A DNA stretch of 64,000 nt from an uncultured Bacteroidales bacterium (GTDB lineage Bacteria > Bacteroidota > Bacteroidia > Bacteroidales > UBA932): contig CAMMYY010000018.1 of the NCBI GenBank assembly GCA_946529105.1, positions 7,896 through 71,895 of the forward strand. The letters are read 5' to 3'. The notes beneath the pieces are model-generated. The model saw only the letters and a program-made list of their open reading frames with translations, searched no databases and had not been told where the DNA came from. The translations under genes and the position numbers were made by a program. Of this stretch, positions 1 to 64,000 are shown in pieces (positions within the stretch are counted from its first letter, which is position 1; every line of letters starts with the position of its first letter).

Positions 1-1
1 C

Positions 2-808
2 AGCTGGTTCTACGGCGCCCACACGGAACTGTACTTCCTCATCGGCACCTTCGCCTTCCCGGCAGCTGTGGCCGTTTTCATCGCCCTGCTGGCCTACATC
101 CTCCTCAGAGACACCCCGCAGTCCTGCGGCCTGCCTTCCGTGGAAGCCTGGAAGAATGATTATCCCAAGAACTACTCGGTCAAACACGAAGAGACCCTCA
201 CGGCCAAGGAAATCTTCTTCCAGTACGTGCTGAACAACAAATTCCTCTGGTACATCGCCCTTGCGAACGCCTTCGTGTACATGGTCCGCTACGGTTGCCT
301 GGACTGGGCGCCCACCATCCTCACGGAAAAGGGCATCGACCTCAAGAGCGCCGGCTGGGCCTACTTCGCCTATGAATTCGCCGCCATCCCCGGAACCCTT
401 CTCTGCGGTTGGATGTCCGACAAACTCTTCAAGGGAAAACGGGCCCTCCCCACCATGCTGTTCATGGGACTGGTCCTAGTTTTCATCGTCCTCTACTGGC
501 AGTTCATCGACAACCTCACCATGGTCATTATCAGCCTAATCGGGATCGGCTTCTTCATTTACGGCCCGGTGATGCTGATCGGCGTCCAGGCGCTGGACCT
601 GGCTCCGAAGAACGCCGCCGGAACCGCCGCAGGCCTCACCGGATTCTTCGGCTATTTCCTGGGCACCTTCATCCTTGCGAATACGGTTATCGGCTGGGTG
701 GCCCAGACCGCCGGCTGGAACTGGACATTCCTCCTGCTGATCGCCGCCTGCCTGCTGGCCATCTTCTTCATGGGCCTTACCCTGAAGGAAGAGAAGCGTG
801 CAGCGTAA
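2..808 (+). CDS. glpT: Glycerol-3-phosphate transporter (MFS, OPA family), 5' partial
   Basis: Frame open from the window edge; GlpT-like motifs RYGCLDWAP, GTLLCGWMSDK, IYGPVMLIGVQALDLAPKNAAGTAAGLTGFFGY. Confidence 0.9.
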   Translation, partial: SWFYGAHTELYFLIGTFAFPAAVAVFIALLAYILLRDTPQSCGLPSVEAWKNDYPKNYSVKHEETLTAKEIFFQYVLNNKFLWYIALANAFVYMVRYGCLDWAPTILTEKGIDLKSAGWAYFAYEFAAIPGTLLCGWMSDKLFKGKRALPTMLFMGLVLVFIVLYWQFIDNLTMVIISLIGIGFFIYGPVMLIGVQALDLAPKNAAGTAAGLTGFFGYFLGTFILANTVIGWVAQTAGWNWTFLLLIAACLLAIFFMGLTLKEEKRAA

Positions 809-824
809 AACGCTGACCATTAAA

Positions 825-862
825 AAGAAAGACGCAAACCCGTAAAGGTTTGCGTCTTTCTT
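825..862. terminator. Bidirectional intrinsic terminator
   Basis: Perfect 16-bp stem aagaaagacgcaaacc / ggtttgcgtctttctt with a 6-nt loop, between convergent genes. Confidence 0.9.
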
Positions 863-877
863 ATTGGCATTCGGAAA

Positions 878-3800
878 CTACCGGACTTCCGTCACAACCA
901 GTTCCAGGCCGTCTACCCGGATATTGGCAGTACCGATGTCGGTAATCCTGAGGTTCAACTTGTCAACTCCGTCGGCAATGGTGACCGTGCAAGTAACCGT
1001 ATAGGTATTCTTGGTCGCCAGGTCTAACTTGGGAACCGAAGTCGCACTGAGTTCACCTACCGTTACGCCCGTTGTCGCGCTGGTCACCTGATGGCTGGCC
1101 AGCTGGGTATTGCTCCTGTAGGTGAAGGTAGCCGTCTTCACGCCCGCACACGGGATTCCGCTGATATCAAGATAGCCGCCATTTTTGGCTACCAGCAGAT
1201 TGTAGCGGTAGTCCTCATTGGTGATATTGGCCGCAGTATTATAGAAGACCAGGCCGTCCGCTTTCAGGGCCGTCCCGGAACCGCCTTCGGCATACGTTAC
1301 GTCCACGTTGCCAAAGGTCTTGGTTGTCCGGGCATCGGAGGCGCTGTAGGCCGAAGGCGTCTGATTGGCCGTCGCACCCTGCCACCACTCCGTGAAAAGG
1401 CTGGTTCCCACTTCAACCGAAGCTTCGGGGTCGGCCACCTTGATGTTATCCAGATACCAGCGGTTCTGCTTGCGCGTGGAAGTGACGGACGGGTCGGTAT
1501 TGGTCGGACGGATGGTGATGCGCGTTTCGGGAGTGGCACCCAGGATCTTGACCTTCGCATGCTGCCATTCGAGGGTGGTCTGGTCGCCTTCCGTCGGCTG
1601 GGCCGACTCGATATTCCCGCTTACCGCCGTTCCGGTCGCGGCAATGGTACCGCCGCCGCTCACGGTCACCGTCAGGGTCATGATATCCGGCTTGCTGGCC
1701 GCGGTCATGCACCAGGCCCAGTCGAAGCTCAGTTCCACATCCTTCGTACCCGTGACATTCTTCAGGGCAGGCAGAATGATACCGGAGTTGTAAGAAGTCT
1801 TGCCGAACTTGAGGTAGTTCTTCATCATGTACAGGGTCTGCTTGTTTCCGTTGTCCGGCGTTCCGTCAGACCAGTCCTGACCCTTCCAACCCCAGATATA
1901 GCCATAGCCACGCCGCTGCAGTTCGGCCAGGGCGGGTGCCAGGGCTTCCGTAAACATGTTCTTGGCAGAACCTACCGTGTTGGATGTAATGTCATCCGGA
2001 GCATCGGCAGACCAGGTGGAGAGCCATTCGAAGTCGTCCATGAAGTAGATACCGGCGGGATACTCGGGCTCGGGCTCCTTGCCGGCCTGCACCAGGGTGA
2101 GAACGGATTCCACTTTTTCCGCCTCATTGAAGAAGCGGACGGTTCCGGTCCGGGGTTCGGTCGATTCATTGGCCTCATAGGTCACCGTATACTCGAGCCA
2201 GTCGACAAGGGCTTTCGTTACGGGGACCGCTTCCACTTTGATCCAGGCGTCCGTCGTTTCGGCGCTCACCTCCACGTTGGACTGGACCTTGACGTCAAGG
2301 GTACCTTCCAGTTCATTCACTTCGGCCTTGTTGCCGCCGGAAATGCTCACGAAGGGATCCAGAATCTGGCCGGCAGCGCTCTGCACGACATTCACCACCT
2401 TCTCGGAGTCTTCGGACACGATGCGGATGACTCCCTGGCGGAGTTCGGAAAGCTGGCTTTCCGCGCAGGTCACTTTCACCACCAGGGGCTCACCGGCCAC
2501 GCCTTCTTCCTGATCCAGAGTAAGCCATTCGGCCGACGTGGACACGGTAAAGTCATGGTCAGAAGTGATGGTCAGTTCCTTGGGATCGCCGGGCGTTCCG
2601 TTGAAGGTGAGGAGGTCAGTGGACGTTTCGATATTGGCATATACGGGATCCTTTTCGATACCGCTGCCCTCCTTGAGGATGATGATGCTGGGTTTGTAGG
2701 TGTCGTCGTCGGGGTTGGTCACGGTCAGACGGCTGGAAGCCGTGGAACGGGCCGCCGTAGTGCCGCCGCCGCCTCTCCAAAGGACGGAACAGCGCAGACG
2801 GATCTGCAGATGCTCATTGTTCTTGCGGAAGGTGATGGGCATGATGAGCGGCTGGTTGGTGTTGTTCTCATCGGTGGCAATGTGATAAGGAGCTTCCTCA
2901 CCGGCCTCAGTCGTGTATTTCACATCAGGGGCCAGCTTCCATTCCTCTCCGTCCAGATACTCCAGCACCCAGTATTTCATGCCCCACTTGGAGGAACGCA
3001 TCTCAAAGGAAATCTGGACCTCGGTTCCTGCCTTGACGGCACCGTTTCCATAGAACAGCCAGTAGTCGTTCACCCAGGGTCCCGTCACACGGGGATTATC
3101 GGCCTGCACGTCCAGATTATAGGAGCCGGCGCCATTCGTATGTTCCAGGTCGTAAGGAACATATTCAATGTAGCCGATACCCTGGATGGGGTCGATGCGG
3201 GGCGAGTCCTTCGTAAAGGTCTTCGCATAGTTCACGTCTTTGCCCATCGCCCAGCGAAGCGGATAAGGAATGAGCGTCTCGTCGGTTCCTTCATCTTCCA
3301 CGGCGGTAGCCACCATGTAACCGGTCCCGGAGGCAACGCCGACTACAAAACCCGTCACGGTCACTTTGTGGAGGTCAACCTCGGCCATATTCAAAGACGC
3401 CAGCGGATCGATCAGCTGCACATTGGCACTTCCCACTTTGAGCGTCCCGTTCACCAGGGATCCCTTGAGCTGGACATAGAGGACGCCGCCCTTGTACTCC
3501 CCTATCTTGGAAGTCATATCGGGCGCGTCGGCATACGTTACCTCGCTGTTGGAAAGGACAGTGATTTCGTCCGTATTGAAAACGGGGCCGCCATAGAGGG
3601 TGGTCTTGGATCCGTTAAAGGAGAGGACATCGCCCAGTTTCACACCCGTGCCGGTGGCATAGATGCTGCCGCTGTCATCCTTGAGGACAAAACCGCTTTC
3701 CGTCAGGGCGATTACCTGGGCGCCGCTGACTTTGCCGACGCTTCCGTCTTCGAGGGAAGACAGTTGGGAGAGCGTGTACGTGTCCACACCATAGTAGGTG

Positions 3801-4180
3801 TCGCCGTCCTGATGGACAGTGATGATCATGCTGCGTTCACGAAAACGGCCCTGCAGGGTGATTTTCCCTTCACGGGGCGTGTCAATGACACTGCCGGTGG
3901 CATTGTCCGCCACGGAAATCGTAACGGAACCCATGCCCTGTCCGGACAGAGGAGACACCTCAATCCACGGACTGTCTACATCAATGGCCCAGTTGCCATC
4001 GGCATAGATAGAGAGGGTCTGGGACGGGGCGTCGGTAGCAGCGAAGACCACATAGGACTCGCTGGCGCCGACCGCCTTGGCTTCCCCCACCTCTTCTTTC
4101 TGATTGCAGGAGGCCAGCATAACACCGGCCGTCAAGGCTGCAAAAGAGTATATTAAAGTTCTGATTTTCATGGTCTTCAT
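878..4180 (-). CDS. Multi-BACON-domain surface lipoprotein (SGBP-like partner of SusC/D)
   Basis: Lipobox LASC after MKTMKIR; about three BACON-like repeats (W-I/L-x-V ... R-x-G-x-I/V); directly downstream of susD; ATG at 4180 preferred over the ORF-finder start. Confidence 0.75.
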   Translation of the reverse strand: MKTMKIRTLIYSFAALTAGVMLASCNQKEEVGEAKAVGASESYVVFAATDAPSQTLSIYADGNWAIDVDSPWIEVSPLSGQGMGSVTISVADNATGSVIDTPREGKITLQGRFRERSMIITVHQDGDTYYGVDTYTLSQLSSLEDGSVGKVSGAQVIALTESGFVLKDDSGSIYATGTGVKLGDVLSFNGSKTTLYGGPVFNTDEITVLSNSEVTYADAPDMTSKIGEYKGGVLYVQLKGSLVNGTLKVGSANVQLIDPLASLNMAEVDLHKVTVTGFVVGVASGTGYMVATAVEDEGTDETLIPYPLRWAMGKDVNYAKTFTKDSPRIDPIQGIGYIEYVPYDLEHTNGAGSYNLDVQADNPRVTGPWVNDYWLFYGNGAVKAGTEVQISFEMRSSKWGMKYWVLEYLDGEEWKLAPDVKYTTEAGEEAPYHIATDENNTNQPLIMPITFRKNNEHLQIRLRCSVLWRGGGGTTAARSTASSRLTVTNPDDDTYKPSIIILKEGSGIEKDPVYANIETSTDLLTFNGTPGDPKELTITSDHDFTVSTSAEWLTLDQEEGVAGEPLVVKVTCAESQLSELRQGVIRIVSEDSEKVVNVVQSAAGQILDPFVSISGGNKAEVNELEGTLDVKVQSNVEVSAETTDAWIKVEAVPVTKALVDWLEYTVTYEANESTEPRTGTVRFFNEAEKVESVLTLVQAGKEPEPEYPAGIYFMDDFEWLSTWSADAPDDITSNTVGSAKNMFTEALAPALAELQRRGYGYIWGWKGQDWSDGTPDNGNKQTLYMMKNYLKFGKTSYNSGIILPALKNVTGTKDVELSFDWAWCMTAASKPDIMTLTVTVSGGGTIAATGTAVSGNIESAQPTEGDQTTLEWQHAKVKILGATPETRITIRPTNTDPSVTSTRKQNRWYLDNIKVADPEASVEVGTSLFTEWWQGATANQTPSAYSASDARTTKTFGNVDVTYAEGGSGTALKADGLVFYNTAANITNEDYRYNLLVAKNGGYLDISGIPCAGVKTATFTYRSNTQLASHQVTSATTGVTVGELSATSVPKLDLATKNTYTVTCTVTIADGVDKLNLRITDIGTANIRVDGLELVVTEVR

Positions 4181-4184
4181 CGTA

Positions 4185-6038
4185 TTATTTAGTAGCCCAG
4201 CCAGGGTTCTGGACAAGGTTCTCGTTCAACTGGAGTTCCTTCTCCGGAATCGGGTAGAAGTAATGCTTGCTCTCGTCAAAAGAGTGGCTGACAGATTTCA
4301 GGGCATCGCGCACGCCCGAGGTAGCAGGCTCGCCGCTTGCGGGATCCACCAGATAGAACACTTCGTCCGTGCCTGTCGGATTGGTTTCATCCGGATCAAA
4401 AATCTTGAACTTTGTTCCGCTGGCGGAAGAAGAACCCGTGTAGAACGTGTATTTGCTCTCATCGCCGAAATCATAGGTTCCGGGGCCCGGAATGTACATG
4501 CCATAGAAGGGCTGGTTCAGGCAGTAGCCGGCTTTCCAGCGGACGAGGTCGAAGTAACGGCCGTAGCCCTCCTGGAAGAGCTCGATGGCCCGTTCGCGAC
4601 GGATCTCAAGGATAACTCCCTGATTGGTGCCGGTCACATTGGGATAGCCGGTCGTCTCCGACATCAGGTACGGATCCGGGGTGGCATTGGCGGCGGCCAT
4701 ATCCAGATTGGGCATGCCGGCGCGGTCGCGCAGCAGCTTGATGGATTTGTCAATGTCGTCCTGCGTGAGGGTTCCCAGCTCGGCCTTGGCTTCCGCAAAG
4801 GTCAGAAGGGCCTCCGCATAGCGGTATACCGGCATGTCATTCGAGGACTGGTCGGCATAATAAGCGCCCATTGCATAAGGCTGGATGTACTTGATGGTCT
4901 GGTAACCGGTCTGGCAGTAGCTGAATTCAGGGCCGTCATTGCTGACGCCGGGGACCTTCCAGCTGTAGCCGGGGGTCCGGATGGTCTGGGCCAGGCGCGG
5001 GTCGCGGCCGCTGACTTCCTCGGCAAAGGGCTTGGTTTCCCAGCCGGGCAGGTCGGTGAAGCGGCTGCCGTCGGCCATCAGATAGGAATCCACCAGCTTC
5101 TTGGTCATGCCGAAACGGGTGGCCGTCTGGTTGGTGATTGCCCGGGAGCAGTCATGCTTGATTCCCAAAGCTGCGTCGTAATTCACAGCCAGGATAATCT
5201 CGTCGGTGGAGGCGTTGTCCGAATTGAACAGCGACAGATAGTCCGTATCGGGGTGCCCTGTATTGTGAATGGTATAGGCGTTGGAGTTCATAAGTTCCTC
5301 CGCGGCATCGGCAGCAAGCGTCAGGTAGTACTGATAGTCGTGTGTCGACCCGTCGGCTGCCGTATAGGAAGTGGCAAACGGGGCGGGGTCGCTGTGATAC
5401 TTGCGGAAAGTACCTTCGAAAAGGCAGAACTGTGCCTTCAGCATCATGGCCGTGTATTTGTTGACGCGGTAGGCGGTCTGGGGCGCAGCGGCCTTTCCGG
5501 GAAGGTCACGGATGGCGACATCAATATCCTCGATCATGTGCGAAAGAACGGTTTCACGGCTGTCTCGGGGGAAATACAGGTCCTCGTCGGCCGATCCGAT
5601 CTCATGGTCGATCCACGGAACGTCACCGAACTTGCGGACCATGTCGGCATAATAGTAAGCACGCCAGAACTTCACCAGGGCGGTGTATTCCTGAACAGCC
5701 TTGGGGTCACTGCAATTGTTGATATTGGCAAGAAGGGTATTCATCTTGCGCAGGTTGGTGAACGACCAGCCGCCGCCCGAAGCCGGGACGGTGCGGTCGT
5801 TTCCTCCGCGGATAAGCGCAGAGGGATTCATGCTCACGAAAACGTCGCTCTCTTTCTCGTAAGGCGTCTTGTCCAACAGATTGTTATAGAAGGTATTGGA
5901 GAAAAGCTGCAAGTCTTCGGCCGTCTTGAAATAAGCATCAGGCGTAAGCTGTGACTCCGGAGAGAGCGTAAGCACCCGGTCGCAGGAGGCGACAAATACA
6001 GAGGCAATGGCCAATAATATGATAGTATGCTTTTTCAT
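4185..6038 (-). CDS. susD: SusD/RagB family outer-membrane lipoprotein
   Basis: Lipobox VASC; FWRAYYY..VRKFGDVPW, YRYAEALL..AEA, EIRRERAIELFQEG.GRYFDLVRWK, C-terminal QNPGW. Confidence 0.95.
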   Translation of the reverse strand: MKKHTIILLAIASVFVASCDRVLTLSPESQLTPDAYFKTAEDLQLFSNTFYNNLLDKTPYEKESDVFVSMNPSALIRGGNDRTVPASGGGWSFTNLRKMNTLLANINNCSDPKAVQEYTALVKFWRAYYYADMVRKFGDVPWIDHEIGSADEDLYFPRDSRETVLSHMIEDIDVAIRDLPGKAAAPQTAYRVNKYTAMMLKAQFCLFEGTFRKYHSDPAPFATSYTAADGSTHDYQYYLTLAADAAEELMNSNAYTIHNTGHPDTDYLSLFNSDNASTDEIILAVNYDAALGIKHDCSRAITNQTATRFGMTKKLVDSYLMADGSRFTDLPGWETKPFAEEVSGRDPRLAQTIRTPGYSWKVPGVSNDGPEFSYCQTGYQTIKYIQPYAMGAYYADQSSNDMPVYRYAEALLTFAEAKAELGTLTQDDIDKSIKLLRDRAGMPNLDMAAANATPDPYLMSETTGYPNVTGTNQGVILEIRRERAIELFQEGYGRYFDLVRWKAGYCLNQPFYGMYIPGPGTYDFGDESKYTFYTGSSSASGTKFKIFDPDETNPTGTDEVFYLVDPASGEPATSGVRDALKSVSHSFDESKHYFYPIPEKELQLNENLVQNPGWATK

Positions 6039-6049
6039 AGTCGCTTCAT

Positions 6050-9000
6050 TTATTTAACGATACATACAGCTACACGGTTGGACTCGGCCGATGCCGAAGC
6101 ATCTTTGTCCGAGCCGACGGAAGAGTAACGGATGCGGCTTTCGGAAATGCCGGCATTCTTAAGCATACGGACAACCGATTCGGCACGGCCGCGAGAAAGC
6201 TCACTGTTCCTGCCGGCCGACCCGGTATTGGAATCGGCATAACCGGTGATAGTGATGACGGCCTGCGGATTCTCGTCCATAATCTGGCAGATGCGGCCCA
6301 GTTTCAAGGCCTCTTCGGGACGGATCTCCGTCTTGCCGATCACGAAGTACAGATCGTCGGTGTATTCACCCTGGAGGTTGTTATTCACCACTTTCTCCAC
6401 TTCGACGACCTTCTCGACAGGAACTTCCACAATCTTTTCCTTGATGACCTCGCGGACCACTTCACGCACCTCGGGAGCGAGGGTTGAAGGCTGGGCGGAG
6501 GCGGTTTTACTCTTGCCGGCCTTGCCGCCGAAAGTAATGTCCACACCCACCATGAAAGTCTTCTGCCAGGGATAGGAAGTGTTGTTGAGGTCGCTGGTAG
6601 GATTTCCGTCACGGTCGAAGCAGCTTTCCGGATCCAGATGGTCCGTTACCTTGGTGATCGGAGACCAGTAGGCAATGTTCTCACCGGAAACATAGACGCG
6701 AATCTGCTCAAAACCGATCTTGTTCAAGAGTTTCTTCGGGAGGTTATAGCCGACGGTGAGGTTCTTGAAACGCAGGTAACGGATATTCTGGATGTAGCGG
6801 TCGTTCACGCGGCCCAGTTCACCGCCGCCATTGGAGGCCACATTGGAACGGGGACGGGGGAAGTACGCATTGGGCGTCTCTTCGCTCCAGCAGTTGTCCA
6901 GGAAATTCTTGGCCAGGAAGGTAGGATAACCCAGGCTGTAGGGACCCCAGAAGTCAAAGTTGTAGCGGGAAGGATACCAGTAGTGGTTACCGGTTCCCTC
7001 GAAGAAAGCGCTTACGTCGAAACCGGCCCAGGAGAAGCCCAGCTGGAAGCCATAATGCAGACGGGGCAGCGAGTTGCCCAGATAAATCTGGTCACCGTGC
7101 TCGGCCAGGGTGTTCTTGCCGATACCGACGACGCCGTCGCCGTCCAGGTCGGCATACTTCAGGTCACCGGCCTTCCAGCCGCCGTTCAGGTTGGCGTTGA
7201 AGTAAGACTGATCTACGGCCGTGGTATATTCATGGGCCTCCTCGTCACTGGCGAAAAGGCCGTCCACATGGAAGCCCCAGATTTCACCCAGCTCCATGCC
7301 TTCGTAGTAATTGGACAGAAGCTTGGTGGCATTGTTGAAGCGGGTAATATTGGAACGGAACTCACTGAGGGAGCCTTTGACGAAGTATTCGAAATCTTTG
7401 CCGATCAGCTTGAACGAGTCTCTCCAGCTCAGGGAAAGTTCATAGCCCTTGGTGCGAAGGTCCGCCGCATTCATCTGGGGAACGCCGGCGCCATAGACGG
7501 CGGGGAGATCCATGCCGTCCGTAAGCATGCCGTCGGTGTCGCGGATGTAGGCCTCGCCGGTGAACTCGAGTTTGTTCCCGAAGAAAGCCAGGTCTACGCC
7601 CAGGTTGGTCTGCTTGGAGGTTTCCCAGGTCTTGTCGGAGGCCACCGGATCGTCCAGGTAGGTATACCGGGCCATGGTGGCGTCGCCGAAGTTATACCCG
7701 GCGAACGTCTTGAAGTTTACCAGGCGGATGTAGGAGAAGTTCGCCACATTCTGGTTGCCCAGGGTGCCGTAGGAAGCCCTGATCTTGAAGTTGTTCACCA
7801 CAGGCCTGATCGCGGCGAAGAAAGGTTCCTCGCTGATGCGCCAGCCGACGGATACGGAGGGGAAGAAGCCCCACTTGTGACCGGCGGAGAAGCGGGAAGA
7901 ACCATCATAACGGGCCGACGTTTCAAACAGATAGCGTCCTTTATAGTCATAGTTCAGACGGCCGAAGAAACCGCTCATCCGCCAGGCAGACTGGTTGCCG
8001 CCCACTTCGGGAGCACGGGTGTCCGTGGAGATGAGGGCCAGGTCTGACAGTTCGGACGTGATGAGGTCGTACCCCTTTGCATACACTCTCTTGTAGTGAT
8101 AGTCGTCATAGTTGAAACCGCCCATCACCTTCAGGTTGTGTGCATCGGCGAAGCTGTGTTCGTAAGTGGCATAAGCGTTCACGGTCTGGCGGACATATTC
8201 CTGGACGGACTCCGTCATGTAGTTGTCGAACGCACCGGTATTCTGATACGTGGCCGTCACACCGGGGTACTGGGAATAGGTAAGGACATTGCGCCGGTGC
8301 GTGTCGTGGTTGTTATAGGTACGGTACGTGTAATTGGCCCTGAGCGAAAGCCCTTTGAGGGGCGTAAGGACGAGTTCCGTGGTGTTGGTCAGGTCAGTGC
8401 GCTTCTGAATGTTCAGATTGTTGGAGGCGAAAGCCCAGTGACGGCCGTTGGCCACACGGTAACCCAGCGCATCTACACTGTAAAGCCATGTCCCGTCAGG
8501 GTTCTGAAGCGGGAAACAGGCCGGAGCATGACGGTCGCCGAGAGCAAAGGAATCCTGAATGTCAGCTATGCCGGGATAATCGTAGGTTCCTACAAAGAAG
8601 TTGGTATTGTTGCTGATGCTGGCCCACGGGGTAATCCGGGCGTCGATCTTGGCGCGCAGATTGTATTTCTGATACACGTCGGGACGGACCTTTACCATAC
8701 CCTGCTGCCGGTCGTACTGGCCGGAGAGGTAGTACTTGACATCCTTCGAGCCGCCGCTCACGCTGACGCTGTGGTTGGTGGTCGGGTGTACGTCATTGTA
8801 CAGTTCATGCCACCAGTCGGTGTTGGCATAGTACTTATACTTGCCGTCCTTGATGACGACCCAGGGACGTTCAGGGTTCTCGGTCTTATCGTTGATACGG
8901 CTCAGGAGTTCCATCATGTCTTCCTGCGTGTAGTTCACATAATTGGAACCCTTGCTCTCGTACCAGAACTTGTTCAGGGTGTACACGGACCAGTAACCCG

Positions 9001-9772
9001 TGGTTTCCCAGTCGGTGGAGGTAGTGGGCATTTCCACACCCCAGCGGCCGCTGTAACGCACCCTGGCGCTCTCGTCCGCCTTGCCGCTCTTGGTGGTGAC
9101 AAGAATGACACCGTAAGCGGCGCGGGCACCGTAAACGGCTGCGGAGGACGCATCCTTGATGACGGAGATGGATGCAACATCCTGGGGATTGATGCGGTTG
9201 AGGCTGCCCTCGACGCCGTCGATAAGGACCAGCGGATCACCGCCGTTGATGGAGGTGTAACCACGGATGTTGAGGGAACCGGTAGAACCGGGATTACCAC
9301 TGGACGTGGTGATGTTCAGGCCCGGAACCGATCCCTGCAGCATGGTGGACAGATTATGGGCGGTACGGTTTTCCAGCTGGGAACTCTCCACGGCAGTCAC
9401 GGCGCCGGTGAGATTCACTTTTTTCTGAACGCCGTAACCGACCACCACTGTCTCTTCCAACATCATGTTGTCCTCCTGGAGGACTACATTCACGCGGCTC
9501 TGGGACGCGGGGACGTTTACCTGAGTGGTTACATAACCCAGGCAGGATACCTCGAAGGCAACCTGCCGGTCATCCACACGGATGGAGAAGGCACCGTCCG
9601 CTCCGGTCACTGCGGCATTGTTGGTACCGGGGACCATGACGACAGCGCCCACCACCGGTGCGCCGCCCGTATCCTGGACGACGCCCGTGACAACCCGGTT
9701 CTGGGCATTCAGGGACCAGAGGGCTCCCAAGGCCAAAACCAGGGAAACAGCAATTCGTTTAATCTGTCTCAT
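6050..9772 (-). CDS. susC: SusC/RagA TonB-dependent transporter with fused C-terminal OmpA-like domain
   Basis: LEETVVVGYG, KDASSAAVYGARAAYGVILVTTK, RYDGSSRF, WGFFPSVSVGW; barrel ends at VGVDITF and is followed by 159 extra aa containing GYADSNTG..RNSELSRGRAESV. Confidence 0.95.
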   Translation of the reverse strand: MRQIKRIAVSLVLALGALWSLNAQNRVVTGVVQDTGGAPVVGAVVMVPGTNNAAVTGADGAFSIRVDDRQVAFEVSCLGYVTTQVNVPASQSRVNVVLQEDNMMLEETVVVGYGVQKKVNLTGAVTAVESSQLENRTAHNLSTMLQGSVPGLNITTSSGNPGSTGSLNIRGYTSINGGDPLVLIDGVEGSLNRINPQDVASISVIKDASSAAVYGARAAYGVILVTTKSGKADESARVRYSGRWGVEMPTTSTDWETTGYWSVYTLNKFWYESKGSNYVNYTQEDMMELLSRINDKTENPERPWVVIKDGKYKYYANTDWWHELYNDVHPTTNHSVSVSGGSKDVKYYLSGQYDRQQGMVKVRPDVYQKYNLRAKIDARITPWASISNNTNFFVGTYDYPGIADIQDSFALGDRHAPACFPLQNPDGTWLYSVDALGYRVANGRHWAFASNNLNIQKRTDLTNTTELVLTPLKGLSLRANYTYRTYNNHDTHRRNVLTYSQYPGVTATYQNTGAFDNYMTESVQEYVRQTVNAYATYEHSFADAHNLKVMGGFNYDDYHYKRVYAKGYDLITSELSDLALISTDTRAPEVGGNQSAWRMSGFFGRLNYDYKGRYLFETSARYDGSSRFSAGHKWGFFPSVSVGWRISEEPFFAAIRPVVNNFKIRASYGTLGNQNVANFSYIRLVNFKTFAGYNFGDATMARYTYLDDPVASDKTWETSKQTNLGVDLAFFGNKLEFTGEAYIRDTDGMLTDGMDLPAVYGAGVPQMNAADLRTKGYELSLSWRDSFKLIGKDFEYFVKGSLSEFRSNITRFNNATKLLSNYYEGMELGEIWGFHVDGLFASDEEAHEYTTAVDQSYFNANLNGGWKAGDLKYADLDGDGVVGIGKNTLAEHGDQIYLGNSLPRLHYGFQLGFSWAGFDVSAFFEGTGNHYWYPSRYNFDFWGPYSLGYPTFLAKNFLDNCWSEETPNAYFPRPRSNVASNGGGELGRVNDRYIQNIRYLRFKNLTVGYNLPKKLLNKIGFEQIRVYVSGENIAYWSPITKVTDHLDPESCFDRDGNPTSDLNNTSYPWQKTFMVGVDITFGGKAGKSKTASAQPSTLAPEVREVVREVIKEKIVEVPVEKVVEVEKVVNNNLQGEYTDDLYFVIGKTEIRPEEALKLGRICQIMDENPQAVITITGYADSNTGSAGRNSELSRGRAESVVRMLKNAGISESRIRYSSVGSDKDASASAESNRVAVCIVK

Positions 9773-9785
9773 AGTTTATATTGGA

Positions 9786-11753
9786 TTAGTGTTTATAAGT
9801 CTCTGTATCAAAAGCTTTAGGACGCTTCATGGATTCCGTGTACACGTTCCCAAAACGGTCCGTCACCTTGATTTCCAGGGTAGAAGAGGCCGACGATGCC
9901 TTCACCTTGAAGGTATGGGCGTTCGTGGTCGTCGCGAATGTGGCTTTGGAGTTCTTGTTGATGCGTTTGGCCGTATAGGCAATCAGGTGGAGCGGATCCG
10001 GAACGGTCACCTGGGAGGACGCAAGGACCGACCCGTTTTCCGTCACTTCCAGCTTCCAGGAAGGATCCCAGTTCCAGACATTGACATACACTTCGTTTGT
10101 TGCATCCGGCGTTGCCCAAAGACCGGGCTTGAAGTCGGCCTTATAGGTTTCATTGGTAGCCGAAGGAATGTACTTGTCGGCTGTAATGAGGGTGTTGTTC
10201 CGGTCATAGGTGCGGAACTGTTCCGACACGCTGCTTCCCGTAGCCTTGTACTGCCACTGGAAGTCTGTCCCGTTCACTTTCAGGACGGTATATCCGCCGG
10301 GAGAACCGTCCTGGCCGATGTGCACACCGGGCGTCTCCTGCGCACTCCACCACCAGGTTCCGCAAATGGACCCTGCATTGTGTTCGAAGATGTGGTTTGT
10401 GGATGTCTTGTCCACATTGTAGATGGTATGCGTATGGGCGGTGTATACATGCACCTTGGGATACTTGCTCAACAGGGCGGTCAGTTTGGAAGCCCCGTCC
10501 ATCCTGACGGAACCGCTGGGATTGTACATGGGAATATGCATGGAGACCACCAGAGGCGTAGACGTGGGCACAAAGGCCAGGTCTTTCTGGAGCCAGTCAA
10601 TCTGCTGGTCCACCAGATGGTCTTTATAAGTACGGACATAGCAGGGATTTCCCTTTTCATCCGTCGTGGCCTCCTTATTGGTACACTCCACGTCGTCCAG
10701 CACCACATAATGCACTTTTCCCACATTAAAGGAATAATACGTGGGCGCAACGACCTTCTTATACTCTTCCACGGTATTGTAGTCCCCTATCTGGTACATG
10801 CTGTGGTCATGGTTGCCGATGGTCTGGTAGATTGTCAGACCGGTGATGGTCTGGGCGTCGGCCAGATATTCCCTGTAACCGTAATTATTGACTTCCCAGT
10901 ACAAGTCCCAGGTCATGTCGCCCAGGGTGAGGCCGTACATGGGACCGCTCAACGTCTGCGTATAAGCGTTGATGTCATTGACAAAAGCCTTGAACTGGTT
11001 GCGGTCATTGGTGCGGTTCGCGAGGTGGATGTCTCCCAGCATGAGCATGGTATGGTTCTCCTGCCCGGAGACTTTCTTGAGCTGGAAATCCACTCTTTCG
11101 GGAACGTTGGACGGCTGTTCCAGCTGGCTGTGGATAACGGGCAGGATGCCGCTTCTCAGGGGCTCATAGCCGGAAGGGACGCTCACGAACACGTATTTGT
11201 GGTATTTGGCCGACGCGAGCTGGTACACGCCGTCCTTGTCTGTCTTCACCACCTGCACGCCGTCGGAGACCACCACATCCGGAACCCCCTCCCCGTCGCA
11301 GATTACCTTGCCGTATACCGTACTCCCGGCGGCCGGTTTCAAGCCCTCTTCTTCCTTGGCTTTCACCACGACCTGCATCTGACCCATCTTTTTGGACGTG
11401 GTTCCGCGGCGGATATTCACCGTATAAGTCCCGTTGCCGAAGGACTGGTCCCAAAGCCCGGAGATATTCACATCAAAAAAGGTGGAGGTGATATTCTGTA
11501 TGGCGCAAGGGGAAAGATTGCCGAGGACAATCTGATCTCCCTGCTGGGGCGCCTTGGAAAACTGCACCCGGAAAGAAATGGTGGGAGCGCCGTATTCTAT
11601 CTCCATCTTTTCCGGGACGTCAAACTGGACACTCTCAAGGAGACTCCCGCCTGCAGACGGATTATCTTCCTTCCCGCTGCAGCCTGCCACGAAGAGCCCA
11701 ATAGCACAAATAACTGATAGATAATAAAGTACAGAAAAATGACTGTCGTTCAT
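9786..11753 (-). CDS. Calcineurin-like metallophosphoesterase lipoprotein
   Basis: Lipobox VAGC; VVVSDG N-module; metal motifs GDIH, GD, GNHD, HTH; DGSPGGY; ATG at 11753 (alternative TTG at 11774). Confidence 0.85.
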   Translation of the reverse strand: MNDSHFSVLYYLSVICAIGLFVAGCSGKEDNPSAGGSLLESVQFDVPEKMEIEYGAPTISFRVQFSKAPQQGDQIVLGNLSPCAIQNITSTFFDVNISGLWDQSFGNGTYTVNIRRGTTSKKMGQMQVVVKAKEEEGLKPAAGSTVYGKVICDGEGVPDVVVSDGVQVVKTDKDGVYQLASAKYHKYVFVSVPSGYEPLRSGILPVIHSQLEQPSNVPERVDFQLKKVSGQENHTMLMLGDIHLANRTNDRNQFKAFVNDINAYTQTLSGPMYGLTLGDMTWDLYWEVNNYGYREYLADAQTITGLTIYQTIGNHDHSMYQIGDYNTVEEYKKVVAPTYYSFNVGKVHYVVLDDVECTNKEATTDEKGNPCYVRTYKDHLVDQQIDWLQKDLAFVPTSTPLVVSMHIPMYNPSGSVRMDGASKLTALLSKYPKVHVYTAHTHTIYNVDKTSTNHIFEHNAGSICGTWWWSAQETPGVHIGQDGSPGGYTVLKVNGTDFQWQYKATGSSVSEQFRTYDRNNTLITADKYIPSATNETYKADFKPGLWATPDATNEVYVNVWNWDPSWKLEVTENGSVLASSQVTVPDPLHLIAYTAKRINKNSKATFATTTNAHTFKVKASSASSTLEIKVTDRFGNVYTESMKRPKAFDTETYKH

Positions 11754-11809
11754 AAGTCTAGTTCGGTTTTTCAAGGTAAAATTATGAATTTTTTAATAAA
11801 AACGGAAGG

Positions 11810-11835
11810 CAAAAGTAATTTTTTTATTATCTTTG
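11810..11835. promoter_or_regulatory. Divergent Bacteroidetes -7 promoter elements
   Basis: TACTTTTG on minus (11810-11817) and TATCTTTG on plus (11828-11835) in an AT-rich spacer. Confidence 0.6.
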
Positions 11836-11858
11836 ATTCGACAAGCTTATATATCGCT

Positions 11859-12935
11859 ATGTTTAAACGGGACTTTTTCATTATTCTGCTGGCGCTCATC
11901 AGTTCTTACTGCCTTCAGGCACAGGAGATTGTCTACACGGAAGCCTCTTCCCTTACCCTTACCGGAAAACTGTTCCCGGACACGCCCAATCCCTATCACC
12001 GGGTAGATACGGTGAAGTACAAAGGCTTCACCCGGTCGGAAAACCGCCAGGTCAGGGAGTCTTCCGGCATTGCCGTCGCATTCTCCACGGACAGCCCCAT
12101 CATCAAGGTGAAGACGGTTTTCGGAGAGAAGGAAACGCCCGTGAACACCATGGGAATCAGCGCCTATGGCTATGACCTGTACATCCGGAAAGACGGCCGA
12201 TGGCTGTGGGCCGGAGCCGCCGCCCAGAACAAGCAGGTGTCAGAAGTAACCGTCGTGCAGGCAATGGACGCGGGAGAAAAGGAATGCCTGCTGTACCTTC
12301 CTCTCCTCAGCGAAGAACTTTCCATCCAGATCGGCATACAGGAAGGCTGCCATTTGCGTGCACTCCCCAACCCTTTCCGGCACCGGATCGGCATCTTCGG
12401 ATCCAGCTTCACCCACGGAATCAGCACCTCCCGGAGCGGCATGACCTACCCCGCCCAATTCTCCCGAAGCACCGGCATCCAACTGCTGAGCCTGGGATGC
12501 AGCGGCAACTGCAAAATGCAGCCCTATTTTGCCGACGCCCTCATGGATGCTCCCGTGGACGGTTTTGTTTTTGATACATTTTCCAATCCTAACGAAGCCC
12601 AGATCCGTGAACGGCTGTTCCCCTTCATCGAAAAAATGACCGGGGCCCATCCCGGAAAACCCCTGATTTTCCAGCGGACCATCTACAGGGAAAACCGCAA
12701 TTTCAACACGGCATCGGCCCAAAAAGAGGAATCCCGCATCGCGCTCGTGGATTCCCTGATGGCCGTCGCCTGCGCCCGGTATCCGGATGTCTATTATATT
12801 TACCCGGATGCCGGCGCCCCGGACCACGAGACGTCCGTTGACGGAATCCATCCTTCCAATCACGGATACAGCCTCTGGGCCAAATCCATCGAAAAAGCCA
12901 TCCTGGCCATCCTTCACAAATACGGAATCCAGTAA
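11859..12935 (+). CDS. Secreted SGNH/GDSL hydrolase (GxDLY-type)
   Basis: Signal peptide; GYDLY motif; GSSFTHG nucleophile block; DGIHP; ATG at 11859. Confidence 0.85.
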   Translation: MFKRDFFIILLALISSYCLQAQEIVYTEASSLTLTGKLFPDTPNPYHRVDTVKYKGFTRSENRQVRESSGIAVAFSTDSPIIKVKTVFGEKETPVNTMGISAYGYDLYIRKDGRWLWAGAAAQNKQVSEVTVVQAMDAGEKECLLYLPLLSEELSIQIGIQEGCHLRALPNPFRHRIGIFGSSFTHGISTSRSGMTYPAQFSRSTGIQLLSLGCSGNCKMQPYFADALMDAPVDGFVFDTFSNPNEAQIRERLFPFIEKMTGAHPGKPLIFQRTIYRENRNFNTASAQKEESRIALVDSLMAVACARYPDVYYIYPDAGAPDHETSVDGIHPSNHGYSLWAKSIEKAILAILHKYGIQ

Positions 12936-12946
12936 TAAACCAAACT

Positions 12947-15211
12947 ATGAAAAATACGTTCCTGGCCATTCTCACGGCCTGTTTGATTGTCCTGCCCGCC
13001 CAGGCAAGGAAAGTACGCGGAAACGTTTCCTCGGAAGGAAAAGCGCTCCCTGGCGTCATCGTATCGGACGGATACCGCTTCACCTCCACCAAAGCCGACG
13101 GAAGTTTCACCCTCAACACCCACAAGGATGCCCGTTTCGTATTTGTCATCACCCCTTCGGGCTATGTGGCCGACTTTTCCTCCGGCACTCCGCAGTTCTA
13201 CCTGCCCCTCAAAGGAACGAAGGCTTTTGATTTCCGCCTGAACAAACTCTCCGACAATGAAGACTATACCCTGTTCTCAGTTTCCGACCCTCAGATGCAG
13301 AACAAAAAGCATCTGGCGCGTTTTATGGGGCGTCCGCTGGGAGACCTCAGGGGCATGGCCAAAAAGTACGCCGCAGAGCGCCAGACTATCGGCATCGCCC
13401 TCGGAGACATTGCCTGGAACAAACTCTGGGTCTATGAACCGTACAAGAAAGCCATGGCCTCGACCGGCATTCCCTTCTACGCCGTCATCGGCAACCATGA
13501 TTTCATCCAGAACCGGGACGGAATTGCCGCCGGAGAAGGGTATGAGGAGGCTTTCGGCCCGTACAACTATGCTTTCTGGCTGGGGAAAGACCTGGTGATC
13601 GGCCTGAACAGTATCCTGTTCAAAGGGAACGGAACCGACGATCCGGAAAAGAGTTCCAACAATTACCAGGAGGGCTATTCCGAAGAGACCCTGGGATTCG
13701 TGGCCGGCCTGCTGCAGTTTATTCCCAAGGGGACGCACATCTTCGTCGCCCAACACAGCCCCATCCGTTTTGTCCATGAGATGAAGAGCAACGACATCGT
13801 GAATGCCCGGCGCTTGCTGGACCTGCTGGAAGGATACACCGTGGACATTCTCTCCGGCCACACGCACATCATGAACAAACTGCGCATCAACGACCATGTG
13901 ACAGACAACAACGCCGCAGCCATCGGGGGCGCCTGGTGGGCCACCGACTGGTGCCGGGACGGCTCTCCCCGTGGATACGAGATCATTACCCGTGTCGGGG
14001 AAAACCGCAGCTGGCGCTGGCACAACCTGGATTATCCGGACGACTTCCAGGTGGAATTCATAGAGATGGACAAAGCCTGGCGGCATCCCAACAGCGTCCT
14101 GGCCAACGCCTGGGGGGCCGACGGGAACTGGACCTGCACCTGGACGCAGGACGGCGTGGAAATGGGCTCTCTGGAACGTCAAAGCGACTTTTCCACCAGC
14201 TACGGACAGGAAATCCTGGCGGTATACAAAGGCGACTTCTCCAAGATTCCGGGCTACAAACGCCCCATTGCAGAGCAGCATTACTTTATCGCCACGCCCT
14301 CACAGTATGCTTCCGAGGTAACGATGACGGTTTCAGCCCCGGACGGCCGCACTTGGACCCATACCTTCGACCTCAGGGGCAGCTACATCGACCTGCAGGC
14401 CCACAGGGGCGGCGCCGGCCTGATGCCGGAAAACACGCTGTCGGCCATGAAAAACGCCATGGACCTGCATGTGAACACCCTGGAATTCGACCTCCAGCTG
14501 TCGGCCGACAAAAAGGTGGTCGTTTCCCATGACAATTACTTCCATCCCCGGTATTCCATGCGTCCCGACAGTACGCTCATCCAAAAAGAAGACCCCAAGG
14601 AGTACCTGTACACCATGCCGTATGACAGCATCGCGAAATACGACGTCGGCCTGCGTTTCGTGGACCGCTGGCCCGAACAAAAAAAGGTCTCCGAACACAA
14701 GCCCCTGGCTTCCGACCTGATTGATTTCACGGAAAACTACGCCCGGGACAACCACCTCTCCCCTTTCCGTTACAATATCGAAATCAAATCCCGCAAAGGC
14801 AAGGGCGAAGGGAATCTTTGGCCTTCTTACGAGGAATTCTGCGACACCTGCATTCCCCTGCTCCTTTCAAAGAACCTGGGAGACCGTCTGGTGGTGCAGA
14901 GTTTCGACATCCGCGCGCTGGAATACATCCATGCGCATTATCCGCAGGTGCAGCTGTCCTTCCTCACCGACCAGGAGCCGGAAATTGCCGACATTCTCGC
15001 TTCCCTGAGTTTCCTTCCCCGCTGGTGGTCGCCCCACTTCAGCCAGGTGACCCGTGAGAATGTCGCCTACTGCCATGCCCTGGGCATCAAAGTCGTGCCA
15101 TGGACGGTAGACGAAGAAGATGACATCGCCCGCATGGTTTCCTGCGGAGTCGATGCCATCATCTCCAATTATCCGGACCGGCTCATTCAAGTGGTCCGGA
15201 AATACAATTAA
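12947..15211 (+). CDS. Secreted fusion of calcineurin-like phosphoesterase and glycerophosphodiester phosphodiesterase (GDPD)
   Basis: N-half SDPQ, GD, GNHD, GHTH; C-half AHRG..PENT, EFDL, SHD, NIEIK, PWTVD, GVDAIISNYPD. Confidence 0.9.
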   Translation: MKNTFLAILTACLIVLPAQARKVRGNVSSEGKALPGVIVSDGYRFTSTKADGSFTLNTHKDARFVFVITPSGYVADFSSGTPQFYLPLKGTKAFDFRLNKLSDNEDYTLFSVSDPQMQNKKHLARFMGRPLGDLRGMAKKYAAERQTIGIALGDIAWNKLWVYEPYKKAMASTGIPFYAVIGNHDFIQNRDGIAAGEGYEEAFGPYNYAFWLGKDLVIGLNSILFKGNGTDDPEKSSNNYQEGYSEETLGFVAGLLQFIPKGTHIFVAQHSPIRFVHEMKSNDIVNARRLLDLLEGYTVDILSGHTHIMNKLRINDHVTDNNAAAIGGAWWATDWCRDGSPRGYEIITRVGENRSWRWHNLDYPDDFQVEFIEMDKAWRHPNSVLANAWGADGNWTCTWTQDGVEMGSLERQSDFSTSYGQEILAVYKGDFSKIPGYKRPIAEQHYFIATPSQYASEVTMTVSAPDGRTWTHTFDLRGSYIDLQAHRGGAGLMPENTLSAMKNAMDLHVNTLEFDLQLSADKKVVVSHDNYFHPRYSMRPDSTLIQKEDPKEYLYTMPYDSIAKYDVGLRFVDRWPEQKKVSEHKPLASDLIDFTENYARDNHLSPFRYNIEIKSRKGKGEGNLWPSYEEFCDTCIPLLLSKNLGDRLVVQSFDIRALEYIHAHYPQVQLSFLTDQEPEIADILASLSFLPRWWSPHFSQVTRENVAYCHALGIKVVPWTVDEEDDIARMVSCGVDAIISNYPDRLIQVVRKYN

Positions 15212-15945
15212 AAGACCAGCACGTACAGACCGGCGGCGAGGGCGGCGCCCACGCAGGGGCCGGCGACGGGAATCCAGCTGTACCACCAGCCGCTGTCCCG
15301 CTTCCCTTCGATGGGAAGGACAGCGTGGGCGCAGCGGGGGCTCAGGTCACGGGCCGGGTTCAGGGCGTAACCGGTGGTTCCGCCAAGGGACATGCCGATA
15401 CTCATGATCAGGCAGGTCACGGGCCAGGAGCCCAGGGAGCCGGTCGATGCGGCGACGCCGCCGATCTGGAAGGCGTTTCCGCTGAAGCCGAGAGCCAGGA
15501 TCACGAAAACCAGCAGGCAGGTGGCGATGACCTCACAGACGAAATTGCGCCAGGGATTGGCGATGGCCGGCATGGTGCAGAACGTGCCCAGGATGGTGTC
15601 GGGCTCGTCGGCCGTGGCTTTATAATGGTCTTTGTAGAAAATCCAGACCAGTACGGCGCCAAGGAAACCGCCCAGCATCTGCGCCACGATATAACCGCAG
15701 ACAGATGCCCAGGGGAATGTTCCGGCGATAGCAAGGCCCAGCGTGACAGCAGGGTTCAGGTGCGCGCCGGAAACAGGGCCGGCGATCAGCACGCCCATCA
15801 TCACGGCAAGGCCCCAGCCCAGGGCGATCACCACCCAGCCGGCGCCTTTCGCCTTGGATTTATTCAGGGAGCAGGCGGCGCAGACACCGTCTCCCAGCAG
15901 GACCAGCACCAAGGTGCCGATGAATTCGAAAATATACTGTGTCAT
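15208..15945 (-). CDS. glpF: Glycerol uptake facilitator (MIP family)
   Basis: SGAHLNPAVT and GYALNPARD (NPARD marks glyceroporins); follows glpK. Confidence 0.95.
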   Translation of the reverse strand: MTQYIFEFIGTLVLVLLGDGVCAACSLNKSKAKGAGWVVIALGWGLAVMMGVLIAGPVSGAHLNPAVTLGLAIAGTFPWASVCGYIVAQMLGGFLGAVLVWIFYKDHYKATADEPDTILGTFCTMPAIANPWRNFVCEVIATCLLVFVILALGFSGNAFQIGGVAASTGSLGSWPVTCLIMSIGMSLGGTTGYALNPARDLSPRCAHAVLPIEGKRDSGWWYSWIPVAGPCVGAALAAGLYVLVF

Positions 15946-15954
15946 ACTAATCAA

Positions 15955-17436
15955 TTATTTACTTACGGTTCTGCCGATGGCGTCGGCCCAGCCTTCCTTG
16001 ACCGGAGTCATGTCGGCACCGGAAGGGGTGAAGGTCCGCTCCGCCTGCCACTGACGTTTGACTTCCTCGATGTCTTTCCAGTAGCCGACGGCGAGGCCGG
16101 CCAGGTAGCAGGCGCCCAGGGCGGTGGTCTCCGTCACCTGCGGGCGGATGACGTCGGCGCCGAGGATGTCGGCCTGGAACTGCATCATGAGGTTGTTGCG
16201 GGAAGCGCCGCCGTCCACTTTCAGTTCGGCCAGAGAGACGCCGGCATCCTTTTCCATGGCGCGGACAATGTCCATGGTCTGGAACGCGATGCCTTCCAGC
16301 GCCGCACGGGCGATATGGGCCGACGTGGTTCCACGGGTGATGCCGCAGATGACGCCATGGGCGTACTGGTCCCAGTAAGGGGCGCCCATACCGGTAAGGG
16401 CGGGGACGAAGTAGACACCGCCGTTGTCCGGGACGCTGGCCGCCAGGGCTTCCACCTCGGAGGAGGAACGGATGATGCCCAGGCCGTCACGCAGCCACTG
16501 CACCACGCTGCCACCCACGAAGATGGATCCTTCCAGGGCATAATTCACCGTATCTCCGATCTTCCATGCGATGGTCGTAAGGAGGTTGTTGCGCGAGAGA
16601 ATGGGCTGGGTGCCGGTGTTCATCAGGAGGAAGCAGCCGGTGCCATACGTATTCTTCACAGAGCCGGGTGCCGTGCACATCTGGCCGAAAAGGGCGGCCT
16701 GCTGGTCTCCGGCAATGCCGGCGATGGGCACCTCATGGGCAAAGATGGTGGTCTTGGTGTAACCGTACACCTCCGAAGAGGAGCGGACGGTGGGCATCAT
16801 GGACTGCGGGATGTCCAGCAGTTCCAGTAGCTCGGTGTCCCACTGCAGCGTATTGATGTTGAACAGCATGGTACGGGAAGCGTTGGACACATCCGTGATG
16901 TGCACTTCCCCGCGGGTAAGCTGCCAGACCAGCCAGCTGTCCACCGTACCGAAGCGGAGGTATCCTGCCTCGGCCTTTTCACGGGCACCGGGGACATTGT
17001 CCAGGATCCATTTGATCTTGGTGCCGGAGAAATAGGCATCGATGATGAGACCGGTCTTTTCGCGGATCTTATCCACCAGGCCGCGCTCTTTGAGCGAATC
17101 GCAAAAGGCCGACGTACGGCGGTCCTGCCAGACGATGGCCTTGCAGACAGGCTGTCCCGTCCGGGCATCCCAGACAATGGTGGTCTCCCGCTGGTTGGTA
17201 ATGCCGATGGCGGCGATATCCAAGCCGTTGATTCCGATCTTGGAGATAGCCTCGGCGATGACGGCCGCTTCCGAAGACCAGATTTCCATGGGGTCGTGCT
17301 CCACCCAGCCGGGCTGGGGGAAGTACTGCGGGAATTCCTGCTGGGCCACGGAACAGATGTTTCCGTCGTGGTCAAAGACAATAGCCCTGGAAGAGCTGGT
17401 TCCCTGGTCCAGGGCTAAAATATACTTTCCTGCCAT
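15955..17436 (-). CDS. glpK: Glycerol kinase
   Basis: [44 protein letters not shown]. Confidence 0.97.
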
Positions 17437-17437
17437 A

Positions 17438-18448
17438 TTATTTGTTCACAATAACTCCGCAAGGGGCGCCGAGGGGATAATTGCCCACGGCGATCATGTT
17501 CTTGACAGTCTTGAGGAAGTTCCCGACTTTCCGGGTATACTCCTCAGGATACTTGGCATAGGAATTGGCATGGACGGCGCCGGGGGCTACCCAATAGTCC
17601 TTATAACCGGTTTTCTTGGCCTTGTAGTTCTCCCAGAGGTGGCTGAAGGGGACGAAGTCGTCCGCGTCGCCGTGGATGAAAAACATCGGGCGGTCGCACT
17701 TGGCAAGCTGGGGGCGGCAGTCGGCCTCTTCGAATCTCCAGCCGTTTTCTTTGCCGGAAACAATGCTCGCGCTGGTGATGATGGCATTGGGGAGGAGCTT
17801 GCTCATGTCGTCCAGATTCTTCTTGAACTGGTCGGTCACAGAGCAGTAGCCGCAATCCTCCACAAAGCACTTCACGTAGTCCGGAAGGGGCTCGCCGCTG
17901 GTCATCATGACGGTAGCTGCACCCATGGACACGCCGTGGAGCACCATGAAGTCGTCATTGAATTTCTGATGGGCCACTTCGATCCATTTCAGCATGTCCA
18001 GGCGGTCTTTCCAGCCCATCTGGATTTCCTCGCCTTCCGAGTAACCGTGGTACTGGAGGTCCGGGAACAGGACATTGTAGTTGAAGGTGTCCCGATACAT
18101 GCGCACAAGATAGAGGAAGACAAAGTGGTTGTCTCCGTAGCCGTGAACCACGATAGCAGTTCCCTGGGCATTTGCAGGGTCTTTCGCAGGGATGTAGCAG
18201 GCGTGGAGTTTATGGCCCTCGTCGCTGGTGATCCATTCGTCTTTCAGGATGCCCTGGGCTTTGTAATTGTCGTACCAGGCAGTGGAACCGGGCATGAGTG
18301 AATCGGCCTTATGGCGAGTGCGCTCAATGTCATCCACGCCGTGAGGGGTGGGCGTAAGGGCGTAATGAGCCATGAACTTGCCGGCGAGGCAGCTGTTCAG
18401 GGAAAGGGCCATCAGGGCGATGGCTGCAATGTTCAGAATCTTTTTCAT
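17438..18448 (-). CDS. Alpha/beta hydrolase lipoprotein (putative lipase/esterase)
   Basis: Lipobox LNSC; HGYG oxyanion motif, GVSMG nucleophile, [13 protein letters not shown]. Confidence 0.85.
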
Positions 18449-18454
18449 GGTCTC

Positions 18455-19810
18455 TTAGAACTGATAGTTGATGCCGATACCCAGCCACATGCCCGCGTCG
18501 AGCGGTTTGTAGAAGCACTTGGCCAGTTCTACGGAGACGATGAAGTTCTGGTTCATGGCAATCTTCAGACCGGCACCGCCGCTGTAGACGAAGTCGCCCA
18601 CTTTACCGGCGTCGTAAAGCTGGTTCAGAGGAAGATACGTAGGGACGAGCGCCGTCTTGGCCGCTTCGAACTCAGCGGTGCGGTAAGCCTTGGTGATGAT
18701 ACCGGCATCGAAGAACGGGTTCACGGCGATGTAGAAGTACTGGTTGAAAAGCTTGAAGTTCACCAGTTTCACACGCAGTTCCACGTTGGCCCATGCGAAG
18801 CCTTCGGTGAGGATGCGGTTCTCACGCAGGCCGCGGATGGTGTTGGAAGAGCCGAAGCCTTCGGAGATCATGTTGCGCTGAACCAGCAGCGGGTTGTTCT
18901 GGATCATGTAAAGGGGCGTCTCGCCGGCAATGGTCTGCTGCCAGGCCAGACGATAGGCGAATACAGGGTCTCCGGCCGGAATGTGGATGGGAATGTCCAC
19001 ATAGTGACGGAAGTAGGCGCAGGCTTTCAGGTACTTGTGCTGCAGGACATTGCCGTTCAGATAAGCCTCAGCCCAGATACCGTGGTTCGGGGCGGCCTCG
19101 ATGTCACGGGTGTCATACACCAGGCCGGCATTGAATTCCAGCGCGTTGCCGCCGGCAGCCTCGTCGGCCTTGATGATGCCCAGGCTCTGATAATCGCGGT
19201 ACAGCGTCGCGGTTTTTTTGTAGTAGGACTTGTCCGTTTCGCCTTCCTTCTTGTAGCCCTTGTCCTCCATGTCGCCGAGCTTCCAGTTCCAGAAGTTCAC
19301 GCCGGCGGCCCAGTTCAGGTTGTCGGTGATACGGCCCTGGAAATTGGCCAGCACGCGGAGCATCTTGCGGCTCATGCCGTAGTAGTTGATGTCGGTTTCC
19401 TTGTTGGTCCAATACGTGTCATAGGGTTCCGCGAGATTGGTCAGGGATGCCGGACCGTTGAAGCCCCAGAAGCTGTACAGCGGGTCGTTCACATAGGTGA
19501 CCGAGGCGTTGACGCGCATGCCGGGGATCAGGTACTTGGAGTCGTAAGCCAGGTACAGGCGCATGCGCTGGCTCTTGGTGAAATAGGAAGCTTCCCAACT
19601 GATCTTGTGGAGGGGATCCGGGTAGGTGGAACCGTCACCATAATAATACACGTCGCCGAAGGCGCCGGCCTGGAAGCCATTGTCAACGGAATAAGTGGCA
19701 GTAGGAAGAAGGCCGAAGCTCCAGCCTTTCTTCATTTCCTTTTCGCCATCCTGGGCCGCGGCGGAAAACACGGAGGCAACCAGGAACAATGAAATAAACA
19801 ATTTCTTCAT
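18455..19810 (-). CDS. Omp85/BamA-TamA-like outer-membrane barrel protein without POTRA domains
   Basis: Signal peptide; YDTRD...P..G; IRG loop-6-like motif (NTIRGLRENR); C-terminal beta-signal INYQF. Confidence 0.75.
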   Translation of the reverse strand: MKKLFISLFLVASVFSAAAQDGEKEMKKGWSFGLLPTATYSVDNGFQAGAFGDVYYYGDGSTYPDPLHKISWEASYFTKSQRMRLYLAYDSKYLIPGMRVNASVTYVNDPLYSFWGFNGPASLTNLAEPYDTYWTNKETDINYYGMSRKMLRVLANFQGRITDNLNWAAGVNFWNWKLGDMEDKGYKKEGETDKSYYKKTATLYRDYQSLGIIKADEAAGGNALEFNAGLVYDTRDIEAAPNHGIWAEAYLNGNVLQHKYLKACAYFRHYVDIPIHIPAGDPVFAYRLAWQQTIAGETPLYMIQNNPLLVQRNMISEGFGSSNTIRGLRENRILTEGFAWANVELRVKLVNFKLFNQYFYIAVNPFFDAGIITKAYRTAEFEAAKTALVPTYLPLNQLYDAGKVGDFVYSGGAGLKIAMNQNFIVSVELAKCFYKPLDAGMWLGIGINYQF

Positions 19811-19851
19811 ATACTTAAGTTTTAGTGTTAATTTTTCTCGTTAATAACATA

Positions 19852-19859
19852 CAAAGTTA
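19852..19859 (-). promoter_or_regulatory. -7 promoter element for the omp85-hydrolase-glpK-glpF operon
   Basis: TAACTTTG on the minus strand about 40 nt upstream of the ATG. Confidence 0.55.
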
Positions 19860-19948
19860 ATAATTATTTCCGGGAAACAAATAGAAGTATCCTTTTGCAG
19901 TCTCAGAAAGAATGACTATCTTTATGCACCCAAATAACACGAAAACTT

Positions 19949-21643
19949 ATGGCTAAACTCATCGAATGTGTTCCGAATTACAGCGAAGGCCGCAACAAGG
20001 CTGTCATTGAGGCAATTGTGGACGCCATCCGCTCCGTAGAAGGCGTCAAAGTGCTGGATATAGACCCGGGAGAAGCCACCAACCGGACGGTCGTCACCTT
20101 CGTGGGTGCGCCGGAGCCCGTCCTGGAAGCCGCATTCCGCGGCGCCGCGAAAGCCCAGGAGCTCATCGACATGCGTACCCACCATGGCGCCCATCCCAGA
20201 AGCGGCGCCACCGATGTACTGCCCCTCATTCCCGTATCGGATATCACCCTGGAAGAATGTGCCGCCCTGGCCCGCCAGCTCGCGGAAAGGCTCTATAATG
20301 AACTGGGCATCCCCTGCTACTGCTATGAGGCGGCGGCTTTCAAGCCGGAGCGCCGGAACCTTGCCGTCTGCCGGGAAGGCGAATATGAAGCCCTGCCCGA
20401 AAAAATGGCCGATCCCGACCGGAAACCGGACTTCGGCGGCGGTCTCTTTACGGAGAAGGTAGCCCGCTGCGGTGCCACCAACGTAGGTGCCCGCGGTTTT
20501 CTCGTAGCCGTCAACTTCAACCTGAACACCACCTCCACCCGCCGCGCCATGGCCGTCGCCTTCGATGTGCGGGAAAAGGGCCGCAAAGCCCGGGAAGGCG
20601 GTTCCCTCACCGGGAAGCTCCTGAAAGACGAAAACGGCAACCAGATCTGGATTCCGGGCACCCTGAAGGGATGCAAGGCCATCGGCTGGTATATTGACGA
20701 ATACGGCATCGCCCAGGTGTCCATGAACATCACGGACATTGACAAGACCCCGCTCCATGTCGCGTTTGAAGAAGTCTGCCGTGCGGCAGCAGCCCGCGGA
20801 CTCCGCGTCACCGGTGCGGAAATCGTGGGTCTGGTTCCCAAACGCGTCCTCCTGGAAGCCGGCCGATTCTATCTGGAGAAACAGCAGCGCTCGCTGGGCA
20901 TCAGCGAGGCGGAAATCGTAAAGATTGCCGTCAAATCCATGTCCCTGGACGACCTTAAACCCTTCAACCCCAAGGAAAAAGTCATCGAGTACCTGATGGA
21001 AGAGCCGGCCAGGCGCCTCATCGACCTCACCGTAGAAGGTTTCGCACGGGAAACGGCCTCGGAAAGCGCAGCGCCGGGCGGCGGGTCGGTATCGGCCACG
21101 ATGGGCGCTTTTGCGGCAGCCCTCGCCACCATGGTCGCCAACCTGTCCTCCCACAAAAGAGGCTGGGACAGCCGCTGGAAAGAATTCTCCGACGTCGCCG
21201 TCCAAGGCCAGGCCCGCCTGAACAGCCTGCTCCGCCTGATTGACGAAGACACCGCCGCCTTCAACCGGATCATGGATGTGTTCTCCATGCCCAAGGGAAC
21301 TCCGGAAGAAAAAGAAGCCCGGGAAAAAGCATTGGAAGAAGCTACCCTGTACGCCGCGCGTGTTCCGCTCATGACCATGGAGGAAGCCCTGAAAACCCTT
21401 CCCCTGGCCCTTGCCATGGCCCGCGAAGGCAATCCCGCCAGTGCCTCTGACGCCGGCGTAGCCGCCCTGGCCGCATTGGCCGGTATCCGCGGCGCCCGCC
21501 TGAACGTCCGCATCAACGCCGCCTCCCTGAAGGACAAGACTCCCGCCCAGCCGCTCCTGGAAAGGGCCGATGAAATTGTCGCCGAGGCGGAAAAACTGCA
21601 GGCCGACATCCTGGAAGCCGTCGAAAAACACATTGAATTATAG
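19949..21643 (+). CDS. ftcD: Bifunctional glutamate formimidoyltransferase / cyclodeaminase
   Basis: ECVPNYSEGR, HPRSGATDV, AQVSMN; C-terminal APGGGSVSA, GNPASASDA. Confidence 0.93.
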   Translation: MAKLIECVPNYSEGRNKAVIEAIVDAIRSVEGVKVLDIDPGEATNRTVVTFVGAPEPVLEAAFRGAAKAQELIDMRTHHGAHPRSGATDVLPLIPVSDITLEECAALARQLAERLYNELGIPCYCYEAAAFKPERRNLAVCREGEYEALPEKMADPDRKPDFGGGLFTEKVARCGATNVGARGFLVAVNFNLNTTSTRRAMAVAFDVREKGRKAREGGSLTGKLLKDENGNQIWIPGTLKGCKAIGWYIDEYGIAQVSMNITDIDKTPLHVAFEEVCRAAAARGLRVTGAEIVGLVPKRVLLEAGRFYLEKQQRSLGISEAEIVKIAVKSMSLDDLKPFNPKEKVIEYLMEEPARRLIDLTVEGFARETASESAAPGGGSVSATMGAFAAALATMVANLSSHKRGWDSRWKEFSDVAVQGQARLNSLLRLIDEDTAAFNRIMDVFSMPKGTPEEKEAREKALEEATLYAARVPLMTMEEALKTLPLALAMAREGNPASASDAGVAALAALAGIRGARLNVRINAASLKDKTPAQPLLERADEIVAEAEKLQADILEAVEKHIEL

Positions 21644-21685
21644 ATTCTTCACTATTATAGATTCTTCACTTCGTTCAGAATGACA
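21637..21685. repeat. 17-bp tandem duplication plus REP-like half element overlapping the hutU start
   Basis: attatagattcttcact x2 (21637-21653, 21654-21670); agattcttcacttcgttcagaatgaca (21659-21685) matches 30131-30157 at 26/27. Confidence 0.8.
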
Positions 21686-23692
21686 CAGTTTCAAGAAGAG
21701 ATATTGGCAGGCATTCCCGCGCAACTGCCGGAAGCCAAACCCTATGACCAAAAGATCAACCACGCTCCGCGCCGCAAGGATATCCTGACGCCCGGGCAGA
21801 AAGTACTGGCCCTGAAAAACGCCCTCCGCTACTTCCCGAAGGAACTCCATGCCGCCCTGGCACCGGAATTCGCCCGGGAACTCAAGACCTACGGCCGCAT
21901 TTACATGTACCGTTACAGGCCTTCCTATAAGATTTATGCGCGGCCCATCGACGAGTATCCCGCCAAGTGCCGCCAGGCTGCTGCCATCATGGCCATGATC
22001 CAGAACAACCTGGACGAAAGAGTGGCCCAGCATCCGCACGAGCTCATCATCTACGGCGGCAACGGTGCCATTTTCCAGAACTGGGCCCAGTACCGCCTCA
22101 CCATGCAGTACCTGGCCACCATGACCGACGAGCAGACTCTTGTCATGTACTCCGGTCATCCGCTGGGCCTGTTCCCCAGCCATAAGGACGCTCCGCGCGT
22201 GGTAGTCACCAACGGCATGGTCATTCCCAACTACTCCAAGCCCGACGACTGGGAGCGCCTCAACGCCCTGGGCGTGAGCCAGTACGGACAGATGACCGCC
22301 GGCAGCTATATGTACATCGGCCCGCAGGGTATCGTGCACGGCACCACCATCACGGTGATGAATGCGGCAAGGAAAGTGAAAGCCCACGCGCACGGCCAGG
22401 ATGACAGGGCGCTGCTCTTTGTCACCGCCGGACTCGGCGGAATGTCGGGCGCCCAGCCCAAGGCCGGTAACATCGCCGGCGTGGTGAGCGTTACCGCGGA
22501 AATCAACCCGCTCGCCGCCCGGAAGCGCTACGAGCAGGGCTGGGTGGACGAACTTCACGAAAACCTGGACGAGCTGATCCCCCGCATCCGCAAGGCCGTC
22601 GCCGCCAAAGAAATCGTCTCCCTGGCGTACGTCGGCAATGTCGTAGACCTCTGGGAACGTCTGGCCGACGAGGACATCCACGTCGACCTGGGCAGCGACC
22701 AGACCTCCCTCCACAACCCCTGGGCCGGCGGCTATTATCCCGTTGGCCTCTCCCTGAAAGACGCACAGTACATGATGGCCCAGGATCCCGATGCCTTCCG
22801 CGCCGCCGTGCAGGAATCGCTCCGCAGGCAGGTGGCCGCCATCAACCGGCTCAGCGAAAAGGGCATGTATTTCTTCGACTACGGCAACGCCTTCCTCCTG
22901 GAAAGCTCCCGCGCCGGGGCCGATGTCCTCAAACCCGACGGTTCCTTCCGCTATCCCTCCTACGTGCAGGACATCATGGGTCCGCTGTACTTCGACTACG
23001 GGTTCGGCCCGTTCCGCTGGGTGTGCATGAGCGAAAAGCCGGAAGACCTTGCCAAGACCGACGAGCTGGCCGTCCGGGTGCTCTCGGAAATCGCCGCCCG
23101 TTCGCCGGAAGAGATTGCCGGACAGATGCAGGACAACATCCACTGGATCCAGGAAGCCGGCCGAAACCACCTTGTCGTCGGCTCCCAGGCCCGCATCCTG
23201 TACGCCGACTGCGAAGGCCGTACACGCATCGCCCTCGCCTTTAACGAAGCCATCCGGAAAGGCGAGATATCGGCCCCCATCGTCCTGGGACGCGACCATC
23301 ATGACGTCTCCGGCACCGACTCTCCCTTCCGCGAAACCTCCAATATCTACGACGGCAGCCAGTTCTGTGCCGACATGGCCGTGCAGAATGTCATCGGCGA
23401 CGGCTTCCGCGGCGCCACCTGGGTATCCATCCACAATGGCGGCGGCGTAGGCTGGGGCGAGGTCATCAACGGCGGATTCGGCATGGTCATCGACGGTTCC
23501 GAGGACAGCGAACGCCACATCCGCGAGATGCTCTTCTGGGATGTCAACAACGGCATCGCCCGCCGCAGCTGGGCCCGCAACAGCGCCGCCCGCTTTGCCA
23601 TCGAACGCGAAATGGCCCGCACACCCCAGCTTCACGTCACCCTCCCCTACGAAGCCGACGAAAACCTGATCCTGAATAACCTGAACATCTGA
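21680..23692 (+). CDS. hutU: Urocanate hydratase
   Basis: GQMTAGSYMYIGPQGIVHGT, GLGGMSGAQP, SDQTSLHN, GRDHHD, HNGGGVG. Confidence 0.97.
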   Translation: MTQFQEEILAGIPAQLPEAKPYDQKINHAPRRKDILTPGQKVLALKNALRYFPKELHAALAPEFARELKTYGRIYMYRYRPSYKIYARPIDEYPAKCRQAAAIMAMIQNNLDERVAQHPHELIIYGGNGAIFQNWAQYRLTMQYLATMTDEQTLVMYSGHPLGLFPSHKDAPRVVVTNGMVIPNYSKPDDWERLNALGVSQYGQMTAGSYMYIGPQGIVHGTTITVMNAARKVKAHAHGQDDRALLFVTAGLGGMSGAQPKAGNIAGVVSVTAEINPLAARKRYEQGWVDELHENLDELIPRIRKAVAAKEIVSLAYVGNVVDLWERLADEDIHVDLGSDQTSLHNPWAGGYYPVGLSLKDAQYMMAQDPDAFRAAVQESLRRQVAAINRLSEKGMYFFDYGNAFLLESSRAGADVLKPDGSFRYPSYVQDIMGPLYFDYGFGPFRWVCMSEKPEDLAKTDELAVRVLSEIAARSPEEIAGQMQDNIHWIQEAGRNHLVVGSQARILYADCEGRTRIALAFNEAIRKGEISAPIVLGRDHHDVSGTDSPFRETSNIYDGSQFCADMAVQNVIGDGFRGATWVSIHNGGGVGWGEVINGGFGMVIDGSEDSERHIREMLFWDVNNGIARRSWARNSAARFAIEREMARTPQLHVTLPYEADENLILNNLNI

Positions 23693-23693
23693 T

Positions 23694-25178
23694 ATGCACG
23701 AAATTTCACATGCCCATCTGTCCCTGGAGCAAGTCAAGCAGATCCTGGACAATCATGAAAAACTGGTCCTTTCCCGGGAAGCGGTAGACGCCATCGTCAA
23801 ATGCCGCGCTTACCTGGACAAGAAGATGGATGATATCGGCCGTCCCGTCTACGGTGTCACCACGGGATTCGGCTCCCTTTATAATGTTACAATTCCTAAA
23901 GAAGACCTGAGCCAGCTGCAGCACAACCTGGTCATGTCACACGCCTGCGGTGCGGGAGAAACCGTCCGTCCCGCCATCGTGAAAATCATGCTCCTGCTGA
24001 AGGCCCAGTCCCTTTCCTATGGCCATTCCGGTGCCCAGCTCATTACCGTGCAGCGCCTCGTGGACATGTTCAACGACGACATCCTTCCGGTCGTTTACCA
24101 GCAGGGCTCCCTCGGCGCATCCGGTGACCTGGCCCCCCTGGCCCACCTGAGCCTGCCGCTGATCGGCATGGGAGAAGTCCTGTACAAAGGGCAGGTCCGT
24201 CCGGCGGCCGAAGTCTGGAAAGAAAAAGGTTGGGAGCCCATCCGTCTCCAGTCCAAAGAAGGCCTCGCCCTGCTGAACGGGACGCAGTTCATGAGCGCCC
24301 ACGCGATTTGGAGCATCCTCAAGAGCATCCGTCTCAGCCGCTGGGCCGACCTTATCGGCGCCATGTCCCTGGACGCCTATGACGGCCGTATTGAACCTTT
24401 CCTGCCCCTAACCCATCATCTGCGTCCCCACAAAGGCCAGATTCTGACGGGAGAAAAATTCATGGAAATCCTCGAAGGGAGCGAACTCATCGCCCGGCAC
24501 AAGGAGCATGTGCAGGACCCTTACAGTTTCCGCTGCATTCCGCAGGTCCACGGGGCCGTGAAGGATAACATCCTTTATGTGAAATCCGTCATCGAGAACG
24601 AGATCAATTCCGCCACCGACAATCCCAACATCTTCCCGGACGAGGACATGGTCATATCGGCCGGCAACTTCCACGGAGAGCCCATCGCCATCCCCATGGA
24701 TTCCCTGGCCATCGCCATGAGCGAACTGGCAAGTATCTCGGAACGGCGCACTTACCAGCTCATCCACGGACTGCGCGGGCTTCCGAAATACCTGGTCGCC
24801 GAGCCCGGCCTGAACAGCGGCTTCATGATTCCGCAGTACACCGCCGCATCCATCGTTTCGCAGAACAAAGGCCTCTGCTGGCCCGCCTCCTGCGACTCGA
24901 TTCCTTCCTCGCAAGGCCAGGAGGACCACGTCTCCATGGGCTCCAACGCCGCCACCAAACTGGTCCGGATCGTGGACAACGTAGAAACGGTGCTGGCCAT
25001 CGAACTGTTCAACGCCGCCCAAGCGCTCGAATTCCGCCGGCCGCTGAAGTCTTCCCCCAAACTGGAGTCCATCTTTGCCGATTACCGCAGGCAAGTTCCT
25101 TTCGTTGACCAGGATACCTACATGCATCCGCTCATCGAGAAGTCCGTCCAGTTCCTCAAGAACGAACAATACCTATGA
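23694..25178 (+). CDS. hutH: Histidine ammonia-lyase
   Basis: VYGVTTGFG, MIO motif GSLGASGDLAPL, QDPYSFRCIPQVHG, GNFHG, QEDHVSM. Confidence 0.97.
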   Translation: MHEISHAHLSLEQVKQILDNHEKLVLSREAVDAIVKCRAYLDKKMDDIGRPVYGVTTGFGSLYNVTIPKEDLSQLQHNLVMSHACGAGETVRPAIVKIMLLLKAQSLSYGHSGAQLITVQRLVDMFNDDILPVVYQQGSLGASGDLAPLAHLSLPLIGMGEVLYKGQVRPAAEVWKEKGWEPIRLQSKEGLALLNGTQFMSAHAIWSILKSIRLSRWADLIGAMSLDAYDGRIEPFLPLTHHLRPHKGQILTGEKFMEILEGSELIARHKEHVQDPYSFRCIPQVHGAVKDNILYVKSVIENEINSATDNPNIFPDEDMVISAGNFHGEPIAIPMDSLAIAMSELASISERRTYQLIHGLRGLPKYLVAEPGLNSGFMIPQYTAASIVSQNKGLCWPASCDSIPSSQGQEDHVSMGSNAATKLVRIVDNVETVLAIELFNAAQALEFRRPLKSSPKLESIFADYRRQVPFVDQDTYMHPLIEKSVQFLKNEQYL

Positions 25179-26362
25179 TTATCAAGAACATAGGTCTTCT
25201 CGTCGGCATCCTTGAAGACGGCGTCCTCCGCAAGGAAGGCGCCGCCCAGGGACAGACGGGCACCTTGGAAGACGCCTGGCTCCGGATCGAGGACGGCCGC
25301 ATCGCCGCCTTCGGCCCCATGGCCACCTGTCCCGAAGGGGAATCGCTGGACGCCTGCGGCGGCATGCTCATGCCCGGATTCTGCGACAGTCATACGCACG
25401 TGGTGTATGCGGGCAGCCGGGACGGAGAGTTCCTGGACAAAATCAACGGACTTTCCTATGAGGAAATCGCAGCCCGCGGCGGCGGCATCCTCAACTCCTC
25501 GGACCTGCTGCACCGCACTTCGGAAGACCAGCTGTACTCCCAGTCCCTTTTCCGCGTGCAGGAAATGATGGATAAAGGCACCGTAGCCCTGGAAATCAAA
25601 AGCGGCTACGGCCTCAACCCCGAGGACGAGCTCAAGATGCTCCGGGTCATCCGCCGCATTGCCGGCAATGTCCCCGCCACCGTCCGCTGCACTTTTCTGG
25701 GAGCCCATGCCATCGGCCGGGGCTATACGCACGAGGCTTATGTAGACGAGGTGATCGGCATGCTGCCACAGGCTGCGGAATATGCGCAGTTTGTGGACGT
25801 CTTCTGCGACGAAGGGTTTTTCACGGTGGAAGACACAGACCGGATCCTTTCGGCCGCCAAGGGGCTCATGAGACCCAAAATCCACGCCAACGAGCTGGCC
25901 GTAAGCGGCGGCGTCCAAGTGGGCGTCAGGCACGGAGCCCTGTCGGTGGATCATCTGGAGCGCACTGGTGACGCGGAAATCGAGGCGCTGCGGGGATCGG
26001 CCACCATGCCTACCATGCTGCCGGGATCTTCCTTCTTCCTCGGACTTCCCTACGGGCGGGCCAAGGATTATCTGAAGGCGGGGCTCGGCGTGGCGCTGGC
26101 ATCGGACTACAATCCCGGTTCCTCCCCTTCCGGAGACATGCGCTTTGTCATGGCCCTCGGCTGCATCCGCATGCGCCTGACACCGGTAGAAGCCTTCAAT
26201 GCCGTCACCCTGAACAGCGCCTATGCCATGGGGCTGAGTCACGAATACGGGTCCGTCACCGTGGGCAAGCGCGCCGGCCTCATCCTCACCCAGCCCGGCT
26301 GGGACCTCACCAAGATTGCCTATCAGTATCAAACGCCTTTTATCCGCAAAGTATTCCTATGA
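25175..26362 (+). CDS. hutI: Imidazolonepropionase
   Basis: PGFCDSHTH, EIKSGYGL, DVFCDEGFF, IHANEL, ASDYNPGSSP. Confidence 0.96.
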   Translation: MIIKNIGLLVGILEDGVLRKEGAAQGQTGTLEDAWLRIEDGRIAAFGPMATCPEGESLDACGGMLMPGFCDSHTHVVYAGSRDGEFLDKINGLSYEEIAARGGGILNSSDLLHRTSEDQLYSQSLFRVQEMMDKGTVALEIKSGYGLNPEDELKMLRVIRRIAGNVPATVRCTFLGAHAIGRGYTHEAYVDEVIGMLPQAAEYAQFVDVFCDEGFFTVEDTDRILSAAKGLMRPKIHANELAVSGGVQVGVRHGALSVDHLERTGDAEIEALRGSATMPTMLPGSSFFLGLPYGRAKDYLKAGLGVALASDYNPGSSPSGDMRFVMALGCIRMRLTPVEAFNAVTLNSAYAMGLSHEYGSVTVGKRAGLILTQPGWDLTKIAYQYQTPFIRKVFL

Positions 26363-27480
26363 AACGAATTCTCCCCCTTGCCCTCCTCGCCCTCGTTCTG
26401 AGTTGTGCCCAACAACCCAAAGTAAAAACGTTCTCCATTCTGGATTGCGGCGCCGTGAATGGTGCCGAGTGTACAGAGGCCATCCAGCAAGCCATCGACA
26501 AGGCGGAACAGGCTGGCGGCGGCCAGGTCGTCATCCCCGCCGGGACATTCCTCGCCCACACCTTGTACCTGAAAGACGGTGTCGACCTGCATCTGGAGGA
26601 AGGCGCCCTGCTGCAAGGAGTTTCCGACCCGGACGAATACTTCCCCTACATCCCCACCAACGACCTGTCCCGCTTTGACAGCGGAAACGGAACGGCCAAC
26701 TCTAACTGCGTGAATGACCGTCAGTGGATGAAGGCTTTCATTATCGGTGCAGGCGTGAAGAATGCGTCCATTACCGGTCCCGGAACCATCGACGGCATCC
26801 ACGTCTTTGACGAGCGGGGCGAAGAAAGCATGCGCGGACCGCATACCATCATCGTTGCCGAGGCTGAAGGCTTCCGTATGGCCGATGTCCACATTACCCG
26901 TGCAGCCAATTACGCTTTCCTGGGTTATGCGCTCACCGACGCCGTCTTTGAAGACGTCACCATGACCGAAGGCTGGGACGGTATCCATATCCGCGGAGCC
27001 AAAAACTGCGTCATCCGCCGCTGCCGCTTCGAAACCGGCGACGACAGCATCGCCGGCGGCTACTGGGAGAATATGCTCATCGAGGACTGCGACATCAATT
27101 CCTCCTGCAACGGACTTCGCATGATCATGCCTTCCGACGGACTGGAAGTCAGAAACAGCGTTTTCCACGGCCCCGGGGTGTATCCGCACCGCACCAGCGG
27201 TGAAGCCCGCCGCACGAACATGCTCTTCGGCATTGTCCTGGAGCCCGGCGCCTGGGGGCCGGCCAGCGGTGAAGCCCGGAACATCTACCTGCACGACCTT
27301 GAGATGTACGGGATGTCCGCCGCCGTTTCCACGTCGGTCCGTGAAGGGTCCGTCGCTCAGGACCTGACCCTGGAGAACATCAATGCCAGGGAGCTCACCG
27401 GTCAAATGACCCCCGTCGTCTCCTGGAACGACCTGGGATTCCGCCAGGTCACGGTCAAGAACTGCACGTTCAGCCGATAA
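26359..27480 (+). CDS. GH28-like / pectin-lyase-fold beta-helix lipoprotein
   Basis: Lipobox VLSC; TEAIQQAID..GGGQVVIPAGTF, ITGPGTIDG, WDGIHI, TGDDSIA. Confidence 0.75.
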   Translation: MKRILPLALLALVLSCAQQPKVKTFSILDCGAVNGAECTEAIQQAIDKAEQAGGGQVVIPAGTFLAHTLYLKDGVDLHLEEGALLQGVSDPDEYFPYIPTNDLSRFDSGNGTANSNCVNDRQWMKAFIIGAGVKNASITGPGTIDGIHVFDERGEESMRGPHTIIVAEAEGFRMADVHITRAANYAFLGYALTDAVFEDVTMTEGWDGIHIRGAKNCVIRRCRFETGDDSIAGGYWENMLIEDCDINSSCNGLRMIMPSDGLEVRNSVFHGPGVYPHRTSGEARRTNMLFGIVLEPGAWGPASGEARNIYLHDLEMYGMSAAVSTSVREGSVAQDLTLENINARELTGQMTPVVSWNDLGFRQVTVKNCTFSR

Positions 27481-27484
27481 GACA

Positions 27485-27521
27485 AAAAGAAAGACCTGCT
27501 TCGGAAGCAGGTCTTTCTTTT
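27485..27521. terminator. Bidirectional intrinsic terminator
   Basis: aaaagaaagacctgctt-cgg-aagcaggtctttctttt between convergent genes. Confidence 0.9.
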
Positions 27522-28539
27522 AAATAAGCTGAGGAAGGAATGTACTGACAATCAGCACAATGATTCCGACCACCAAAACGGCGACCGTCTTCCGGGAAAC
27601 GCCTTTCCACTCCTTGAGGATGATTCCCCAGACATTGCTGAACACCACGTTCAGGCTCATCAGGATGCACCAGCTGAAGGTAATCAGGACCGGGTATTCC
27701 GTAAGGAAGCCCTTGCCCAGGCTGAGCCCGAAGAACTGGCTGTACCACAGCAGGCCGGCCAGGCAGCAGAACACCAGATTGTTGCCCCAAATGGCCTTCT
27801 TGCCGTAGTCTCCCCAGGTCTTGTTCTTCCTGTTCTGATACAGACAGTAGCAGGCATTGGTCAGGAAACCGCCGAAGGTGACGAGCATCGTGGCCGGAAG
27901 GGTCTGGAAAATGGGCTTGGTCCCTTCCAGGAACAGGTTCTGTCCAAAACTGAGGCCGATATTGAAGCAGGCGCTCATAAAACCGGCGAGAACGGCCACG
28001 AAGAGGCCTTTCCCGAAGTTGAAGTCCTTCACGGCCTTCTTCTTCTCTTCTTCCGGCAGGGCGGCCGATTTCATGGCCCCGGCAATGCCGATGATTGCGA
28101 TACCCACAAGCGTTACCACGACGCCGATGATCACGGAGGTGGTCAGGTCGGCGGCATGGCCGGTGAAGACGGGCCCCAGGATAGCACCCAGCGCCGAGCA
28201 GGTGCCCAATGCGATGCTCTGCCCCAGCGCAACGCCCAGATAACGCATGCTGAGGCCGAAGGTGAGACCTCCGACGCCCCACAGGACACCGAAGAGGATG
28301 GTGAGCCAGGTGGACTTGAGGTCGGCCTGCATGAGGGAGAGGAGGTCGGCGAAACTGCCTCCTGTGCCGCTCAGGGACAACAGGGCGCCGAAAAGCGGGA
28401 ACAGCAGCCAGGCAAACACGCCCTGCACCAGCCAGTAACTCTCCCAGCTCCAGGATTTGACCTTGTTGATGGGAACATAGCTGGAACTCTGGCAGAACGC
28501 GCCGACGGCAATGATGAGTAAACCGATAATTAAATCCAT
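27520..28539 (-). CDS. rhaT: L-rhamnose/proton symporter
   Basis: WSWESYW, LWGVGGLTFGLSMRYLGVALG, LLWYSQFF, WGIILKEW. Confidence 0.93.
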   Translation of the reverse strand: MDLIIGLLIIAVGAFCQSSSYVPINKVKSWSWESYWLVQGVFAWLLFPLFGALLSLSGTGGSFADLLSLMQADLKSTWLTILFGVLWGVGGLTFGLSMRYLGVALGQSIALGTCSALGAILGPVFTGHAADLTTSVIIGVVVTLVGIAIIGIAGAMKSAALPEEEKKKAVKDFNFGKGLFVAVLAGFMSACFNIGLSFGQNLFLEGTKPIFQTLPATMLVTFGGFLTNACYCLYQNRKNKTWGDYGKKAIWGNNLVFCCLAGLLWYSQFFGLSLGKGFLTEYPVLITFSWCILMSLNVVFSNVWGIILKEWKGVSRKTVAVLVVGIIVLIVSTFLPQLI

Positions 28540-29786
28540 CTCTTGGAAGTGACTTCTTTTTCGTACTGTTCAATGGCAGGGATGAACTCCTCGCCCACGG
28601 GAACGCCGTTCTTGTAATTGAAGTAGTCGAAAACGGCGCCGAACGGCAGGGTCTTGGCTTCTTCCAGAAGGGCCAGACGCTGGAAGCCCTGACCGTTTGC
28701 CTCATACTCGCGAAGCTTGGCCAGCGGCTCCAGAAGGGCGCTCAGGATACATTTCTGCGTGGCGCGGGTGCCGATGATGTAGGCGCCGATGCGGTTGATG
28801 CTGGCGTCGAAGTAGTCCAGGCCCACGTGGGCACGGTCGAGACCGTCGGCCCTTACCAGTTCCTTGAAGAGGTCCTGGGTCTGGTCGTTCATGATGGTCA
28901 CGTGGTCGGAGTCCCAGCGGATGGGACGGGAGACATGGAGCATCAGTTCAGGAACGTACAGCAGCAGGGAGGACACCTTGTCGGCCACATTTTCCGTGGG
29001 TTCATAGTGACCGGTGTCCAGCGTGTAGATGACCTTGCGCGTGGCGCAGTAGCCTTCATAGAAGTCCATGGACCCCACAGTGTAGCTTTCCAGGCCGATG
29101 CCGAAGAGTTTGGCCTCGACGCAGGTTTTCATGCCGGGCAGTTTTTCCGCCAGAATCTCGTCCAGTGCGGCGGCGAGGATTTCGCGGTAGTACTTGCGGT
29201 TGACCGTGAGGTCCTTGCATCCGTCATGGACCCAGATGTTCATGATACAGGGGTCTCCCTGGGCCTTGCCCATGGCGTCTGCGATGCGGCGGCAGCGCTT
29301 GGTGTGCTCGATCCAGAATTCACGGATGGCAGGGTCGGGATTTGCGAGACTGAGGTCTCCGCTCTTCGGATGGGAGAAGGAAGTGGAGTTGAAGTCCAGC
29401 TTGAAATTGTTCTCGCGGGCCCACTGAATCCAGCTCTGGAAATGCTCGGGACCTACCTGGTCACGATCCACGAATTTACCGCCGAAGTCGCCGTAAATCT
29501 CATGCAGGTTCACGCGGTGGTTGCCGGCCAGAAGGGTCTTCACGAATTCAAGGTCCCGGCGAACCTCGTCAATGTTCCGGGCGCGGCCGGGATAGTTGCC
29601 TGTGGTCTGGATGCCGCCGGAAAGAGCCTGATTGCGTTCAAAGCCGATAACATCGTCGGTCTGCCAGCAGTGGAGGGAGATCTGCTGCTTTTCCAGCTGG
29701 GCGATGGCTTTGTCTGTGTCCACACCAAGGGCGGCATAGCGCTCCCGGGCAATCTCGTAGGATTTCAGTATCTGTGCTTCTTTCAT
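28530..29786 (-). CDS. rhaA: L-rhamnose isomerase
   Basis: ISLHCWQ.DD, TGNYPGRAR, EAKLFGIG.ESYTVGS, LHVSRPIRWDSDHV, DYFDASINR; ATG at 29786. Confidence 0.95.
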   Translation of the reverse strand: MKEAQILKSYEIARERYAALGVDTDKAIAQLEKQQISLHCWQTDDVIGFERNQALSGGIQTTGNYPGRARNIDEVRRDLEFVKTLLAGNHRVNLHEIYGDFGGKFVDRDQVGPEHFQSWIQWARENNFKLDFNSTSFSHPKSGDLSLANPDPAIREFWIEHTKRCRRIADAMGKAQGDPCIMNIWVHDGCKDLTVNRKYYREILAAALDEILAEKLPGMKTCVEAKLFGIGLESYTVGSMDFYEGYCATRKVIYTLDTGHYEPTENVADKVSSLLLYVPELMLHVSRPIRWDSDHVTIMNDQTQDLFKELVRADGLDRAHVGLDYFDASINRIGAYIIGTRATQKCILSALLEPLAKLREYEANGQGFQRLALLEEAKTLPFGAVFDYFNYKNGVPVGEEFIPAIEQYEKEVTSKRWI

Positions 29787-29802
29787 ATTGTTGTTGATAA
29801 GA

Positions 29803-31215
29803 TTATTCGCTTGAAAGGGCAGGGACAAACGTCTTAACTTTTACTGTCCGGGCAATCATGTGGCGCATTTCCCAGCGGTCTTTTACAAGTCCCGCGGCCT
29901 TGGCCTGCAACATCACGTTGCCGATAGCGGTCGCCTCCGTGGGACCGGCCACGACAGGAATGCCGATAGCGTCGGCCGTCCACTGGTTCAGAAGGTCGTT
30001 GGCGCTGCCGCCGCCGATGATGTGGAGTTTTTCTATCTTGAAAGGGGCAAAACCCTGGAGCATCCCCAGAACCTCTTTGTAACGGTCTGCAAGAGAGTGG
30101 TAGATGCAGGAGACGATCTGGGCGTCACTAAGATTCTTCACTTCATTCAGAATGACACCTTTGTCATCCTGCGCGGAGCGAAGGATCTCCTCCACCATGT
30201 TCTCCGGCGCGGCAAAGCGCGGATCGTCTGGGTTGATGCGACCGGAGAAGTCTTTTTCGGCACGGGCCATTTCCACCAGTTCAGGGTAGCTGTAATCCTT
30301 CCCTTGGGCCTTCCAGACCTTTCTGCACTGCTCCAGCAGCCACATGCCGGTGATGTTCTTCAGGAAGCGCGTGGTTCCTTCAATGCCGCCCTCATTGGTA
30401 AAGTTCAGGCGGGCCGATTCCTCATTGATGACAGGTTCCGGCACTTCGATGCCCATCAGGCTCCAAGTGCCGCTGGAAAGATAGGCGAACTGCTCGTCAG
30501 ATGCCGGGACGGCAGCAATGGCCGACGCCGTGTCGTGTCCGGCGACAGCAATGACCGGAATTCCTTTGTACTCCCCTACCTTGGTGCCGGGTGCCACTAT
30601 CGGGAGGAGGATGTCTGTCCTGATTCCCAGTTCCTGCAGCAGCGCTTTATTGAACTGGCGGGTAGCCTGGTCCATCATTCCGGAGGTGGAGGCGTCCGTG
30701 TACTCGCACACTTTGTTTCCTGTAAGCAGATAGGACAGAAGGTCCGGCATGAACAGGATGCATTCCGCCGCCTTCAGGGCCGGATCCTGGGCCTGAGTCT
30801 GCGCATACAACTGGAACACCGTGTTGAAATTCATGATCTGGATGCCGGTGCGGGCATACAGCTGCTCCCGGGGAATACGGGTGAAGACCTTCTCGGGAAC
30901 ACCCACCGTGTAAGGATCCCGGTACGCGCGCGGAAGACCTGTCAGGGAGCCATCGGCCCCGATGCAGCCAAAATCCACGCCCCAGGTATCTATGCCGATG
31001 GAATCCGGCCGGATGCCCTTGGCCTCCAGCTGATCCAGGCAGGCCACGAAATGACGGTACATGGCCCGGACATCCCAGTACATGCGTCCGTCCCTTTCCA
31101 CCATCTCGGAAGGGAAACGGTACACTTCTTCCATCCGGAAAGAGCCGTCCTCAAAAACAGCCAGCACGGCGCGGCCTGATGTGGCGCCACAGTCAAACGC
31201 CAGAAAATGGTTCAT
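29803..31215 (-). CDS. rhaB: Rhamnulokinase (contains a translated palindromic repeat)
   Basis: FDCGATSGRA, IGIDTWGVDF, HDTASA, LSSGTWSLMG, FTNEGG, NITGMW; ATG at 31215. Confidence 0.93.
   Translation of the reverse strand: MNHFLAFDCGATSGRAVLAVFEDGSFRMEEVYRFPSEMVERDGRMYWDVRAMYRHFVACLDQLEAKGIRPDSIGIDTWGVDFGCIGADGSLTGLPRAYRDPYTVGVPEKVFTRIPREQLYARTGIQIMNFNTVFQLYAQTQAQDPALKAAECILFMPDLLSYLLTGNKVCEYTDASTSGMMDQATRQFNKALLQELGIRTDILLPIVAPGTKVGEYKGIPVIAVAGHDTASAIAAVPASDEQFAYLSSGTWSLMGIEVPEPVINEESARLNFTNEGGIEGTTRFLKNITGMWLLEQCRKVWKAQGKDYSYPELVEMARAEKDFSGRINPDDPRFAAPENMVEEILRSAQDDKGVILNEVKNLSDAQIVSCIYHSLADRYKEVLGMLQGFAPFKIEKLHIIGGGSANDLLNQWTADAIGIPVVAGPTEATAIGNVMLQAKAAGLVKDRWEMRHMIARTVKVKTFVPALSSE
30131..30188. 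repeat. REP-like palindromic element inside rhaB
   Basis: 27-nt arms agattcttcacttcattcagaatgaca / tgtcatcctgcgcggagcgaaggatct (20/27 complementary) around a 4-nt spacer. Confidence 0.8.
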
Positions 31216-31305
31216 GCGACTCGTTTTAATGTCTTGACAAAGATAAAAATTTATGGGAAACAAGACAATACAAAACAACAAAACCAGCATGAACTGCCAC
31301 TGCCG

Positions 31306-32226
31306 TCAATCAGACTGTGCCGACGTCCCCGGTTTAACGATCATGAAGATGACGGCGCCTACGCAGACGGCAATCCCCACGCCCATTTTCCAGGTCATCG
31401 GCTCGCCGAACATGAAGGTGCCGATCAGGATGGCCGTCAGGGGTTCAAAAACGCCCAGCACGGAGGTTTTCGTCGGCCCGATAAAGCGGGAAGACACGGC
31501 CAGCGTAAGCATCGAGATCATCGTAGGGACGACGGCCAGTCCCAGGAGGTTTCCCCAATCGGCGGCAGAGTCGATGCCCTCTGTCAGGCTTCCACCTTGG
31601 AAACAGCGGATGACAGCAAAGAGAATGGCCCCCGTAACGAGCGCATACAGCGTAAGCGTATGCTCCGAGACGTGTTTGATACGCTTGCTCCTGTTTACGA
31701 TAACCAGATAAAAGGCATAGCTGAGCGCCGACATCACGGCCAGGATGATTCCCGCAGGGCGGATCTCCGCTCCCTGTGAAGGGCTGGACAGCAGGATGAT
31801 TCCCCCGAATGTGGCCACGATCGACAGCCAGGTCTGCCAGCTGGGATAGAAACGCAGCAGCACCATGATCAGCGCCACGAAGACCGGATACAGATACACC
31901 AGCGTCGTCGCAAGTCCGGACGGGATGAACGCATAGGACGCGAAAAGAAACAGGCTGCTTCCTCCAAAAAGAACGCCCAGCAGCATCAAGAGCCCGATTT
32001 CACGCTTCCTTACGGAGAACTTCTCCTTTGACAGCGCCATCCATAAACCCAGGAGCGCGGCCGAGATTCCATAACGGAACAGCAGCATCACAAGTACGGG
32101 AACGCCGCTCAGGAGAAGCGGCTTGGCAAACAGCGGATTTGTCCCGTAGGAAATACCTGCCACAACGCCACAGACAAGACCGATAACCCGTCGGTCTCCC
32201 ACGCTATAAGCATGTTTTCTTGCCAT
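31306..32226 (-). CDS. DMT/EamA family transporter
   Basis: About 10 TM segments in two EamA-like repeats (LLFRY, YLYPVFV; GPTKTSVLGVFEPLTA). Confidence 0.88.
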   Translation of the reverse strand: MARKHAYSVGDRRVIGLVCGVVAGISYGTNPLFAKPLLLSGVPVLVMLLFRYGISAALLGLWMALSKEKFSVRKREIGLLMLLGVLFGGSSLFLFASYAFIPSGLATTLVYLYPVFVALIMVLLRFYPSWQTWLSIVATFGGIILLSSPSQGAEIRPAGIILAVMSALSYAFYLVIVNRSKRIKHVSEHTLTLYALVTGAILFAVIRCFQGGSLTEGIDSAADWGNLLGLAVVPTMISMLTLAVSSRFIGPTKTSVLGVFEPLTAILIGTFMFGEPMTWKMGVGIAVCVGAVIFMIVKPGTSAQSD

Positions 32227-32228
32227 GG

Positions 32229-32699
32229 TCAGAAGTCGATCGTGATGCTTTCAATTCTCAGGCGCACGGTTCCGGAAGGAATCCGGGCCTCGGCAATTTC
32301 GCCGACCTTTTTGCCCATCAGGGCGGCCCCGATCGGGGATTTCAACGAAATCTTGCCCGCTTCAAGATTCATCTCATGGGGACTGACAATCTCGAATTTC
32401 ATACGGGTATCTGTCGAAAGGTTCGTGAATTCGACCCGGCTCAGCAGGCAAACCCTGTCTTTAGGGAGGGCGTCGGGATCGATCACGCGGGAATGCTCCA
32501 GGACCTTCTGCAGGAAACGGATACGGCTGATGGTCTTTGCCTGGATCCGCCTTGCTTCACGGTATCCCGCATTCTCACTCAAGTCCCCTTGGGCACGGGC
32601 CTCCGCAAGGTCGTCCTTCACCTTGGGGTAAACTTCGCCGATCAGGTGCTTCAGCTCGGCGGCAATCTCGTCGTATCGCTGTTTTGACAGGTATTCCAT
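32229..32699 (-). CDS. greA: Transcription elongation factor GreA
   Basis: ARAQGDLSENAGY, ISLKSPIGAALMGKKVG. Confidence 0.92.
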   Translation of the reverse strand: MEYLSKQRYDEIAAELKHLIGEVYPKVKDDLAEARAQGDLSENAGYREARRIQAKTISRIRFLQKVLEHSRVIDPDALPKDRVCLLSRVEFTNLSTDTRMKFEIVSPHEMNLEAGKISLKSPIGAALMGKKVGEIAEARIPSGTVRLRIESITIDF

Positions 32700-32730
32700 G
32701 ACTCAAAGATAGTCTTTTTCCGGCATAAAT

Positions 32731-32768
32731 AAATCAAGCACTTTCGAAAACTCGTAAGTGCTTGATTT
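32731..32768 (-). terminator. Hairpin terminator downstream of tRNA-Pro
   Basis: aaatcaagcactt...aagtgcttgattt inverted repeat with a T-rich tail on the minus strand. Confidence 0.7.
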
Positions 32769-32775
32769 CCAGAAG

Positions 32776-32848
32776 TCTGGATGACTGGACTTGAACCAGC
32801 GACCTCCTGGTCCCTAACCAGGTGCGCTACCAACTGCGCTACATCCAG
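32776..32848 (-). tRNA. tRNA-Pro, anticodon AGG
   Basis: Full cloverleaf CTGGATG-TA-GCGC-AGTTGGTA-GCGC-A-CCTGG-TTAGGGA-CCAGG-AGGTC-GCTGG-TTCAAGT-CCAGT-CATCCAG-A; C1-G72 and A73 Pro identity elements; CCA not encoded; TACATTTG promoter element at 32861-32868. Confidence 0.93.
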
Positions 32849-32927
32849 AAGATTGGACCGCAAATGTACGGCTTTTTTTAGAAATAACAAAATAATTTGC
32901 GGGAAAAATATCTATCTTTGCAAAACT

Positions 32928-33626
32928 ATGAGCATCTACAGAACCCTCCTTCCTGAGGAATACCAGGACATCGAAAGCCGTATTTTATACGAAGACAATC
33001 ACTTGCTGGTTTTCAACAAACGCACCGGTGAAATTGTCCAGGGCGACAAGACCGGCGATGAACCCATCAGTGAAACCCTCAAGGCCTTTATTGCACAGCG
33101 GGACGGCAAGCCCGGGCAGGTGTTTATGGGTGTCCCCCACCGGCTGGACCGTCCGGTGAGCGGCGGCGTTCTGTTTGCCAAGACATCCAAAGGGCTGGAG
33201 CGTCTGAACGACATGCTCCGCAAAGGGGAAATCCACAAGACCTACTGGGCCCTGACCGCCGCACGGCCGCCCAAAGACAGCGACACGCTGACGGATTATC
33301 TGGTGCGGAACGAAGCCCAGAACAAGTCGTACGTCTCCAAAAACGGGAAAGAGGCCCGTCTTCACTATACCCTCATCCAAACGACAGAGCGGTATTTCCT
33401 TCTGGAAATCCAGCTCTTCACCGGCCGGCACCATCAGATCCGCTGCCAGCTCGCCCACATGGGCTGTCCCATCAAAGGAGACCTGAAATACGGTGCCAGG
33501 CGGTCCAATCCGGACGGCGGCATTTCGCTTCTGGCCCGCCGGATACAGTTCATCCACCCCGTCAAAAAGACCGAGGTGGATGTAACAGCCCCTGTTCCAG
33601 ACAGCTGGAAAGGGATTCAAGGATAA
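32928..33626 (+). CDS. RluA-family RNA pseudouridine synthase
   Basis: ILYEDNHLL, catalytic HRLDRPVSG, TGRHHQIR, PIKGDLKYG; ATG at 32928. Confidence 0.92.
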   Translation: MSIYRTLLPEEYQDIESRILYEDNHLLVFNKRTGEIVQGDKTGDEPISETLKAFIAQRDGKPGQVFMGVPHRLDRPVSGGVLFAKTSKGLERLNDMLRKGEIHKTYWALTAARPPKDSDTLTDYLVRNEAQNKSYVSKNGKEARLHYTLIQTTERYFLLEIQLFTGRHHQIRCQLAHMGCPIKGDLKYGARRSNPDGGISLLARRIQFIHPVKKTEVDVTAPVPDSWKGIQG

Positions 33627-33647
33627 GCGGCACCCGGGATACTGGTT

Positions 33648-34160
33648 TTACTTGGACTGAAGCCGGGTCCGGCGTACGCGCGCACACCAATGGCTGGGCT
33701 GCTCCCCCATCACTTGCTTGAAGTTCCTCAAGTAGGAAGTTTCCGTATGGAAACCGGAAAGGGAAGAAAGCTCACTGATCCTGAGGCCCATATTATTCCG
33801 GAAAAGCTCCAGCGAATACATCACACGGTAGTAGTTGACGTACTGTTTGAAGTTGCGACCGGAAAACCGGTTCAGGGTCCGGCTCAAATACGATTTATTG
33901 GTGAACATCACGTTGGCCAGATCCTGCAGGGAGAAGGACTCCACCAGGAAAGGCCGCTTCTCTATCATATACCGGCAGCACCTGTCGTAGAGAAACTGGT
34001 CGATCGCCGCCGTCTCTATCAGATCCGGGAAGTCTGCCGCGGGCAGTTCTTCCTTGGGCGTGTCATTCCGGCGCTGCCGAAGGTACAGGATGATGCCTGC
34101 CACCACAAGGACCAGCACACCGGTGCACACCCCAAACACTAGCAGGTGGTTCATGGGCAT
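33648..34160 (-). CDS. Membrane-anchored AraC-family HTH regulator
   Basis: N-terminal hydrophobic helix followed by RQRR; SLQDLA..TNKSYLSR..NFKQYVNYYRV; SGF..YLRNFK..GEQPS. Confidence 0.8.
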   Translation of the reverse strand: MPMNHLLVFGVCTGVLVLVVAGIILYLRQRRNDTPKEELPAADFPDLIETAAIDQFLYDRCCRYMIEKRPFLVESFSLQDLANVMFTNKSYLSRTLNRFSGRNFKQYVNYYRVMYSLELFRNNMGLRISELSSLSGFHTETSYLRNFKQVMGEQPSHWCARVRRTRLQSK

Positions 34161-34215
34161 ACAAAAGTGTGGTTAAGGCCCCGTGAGACGCTTATCCTCT
34201 ATTTCAAAGAACGTT

Positions 34216-35193
34216 TTATTTCTTAATGGAGTCGAATCCCTTTCCGTAAACGCCATTGACGGAGCTTACCGAAAGGAATGCCTGGGAGTCAATTTGCTTG
34301 ATGTAGCGCAGCAGCAGGTTCAGGTCCGACTTCCGGGTCAGGACCATGAGCACCTTGGTGTCCTGCTTGGAGTACCAGCCTTTGCCGTCCAGGACCGTGA
34401 CGCCGCGATGCAGGTCCATGGTGATGGCGTCCGCAATCTTTTCATATTCCCGCGAGAGGATGAACAGCTGGACGCTCTGCTGCGAACCGGAAATGTACAT
34501 ATCCAGCACATAGCTGTTCACCGTAACGAGGATGAGGCCATATACCACCGTGGTGACCTTGTCGGCAAAGGGCATCAGATGCATCAGCGGCTTGCCGTCG
34601 GCACCGAGCAGGACGGCACCCGTCGCCGCATCCACCTCCGTCACATATGAAGGGATGACAAGGGACGAGGTGATGATGATAAAGTCCAGGAACAGAATCA
34701 CTTTTCCCGGGGACACATTGTGGTATTTGGTATAGATGAGCGCAATGATGTCCGTCCCTCCCGTACTGCCGCCGTTAGAGATGCTCATGCCGATGCCGAT
34801 ACCGGCCATGAGGCCGCCCATGATCACCGACATCAATTTGCCGTTCTGCAGGGCCAGGGTGCTGACGATGCTGTCCGGAATCATGTCCGGCATGAAACGC
34901 AGCGCCACCGAAGCCAGGATGATGGCATAGATGGTCTTGGCGCCGAAGCCCATCCCCAGGACCACCATGGCAGCGGCGATGAGGATGCCGTTCAGGACCA
35001 GGTAGCTGTAACCCATCTGGATTTTTCCCTGGGTGGCATACTGGATCATGGAACTGATACCGGATACGCCACCGCCCACCAGGTTGTTGGGAATCAGGAA
35101 AAGGGACCATCCCAGCACATAAATCAAGATGCCCAGGGTGATGAGGGTCCACTCCTTGACGTGGGTGAAAGCCGTCTTTTTCAGAAAGGACAT
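34216..35193 (-). CDS. YitT family membrane protein (DUF2179)
   Basis: GGGVSG, GGSTGGTDIIA, RGVTVLDGKGWYS, VYGKGF. Confidence 0.88.
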   Translation of the reverse strand: MSFLKKTAFTHVKEWTLITLGILIYVLGWSLFLIPNNLVGGGVSGISSMIQYATQGKIQMGYSYLVLNGILIAAAMVVLGMGFGAKTIYAIILASVALRFMPDMIPDSIVSTLALQNGKLMSVIMGGLMAGIGIGMSISNGGSTGGTDIIALIYTKYHNVSPGKVILFLDFIIITSSLVIPSYVTEVDAATGAVLLGADGKPLMHLMPFADKVTTVVYGLILVTVNSYVLDMYISGSQQSVQLFILSREYEKIADAITMDLHRGVTVLDGKGWYSKQDTKVLMVLTRKSDLNLLLRYIKQIDSQAFLSVSSVNGVYGKGFDSIKK

Positions 35194-35197
35194 AGGA

Positions 35198-37957
35198 CTA
35201 TTTCTTAAAGACTACGTTGACAATGCGGCCAGGGACGACAATGACCTTGGCGATACTCATTTCGCCCACATACTGCGGGGTCTTTTCATGGGCGCGGACC
35301 TGAGCCTCCACCTCCGCAGGGGAAGAGGAAGCGCTGGCCTCCAGGAAGAAGCGGGTTTTTCCATTGAAGGAAACCGGATACTTGACGGTATTGTCGGCCG
35401 CCAGTTCACTCCGGTATTCGGGGAAGGTGGCGTATACGACGGACGACTCATGGCCCAGCTGGTGCCAGAGTTCCTCCGCAATGTGCGGGGCGAACGGCGA
35501 CAGCAGGATGGTCAGGGGCTCCAGTACAGCACGCTTTGAGCAGCTTCCCAGCTCATTCAGGGCAATCATGAAGGCCGATATGGTGGTATTGTAGGAGAAG
35601 TGCTCGATGTCCTCCTGCTCCTTGCCGATGAGCTTGTGCAGGGCTTTGAGCTCTTCCTTCGTGGGCTCCTCGTCGGTGACCAGCCATTTTTCGCGGTCCC
35701 AGAACAGTCGCCAGAATTTCTTGAGGAAACGGTTTACGCCGTCGATTCCCTTGGTGTCCCACGGCTTGGCCTGCTCGATGGGGCCCAGGAACATCTCGTA
35801 CAGGCGGAGGGTATCGGCACCGTAGGTGTCGCAGATCTTGTCCGGGTTCACGACATTGTACATGCTCTTGGACATCTTCTCAATGGCCCAGCCGCAGATG
35901 TATTCGCCGTTCTCCAGGATGAACTCGGCATTCTTGTAGTCCGGGCGCCAGGCGCGGAAGGCCGCCAGGTCCAGCCTGTCGTTGTACACGATATTCACAT
36001 CCACATGCACGGGAATGGTTTCGTACTGGTCCTTGAGGCCGGCCGACACGAACTTGTTGGTCCCCGGAATCAGATATACGAAGTTGGAACGGCCCTGGAT
36101 CATGCCCTGGTTGATGAGTTTGCAGAAAGGTTCTTCCTCGCAGACATAGCCCAGGTCGAACAGGAACTTGTTCCAGAAACGGCTGTAGATCAGGTGACCG
36201 GTAGCATGCTCCGTACCGCCTACGTAAAGGTCCACATTGCGCCAGTATTCGTCGGCCTCCTTGGAGACCAGGCCTTCCGCGTTGTGGGGGTCCATATAAC
36301 GGAGATAGTAAGCGCTGGAACCGGCGAAACCGGGCATCGTGCTGGTTTCCAGCGGATAACCCTTGTAGGTCCAGTCTTTGGCGCGGGCCAGCGGCGGCTG
36401 ACCGTCCTCCGTGGGCTTGTACTGGTCGATCTCCGGGAGGGTGAGCGGCAGGTCCGCAAAATCCACGGGTGTGGCGATTCCGTCCTTGTAATAGATCGGG
36501 AAAGGTTCGCCCCAATAGCGCTGACGGGAGAAAATGGCGTCGCGGATACGGAAATTCACTTTCCGGCGGCCGATACCGTGCTTCTCCACATAGTCGATGG
36601 CTGCGGGAATCGCCTCCTTGACGGTGAGTCCGTTCAGGAAGCCGCTGTTGCACATGATGCCTTCTTTGGCGTCCAGGCTCTCCTCGGAGACGTCCGCTCC
36701 TTCGATGAGAGGGATGATGGGAAGGCCGAATTTCTTGGCAAAGGCATAATCCCTGCTGTCATGGGCGGGAACAGCCATGATGGCGCCCGTCCCGTAGCCT
36801 GAAAGCACGTATTCCGAAATCCAGACGGGGACTTTTTCACCGGTCAGCGGATTGATGCCGTAGGCACCGGAGAAAACGCCCGTAACCGCCTTGCCGGCGA
36901 TCCTTTCGCGTTCGGTTTTCTTCTTCACCTGCTCCAGGTAAGCCTCGACGGCAGGTTTCTGGGAAGCCGATGTCAGTTTTTCCACCCATTCGCTTTCCGG
37001 AGCCAGGACCATGAAGGTGACGCCGAAGACCGTGTCGGCCCGGGTGGTGAAGATGGTGACATCGTGCTCCTGGCCGTCGCAGGTCACTTTAAAGACCATT
37101 TCGGCCCCTTCGCTGCGACCGATCCAGTTGCGCTGCATTTCCTTGAGCGAGTCCGTCCAGTCCAGGTTCTCCAGGCCGTCCAGCAGGCGTGAAGCATAGG
37201 CCGACACGCGGAGCTGCCACTGGGTCATCTTTTTCTGAAAGACCGGATGGCCGCCCCGTTCGGAGAAGCCGTCCTTCACCTCGTCATTGGCCAGCACGGT
37301 TCCCAGGGCAGGGCACCAGTTGACGGTGCTTTCTCCCTGATAGGCGATACGGTAGTGCATGAGCACGTCGGCCTTTTCTTTTTCGCTGAAGGATTTCCAC
37401 TGAGCGGCCGTGAAGGCAGGGCCTTCACTGCAGGCCGCATTCACTGCGGCGCTGCCGCCCTGTTCAAAAGCCTGCACCAGTTCTTCGATGGGACGGGCTT
37501 TCAGGAGGGTATTGTCGTACCAGGAGCCGAACATTTTCAGGAAGGCCCACTGGGTCCATTTGTAATAGTCGGGGTCCGACGTGCGGAATTCGCGGTCCCA
37601 GTCGAAGGAAAAACCAATCCGGTCCAGTTGTTCCCGGTAACGGGCCACATTGTCATGCGTGGTCTTTTCCGGATGCTGGCCGGTCTGGATGGCGTACTGC
37701 TCCGCAGGAAGGCCGAAGGCGTCATATCCCATCGGATGCAGCACGTTAAAGCCTTTCAGGCGCTTGTAGCGGGCGAAGATATCGCTGGCGATGTAGCCCA
37801 GCGGATGCCCCACATGAAGCCCTGCACCGCTCGGGTACGGGAACATGTCCAGCACATAGTATTTGGGTTTGGAGGCATCGGCCTCGGCGTGATACGTCTT
37901 GTTTGCAGCCCACCAGGCCTGCCACTTTTTCTCAATCTCTAAAAAATTGTAATCCAT
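35198..37957 (-). CDS. leuS: Leucine--tRNA ligase
   Basis: [26 protein letters not shown] editing motif, SRQRYWG, KMSKS. Confidence 0.98.
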
Positions 37958-39312
37958 TATTTGATCTTTACTCCGTTTATACCGAACGACCCGTCAGAAT
38001 TCTTCTCCAGACGGAACTCCACAGCGATGGTCATGGCCACTTTACAACGTTTCCCGTGATGCCGCCCCGCCCGCCATTTGGGCGATGCGCTCACAACCCG
38101 GACCGCCTCGTCATCCAGCAGCTGATGGACGCCGCGGACCACGGCCACTTCCGAAACCTGGCCTTTTTCATCAATCACGAAATTCACCAGCACACGACCC
38201 TGGATACCGTTTTCGACAGCATATTTGGGATACTTGAGATACTGGTACACCCAGCGTTCCATGAAGATGCGCGGATCCGAAGAATTCAGGAACATGGGTT
38301 TGGTATCTACGTCGCTGTAGGCATAGACGCCGGCCGGAGCCGGAGTCTCGCGGGTGGCGCTGTCATTGCGGAAGAGGGGACGCTGGCCGTTACACAGGTG
38401 CTGGACATAGCTGTAAATGTATTCCAGCTCCTTTTCCATGCCTTCGAAATCGATGATATCGTAGGTGTCCCGACCGGTGTTGTGCTCAGGGTATCGGCCC
38501 GTAGAGAACAGGACGGAGGGGATTTCCCTGTCATAGAAGACGGTATGGTCGGAGGGATAAGGCTCCTGGGTGGTCAGCGACGCCTGGACGGGGAGAAGTT
38601 CTCCCTGCAGGGCGTTCACGATGGTGTTCAAGTCTTCGTTGGAGGCCGTGTAGGCGGCGAAAGCGTCGCTCCCGCTGCCCAGCATGTCCAGGTTCACCAT
38701 GGCGTCAATCTTGTCGGCATCCTTCTCAAATGCCCGGTTCAGAAAATACCAGGACCCGGCAAAGCTCTGGGCCGATGCGCCAAATCCCACCAGCAGCACG
38801 CTGCGCCGCAGAAGCGTCCGGGCATAGGAGAGTTTCTGCGCCAGTTCCAGGAGCATGGCCATTCCGGAAGCGTTGCCGTTGGCTCCGTAATAGATGCGGC
38901 GGGTCGGCTCCGAATCGATGGTCAGGGTATCCATCCCCAGATTGTCCATTCGGGCGCCCACTACGATGTAATGGTCGTTCAGGGATTTGTCCCAGCCCTG
39001 AAGGAAACCCACCACGTTGGTGGAGAGCAGCGTGTCGGCGCCGGCGGCGATTTTGAATTCGCTCCCGGAGGTAAGGACATCGATGCCATACGCTTTCAGG
39101 CAGGAGGCCAGATAATCGGCCGCCATCCGTTCACCTTCACTGCCGGCTTTCCGGCCTTCCATCTGGGCACCGGAAAGATAGGAGACGTGTTCCTTGAAGG
39201 CGCGGACGGTTTCAGAGTCGTCCAGGTCTTCCAAAGGGGTACGGTATTGGGCATTAAGGGCCGTCGCTGCCAGCAGGGCAGCGGAAAAGGCGATCAGTCG
39301 CTTAAATAACAT
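37957..39312 (-). CDS. Degenerate M28-peptidase-fold protein fused to a TonB C-terminal domain
   Basis: Signal peptide; M28 scaffold ([23 protein letters not shown]); TonB_C motif [35 protein letters not shown]; ATG at 39312. Confidence 0.8.
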
Positions 39313-39839
39313 CAGTCGTTCACAAGAATCCAGCCGTCTTCGGGACAGACATCCGTCCCCCGAAGCCGCTTGAGGGTTTTCAGCGTTTGGTTCAAATCGT
39401 CGGAAGGGCATACCGACACGGCCAGCAGCCCGTTCCGGAAGCTGATGATTGTAGCCGTGTAACCCGCAGCGTTGCAGGCTTTTAGCTTACGTTCGGCATA
39501 CGCGCGGTTGCGGAAGGCGCCCACGACGATGCAATACTTGGTGTCCAGTTTGGTGGTGAACAGGCCGCCCAGTTTGGACGGGTTCAAAACGGTTCCTTTG
39601 GCCTGCGACAGGGAATCCAGCAGATGGGCTTCCAGACGGGCCATGGAATCGGCCAAAGCCTGTTTGGCTTGTTCCATCGAATCCAGCACGGCCTGGTGGC
39701 GGGCCTCTTCGGCGGCGATCTTTTCCTTCCGGATGGTCTCAACCTGGGCCGATGTGGGGCGCCCGGCCAGCGTGCGGATAAAGTCACAGCCGGTAACCGA
39801 CAGCAGCAGGACTGCCAGCAATATGAGGGTCTTTTTCAT
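39312..39839 (-). CDS. SPOR-domain lipoprotein
   Basis: Lipobox VTGC; coiled segment; YCIVVGAF..YAER..AGY..DGWIL. Confidence 0.7.
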   Translation of the reverse strand: MKKTLILLAVLLLSVTGCDFIRTLAGRPTSAQVETIRKEKIAAEEARHQAVLDSMEQAKQALADSMARLEAHLLDSLSQAKGTVLNPSKLGGLFTTKLDTKYCIVVGAFRNRAYAERKLKACNAAGYTATIISFRNGLLAVSVCPSDDLNQTLKTLKRLRGTDVCPEDGWILVND

Positions 39840-39916
39840 ACAATCATCCTCCTTAAACTGCAAAAATACGTTTTTTCCAAAATCAAGCCAAATAAAAATA
39901 CTATATTTGTATCTGT

Positions 39917-40879
39917 ATGAAAAAAACCGTCAAGCTGGAAGCCATCGACCCCATCGAAATCTATGGAGTCGGCAATATGATTCTCTTGGAATTCTGCTCC
40001 TATTTCCCGCACCTGAAAGTGGTCGCCCGGGGAAACGAGCTCATTCTGGAAGGCAGTGAAAGTGACATTGCCGAGTTCAACATCCGTTTCGCAGAACTCA
40101 TCGACCGCCGTCACCACAAGATGAACCTTACCGTTTACGACGTAGAGGACATCTTCTCCGGCACCGGAGGCGCCCACAGCCGCCCCACCGGGGAGGCCGT
40201 CATCGTCCACGGCACAGACGGAAAACCCATCCGGGCCCGGAACAAAACCCAGCAGGACCTCGTAAAAGCCTATTTCGAGAACGACCTGGTCTTCGCCGTC
40301 GGCCCTGCCGGAACCGGCAAAACCTATATGGCCATCGCGCTGGCCGTCCGCGCTCTGAAGAACCGCGAGATCAAGCGCATCATCCTCACCCGCCCCGCCG
40401 TAGAAGCCGGCGAACGCCTGGGCTTCCTTCCGGGAGACTTGAAAGAAAAACTGGATCCCTATCTCCAGCCGCTGTACGACGCCCTTTCCGACATGATTCC
40501 CTCGAAGCGACTTCAGGAATTCATGAACGAAGGAACCATCCAGATCGCTCCCCTCGCCTATATGCGCGGCCGCACCCTGGACAAAGCCTGCGTCATCCTG
40601 GACGAGGCCCAGAACACCAACCTGGGCCAGCTCAAGATGTTCCTCACCCGCATGGGCATGAGCGCCAAGTTCATCGTCACCGGCGACGCCACCCAGGTGG
40701 ACCTTCCCCGCAAAGAAGACAGCGGTCTTCTGGCCGGCATCCGTATCCTGGAAGGCATCAAGGGCATCTCGGTCATCCGCTTCACCAGCGACGACATCGT
40801 CCGCCACCCGCTGGTCACCAAAATCGTAAAAGCCTTCGACCGGAAACCGGCCGAAGGCAATCAAACTTCAGAAAAATAG
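39917..40879 (+). CDS. phoH: PhoH family protein (YbeZ-like)
   Basis: GPAGTGKT, RPAVEAGERLGFLPG, YMRGRTL, DEAQN, VRHPLV. Confidence 0.93.
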   Translation: MKKTVKLEAIDPIEIYGVGNMILLEFCSYFPHLKVVARGNELILEGSESDIAEFNIRFAELIDRRHHKMNLTVYDVEDIFSGTGGAHSRPTGEAVIVHGTDGKPIRARNKTQQDLVKAYFENDLVFAVGPAGTGKTYMAIALAVRALKNREIKRIILTRPAVEAGERLGFLPGDLKEKLDPYLQPLYDALSDMIPSKRLQEFMNEGTIQIAPLAYMRGRTLDKACVILDEAQNTNLGQLKMFLTRMGMSAKFIVTGDATQVDLPRKEDSGLLAGIRILEGIKGISVIRFTSDDIVRHPLVTKIVKAFDRKPAEGNQTSEK

Positions 40880-40888
40880 CGCTTTCGC

Positions 40889-42193
40889 TTACTCGCCGTT
40901 CACGATGGCGTTCCACTTCTCGTAGCCAGCCTGGTACTTGCTGTCCACGCTGCGGAGCTGGAAGTTCAGGCGCTTCAGATAGTCGGCGGCAGCGGCTTTC
41001 ACCTCGGGGATGGTGCTCACTTCGTAGCACTTCTCGAAGGGAGCGATGGCAGACTCGTACACCTCGGTGAGTTTGGCGCTCAGCTCATCGTACTTTTTCC
41101 ACTCGCGGACATCCAGGGCGTTCATCTCGTCTACAATGGCCTCACCCTTCTTGAGGGCGATGTTGGCCTTTCCGTAGTATGCCATGTCATAATTCTCGTC
41201 AATCTTGAGGGCCTGCTCGTAAGCGGCGAGGGCCTTGTCAAAATCTTTGATACCGGCATAGATGTTACCTTCTACGTAGAAGAGGGACGGGTTGTCGGGC
41301 ATGGCCTTCTTGGCTTCGTCCAGCAGCTCCACGATCTTGGCGGGATCCTCTTTGGTCTGCAGGTACAGGTTGATGAGGCTGGTCAGGATGGAGGCGTTGT
41401 CGGGATAGGCGGTGAGACCGGTGGCCAGGTAATTCTTGGCGGCCAGGGTGTCGGCCTTGGCGAGGGCGCACTCGGAAAGGTTGGCATAGATGTTACCCTC
41501 GGAGGTATAACCGTTGGCAAGGCACTTGTTGAAGTATTCCTCTGCGCGGGTGTAGTTCTTGGTAGCTACGGCTGTGAAAGCGGTGTTATAGGTGGCATCA
41601 TCGTTCTTGACGGAGCAAGGAGCGGTGGAAGCTACGTCGGAAGCACCCTTGAACAGGTCGCTGGCTTTGGCAAGGTCGCCGAGCTGGTAGGCGGTGAAAG
41701 CGTCGTTGTAGTAGTTGTTGGCAATCTCCTGGAGCTTGGGATCGATATCCTTCTCCTTGGCACCCAGTTCGAAAGCCTTCACATATGCTTTGGCAGCTTC
41801 ACCCAGAATGTCTCCGGGAACGGAGGGGTGCGTCACTTCCACGATAGCCAGCACGCCGGCCTCGTTGAAGTAAACATTGACGTGGGAGAGTTCGTGTTTC
41901 TCGAAGTTCTGGCCGTCCAAGACAACGGAGGACACGGAAGCGGGCTGCTCCTTGTTCATCATGGCGAAGGTGGCCTTGTCGATGCCGGGCGCAATGTTGG
42001 CGATAGGATTGGCATAAGCGGCCATGTACGCCTTGGCAAGGTTCATCCAAGTGCCGGATTTGGTGGCTTTCTTGGCATCCTGAGCGGCGGCAAGGGCTTT
42101 GTCAACAGCCTTCTGCATTTCTGCGTCGGGCTTCTGAGCATACGCTACCTGCAGGGTGCAGGCAAGAGCGAGAGCGAGAAATAACTTTTTCAT
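40889..42193 (-). CDS. Secreted tetratricopeptide-repeat protein
   Basis: Signal peptide; TPR-like helices; position downstream of gyrA as in other Bacteroidetes. Confidence 0.8.
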   Translation of the reverse strand: MKKLFLALALACTLQVAYAQKPDAEMQKAVDKALAAAQDAKKATKSGTWMNLAKAYMAAYANPIANIAPGIDKATFAMMNKEQPASVSSVVLDGQNFEKHELSHVNVYFNEAGVLAIVEVTHPSVPGDILGEAAKAYVKAFELGAKEKDIDPKLQEIANNYYNDAFTAYQLGDLAKASDLFKGASDVASTAPCSVKNDDATYNTAFTAVATKNYTRAEEYFNKCLANGYTSEGNIYANLSECALAKADTLAAKNYLATGLTAYPDNASILTSLINLYLQTKEDPAKIVELLDEAKKAMPDNPSLFYVEGNIYAGIKDFDKALAAYEQALKIDENYDMAYYGKANIALKKGEAIVDEMNALDVREWKKYDELSAKLTEVYESAIAPFEKCYEVSTIPEVKAAAADYLKRLNFQLRSVDSKYQAGYEKWNAIVNGE

Positions 42194-42198
42194 ACTAT

Positions 42199-44727
42199 TT
42201 AAGAATTAACAATTTCTTCTTCCTGTTGCTGTTCTTCTTCATGAGTCACAACCGAAACGGCGGCAATAGAGTCTCCTTCCCGGATGTTAATGAGCTTGAC
42301 GCCCTGGGTAGCACGTCCGGCAACGCGGATGGTACTTACGGGCATGCGGATGGTCATTCCACTCCGGCAGATGATCATCAGGTCATCGTCGTCGGTGACA
42401 TTTTTGATAGCCACCAGCTTGCCGGTCTTTTCGGTGATGTTGAGGGTTCTGACACCCTTGGCACCACGGGAGGTCTGACGGTAGTCCATCGGGTCTGAGC
42501 GTTTGCCGAAACCATTCTCGGAGACGGCCAGCACCTGGTGCTTCGCTACGTCGTCGGCCTGTGGGTCCTGGCAGACGACACCCACCACAAAATCATCTTC
42601 ATCAAGATTGATGCCACGGACGCCGGTGGAGGTACGGCCCATGCCGCGGACCTCGTTTTCGTCAAAGCGGACACAGCGGCCGCCGTTGGCTGCAATCATC
42701 ACATTACAGCGGCCGTTGGTGAGGATGGCTTCCAGCAGTTCGTCGTCCTCACGGATGTTGATGGCATTGACGCCGTTGGTGCGGGGACGGGAGTAGGCTT
42801 CCAGGGAAGTCTTCTTCACGACACCCTTGCGGGTAACCATCATGATGAAGTTATTGTTGATGAAATCCTCGTCTTTCAGGGTCTTGACATTGATGTATGC
42901 CTTGACGCTGTCGTCGGGGTCGATCATCAGGATGTTCTGGATGGCGCGGCCCTTGGACGTACGGTTGCCTTCCGGAATCTCGTACACTTTGAGCCAGTAG
43001 CACTTGCCCTTCTGGGTGAACAGGAGCATGGTGCTGTGGGTATTGGCGATGTAGATATGCTCGATGAAATCTTCATCGCGGGTGGCGCTGCCCTTCATGC
43101 CCACGCCGCCGCGGTTCTGCGTGCGGAATTCCGTGAGCGGGGTGCGCTTGATGTAGCCCAGGTGGGAGATGGTGATGACCTGGTCTTCGTCGGCATAGAA
43201 GTCCTCGGGGTTGAATTCGTCGTCGGCGAGGGTGATTTCGGTGCGGCGGGGATCGCCGTAGCGGGCCTTGAGGTCCTGCGTTTCCGACTTGATGACGCCG
43301 AACTGCTCCTCTACGGAGCCCAGGATCTGGAGGCAGCGCTCGATGAAGCGCATGAGGTCGTCGTATTCGTTGCGGAGCTTTTCACGGTCCAGGCCGGTGA
43401 GCTGGCCCAGGGTAAGGGCGATAATGGCGGCCGACTGAGGCTCGGTGAATCCGTAACGTTCCTGAAGCATCTGCTTGGCGTCGTCGCGGTTCTTGGTTTC
43501 GTAACGGATGATGTGGACAATCTCGTCGATGATGTCCATGGCTTTCAGCAGGCCTTCCAGGATGTGGGCGCGCTTCTGGGCTTTTTCCAGTTCGAACTGC
43601 GTGCGGCGAACGACCACCTCATGGCGGAAGTCCACGAATTCCTTGATGATCTCCTTGAGGGTGAGCGTACGGGGACGGCCTTTCACCAGGGCGACATTGT
43701 TAAAGGAGAAACTGCTCTGGAGCGGGCTGAGCTTGAACAGCAAATTCAGCACGACGCCGGAATTGGTACCCTGCTTGAGGCGGATGACGACGCGGGTTTC
43801 GCCGCGGGAGCTTTCGTCATTGATGTAGGAGATGCCTTCCACCTTCTTCTCGTCGGCAAGCTGGGCGATCTTTTCGATCATTTCCCGCTTGTTCACCATA
43901 TAGGGGATTTCGGTGACGACGATAGTCTCGCGGCCTTTGTCATCCACTTCGATTTCCGTCTTGGAACGGATGACCACGCGGCCGCGGCCGGTTTCATAGG
44001 CTTCCTTGATGCCGCCTTTGCCCATCACGATACCGCCGGTGGGGAAATCCGGACCTTTGATGTACTGCATGAGCTCGTCCGTGGTGATTTCCGGGTTGTC
44101 GATGTAGGCGCAGATTGCGTCGCAGCACTCGCCCAGGTTGTGGGGCGCCATGTTGGTAGCCATGCCTACGGCAATGCCGGAGGCACCGTTCAGCAGCAGG
44201 AGGGGGGCTTTGGTGGGGAGGACAGTGGGCTCTTCGAGCGTGTCGTCGAAGTTCAGGGTCATGTCCACGGTGTTCTTGTCCATGTCGGCGAGGACATCCT
44301 CGGCCATGCGCTGGAGCTTGGCTTCCGTGTATCGCATGGCGGCAGGAGAATCGCCGTCCACGCTGCCGAAGTTGCCCTGGCCTTTCACCAGCGGGTAACG
44401 CTGGTTCCATTCCTGGCCCAGGCGGACCATGGCGTCGTATACGCTGGAGTCTCCGTGCGGGTGATACTTACCCATCACTTCACCCACGATACGGGCGCTC
44501 TTCTTGGTCTGTCCGCCGTAACTCAGGCCCATGTTGTCCATGCCGAACAGAACGCGTCGCTGAACGGGTTTAAGGCCGTCCCGGGCATCCGGAAGGGCAC
44601 GCGAAACGATCACCGACATTGAGTAGTCAATGTAGGCGGTGCGCATTTCGTGGTCTATCTCCACTTGCTCGATGTATCCGGTTTCCTGGATGGGCTCGAG
44701 CGGATTCTTCTCTTCGTTGTTATCCAT
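42199..44727 (-). CDS. gyrA: DNA gyrase subunit A
   Basis: [29 protein letters not shown], GyrA box QNRGGVG. Confidence 0.98.
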
Positions 44728-44789
44728 TTTTCTTATCTCTCATTATAAACATACAAAGATAAGAAAAAAAATTGAATTTCCGAGGGGAT

Positions 44790-45302
44790 TTATTTGAGAA
44801 TGTACTCGGTTGAGATGCCGCCGAACTCTTCCAGCACCATCCGGGTGATGCGGCCGTTCCTGTTGTAGTCCAGCTGCATGCCGGAGTAGCCTTTGGGCAT
44901 GGTTTTACGGACTTTAATGACGACATGTTTCCCGCCTTTGACGGAAGTGACGGTGCAGTCCGCATCCAGATCCTTCGCAATGTCCTCATATTTGCCCTGG
45001 ATGCCGTACAGGATGGCGTTGCGCTGGGCCTGGACGGCTTTGTTGCCGGAGGTGTTCACGTCGGCCGTGACGCCGCGCATGTCCATCCGGACGATGGGGC
45101 CGTCGATAATGAAGTAATCACCGTCGGGCTTGGTGTAGAGCATGGCAAGCTGGTCGGGGGCCGTATAGGAAATGGTTCCTTCGCTCTTGATGGTCTTACC
45201 GGAGACCTTGAGCGTCTTGGTCTGGACAAAAGTTCCCTCAAAGTTCTGTGCGGCGGCACTCAGGCCGATGAGCATAAGGGCAAATACGAGTAGTTTTTTC
45301 AT
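44790..45302 (-). CDS. LolA-like periplasmic lipoprotein carrier
   Basis: Signal peptide; FEGTFVQTK..SEG....PDQL...YTKP pattern; ATG at 45302. Confidence 0.65.
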   Translation of the reverse strand: MKKLLVFALMLIGLSAAAQNFEGTFVQTKTLKVSGKTIKSEGTISYTAPDQLAMLYTKPDGDYFIIDGPIVRMDMRGVTADVNTSGNKAVQAQRNAILYGIQGKYEDIAKDLDADCTVTSVKGGKHVVIKVRKTMPKGYSGMQLDYNRNGRITRMVLEEFGGISTEYILK

Positions 45303-45429
45303 AACGGCGTATCTGTTTGCAAAAATAGTGCCCGCAAAGATACGCTCTTTTTTCGGAATCCATGACAAATTGGCAGAAAAGCCTCAAGGTCCGATTGTTG
45401 ATTACGTGGAAATCATTATTTTTGTACCT

Positions 45430-47760
45430 ATGCAATTTCAACTACAAATATCCGACGACCTGAACATGGTCATCAAATATGCCCGCGAAGAAGCCATGCG
45501 TACCGGCAGTTACGGGATCGGCCCGGACCACCTCCTGCTGGGGATTGTCCGGCATGAAGACAATGCCGCTTTCCGCACGCTGCAGAGCCTGGGCATCGAA
45601 CCGGTGGACCTGAAAGCGTTCATCGACCAGCGGATCTTCACCAACGAGACCATCCCCTACGAGCAGATCGATTCGATCAGCTTTTCCCGGCAGGCCCAGA
45701 ACGTCCTGAGCATCACCGTCATGGAAGCCTCCCGCCTGAAAAGCCCCGCCGCCGGGCCGGAGCACCTGCTGCTGGCCCTTTGCCGCACGACGGAAAGTTA
45801 CGGCCAGGTTTACCTCCGCTCCCACGGCATCGACTATGGCCGGCTGCTGTCCTTTATGGAAAGCGAAGGCATCTTGAGCCCGCGCGAGCCCTCCCGTGAG
45901 CAGCCGTCCCAGGGTCCCGAAGAAGACACGCCCGACCCCGAAAAGAAACTGGATATCGAGGAATTCGCATACGACCTCACCCGCGCCGCCCGGGAAGGCA
46001 AACTGGACCCCGTAGTAGGCCGAGACATGGAAATCTCCCGCGTCATCGAAATCCTGGGCCGACGGAAAAAGAACAACCCCATGCTGATCGGCGAACCCGG
46101 CGTGGGGAAATCGGCCATCGTGGAAGGGATTGCACAGCGGATTGCGTCTGGAAACATCTCGGCCGCCCTGGCGAAAAAACGCATCCTTTCGCTGGACATC
46201 GCTTCGGTGGTGGCGGGCACCAAATACCGCGGCGACTTTGAAAAACGCCTCAAATCCATCATCAAGGAAGCCAGCGAGAACCCCGACCTGATCCTTTTCA
46301 TCGACGAATTCCACACCATCGTCGGAGCCGGAGGGGCATCCGGCAGCCTGGATGCAGCCAACATGCTCAAACCCGCCCTTGCACGCGGGGAATTCCAGTG
46401 CATCGGCGCCACTACCCTGGACGAATTCACCAAGATCGTGGAAAAGGACGGCGCACTGGACCGCCGTTTCCAGAAAATCATCGTGGAACCCACCGGCGTT
46501 ACGGAGTCCGTCGAAATCCTGAAGCATCTGAAGCCGCGTTACGAAGAGTTCCACGGCATTCACTATACCGACGACGCCGTCGAGTCGGCCGTCCGTCTGA
46601 CCGACCGCTACATCACGGACAAATCCCTCCCGGACAAGGCGATCGACGCCCTGGACGAAGCCGGATCCATGGTCCGCCTGGCCCTTTCCCGCGGTAAAGG
46701 AAGAGAAAAGCAGGTGGACGCGGAGGATATCGCCACCGTCATCTCGAAGATGACCGGCATTCCCGTGAACAAAGTGGCCGAAAGCGAGGGCAACCGCATC
46801 ATCCGGATGCGCGACCGCCTGATGCAGCGCATCATCGGCCAGGACGAGGCCGTGGACACAGTGGTCCGCGCCATCCAGCGGGGCCGCGCCGGCCTCAAGG
46901 ACCCGCACCGGCCCATCGGCACCTTCCTGTTCTTCGGACCCACCGGCGTGGGAAAAACCCAGCTCGCACGTTCCCTGGCCGAATATCTGTTTGACAGCGA
47001 GGAGAACATGGTCCGGCTGGACATGAGCGAATACATGGAGAAATTCAGCGTATCGCGCCTGATCGGGGCGCCTCCCGGCTATGTCGGATACGAAGAAGGC
47101 GGCCAGCTCAGCGAACGGGTGCGCCGCAAACCGTACTGCGTCGTGCTGCTGGACGAGATTGAAAAAGCCCACCCGGACATCTTCAACCTGCTCCTGCAGG
47201 TGATGGACGAAGGACGGCTCACCGACAGCAACGGCCGTACGGTGGATTTCAAGAACACCATCGTCATCATGACTTCCAACGTGGGAAGCCGCGAGATGGA
47301 AGATTATGGAAACGGAATCGGATTTGCCACGGCCGGCAAGAATCTGGACGTGGACCGGCGGAGCGTAGTGGAAAAAGCCGTGAAGAAGGCATTCCCGCCG
47401 GAGTTTATCAACCGTGTGGACGGGCAGGTCTACTTCCGCTCCCTGGACAAGGAAGCCATTGAGAAGATCATTGACATTGAACTGAAAGACCTGCGCGGGC
47501 GGGCATTGGAAGCCGGATACAAACTGGTCATCACCCCTTCCGCCAAGCGGCTGATTGCCGACGCCGGCTATGATCCGGCATACGGAGCCCGGCCGCTGAA
47601 ACGGGCGATTGTGCGCTTTGTGGAAGACCCTGTGTCGGAATTCATTATCGGAGACCGCATCCTGGTGTCCCGCAAGAAGGCGGCGGAAGGACTCCGCACC
47701 CTTCGCGTGACCCTGTCGCCCGACAAGGAATCCACCCAGGTGGAACTGAAGGCCGACTAG
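45430..47760 (+). CDS. clpC: ATP-dependent Clp protease ATP-binding subunit (ClpC/ClpA type)
   Basis: Clp N repeats (DHLLL, EHLLL), GEPGVGKS, LPDKAID, GPTGVGKT, IGF loop, YGARPL; ATG at 45430. Confidence 0.92.
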   Translation: MQFQLQISDDLNMVIKYAREEAMRTGSYGIGPDHLLLGIVRHEDNAAFRTLQSLGIEPVDLKAFIDQRIFTNETIPYEQIDSISFSRQAQNVLSITVMEASRLKSPAAGPEHLLLALCRTTESYGQVYLRSHGIDYGRLLSFMESEGILSPREPSREQPSQGPEEDTPDPEKKLDIEEFAYDLTRAAREGKLDPVVGRDMEISRVIEILGRRKKNNPMLIGEPGVGKSAIVEGIAQRIASGNISAALAKKRILSLDIASVVAGTKYRGDFEKRLKSIIKEASENPDLILFIDEFHTIVGAGGASGSLDAANMLKPALARGEFQCIGATTLDEFTKIVEKDGALDRRFQKIIVEPTGVTESVEILKHLKPRYEEFHGIHYTDDAVESAVRLTDRYITDKSLPDKAIDALDEAGSMVRLALSRGKGREKQVDAEDIATVISKMTGIPVNKVAESEGNRIIRMRDRLMQRIIGQDEAVDTVVRAIQRGRAGLKDPHRPIGTFLFFGPTGVGKTQLARSLAEYLFDSEENMVRLDMSEYMEKFSVSRLIGAPPGYVGYEEGGQLSERVRRKPYCVVLLDEIEKAHPDIFNLLLQVMDEGRLTDSNGRTVDFKNTIVIMTSNVGSREMEDYGNGIGFATAGKNLDVDRRSVVEKAVKKAFPPEFINRVDGQVYFRSLDKEAIEKIIDIELKDLRGRALEAGYKLVITPSAKRLIADAGYDPAYGARPLKRAIVRFVEDPVSEFIIGDRILVSRKKAAEGLRTLRVTLSPDKESTQVELKAD

Positions 47761-47882
47761 AGCGCCAGGGCGTCTTCCATTTCAAGACCCAAGTCCGAAA
47801 TGATATCCTTGAGCGCCTGGAAGGAAGTGTCCGAAGAGATCATGTTGGAGAGCATGTCAAGGTTATAATCGGTGTTACGCAT
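47757..47882 (-). CDS. Putative small protein, 41 aa (MRNTDYNLDMLSNMISSDTSFQALKDIISDLGLEMEDALAL)
   Basis: ATG preceded by A-rich aaaacaacaaagct; TATCTTTG element at 47908-47915; fills the clpC-hydrolase gap. Confidence 0.6.
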   Translation of the reverse strand: MRNTDYNLDMLSNMISSDTSFQALKDIISDLGLEMEDALAL

Positions 47883-47955
47883 AGCTTTGTTGTTTTAATT
47901 TCTGTTGCAAAGATACCGCCAGCTTGTGCCAAACTACTGCCCAAGCTCAAAAAAT

Positions 47956-48888
47956 ATGAAAAAATTTGTCGTATTTCTTTTTGCACTGACTGCCGGCCTC
48001 TGGGCATCGGCACAGGAAACCTATCATTTTGCCGACAGGGACACCTGCGCCCTGTACCTGGACATTTACCGCCCCGTGGAAGGCGCGCCCACGCAGCTGG
48101 ACAGCCTTGACAAACCCACCATCGTATATGTGTTCGGCGGCGGATTCCTTACAGGAGAGCGGAACGGGAAATGGATCCAGCAATGGTTCAGACGGCTCAA
48201 TGAGAACGGCTATACGGTGGTGTCCATCGACTATCGGCTGGGCATGAAAGACTATGAGGTGGGAAAAGGCATCAAAGGCGCCATCAAGGCCAGCGACCGT
48301 TTCCTCCTGTCACAGCAGATTGGCGTAGAGGACCTGTTCAGCGCCGTTTCCTTCCTTTCGGAGAACGCCGCCGAACTGGGCATCGATCCCGGCAACCTGG
48401 TGGCCGCAGGCAGTTCGGCCGGTGCCATCATCTGCATGGCGGCGGAATATGAGATTGTCAGCGGACGCACCCAGGGACTCCCGGAAGGCTTCAATTTCAA
48501 AGGCGTGATGTCTTTCGCCGGAGCCGTCATCAGCACCAGCGGGGCTCCGGAGTACCGCACAGCCCCCTGCCCCACCCTGCTGCTGCACGGAACGGCCGAC
48601 GAAGCCGTAGCCTACCGCAAATACAATGTGGGCGGCCGCGGTATCTGGGGCAGCGACTACCTGGTGGACCAGTGGAAGAAAAAAAATTACCGGAACTACT
48701 GCATCTACCGCTTCCAGGACCGCACCCACGATGTTGCGGCCTACATGGATTACCTCTGGGACCTGGAACAGGCCTTCCTCGAGAAGAATGTGATCCAGGG
48801 CGCCGTCCGCACCGTGGACGCCGTGGTAGACGACAAGTCCCTCCCCTCCTGGGGCAACATCAGCATGGACAGCATTTACCGGAACTGA
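47956..48888 (+). CDS. Secreted alpha/beta hydrolase (carboxylesterase-like)
   Basis: LDIYRP, FGGGF, SIDYRL, GSSAG, HGTAD; ATG at 47956. Confidence 0.85.
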   Translation: MKKFVVFLFALTAGLWASAQETYHFADRDTCALYLDIYRPVEGAPTQLDSLDKPTIVYVFGGGFLTGERNGKWIQQWFRRLNENGYTVVSIDYRLGMKDYEVGKGIKGAIKASDRFLLSQQIGVEDLFSAVSFLSENAAELGIDPGNLVAAGSSAGAIICMAAEYEIVSGRTQGLPEGFNFKGVMSFAGAVISTSGAPEYRTAPCPTLLLHGTADEAVAYRKYNVGGRGIWGSDYLVDQWKKKNYRNYCIYRFQDRTHDVAAYMDYLWDLEQAFLEKNVIQGAVRTVDAVVDDKSLPSWGNISMDSIYRN

Positions 48889-48891
48889 CGC

Positions 48892-49236
48892 TTACAAATA
48901 CAGCGCGTGCGTGTTCTTGATCTCGTCCATCACGAAGGACGAGAGAATGGAGCCGATGGCGTCAATCGTTCCCAGGACATTGATAATGAATTCGTTGTAG
49001 TATTTCATATCCGGGGCCTGGATTTTCAGGAGATAGTCGTATTCTCCGGAGATATTGTAACATTCCGCCACCTGCGGAATGTCCCGGATCACTGAAATGA
49101 AGTCTTTGGCTACGCCGCGGTTCATCTGTTTCAGCTTCACGGAGCAGAATACAGTGAAGCCGCGGCCCAGTTTGTCCGCATCCAGCACCGCCACATATTT
49201 CTGGATGAAACCGCCCCGTTCCAGGCGCTTCAGGCG
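48892..49236 (-). pseudogene. 5'-truncated Lrp/AsnC regulator
   Basis: RLKRLE.GFI.KY.A.LD and ECYNISGEYDYLLK present, but the N-terminal HTH and a start codon are missing; homology abuts a hairpin. Confidence 0.75.
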
Positions 49237-49268
49237 CAGGAACCCGCCAGACAGCTGGCGGGCTCCTG
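49237..49268 (-). terminator. Hairpin downstream of the nucleoside phosphorylase gene (U-tail absent)
   Basis: caggaacccgccag-acag-ctggcgggctcctg. Confidence 0.55.
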
Positions 49269-49288
49269 AACGATATTCTGCTTTCAAT

Positions 49289-50173
49289 CTAGAGGGTGGA
49301 CATGCGTTCCAGGGACAGCTCGACGAGCTTGCGGATGGCGGGCTTGTAATCCGGGTTGGAACTTTGCAGGTAACGGTTGGCGATAATGCAGCAGACTGTG
49401 CTGGCATTGTGTCCCAGATGGGCGCAGAGGCCGGCCAGCGGGGAACTCTCCATCTCGAAGTTGGTGATGCGGTAGTCAACGCCGGAATCCGAGAAGCGGA
49501 ACGTCTCGATGTCTTCCAGCATATTGGGCATTGCGAGCGGAACGCGGACCACACGGCCCTGGGGACCGTAAAAGCCGCAGGCCGAAATGGTTACACCCTG
49601 GATGGTCACGTCCTTCATCAAGTCGATGATCTTAGGAGAAGCCTTCACGAAATAAGGGGAAGGGAGGACGTCCGGCCAGTTCATGTGCTCCTTGAAAGCC
49701 TTTTCCACGGCAGGGATGGTGACTTTTTCACGGTTGCCGTACCAGTTCATGACACCGTCGAAACCCACGCTGATGTGAGCGAGGACGTAGCTGCCCAGGG
49801 GAATGTCGGCATGCAGGGCGCCGGAGGTGCCGATGCGGAGGATATTCAGCGCACGGTGCACAGGCTTGACCTCACGGGTGGAGAAGTCCACATTGGCGAG
49901 GGCGTCCAGTTCCGTCATCACGATGTCGATATTGTCCGGGCCGATGCCGTGGGACAGGGCGGTGATGCGCTTGCCGTTGTACTTTCCGGTTACGGAGACA
50001 AATTCACGGGAAGCATGACGGAATTCGATGTCGTTCAGATATTCGGCAATCATGTCCACGCGGGAGGGGTCGCCTACCATGATGACATTGTCGGCCAACT
50101 CTTCGGGCTTGAGGTGCAGGTGGAAGACAGAGCCGTCGCTGTTGATAATCAGTTCAGATTCGGGAATTCTCAT
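49289..50173 (-). CDS. Nucleoside (uridine-type) phosphorylase
   Basis: VGDPSRV, SHGIGPDN, RIGTSG, GFYGPQGR, NFEMES; ATG at 50173. Confidence 0.9.
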   Translation of the reverse strand: MRIPESELIINSDGSVFHLHLKPEELADNVIMVGDPSRVDMIAEYLNDIEFRHASREFVSVTGKYNGKRITALSHGIGPDNIDIVMTELDALANVDFSTREVKPVHRALNILRIGTSGALHADIPLGSYVLAHISVGFDGVMNWYGNREKVTIPAVEKAFKEHMNWPDVLPSPYFVKASPKIIDLMKDVTIQGVTISACGFYGPQGRVVRVPLAMPNMLEDIETFRFSDSGVDYRITNFEMESSPLAGLCAHLGHNASTVCCIIANRYLQSSNPDYKPAIRKLVELSLERMSTL

Positions 50174-50241
50174 AATACTTGTGGTTCTAAAGGACAAATA
50201 TACAAAAAATTATTGCTATTTTTGTACAAAACCGCATAATA

Positions 50242-52209
50242 ATGAAAAGAAGAATCCTCCTCTCGGCGCTCGCCATCCTGCTGTCCGCCCCTTTGAAAGC
50301 CGACGAAGGCATGTGGCTTCCCGCCCTCATCAGTGAAAGAATCGCCGACATGCAGGCCAAAGGCTGCCGGCTCAGTGCAGAAGATATCTACAGCATCAAC
50401 CAAGCTTCCCTGAAGGATGCCGTCGTCCTCTTCGGCCGCGGCTGCACCGGTGAACTGGTCAGCGACGAAGGGCTCCTTTTCACCAACCACCACTGCGGCT
50501 ACAGCTACATCCAGAAACACTCCTCCGTAGAGCACGATTACCTGAAAGACGGCTTCTGGGCCCTCTCCCGGGCCGACGAGCTTCCCAACCCCGGCCTCAC
50601 CGTCCGCTTCCTTGAAAGGATGGAAGACGTAACCGCCCAGGTCCTGAAAGGGTACAATCCCCGCAAAATGGACGAATCGGCCCGCGAAGCGCTTGTGAAA
50701 GCCAATGCCAAGAAACTCCGCCAGGCCGCCGAGAAAGACGGCAACGGCCTCAAGGCCAGCGTGGAAGCCCTTTATTACGGGAACCAGTACTTCCTCTTCG
50801 TCTTCCGTGAGTACCGGGACGTCCGCCTTGTGGGCGCGCCCCCGTCCTCGATCGGCAAGTTCGGCGGAGAGACCGACAACTGGATGTGGCCCCGCCACAC
50901 CGGTGACTTCTCCATCTTCCGCATCTACGCCGGCAAGGACAACCTCCCGGCCGACTACAGCGCCGACAATGTTCCCTATCGGCCCAAGAAATCGCTGAAG
51001 ATTTCCCGTCAGGGCGTCCGGGAAGGCGACTTCACCTTTGTCTATGGCTGCCCCGGCAGCACCCGCGAATACATCCATTCCGCCGAGGTGGATTATATCG
51101 CCAATGTGTCGGACCCCGAAAAGATCGCCCTCCGCACGACCCGGCTCGACATCATGAGAAAATACATGTCGGGGAGCCAGGCCGTCCGCATCCAGTATTC
51201 CTCCAAGTTCGCCTCCGTGGCCAATGCCTGGAAAAAGTGGCAGGGAGAGGCCAAGGGCATCCGCAAGATGAAGACCGTCGCGGTAAAACAAGCCTTTGAG
51301 AAGCAGTTCAGCGAGTGGGCCAAAGGCACGCCCTACGAAGGCACCACCGACCGGCTGGAAAAACTCTACGCCGCCCGCAACCCCATCTACAGGGCATACG
51401 AATACTATAATGAAAGCGTCCGCGCCATCGAGAAACTGCGCATGGCCGTTACCGACAAACCGGACCTGAAAGACTATTACCAGCCCATCGACGAAGAGAC
51501 CTTCGTCGCCATGATGAGCGCTTTCGACCAGGCCCTGGACGACAGCTACAAACCTGCTTACTTCCTCACCAAACGGGCCGAATATGGCAGCTTCGAGGCC
51601 TGGAAAGACGCTGTGTTCACCCATCCCGAAGAGGCCCGCGCCCTGTCGGAGGCCATCGACGCCTATTATTACGACGTCCTCTCCCCTCAGGTCAAAGCCT
51701 TCAACCAGGCCATCAACCTGGAGAACCGCACCTACATGAAGGGCCAGATGGCCTTTCTCTCCGACAAGACTTTCTATCCGGACGCCAACCTTACCCTCCG
51801 CGTCGCCTACGGCCACGTGGAAGGTTACAGCCCTTCGGATGCCGTTTACTATCGGCCCGTCTCCACGCTGAAAGGCATCATTGAGAAAGACAACCCGGAC
51901 ATCTTCGACTACAACATTCCGCAGACCCTCCGCGACATCTACGCGGAAGGCGGTCACGACAACCAGCCCGTCTGCTTCCTAGCCACCAACCACACCACCG
52001 GCGGCAACTCCGGCAGCCCCGTCCTGAATGCAGACGGAAACCTGATCGGCATCAACTTCGACCGCGTGTGGGAAGGCACCATGAGCGACATCGTCTTTGA
52101 CCCGGAATTCTGCCGCAACATCTCGCTGGACGTGCGGTATATCCTTTTCACTATCCAGGAAATCGGCCATGCCGGATACCTCCTGGACGAAATGCATTTT
52201 GCAGACTAA
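50242..52209 (+). CDS. S46 dipeptidyl peptidase, DPP11-like (Asp/Glu-specific)
   Basis: ADEGMWLP, TNHHC, DNWMWPRHTGDF, TTGGNSGSP; FDR (Arg at the S1 position as in DPP11, versus FDG in DPP7). Confidence 0.9.
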   Translation: MKRRILLSALAILLSAPLKADEGMWLPALISERIADMQAKGCRLSAEDIYSINQASLKDAVVLFGRGCTGELVSDEGLLFTNHHCGYSYIQKHSSVEHDYLKDGFWALSRADELPNPGLTVRFLERMEDVTAQVLKGYNPRKMDESAREALVKANAKKLRQAAEKDGNGLKASVEALYYGNQYFLFVFREYRDVRLVGAPPSSIGKFGGETDNWMWPRHTGDFSIFRIYAGKDNLPADYSADNVPYRPKKSLKISRQGVREGDFTFVYGCPGSTREYIHSAEVDYIANVSDPEKIALRTTRLDIMRKYMSGSQAVRIQYSSKFASVANAWKKWQGEAKGIRKMKTVAVKQAFEKQFSEWAKGTPYEGTTDRLEKLYAARNPIYRAYEYYNESVRAIEKLRMAVTDKPDLKDYYQPIDEETFVAMMSAFDQALDDSYKPAYFLTKRAEYGSFEAWKDAVFTHPEEARALSEAIDAYYYDVLSPQVKAFNQAINLENRTYMKGQMAFLSDKTFYPDANLTLRVAYGHVEGYSPSDAVYYRPVSTLKGIIEKDNPDIFDYNIPQTLRDIYAEGGHDNQPVCFLATNHTTGGNSGSPVLNADGNLIGINFDRVWEGTMSDIVFDPEFCRNISLDVRYILFTIQEIGHAGYLLDEMHFAD

Positions 52210-52224
52210 AAAACAATTCATAGA

Positions 52225-53733
52225 ATGGACATCATCAACAACGCTTATGTGTCGGACAAGTACCAGTACACCATGGGAAAGTCCTACCTGGACTGCGGCA
52301 AACAGGACGAAATTGCCGTCTTCAACCTCTTTTACCGCAAAGCCCCCGAAAACAACAACTGGGCGGTCGTCAGCGGCACGGAAGAAGTGATTGAAATGGT
52401 AAAGAGCCTGGGCACGGAGCCGGAAGAGTTCTATGAGAAATTCCTTCCCGGAGACGCCTACAAGGAATTCCGCAAATACCTGAGCACCATGCGCTTCACC
52501 GGCGACCTCTACACCATGCGGGAGGGCGAGATTGTGTTCCCCAACCAGCCCATCGTCACCGTAGTGGCCCCGCTCATACAGGCACAGGTGTTGGAAACGC
52601 CCATGCTCTGCATCCTGAACCACCAGATGGCCGTGGCCACCAAGGCATCGCGCGTATGCCGCGCCACCGACAGACCCGTCAGTGAATTCGGTTCCCGCCG
52701 CGCCCATGGCCCCTGGGCTGCGGTCTATGGCGGCAAGGCGGCCCAGATTGCCGGCTGCGCCAGTTCCTCTAACATCCTGACGGGCGCCTTCAACAATGTC
52801 CCCTCCACCGGCACCATGGCACACAGCTTCATCACTTCCTACGGCAGCACCGTGGAAGGGGAACACAAAGCCTTCTGTGACTACATCAAAACCCACAAGG
52901 GCGAGAACCTGATCCTCCTGATCGATACCTACGACACCCTCCGCTGCGGCGTCAAGAATGCCATCCGCTCTTTCAAGGAAAACGGCATCGACGACAACTA
53001 CGCACCCGGTTACGGCATCCGCCTGGACAGCGGCGACCTGGCCTACCTCTCCCAGGAAGTACGCCGCATCCTGGACCAGCATGGCTGCAAAAAATGCAAG
53101 ATTTTCGCCACCAACGGCCTGGACGAATACCTGATCACGGACCTGGAGCGCCAGGGCGCCTGCATCGACAGCTACGGCGTGGGCGACGCCATCGCCACAT
53201 CCAAGGCGGCGCCTTGCTTCGGCAATGTCTACAAACTGGTGCAGATTGCCGGACAGCCCGTCCTCAAACGCTCGGAGGACAAGATCAAGCTCATCAACCC
53301 GGGCTTCCAGATCACCTGGCGCATATCGGCCCAGGACAAAGAGAAAGGGAATTCCCTGGACGGCTACGTTTTCAAGGCCGACGTCACCTGCCTCCGCGGC
53401 GATGCGATGGACCTGGCCATCCAGCAGGGAAAAACCATCACGGTCCGCGACGAGTTCGACTCCTTCAAGACCAAGACCTTCGAGGAAGGCCAGTACGACG
53501 CCCGCCCGCTTCAACTGCAGTCCGTCAAAAACGGAGAGCGCATCGCCCCTTACTATTCCCTGGCAGTGAAAAAGGCCTTCTACAAGGACAACCTCCATCA
53601 CTTCTCCCCTGCCGAACGGCGTCTGATCAACCCCCACTACTACAAAGTGGATATTTCCGACGACCTGTATGACGTCAAGATGTCCATCATCGGCAAACTG
53701 GTAAAAGAAATCGAAGACTTCCAAATCGATTAA
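52225..53733 (+). CDS. pncB: Nicotinate phosphoribosyltransferase
   Basis: DKYQYTM, QVLET, EFGSRRAHG, GTMAHS, LIDTYD, IRLDSGD. Confidence 0.93.
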   Translation: MDIINNAYVSDKYQYTMGKSYLDCGKQDEIAVFNLFYRKAPENNNWAVVSGTEEVIEMVKSLGTEPEEFYEKFLPGDAYKEFRKYLSTMRFTGDLYTMREGEIVFPNQPIVTVVAPLIQAQVLETPMLCILNHQMAVATKASRVCRATDRPVSEFGSRRAHGPWAAVYGGKAAQIAGCASSSNILTGAFNNVPSTGTMAHSFITSYGSTVEGEHKAFCDYIKTHKGENLILLIDTYDTLRCGVKNAIRSFKENGIDDNYAPGYGIRLDSGDLAYLSQEVRRILDQHGCKKCKIFATNGLDEYLITDLERQGACIDSYGVGDAIATSKAAPCFGNVYKLVQIAGQPVLKRSEDKIKLINPGFQITWRISAQDKEKGNSLDGYVFKADVTCLRGDAMDLAIQQGKTITVRDEFDSFKTKTFEEGQYDARPLQLQSVKNGERIAPYYSLAVKKAFYKDNLHHFSPAERRLINPHYYKVDISDDLYDVKMSIIGKLVKEIEDFQID

Positions 53734-53736
53734 CGC

Positions 53737-54324
53737 ATGAAAGACGCAGCACTTGTCGTCGTGGACATGCTCTACGACTTCATAGACGGTTCCATGGCCT
53801 GTCAGGAGGCCGACAAGGCCGTCGCCGGATCGCTCCGCTTCATCGAGGAGCAGACCGCCCTTACGGACCCCGACGACAGCGGGATCCGCAGCATCTTCCC
53901 CATCCTGTTCATCCGGGACCATCATCCTGCGAACCACTGCTCCTTTGCCGAGCAGGGCGGTCCCTGGCCGCCGCACTGTGTCCAGGGCACCCACGGGGCC
54001 GACATCCACAAAGACCTGGCCCCTTACGCCACCGAGGACCTCACCTTCTTCAAAGGCGAGAATCCTCAGCAGGAGCAGTACAGCGGCTTCGAAGGCAAGA
54101 ACCCCGCCGGACAGAGCCTGGCCGAAGTCCTGCACCTGATGGATATCCGCAACGTCATCATCTGCGGCATCGCCACGGAATACTGCGTCCGCAATACGGC
54201 CGAAGACCTCCTCAAGGACGGATTCAACGTCTCCATCCTCAAGGACTGCATCGCATACGTAGAAGCGAAAGGACACCATGAGGCCCTGAAGGCCATGGAA
54301 GAAGAAGGAATCCAGATACGATGA
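53737..54324 (+). CDS. pncA: Nicotinamidase / isochorismatase family
   Basis: VVDMLYDF, DHHP..HCSF, WPPHCVQGT, GIATEYCV; adjacent to pncB. Confidence 0.9.
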   Translation: MKDAALVVVDMLYDFIDGSMACQEADKAVAGSLRFIEEQTALTDPDDSGIRSIFPILFIRDHHPANHCSFAEQGGPWPPHCVQGTHGADIHKDLAPYATEDLTFFKGENPQQEQYSGFEGKNPAGQSLAEVLHLMDIRNVIICGIATEYCVRNTAEDLLKDGFNVSILKDCIAYVEAKGHHEALKAMEEEGIQIR

Positions 54325-56456
54325 CCCGTGACATCTTCCAGGATCTGAACACCCGCCAGCGGGAAGCCGTACAGGCCACCGAGGGCCGTATCCGCGTGGT
54401 CGCAGGGGCGGGAACGGGCAAGACGAAAGCCCTCACCCACCGCTATGCCTACCTGGTGAACGTCCTGGGAATCGACCCGGCCAACATCCTCTGCCTCACC
54501 TTCACCAACAAAGCCGCCGCCGAGATGCGCACCCGCATTGCCGACATGGTCCACAGCGGCGACTACAACGACTTCGTCTGCACCCTCCACGGTTTCTGCG
54601 TCAAATTCCTCCGCAAAGAGATCTACCGCCTGGGCTTCCCCAAAAGCTTCACCGTCCTGGACGAAGAAGACAGCAAGGCCATCGCCAAGCAGACCATGGA
54701 CGAAATGGGTCTCAAGCGCACCGAAAAGACCGTCAAGCAGTTTCTGGAGGGAATCGGGGCCGACAAAGCCCTGAACGGTTACATCCAGACCTACATGCTT
54801 CCGGGCTCCGTCATTTCCGACCAGATGCGGCAAACCTCCCGTCTGGCCGGATATGTGAGCCGCCAGATGAAGAACTACGCCCTGGATTTTGACGACTTGA
54901 TGAACGTCACCAAATACATCCTAGACCACTTCCCCGATGCGGCCGACCACTGGCAGACCCAGCTCAACTACATCATGGTGGACGAAGCCCAGGACTGCAA
55001 CCTGGACGACTGGGACCTCGTGGAGCGCCTGAGCGCCAAACACCGCAACCTGTTCGTCGTCGGCGACCCGGACCAGGCCATCTACCAGTGGCGCGGCGCC
55101 CGCCCCGACCTCTTTGTCCAGTTCGCCGCCGACCAGACCATCATCCTGGACGAGAATTACCGCTCCACGCCCCGCATTCTGGATGTCGCCAACTGCGTCA
55201 TCGCCAACAACCAGAACCGCATTCCCAAGGACCTGTTCACCCGCAAGGCCGAAGGACGCGCCGTCGTCCACTTCCACGGGAAAAGCGAAAGCGAAGAGAC
55301 GGACTGGATCGTTTCCCAGATTCAGAACCTACTGAAGGGCGGCGCCCGCGTAAATGACATCGCCATCCTGTACCGGAGTTCCTACCAGTCCCGCGCTTTG
55401 GAGCAGGCCCTGCTGAATGCCCGGCTGGAATACACCATCTTGGGAGGCACCCGTTTCTTCGAAAGGAAAGAGATCAAGGACGCTCTCAGTTACCTCCGCC
55501 TGGTGCTGAACCAGGACGACGACCTCAGCTTCGAGCGCATCATCAACGTCCCCTCCCGGAAGCTGGGCCGGAAATTCCTGGACCAGGTCCGCCTCACGGC
55601 TTCCGAACGCGGCATCTCCTTGTACAGCGCCCTGGAACTGGGGGCCGATTCCAAGGCCCAGCCTTTCATCGGCCTTATTGAAGATGCCCGGCAGTATGCC
55701 CGGGACCATCGGGTCAGCGACCTGCTGAACCGTCTCCTGGACCGCTCCGGCTACAAGAAGATGGTCCGGGAGGACCAGGACGAAGACCGCCTGGAGAACC
55801 TGGACGAACTGCTTTCCAGCATCCGCTTTTACGAAAGCGTCCGCACTCCGGAGGAAAGCACCCTCGCCGACTACCTGCAGGACATTGCCCTGTACACCAA
55901 CGACGATCACCGCAAAGACGTCCCTACCCTGAAACTGATGACCATCCACCAGGCCAAGGGACTGGAGTTTCCCTATGTCTTCGTCGTCGGCCTGTCGGAA
56001 GGCATTTTCCCCAACCTGAGAAGCATCCGGGAAGGGAAGAAAGCCGGCGAAGAAGAAGAGCGCAGGCTCATGTACGTTGCCGTCACCCGGGCCGAGAATG
56101 CGCTCTTCCTCACCGAATCGGAAGGCTACAACCTCTCCACCAAAACCAACAAATATCCCTCCCGTTTCCTGGCCGAAATCAAGCGGAATCTCGTTGTCAC
56201 AGAGGGATTCATCCCGGAGGAACTGTGGCGGGGCACCCGCAATCTCTCCCATGTGCTGGACCAGGAGGACTTCACCGCAGAACGGGCGTCCTACCAGTCC
56301 CCGTTCCAGGTGGGCGACACGGTGACGCACCCCGTCTTCGGCGAAGGCGTGATTGTCGGGGCCAACAGAGATTTCACCAGCTTCGAAGTGAAATTTGACT
56401 CCGGCGCCGTCCGGACCCTCCGCGCCGGGTTCCTCTCCCAGGCGGATTTACCGTAA
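54321..56456 (+). CDS. UvrD/PcrA-family SF1 DNA helicase
   Basis: AGAGTGKT, TFTNKAA, VDEAQD, GDPDQAIY, NYRS, TIHQAKGLEF, EERRLMYVAVTRA; C-terminal Tudor-like HPVFGEG. Confidence 0.93.
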   Translation: MTRDIFQDLNTRQREAVQATEGRIRVVAGAGTGKTKALTHRYAYLVNVLGIDPANILCLTFTNKAAAEMRTRIADMVHSGDYNDFVCTLHGFCVKFLRKEIYRLGFPKSFTVLDEEDSKAIAKQTMDEMGLKRTEKTVKQFLEGIGADKALNGYIQTYMLPGSVISDQMRQTSRLAGYVSRQMKNYALDFDDLMNVTKYILDHFPDAADHWQTQLNYIMVDEAQDCNLDDWDLVERLSAKHRNLFVVGDPDQAIYQWRGARPDLFVQFAADQTIILDENYRSTPRILDVANCVIANNQNRIPKDLFTRKAEGRAVVHFHGKSESEETDWIVSQIQNLLKGGARVNDIAILYRSSYQSRALEQALLNARLEYTILGGTRFFERKEIKDALSYLRLVLNQDDDLSFERIINVPSRKLGRKFLDQVRLTASERGISLYSALELGADSKAQPFIGLIEDARQYARDHRVSDLLNRLLDRSGYKKMVREDQDEDRLENLDELLSSIRFYESVRTPEESTLADYLQDIALYTNDDHRKDVPTLKLMTIHQAKGLEFPYVFVVGLSEGIFPNLRSIREGKKAGEEEERRLMYVAVTRAENALFLTESEGYNLSTKTNKYPSRFLAEIKRNLVVTEGFIPEELWRGTRNLSHVLDQEDFTAERASYQSPFQVGDTVTHPVFGEGVIVGANRDFTSFEVKFDSGAVRTLRAGFLSQADLP

Positions 56457-56478
56457 TTTTTCCGTATCTTTGCAGTCT

Positions 56479-57621
56479 ATGACGACACTGGAACAAATCA
56501 AAGACCTCCAGGAGCGCCTTTCCACGCTGGAGGGGTGCCTGGACATTCCCGGCAAACGGAAGGAAGTGGCAGCCAAGACCGAGGAAACACTGGCCCCGGA
56601 CTTCTGGGGAGACCCGAAAGCCGCGGAAGCCTTCCTCAAAAAGCTCTCTCTCATCAAAAGCTGGATCACGGACTTCGACAAAGCGAAATCCGCCGTGGAA
56701 GACCTCGAAGTCCTCTACGACTTCGCCAAAGAGAGCCTTTCCGGTGCCGACGACGAAGCCGTCGAGACGGAAGAGACCAAGGAACTTGATGCGGCCTTCA
56801 CGTCGGCAGTCGAAGCCGTGGAAGCCCTGGAACTGCGCAATATGCTGGGAGGCGAAGGCGACAACCTGGGTGCCGTCCTCACTATCAATTCCGGAGCCGG
56901 CGGCACCGAGGCCAACGACTGGAGTTCCATGCTCATGAGAATGTACCTCCGCTGGGGCGAGCGCAACGGCTATAAAATGACGGTCACCTCCCTCCTCGAA
57001 GGCGAAGAAGCCGGCATCAAGAGCGCCACCATCGAAGTGGAAGGCGACTACGCCTACGGCTACCTGAAGGCCGAAAACGGCGTGCACCGCCTGGTGCGGA
57101 TCTCCCCTTTCAACGCCCAGGGAAAACGGCAGACCACCTTCTCCAGTGTCTTTGTGTACCCGCTGGTAGACGACAGCATCAACATTGAAATCAACCCTTC
57201 CGACCTGGAGTGGGACACCTTCCGAAGCGGCGGCCACGGCGGCCAGAACGTGAACAAAGTGGAGACCGGCGTCCGGGTACGGCATCTTCCTTCCGGCATC
57301 ATGGTGGAGAATACGGAGACCCGGTCCCAGCAGGACAACCGGCAGCGCGCCCTCCTGATCCTGAAATCGCGTCTGTACGACATCGAGCTCAAGAAACGCC
57401 AGGAAAAGCAGGCCGAACTGGAAGGCCAGAAAAAACGCATCGAATGGGGGTCCCAGATCCGCAATTACGTCCTCCACCCCTACAAACTGGTGAAAGACCT
57501 CCGCACCGGCTACAATACGGCCGACACCCAAGGCGTCCTGGACGGAGACCTCAACGAATTCATGAAAACATATCTGATGGGGAAAGGCGCCGCAGTGACG
57601 GACTCCGAAGAAGACTTGTAA
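56479..57621 (+). CDS. prfB: Peptide chain release factor 2 (no frameshift)
   Basis: SPF tripeptide (VRISPFN), GGQ, GAGGTE, WGSQIR; continuous ORF from ATG 56479. Confidence 0.96.
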   Translation: MTTLEQIKDLQERLSTLEGCLDIPGKRKEVAAKTEETLAPDFWGDPKAAEAFLKKLSLIKSWITDFDKAKSAVEDLEVLYDFAKESLSGADDEAVETEETKELDAAFTSAVEAVEALELRNMLGGEGDNLGAVLTINSGAGGTEANDWSSMLMRMYLRWGERNGYKMTVTSLLEGEEAGIKSATIEVEGDYAYGYLKAENGVHRLVRISPFNAQGKRQTTFSSVFVYPLVDDSINIEINPSDLEWDTFRSGGHGGQNVNKVETGVRVRHLPSGIMVENTETRSQQDNRQRALLILKSRLYDIELKKRQEKQAELEGQKKRIEWGSQIRNYVLHPYKLVKDLRTGYNTADTQGVLDGDLNEFMKTYLMGKGAAVTDSEEDL

Positions 57622-57624
57622 AGC

Positions 57625-57661
57625 AAAAAGGTTGGATTCAAAACGAACCCAACCTTTTTTT
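57625..57661. terminator. Bidirectional intrinsic terminator
   Basis: aaaaaggttggattc-aaaac-gaacccaaccttttttt. Confidence 0.85.
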
Positions 57662-57677
57662 CAAGCAAACTGCCCTG

Positions 57678-59120
57678 CTAACGGTAAATGTTGTACTGGC
57701 TGTAGAGGCTGCCGTACATCTGACCCAGCACCTCAAGGTAAGGCTGGCCTTCGAAGAGGGTGGTGCGGTATACGGTATTGTCTACCATGTAGTACTCGAC
57801 GCCGTTCATTACGATAATCTCGTAGTCGTCGGGCAGGGAAGATACCAGGGCGCCGGCCGGAGGGACGATGGTGGTATACACACCCGAAGCGGAAATGGTA
57901 TAGAACACGCCGTCCTGATAATAGTAGTTGGAGTTGGCATAAGCGTAGCTCTGCACAAGTCCCAGCTTTTCGGCCAGTTCGTAAGCCGTGAGGGCACGGT
58001 TGGCGTTGATGGCGTAAGAAGCGTTGGCGGCGGCCAGGCGGGCATTCTGCTGGGCGATGATCAGGTTCTGGCGGGCAATCACATTGTAGTAATCGAAGGT
58101 GCGGCTGTACGTGCGATAGGTGTCGCAGTAGTAAGCGAAGCGGATCACGTTCAGGATTGCTCTGTCAATGGCCCTTTCCAGCGGAGTGCCGAAAGGAGGA
58201 CGGCATACGACATACGAAGCGCCGTAGCTGCGGTAATAGATGCCGTTGTAGTAATAGTAGTCGATGCCCCAGTGGCTGATCCGGCGCCAGGAAGGAGGCA
58301 GGCTGTGGATCCGGTAGCCATAGTAGTGCGGGTGATCTCCCCAGAAATAGCCGGGGCGGTCCCAGGGCATGGGCTCGCGCATACGGGGAGCCATGCGCAT
58401 GACATTGTGGTTCGCGTCGACCTGGATGACATCATTGTAGCGGTAGTTTCCGCCATTGTCCTTATAGGTCTCCTGGACAGCTACGGCATTGGCGTTGTCA
58501 CTCCCTCCGCTGAGGCCGTTGCGGCTCACATTGCTGGAGCGGACCGTGCCGCCGGTAGCGGCCGTAGACGAACTGCGGACCGAAGAACTTGAACCGCTGG
58601 AACGGACAGACGTACCTGCCGAAGATCCGGAAGAACGCACCGTTCCGCTGGCCGCATTGCCCGAGCGGACTGTTCCGGAAGAGGAAGAACCGCTGGAACG
58701 GACAGTGTTGGAACTGCCGCTGGAGCGGACCGCACCGGAAGTGGAACTGCTGGAAGAGCGGGTGCTCTGACTGGAGGTACTGCCGGAACGGACAGTGCCG
58801 GAAGAGCGGGTGCTCTGGCTGGAAGTGCTGCCGGAACGGACAGTGCCGGAAGTAGAACTGCCGGAAGAGCGTGTGCTCTGGCTGGAAGTGCTGCCGGAAC
58901 GGACAGTGCCGGAAGAACGGGTACCGCTCTGACTGGAGGTGCTGCCGGAACGGACAGTACTGGAAGAACTGCTGCCGGAGCGGGTGGAAGTGGATGATCT
59001 TGAAGTGGTGCTGCGGGTGCTTCCGCTGGAGGAAGAACGGGTCTGCGCCATCATATCAGGTGCCACGAGCATAGCCAAGGCAAGAATGATGGAGGCGGCG
59101 GTTGTCATAATCCTTCTCAT
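57678..59120 (-). CDS. Secreted protein with Ser/Thr/Arg/Gly repeats and Tyr-rich DUF6515-like domains
   Basis: Signal peptide; long low-complexity tract; YYYYNGIYY..YVVCRPPFG and YYYQDGVFY..PPAGALV..LP modules. Confidence 0.7.
   Translation of the reverse strand: MRRIMTTAASIILALAMLVAPDMMAQTRSSSSGSTRSTTSRSSTSTRSGSSSSSTVRSGSTSSQSGTRSSGTVRSGSTSSQSTRSSGSSTSGTVRSGSTSSQSTRSSGTVRSGSTSSQSTRSSSSSTSGAVRSSGSSNTVRSSGSSSSGTVRSGNAASGTVRSSGSSAGTSVRSSGSSSSVRSSSTAATGGTVRSSNVSRNGLSGGSDNANAVAVQETYKDNGGNYRYNDVIQVDANHNVMRMAPRMREPMPWDRPGYFWGDHPHYYGYRIHSLPPSWRRISHWGIDYYYYNGIYYRSYGASYVVCRPPFGTPLERAIDRAILNVIRFAYYCDTYRTYSRTFDYYNVIARQNLIIAQQNARLAAANASYAINANRALTAYELAEKLGLVQSYAYANSNYYYQDGVFYTISASGVYTTIVPPAGALVSSLPDDYEIIVMNGVEYYMVDNTVYRTTLFEGQPYLEVLGQMYGSLYSQYNIYR
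58752..58977 (-). repeat. Coding tandem repeat, ~48-bp unit, about 4 copies
   Basis: Unit similar to ggaagagcgggtgctctggctggaagtgctgccggaacggacagtgcc, encoding GTVRSGSTSSQSTRSS. Confidence 0.8.
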
Positions 59121-59140
59121 AGCATCTTAGTTTTTAGGAG

Positions 59141-60376
59141 TTATCGGTATAAGTAATACTGTTCGGAGAGCGAGCGGAAGTCCTCGGTATCCTTGGTCCA
59201 GTAATCAACGATATCTGCTACTTTCATTCGCTTTCCGAAAGTAGTTCTTACATAATCCGTACCACAAATAATATCCAGCATCCTGGTTTTCTTCATCGGG
59301 TACGGGCTATGGTCCGGATACAGCTCGTTCACAGCCTGCATGACATAGAACTGGATGAGGGTGACGGGCGCTTTCCGGTAATTGGTAAAGAAGAACTGAA
59401 CGCCGTGGAGGAGTTTTCCGGACAGGGAGCCGGCGATGGGCTTGTAATGAATGGTACGGAAAGCAGTTCCGGGGATGTTATAGCTGTCCAGACGGGCTTT
59501 GAGAGCGTCGGCATCAATCCATTCGGCGGCAAAAGTTTCGAAGGGAATGGTGTATCCGACACCCGTATTCAAGTGGCCGAATTCACCGCAGATGCCCGAG
59601 GCGGCATAATGAAGGGCCGACTGAACCGAAGGGATATTGGGCGAAGGAAGAATCCACGGAAGGCCGGTGTCGGAAAAGAGCATCCAGCGATGCCAGCCGC
59701 GCATGGGGATGACGTTGAGACGGCATTTGAGCGGCTCCTGGTCTCCTTTCTGCCCACGGTTCAGGCCTTCTTCATTAATCAGGCCTGCCAACTCCCCTAC
59801 CGTGAGTCCGTACACGAACGGGATGTGGAACTCACTCACGAATGAGTAGAACCCGTCTTCAACGCAGGGGCCTTCAATCTTGGTGCCGCCGAGGGGATTC
59901 GGGCGGTCCAGGACCAGGACCTCGATATCGGCCTTGGCGCAGGCGCGCATGACAAGGCCCAGGGTGGATATGAACGTATAGCAACGCGTACCTACGTCCT
60001 GGATATCATACACCATCACGTCCACCCCTTTGAGCATTTCCGGAGTGGGTTCACGGGTACTGCCGTACAGGGAATACACTGGAAGACCGGTCTTGGGGTC
60101 CACGCCGCCGGCGACATGGTCGCCGGCATAGGCATCGCCGCGGACGCCGTGCTCAGGGCCATAAAGGGCCACCAGATTCACCTGGGGAGCCTCGAAGAGG
60201 ATGTCGATGGTGGAGCGCAGACGGCGGTCGACGCCGCTGGGGTTCGTCACCAGGCCCACGCGTTTGCCCTGCAACTCCTCGAAGCCGCCCCGCTCCAGCA
60301 CCTCGATACCGGTAAGGACCTGTGCCTGAAGGGATGCGCTCACAAAAAGAAGCAGCAGAAAGATCGTTCGTTTCAT
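59141..60376 (-). CDS. Exo-beta-N-acetylmuramidase NamZ (DUF1343) family
   Basis: VGLVTNPSG, PEHG.RG, DIQDVGTR.YTF, LDRPNP, PSPNIP. Confidence 0.9.
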   Translation of the reverse strand: MKRTIFLLLLFVSASLQAQVLTGIEVLERGGFEELQGKRVGLVTNPSGVDRRLRSTIDILFEAPQVNLVALYGPEHGVRGDAYAGDHVAGGVDPKTGLPVYSLYGSTREPTPEMLKGVDVMVYDIQDVGTRCYTFISTLGLVMRACAKADIEVLVLDRPNPLGGTKIEGPCVEDGFYSFVSEFHIPFVYGLTVGELAGLINEEGLNRGQKGDQEPLKCRLNVIPMRGWHRWMLFSDTGLPWILPSPNIPSVQSALHYAASGICGEFGHLNTGVGYTIPFETFAAEWIDADALKARLDSYNIPGTAFRTIHYKPIAGSLSGKLLHGVQFFFTNYRKAPVTLIQFYVMQAVNELYPDHSPYPMKKTRMLDIICGTDYVRTTFGKRMKVADIVDYWTKDTEDFRSLSEQYYLYR

Positions 60377-60380
60377 GGTA

Positions 60381-61139
60381 TTACTGTTGGTTTATGCGTT
60401 TGAAAATCCGCTGCAGCGCGGCAGGGTCACCGGAAGCATGCAGGGAGACCGAAAACGGACCGGCCCCGACAGGAATGCCCCTTTCCCCGAGGATGCGCAC
60501 TGTCTGGCGGGCAACCGCGGGAGCCGGGTCTATGACCTGGACGTCCGGACCGCAGAGCCGCTCGATAAGCGGTTGAAGGAAAGGATAATGCGTACAGCCG
60601 AGGACAATCCTGTCGGCCCCGGCATCCAGCAGGGGCTGAAGGGAGGCCGATACGGTTTCTTGGGCCTCGGGGCCATCCAGGATGCCGTTTTCCACCAATT
60701 CCACAAAGCCCTGTCCTACATGTTCCACAATGGTGACATCGTCCTGAAAACGGCCGCGGGTGTTCAGGTATTTGGAACCTTTGAGCGTGCCGGCTGTCGC
60801 AAGGACGCCGATAACGCCTGTCTTCGTGCCCAGCGCCGCCGGTTTGACAGCGGGTTCCATGCCGATAAACGGCACATCCGGATATTCGGCGCGGAGGGTG
60901 GCGATAGCGGCAGCCGTAGCGGTGTTGCAGGCGACCACGATAATATCGGCCCCTTTGTCCAGAAGCCACTCTGTAATGTATCGGGCCCGGCGCTGGATAT
61001 ACAGGGCCGTTTTTTCACCGTAAGGGCAATGGGCATTGTCGGCAAAGAAGAGATAGCGCTCCTGAGGGAGCACTTTTACCAGCTCCCTGTAGACGGACAG
61101 TCCGCCGCATCCGGAATCAAATATGCCGATGGTTGCCAT
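60381..61139 (-). CDS. murI: Glutamate racemase
   Basis: FDSG.GGLSV, PYG, ACNTAT, LGCTHYP. Confidence 0.96.
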   Translation of the reverse strand: MATIGIFDSGCGGLSVYRELVKVLPQERYLFFADNAHCPYGEKTALYIQRRARYITEWLLDKGADIIVVACNTATAAAIATLRAEYPDVPFIGMEPAVKPAALGTKTGVIGVLATAGTLKGSKYLNTRGRFQDDVTIVEHVGQGFVELVENGILDGPEAQETVSASLQPLLDAGADRIVLGCTHYPFLQPLIERLCGPDVQVIDPAPAVARQTVRILGERGIPVGAGPFSVSLHASGDPAALQRIFKRINQQ

Positions 61140-61143
61140 GTAT

Positions 61144-62694
61144 TTACTCAGTTTTTCCCCAGGTTTCGTCGATGGCGGACCGGGACAGGGAATCGGCCGT
61201 GTCCGTGAGGCCGGGATAGTAATGGCAATGCACGCCGGCGCAGACGTCGTATGCCGTGTGGACCGGACCGTCAGGGACAGGTTCCGGGGTACGGTGTTCC
61301 AAGTACGTCACCAAAGCAGGCGTTCCGGCAAATTCCGGGCCCGACTGCACGTGACGGCAATTCCGGCGGGCTTCCATCTGCCGGATGAGCGACGTGCGGA
61401 TGGCGACGGCCTGTTGTTTGCGGACGTCGGCCGGATACTGGGAGATGACGCTCAGGAGATAGTCTTCCATGCCTATCTGATTGACGGCCTGCACCTGACC
61501 GGCATGGGGGATCAGTTTCAGTGTACCTGCATAACGATGCTCACCGTCGGGGGTCCAGAGGACAAACGACGGCTCGGCAAACAGGGTGGAGACGGTGACG
61601 GCTTCGAAGACCAGTTCGTCGTACAGGGCGCCGTTATAGTCGATCTTCCCTTCACGGTAGGTGACTTTCTGCGGACCGGCACCGTCCGAAATAATCTCAA
61701 AAACAAGCTCCGGTGCCCGCAGGATGCCCACTTCCACACGGGGCTGGGTGCGCACCAGGCGCCACAGGAGGCGGGATTCGTCGGCCTCGGAGAGCGTGAC
61801 GTCGTCGTAAATCTGACGGAGGACGTCGGGGGTTATGCGGTCGAAGTCGGCATCTTCGGGGACGACGACGAAGCCGGCCATGTCGGCCGCGCCGGGAGAA
61901 ATGCTGAAATGGGATTCCCCTTCCGCGTCAAAACACTGCGGCCGGGAAGCGCTGCGGAGCGTAACGACGGCGCGAAATTCCCCTTCGGCGCAATAGGCCA
62001 GGGCATTGAAACGGGGCTCCGTCTCCTCGGCCACCAGGTTCAGACAGTCCAGGAGGCGGTAGAACTGCTTGGCCATGGACTTGGAGGTAGTCGCCCGCAG
62101 GAAGAAGATGCCACGGGTGAAACGCTTGTAATGATACAGCTGGGCATCCCGCACCGAGCCGATGAACTCTACTTCGGAGGGATCGGCAGGCGTACCCGAG
62201 GCGATGGCGCGCAAGACCCTGTCGGCCACTCTTTCCAGCGGCATATAGCCTTTGGGGCAGGCCTGGAAATGGGCATGACCCGGAACGGAGGTGCCGCTGT
62301 TGGGGCTGTTGTAAAAGACCACATATCCGTCCAGCGAGGCGGCCAGGGAAAGCATATCCGGAAAACGGTGCCAGATGGTCTGAGGGACATGGACGTCCCG
62401 GGTGATGACCAGATGGTTCGGGAAAATGGGCGCCCGGTTCACCAGAATATTGTATTTGCGGCCTTTGCGGCCTTCGAACGGAAGGGTATGCTGATTGGCA
62501 AGGTAATTCTCTTCGCACAGCGGGCAGCCATGGTCAAAAATGGGCAGGCGGCCGGGGTTGGACTGCAAGGTCACGAGCAGACCGCCGAAGGGAAGCGTCC
62601 GGGTGCGGGTACTCTTCAGGGCACGATACTTGGCGGCGATACCCGGCCAGACGGAGAGCTGGTCGTGTACGAATTTATCGATGTCTGTTGCCAT
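61144..62694 (-). CDS. DUF4922 (HIT-like phosphorylase fold) fused to a truncated SpoIID/LytB-like domain
   Basis: NPGR, CPLC, YN....G...PGHAHFQ, PGAADMAG; C-terminal AVN....EDYL.SVIS and DVCA..HC..Y.G; ATG at 62694. Confidence 0.72.
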   Translation of the reverse strand: MATDIDKFVHDQLSVWPGIAAKYRALKSTRTRTLPFGGLLVTLQSNPGRLPIFDHGCPLCEENYLANQHTLPFEGRKGRKYNILVNRAPIFPNHLVITRDVHVPQTIWHRFPDMLSLAASLDGYVVFYNSPNSGTSVPGHAHFQACPKGYMPLERVADRVLRAIASGTPADPSEVEFIGSVRDAQLYHYKRFTRGIFFLRATTSKSMAKQFYRLLDCLNLVAEETEPRFNALAYCAEGEFRAVVTLRSASRPQCFDAEGESHFSISPGAADMAGFVVVPEDADFDRITPDVLRQIYDDVTLSEADESRLLWRLVRTQPRVEVGILRAPELVFEIISDGAGPQKVTYREGKIDYNGALYDELVFEAVTVSTLFAEPSFVLWTPDGEHRYAGTLKLIPHAGQVQAVNQIGMEDYLLSVISQYPADVRKQQAVAIRTSLIRQMEARRNCRHVQSGPEFAGTPALVTYLEHRTPEPVPDGPVHTAYDVCAGVHCHYYPGLTDTADSLSRSAIDETWGKTE

Positions 62695-62729
62695 AACTGG
62701 GTAAAGATACGGCTTTTTAGGGAGAAAAC

Positions 62730-63320
62730 CTACAGCAGCGCCATCAGCTGATCCCGAATCGCAGAGAATTCCTGCTCGAAGTTGGGGGTGATGATTCCCT
62801 TGCCGAAAGCCTCTTCCAGCTGGGGGACGCTCCACCATCGGCCCTCCGTGACTTCCGGATTGTCGGGATGCAGGTCCGGATGGCCGACCATGGCATAGAC
62901 GGCAATGAGTTCGTTGTCCCGCTTGGTCTGGAAGATATAGGTCTTCAGAAACTGCGGGTTGAAGGCCGTGAGTCCCAGTTCCTCGCCGGCCTCGCGGAAA
63001 AGGGCTTCCTCTACCTGCTCACCGTAAGAAATGTGTCCGCCAACGGCTGTGTCCCAGTAACCGGGATAGAGGTTTTTGAGCCGGGAGCGCTTCTGCAGGT
63101 AGATATTGCCCATCCGGTCCACGATGTGCAGATGGACCACCGGATGCAGGGCATGCGAACCGCCATGGCACCAAGCGCGGGGAGCCTGACCGTAAACAAG
63201 GCCGTTGGGCTCGATCAAGGGCAGCATTTCCCCTTTGGGAAAAGGCTGCTTGCCGGGCCGGTCGATGGAAGGGCGCGGATACAGCGGCGCGGGGTCGGAA
63301 GGGTAGACGAGGTCGAACAT
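62730..63320 (-). CDS. NUDIX hydrolase (IDI-like)
   Basis: LHPVVH, LQKRS, PGYWD; Nudix box GGH...GE.VEEALFREAGEELG. Confidence 0.88.
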   Translation of the reverse strand: MFDLVYPSDPAPLYPRPSIDRPGKQPFPKGEMLPLIEPNGLVYGQAPRAWCHGGSHALHPVVHLHIVDRMGNIYLQKRSRLKNLYPGYWDTAVGGHISYGEQVEEALFREAGEELGLTAFNPQFLKTYIFQTKRDNELIAVYAMVGHPDLHPDNPEVTEGRWWSVPQLEEAFGKGIITPNFEQEFSAIRDQLMALL

Positions 63321-63321
63321 C

Positions 63322-64000
63322 TTAGGCAAAGGCGATAAGGATAAGAACCTGGGCTACCAGCACACGCATGAACATGGACAGCGGGTATACTGTGGCGTAA
63401 TTGACGGAAGTGTAGTCGCTTCCGTACATTCCCTGGGCAAAAGCCAGCACCGGAGGATTGGTGCAGGATCCGCTGATGATGCCGCAGATCTGGTAGAAAT
63501 TCAGATGGCACACGGCACGCGCCACGATAAAGGTAATGCACAGGGGAACGATGGTAATCAGGGCGCCATACAGGATCCACCAGTAACCGCCACCCACGAT
63601 GGAACTCCAGAACGTTCCGCCGGCACCGATACCCACTGCCGCCAGGAACAGGGAAATGCCGATTTCCCGGATCATCAGATTGGCGCTGGTGGTGGTATAA
63701 GTGGTAATCTTATGCTTGGGGCCGAAGTGACCCAGCAGGATGGCGATAATGAGCGGACCGCCGGCCAGGCCCAACTTGATGGCCTGGGGAATGCCGGGGA
63801 AACGGATGGGAATGGAGCCGAAGATGATTCCGATGACGATGCCCAGGAAGATCGGCACCAGATTGGGCTTGTTGAGGGCGTCATTGGAGTTACCCACTCG
63901 TTGGGCCAGATGCTCGATATTGGCTTCCGTTCCCACGCACATAAGGCCGTCACCCATCTGCAGGAAGAGGTTGGGGCTGGCGACCAGCTCCACGCCGGCA
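63322..64000 (-). CDS. YidE/YbjL (AspT-type) transporter, 5' partial
   Basis: LGLAGGPL, REIGISLFLAAVG, TNPPVL, YATVYPL. Confidence 0.88.
   Translation of the reverse strand, partial: AGVELVASPNLFLQMGDGLMCVGTEANIEHLAQRVGNSNDALNKPNLVPIFLGIVIGIIFGSIPIRFPGIPQAIKLGLAGGPLIIAILLGHFGPKHKITTYTTTSANLMIREIGISLFLAAVGIGAGGTFWSSIVGGGYWWILYGALITIVPLCITFIVARAVCHLNFYQICGIISGSCTNPPVLAFAQGMYGSDYTSVNYATVYPLSMFMRVLVAQVLILIAFA

Follow-up and report, generated by a model that had tools for sequence, protein, structure and literature searches.

A predicted peptidoglycan-binding OmpA_C domain as a portable C-terminal module of SusC importers in uncultured Bacteroidales

Importers of the SusC/RagA family work with SusD lids and are represented by BT1763, BT3090 and RagA (structures 8aa4, 8a9y and 6sln); they consist of an N-terminal extension, a plug and a barrel, are encoded next to susD, and usually stop at the Phe that closes the barrel. 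The C-terminus of the SusC barrel faces the periplasm, and TonB-dependent transporters are, to our knowledge, commonly assumed to stop with the final strand of the barrel. The OmpA proteins of Bacteroidales, such as BF9343_3708 of Bacteroides fragilis (9uu2), combine a small barrel, a linker and a C-terminal domain with peptidoglycan-binding residues. A barrel followed by an OmpA_C domain is described as the normal arrangement in OmpA (PMC12541434), and reports describe the Bacteroidetes as devoid of Lpp and Pal and reliant on OmpA (PMC12541434, PMC12204202). In Neisseria, the OmpA_C protein RmpM, a separate, non-covalent partner, reportedly associates with TbpA, LbpA and FrpB and influences uptake (PMC8497027, which cites Prinz and Tommassen 2000). 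In diderm Firmicutes, OmpM is presented as a nutrient channel and outer-membrane tether in one protein; this porin is a passive trimer, bears its SLH domain at the N-terminus, and is ancestral and general (PMC10628300). In PorE of type IX secretion and TagL/TssL of type VI secretion, an OmpA_C domain anchors an envelope machine to the wall; these proteins are lipoproteins or inner-membrane subunits of secretion machines, unfused to an outer-membrane channel.

Here we report a protein that is a complete SusC followed by a flexible linker and an OmpA_C domain, encoded in the window, a stretch of 64,000 nucleotides from an uncultured Bacteroidales bacterium. It shares the extension, plug, barrel and neighbouring susD of SusC/RagA proteins and differs from them in the added linker and domain. 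Its barrel-linker-domain order, C-terminal domain and binding residues are those of Bacteroidales OmpA, whereas its barrel is not the small one of OmpA but belongs to a large, plugged and energised importer. Unlike RmpM it carries OmpA_C in the same chain, and it would anchor an envelope machine to the wall as PorE and TagL/TssL do. By analogy, OmpM is the closest functional counterpart of the tailed SusC, which differs in that its transport is energised and specific and its OmpA_C domain is C-terminal, recent and optional. The protein is a new combination of two well-known parts. A survey that applied Pfam to 34,893 transporters groups them by N-terminal domains only (PMC6434023), a 2026 review of glycoside transporters contains 'OmpA' zero times (PMC13543919), and among the titles and abstract openings returned by targeted full-text searches, mostly of non-subscription papers, none describes a SusC-OmpA_C fusion. 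The original prediction had allowed that the architecture might be common and already described; it proved to be common in two lineages, and a description was not found in these searches. The tail goes unremarked in the database names that we saw, since these proteins are labelled plain SusC. The features of the locus are as follows.

2..808, plus strand: GlpT-like glycerol-3-phosphate transporter, 3' part, below the model cut-off as a partial gene
878..4180, minus strand: surface lipoprotein with a BACON domain, part of the same locus; approximate start (Pfam)
4185..6038, minus strand: gene of the partner lipoprotein SusD, 11 bases downstream of the fusion stop (PF07980)
6050..9772, minus strand: susC-ompA_C fusion gene, 1240 aa (ORF and HMM matches)
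6053..6364, minus strand: predicted OmpA_C-like peptidoglycan-binding domain, residues 1137-1240 (PF00691, model)
6185-6187, minus strand: Arg1196 (PorE alignment)
6206-6208, minus strand: Asn1189 (PorE alignment)
6233-6235, minus strand: Asp1180 (PorE alignment)
6365..6529, minus strand: linker, residues 1082-1136, Ala/Pro-rich, then Val-Glu-Lys repeats (sequence, model)
6530..9073, minus strand: SusC beta-barrel, last residue Phe1081, codon 6530-6532 (TIGR04056, predicted model)
9107..9421, minus strand: plug domain, residues 118-222 (Pfam PF07715)
9431..9454, minus strand: TonB-box-like strand, residues 107-114 (sequence; strand seen in the model)
9443..9691, minus strand: periplasmic N-terminal extension, CarbopepD_reg_2, residues 28-110 (Pfam)
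9704..9772, minus strand: likely Sec signal peptide, residues 1-23 (sequence read by eye)
9786..11750, minus strand: calcineurin-like metallophosphoesterase lipoprotein upstream of susC, start approximate (Pfam)
12947..15211, plus strand: metallophosphoesterase-glycerophosphodiesterase (GDPD) fusion (Pfam)
15208..17436, minus strand: glpF-like MIP channel and glycerol kinase glpK

The SusC part matches the SusC/RagA model TIGR04056 (NCBIfam) with 895 bits against a cut-off of 368, over profile positions 2-981 of 981, and its plug and barrel exceed the Pfam cut-offs of PF07715 and PF00593; the strand at residues 107-114 resembles a TonB box in its motif. The TIGR04056 match ends at residue 1081, the very Phe of the motif VGVDITF at which the original prediction had placed the end of the barrel. 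From there the frame runs on for 159 codons, and the OmpA_C-like domain that had been read in this extension is detected on the same polypeptide by PF00691, at residues 1142-1232 with 55-60 bits against a cut-off of 27.2. Each of the motifs on which that reading had drawn (VGVDITF, VEVPVEKVVEVEK, GYAD, LSRGRA and NRVA) is found in the translation. That SusC proteins usually terminate at this Phe holds for 111 of 113 untailed homologues; this trait lies outside the HMM definition of the family and is absent from the fusion protein, which has the adjacent susD (PF07980 on 4185-6038). NCBIfam models of OmpA proper, Pal and PorE score far below their cut-offs and match the tail alone, which argues against assignment of the whole protein to any of these families, marked as they are by a small OmpA barrel, a lipid anchor or a TPR/WD40 body. 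The GC content is 0.56 in the tail and 0.57 in the SusC body.

The source genome is a metagenome-style assembly, 84% complete, a circumstance that favours an artefact in which misassembly or a miscalled stop fuses two genes. Four runs, three of DNA from three studies and one from an RNA library, were compared over 5500-7500; in each of them one contig crosses position 6530 and extends more than 31 bases to each side. The bridging contigs of these four runs have no listed indels at the junction, and the listed strain variants of the three DNA runs introduce no stop codon within 6050-6600. At 90% identity the fusion protein forms a cluster of 26 members; among the 15 listed, 14 are 1240-1241 aa long and one is a 264-aa piece. 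Misassembly, a frameshift or a miscalled stop is countered by the independent in-frame contigs, the 26-member cluster and the variants without a stop, as well as by seven paralogues with a tail and hundreds of homologues, and we assign an artefact next to no probability. Coverage across the junction, which had been proposed as a check on the fusion, thus bears it out: contigs from other studies bridge it in frame with no stop. Contigs of the RNA library touch 25-27 of the 30 bins of window positions 1-20000, in a comparison that holds no silent control region.

In a model predicted for residues 101-1240 from an 83-row alignment (mean pLDDT 84), an intact barrel ending at Phe1081 is followed by a disordered linker, about 50 residues of which have a pLDDT below 50, and by a separate folded domain. 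The best Foldseek matches of this model are SusC structures, with a TM-score of 0.89 to 8aa4 by target length. The tail, modelled with a mean pLDDT of 75.7, is predicted to adopt the alternating beta/alpha fold of OmpA_C, and its top matches are 9uu2, 5u1h, 6top, 3td3 and 3td5; the matched structures include the C-domain of Bacteroides fragilis OmpA (9uu2), OprF and PorE with peptidoglycan (6top), and 3td5 is the Acinetobacter baumannii OmpA domain with its mDAP peptide. The residues given as peptidoglycan contacts of PorE, Asp576, Asn584 and Arg591 (PMC7192894), align with Asp1180, Asn1189 and Arg1196 of the fusion. The proposed match of the tail to OmpA_C is therefore upheld by PF00691, the predicted fold and the aligned PorE residues together. 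All three residues are retained in 195 of 195 tailed proteins, a conservation that is partly built in, as this set was chosen by tail similarity and Asp belonged to the search pattern for its 80 loci. The barrel closes with Phe in 177 proteins of the same set, with Leu in 17 and with Met in one. Linkers of tailed proteins span 51-78 residues (median 58), and a minority are of a second, Ala-rich and likely helical type. In three pairwise comparisons the dN/dS of the domain was 0.24-0.41, exceeding the barrel value of 0.10-0.12 two- to fourfold.

A tether to the cell wall, as originally proposed, is likely because the peptidoglycan-binding residues are kept and the fold is predicted to be like solved peptidoglycan-binding domains; what stands is thus the OmpA_C domain with its residues and predicted fold, and the binding itself is a prediction. 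We consider it highly probable that the tail binds the cell wall. The best solved match of the tail, the OmpA C-domain of 9uu2, is also the domain that BteO binds, and spare OmpA_C copies might act as decoys that absorb the periplasmic effectors, such as BteO, with which rival Bacteroidales kill through OmpA C-domains. A decoy would need neither fusion to an importer nor wall-binding residues, and we hold this idea to be barely credible.

The fusion is not a one-off but a portable module that occurs on 7 of the 21 SusC-like frames above 300 bits in the source genome (G000), in 19 SusC subfamilies and, by convergence, also in Prevotella. A susD gene follows every one of the seven tailed susC genes, and SusD Pfam domains lie beside all six other copies. 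The OmpA domains of these six are 48-64% identical to that in the window, their SusC bodies only 23-39%. Neighbours of the seven copies include phosphoesterase/glycerol genes, GH16, GH18/GH20, a zinc peptidase and a GH18 BT1044-like gene. A substrate-specific role, for instance gripping large fibres, was dismissed on account of these differing neighbours, and the tail is independent of substrate, its seven copies lying in loci with unrelated neighbours.

A search with the tail returned 169 long proteins, with PF00691 on all of the 120 listed. Search proteins of at least 1000 aa were pooled with fetched loci, fragments being dropped and duplicates kept, to give 195 full-length tailed proteins in 134 clusters at 90% and, at 40% identity, the 19 SusC subfamilies; all 195 bodies match the SusC profile. 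By a pattern test (rather than Pfam), a lipoprotein-like ORF lies within 30 bases downstream in 79 of 80 tailed loci. All 80 of these related loci come from uncultured Bacteroidales or Bacteroidia, many from ruminant fore-stomach samples, and the labelled runs that carry the sequence are sheep, cattle or unspecified gut metagenomes; one SusC homologue, 57% identical, is named Cryptobacteroides. Several ESM Atlas clusters of 50-57 members (query P0017) bear automatic transporter names, and 90-98% of their members have both plug and OmpA. A tail match of this kind was found in 27 of 301 genomes from the genus: 26 of them score at least 140 bits, and the remaining one reaches 127 bits within a frame of 1346 aa; frames above 900 aa carry it in 25 genomes, with up to nine per genome. 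These counts are lower bounds, at most 14 candidates having been scored per genome, and SusC identity was checked directly for G000, G007, G009, G022, G067, G121 and G196. Tailed genomes are commoner near the source genome, where they make up 9 of its 25 nearest neighbours by RpoC, and another six are found at 81-84% RpoC identity. A single clean host clade of carriers was discarded, as tailed genomes are patchy by RpoC identity in this tree-free comparison. Two long OmpA-bearing frames from other families were set aside as VWA proteins without SusC.

Comparison of tailed and untailed orthologues points to a tail that has come and gone. The best 120 homologues of the SusC body, 73 of them at least 70% identical, comprise 7 with PF00691 and 113 without a tail, and tailed and tail-less alleles within one cluster are 91-94% identical. 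In a 90-row FastTree body tree the tailed orthologues form five groups among untailed ones, and IQ-TREE on 24 of these rows requires four changes. One ancestral fusion was rejected by an AU test against a single clade (8 tailed or stub rows versus 16 others, p-AU 0.0026). Untailed rows predominate on the deeper branches, change counts alone being unable to separate gain from loss; one protein (P0133) ends in a short tail stub, which indicates at least one loss. In the DNA of 4 tailed and 21 untailed loci, the tail directly follows the Phe codon and directly precedes TAA, with the short distance to susD preserved. The tails of two loci (L041 and L050) share 90% DNA identity over 414 nt, from linker to stop, on bodies that are 25% identical, and have therefore been exchanged recently between unrelated SusCs. 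No homogenisation of tails within genomes was found among 76 proteins from 41 genomes (same-genome pairs 0.646, different-genome pairs 0.655, permutation p 0.77). As judged from these sequences, the tail has evidently been gained repeatedly and is portable between SusC genes, and its later spread probably proceeded by further recombination through the repetitive linker. Since the tail is missing from orthologues as close as 94% in identity, transport is likely independent of it.

The same patchiness, together with the loss in P0133, the coexisting tail-less alleles and a dN/dS above that of the barrel, would suit a near-neutral passenger, a tolerated domain that spreads by linker recombination to little benefit. 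Such a passenger would not be expected to keep invariant binding residues, a dN/dS well below 1, tail matches free of internal stops among those listed in the genus genomes, or independent origins, and we rate it very improbable.

All tails of the rumen family group into a single clade, with a FastTree support of 0.98-0.99, among Bacteroidales-type OmpA proteins of 340-425 aa that share the end motif; fusion tails thus nest among Bacteroidales OmpA, in trees of about 110 columns for which FastTree support is the only measure. OmpA barrels of the genus end in a strand much like the last strand of SusC, followed by Gly, and one OmpA protein (P0329) has the same Val-Glu-Lys linker as the fusion. 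These similarities suggest a crossover at the similar last strands of the OmpA and SusC barrels, and recombination at this point is the likely origin of the fusion. A donor-family OmpA barrel gave no strong match in the source genome, which encodes at least four other OmpA_C proteins besides the tailed SusCs. The idea that tails replace a lost OmpA was abandoned, as the donor family is kept in 15 of 27 tailed genomes versus 106 of 301 overall.

A profile search of 1.84 billion representatives also revealed tailed SusCs with unrelated OmpA domains. A search with the Prevotella type gave 669 long matches; all 120 listed carry PF00691 and retain Asp and Arg (107 by pattern, 13 by eye), and those that are named belong to Prevotella sp. 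or Bacteroidaceae. The 117 near-full-length rows fall into five transporter subfamilies, with best body identities of 31-53% to the first family. Their tails form a separate clade (support 0.99), by which the Prevotella version is, as far as sequence can tell, independently derived. This tail was found in 0 of 401 genomes drawn order-wide at up to four per family, a draw without a positive control. A third type (P0335) is a singleton, and 80 metagenome loci match its SusC part alone. Addition of the domain many times, from at least two donors, suggests selection for linking importers to the wall.

We moderately favour the reading that the tail is an accessory, portable and general tether from the outer membrane to peptidoglycan on ordinary SusCD importers. 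It is preferred because the tail is substrate-independent, is dispensable in near-identical alleles, and occurs in a phylum reported to be without Lpp and Pal. From the known topology of the barrel, the OmpA_C domain would hang in the periplasm. Its predicted ligand there is the mDAP stem peptide of peptidoglycan, and the transporter would then double as a tether between outer membrane and cell wall. The BAM machinery would insert the barrel through a last strand that is now internal, as for OmpA; the internal barrel end should not hinder insertion, OmpA itself being built of a barrel and then the same domain. The linker of about 55 residues would give the domain its reach to the wall, and, once the locus is induced, the large SusCD complexes that fill the membrane would bring their own tethers, in a putative reinforcement role. 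Against a need for such tethers, ordinary OmpA proteins persist in tailed genomes and may make extra ones redundant; the tail is also patchy across the genus, is missing from the other 14 SusCs of this genome, and has been lost at least once.

Two further readings would give wall attachment a part in transport. In the first, which we think unlikely, a wall-fixed barrel provides the counter-force by which the pull of TonB unfolds the plug without dragging the membrane along, raising transport efficiency. The TonB box is the point at which TonB has been proposed to pull, and peptidoglycan is described as anchoring ExbD (PMC10771500), which lends this pulling model some weight. The domain is joined specifically to TonB-dependent transporters, at least two independent times, and the source genome has five TonB_C matches above the cut-off. 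An inward pull would, on the other hand, bring the barrel nearer to the wall and leave the disordered linker of about 55 residues slack, and some orthologues as much as 94% identical do without a tail. The earlier suggestion that the tail is needed to resist TonB pulling is weakened by such close orthologues, which are 70-94% identical and untailed. In the second reading, about as unlikely as the first to be the main role, the importer is held or clustered at wall sites reachable by TonB, like a covalent RmpM. RmpM is reported to form complexes with transporters in Neisseria, its loss lowering growth on lactoferrin iron, and clustering at gaps is put forward there as a proposal only (PMC8497027); the RmpM domain 1r1m matches the tail profile. 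Positioning is compatible with the general tether, and general reinforcement, positioning and counter-force fit the same evidence and can coexist.

Vesicle exclusion, another role first suggested for the fusion, would spare costly importers from being shed. Bacteroides are described as shedding many vesicles with sorted cargo (PMC10927553), from which wall-bound proteins would stay behind. The same source reports that cells already hold back porins along with other proteins of the membrane, and that lipoproteins make up most of the vesicle cargo; since barrel proteins are left behind anyway, this suggestion loses much of its force, and we regard it as highly improbable.

The general tether that we favour bears on how the outer membrane is held in Bacteroidota reported without Lpp and Pal, and the fusion bears on whether TonB function needs an anchor at the transporter end; 94%-identical alleles with and without the tail make both questions testable. 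It is conceivable, if rather doubtful, that rumen Bacteroidales repeatedly and independently turned energised importers into load-bearing tethers by a portable C-terminal cassette that moves among unrelated SusC genes, and that the tether alters the delivery of TonB force to the plug; if so, natural allele pairs would show whether barrel fixation matters for TonB-driven transport. SusC seemingly tolerates a folded periplasmic passenger at its C-terminus, which suggests uses in tagging and engineering.

With regard to the cargo of the importer in the window, all five orthologous loci have the metallophosphoesterase and the BACON protein on either side of susCD, and two of the five also have glpT in the vicinity. 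Because of this recurring neighbourhood, the locus likely imports glycerophosphodiesters or related phosphoesters.

To judge from its gene set, running from glpT to glpK, the locus of the window's own tailed SusC looks like one for the utilisation of glycerophosphodiesters or phosphoesters, not a glycan locus:

Window 2-17436: glpT, BACON lipoprotein, susD, susC, metallophosphoesterase, SGNH esterase, metallophosphoesterase-GDPD fusion, glpF and glpK

Tandem arrangements were identified on two other contigs of the same genome (G000), C21 and C47:

L012:3169-13174 (G000 C21): tandem SusCD pairs adjoining GH18 and GH20 genes
L015:13288-18999 and L016:2-6166 (G000 C47): a tandem pair of tailed SusC loci sharing this contig

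The first SusC of the C21 tandem has no tail and the second is tailed, the latter giving no match to the N-terminal extension. On C47, the N-termini of the two proteins are near-identical, and the GH18-like neighbours are similar. A TonB-like frame of about 500 codons, roughly twice the length of the other TonB-like frames of G000, is also present in the window:

Window 37957-39411, minus strand (G000 C18:45903-46136): TonB_C match lying within this frame

Within the main tail clade, a second, Ala-rich and likely helical linker type was found at five loci (L021, L022, L005, L103 and L104), whose tails belong to the same clade. The SusC protein P0133 ends in a 9-residue tail stub and its sister is a tailed form; it is a case of tail loss caught in progress.

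Proteins P0477-P0596 constitute an independent SusC-OmpA_C fusion family from Prevotella/Bacteroidaceae, in which the linker is likely helical and the plug family PF07715 is replaced by PF25183 in some members. A divergent third fusion, P0335, occurs once; the Asp of the GYAD motif of the other fusions appears from the sequence to be replaced, because AYAS stands at this position.

OmpA domains were also observed on other proteins, including the C-termini of large VWA-domain proteins from two other families of the order (L023:2-3904 and L024:4666-8898), and the profile search recovered chains with three to seven OmpA_C domains each (P0331, P0359, P0357 and P0403).
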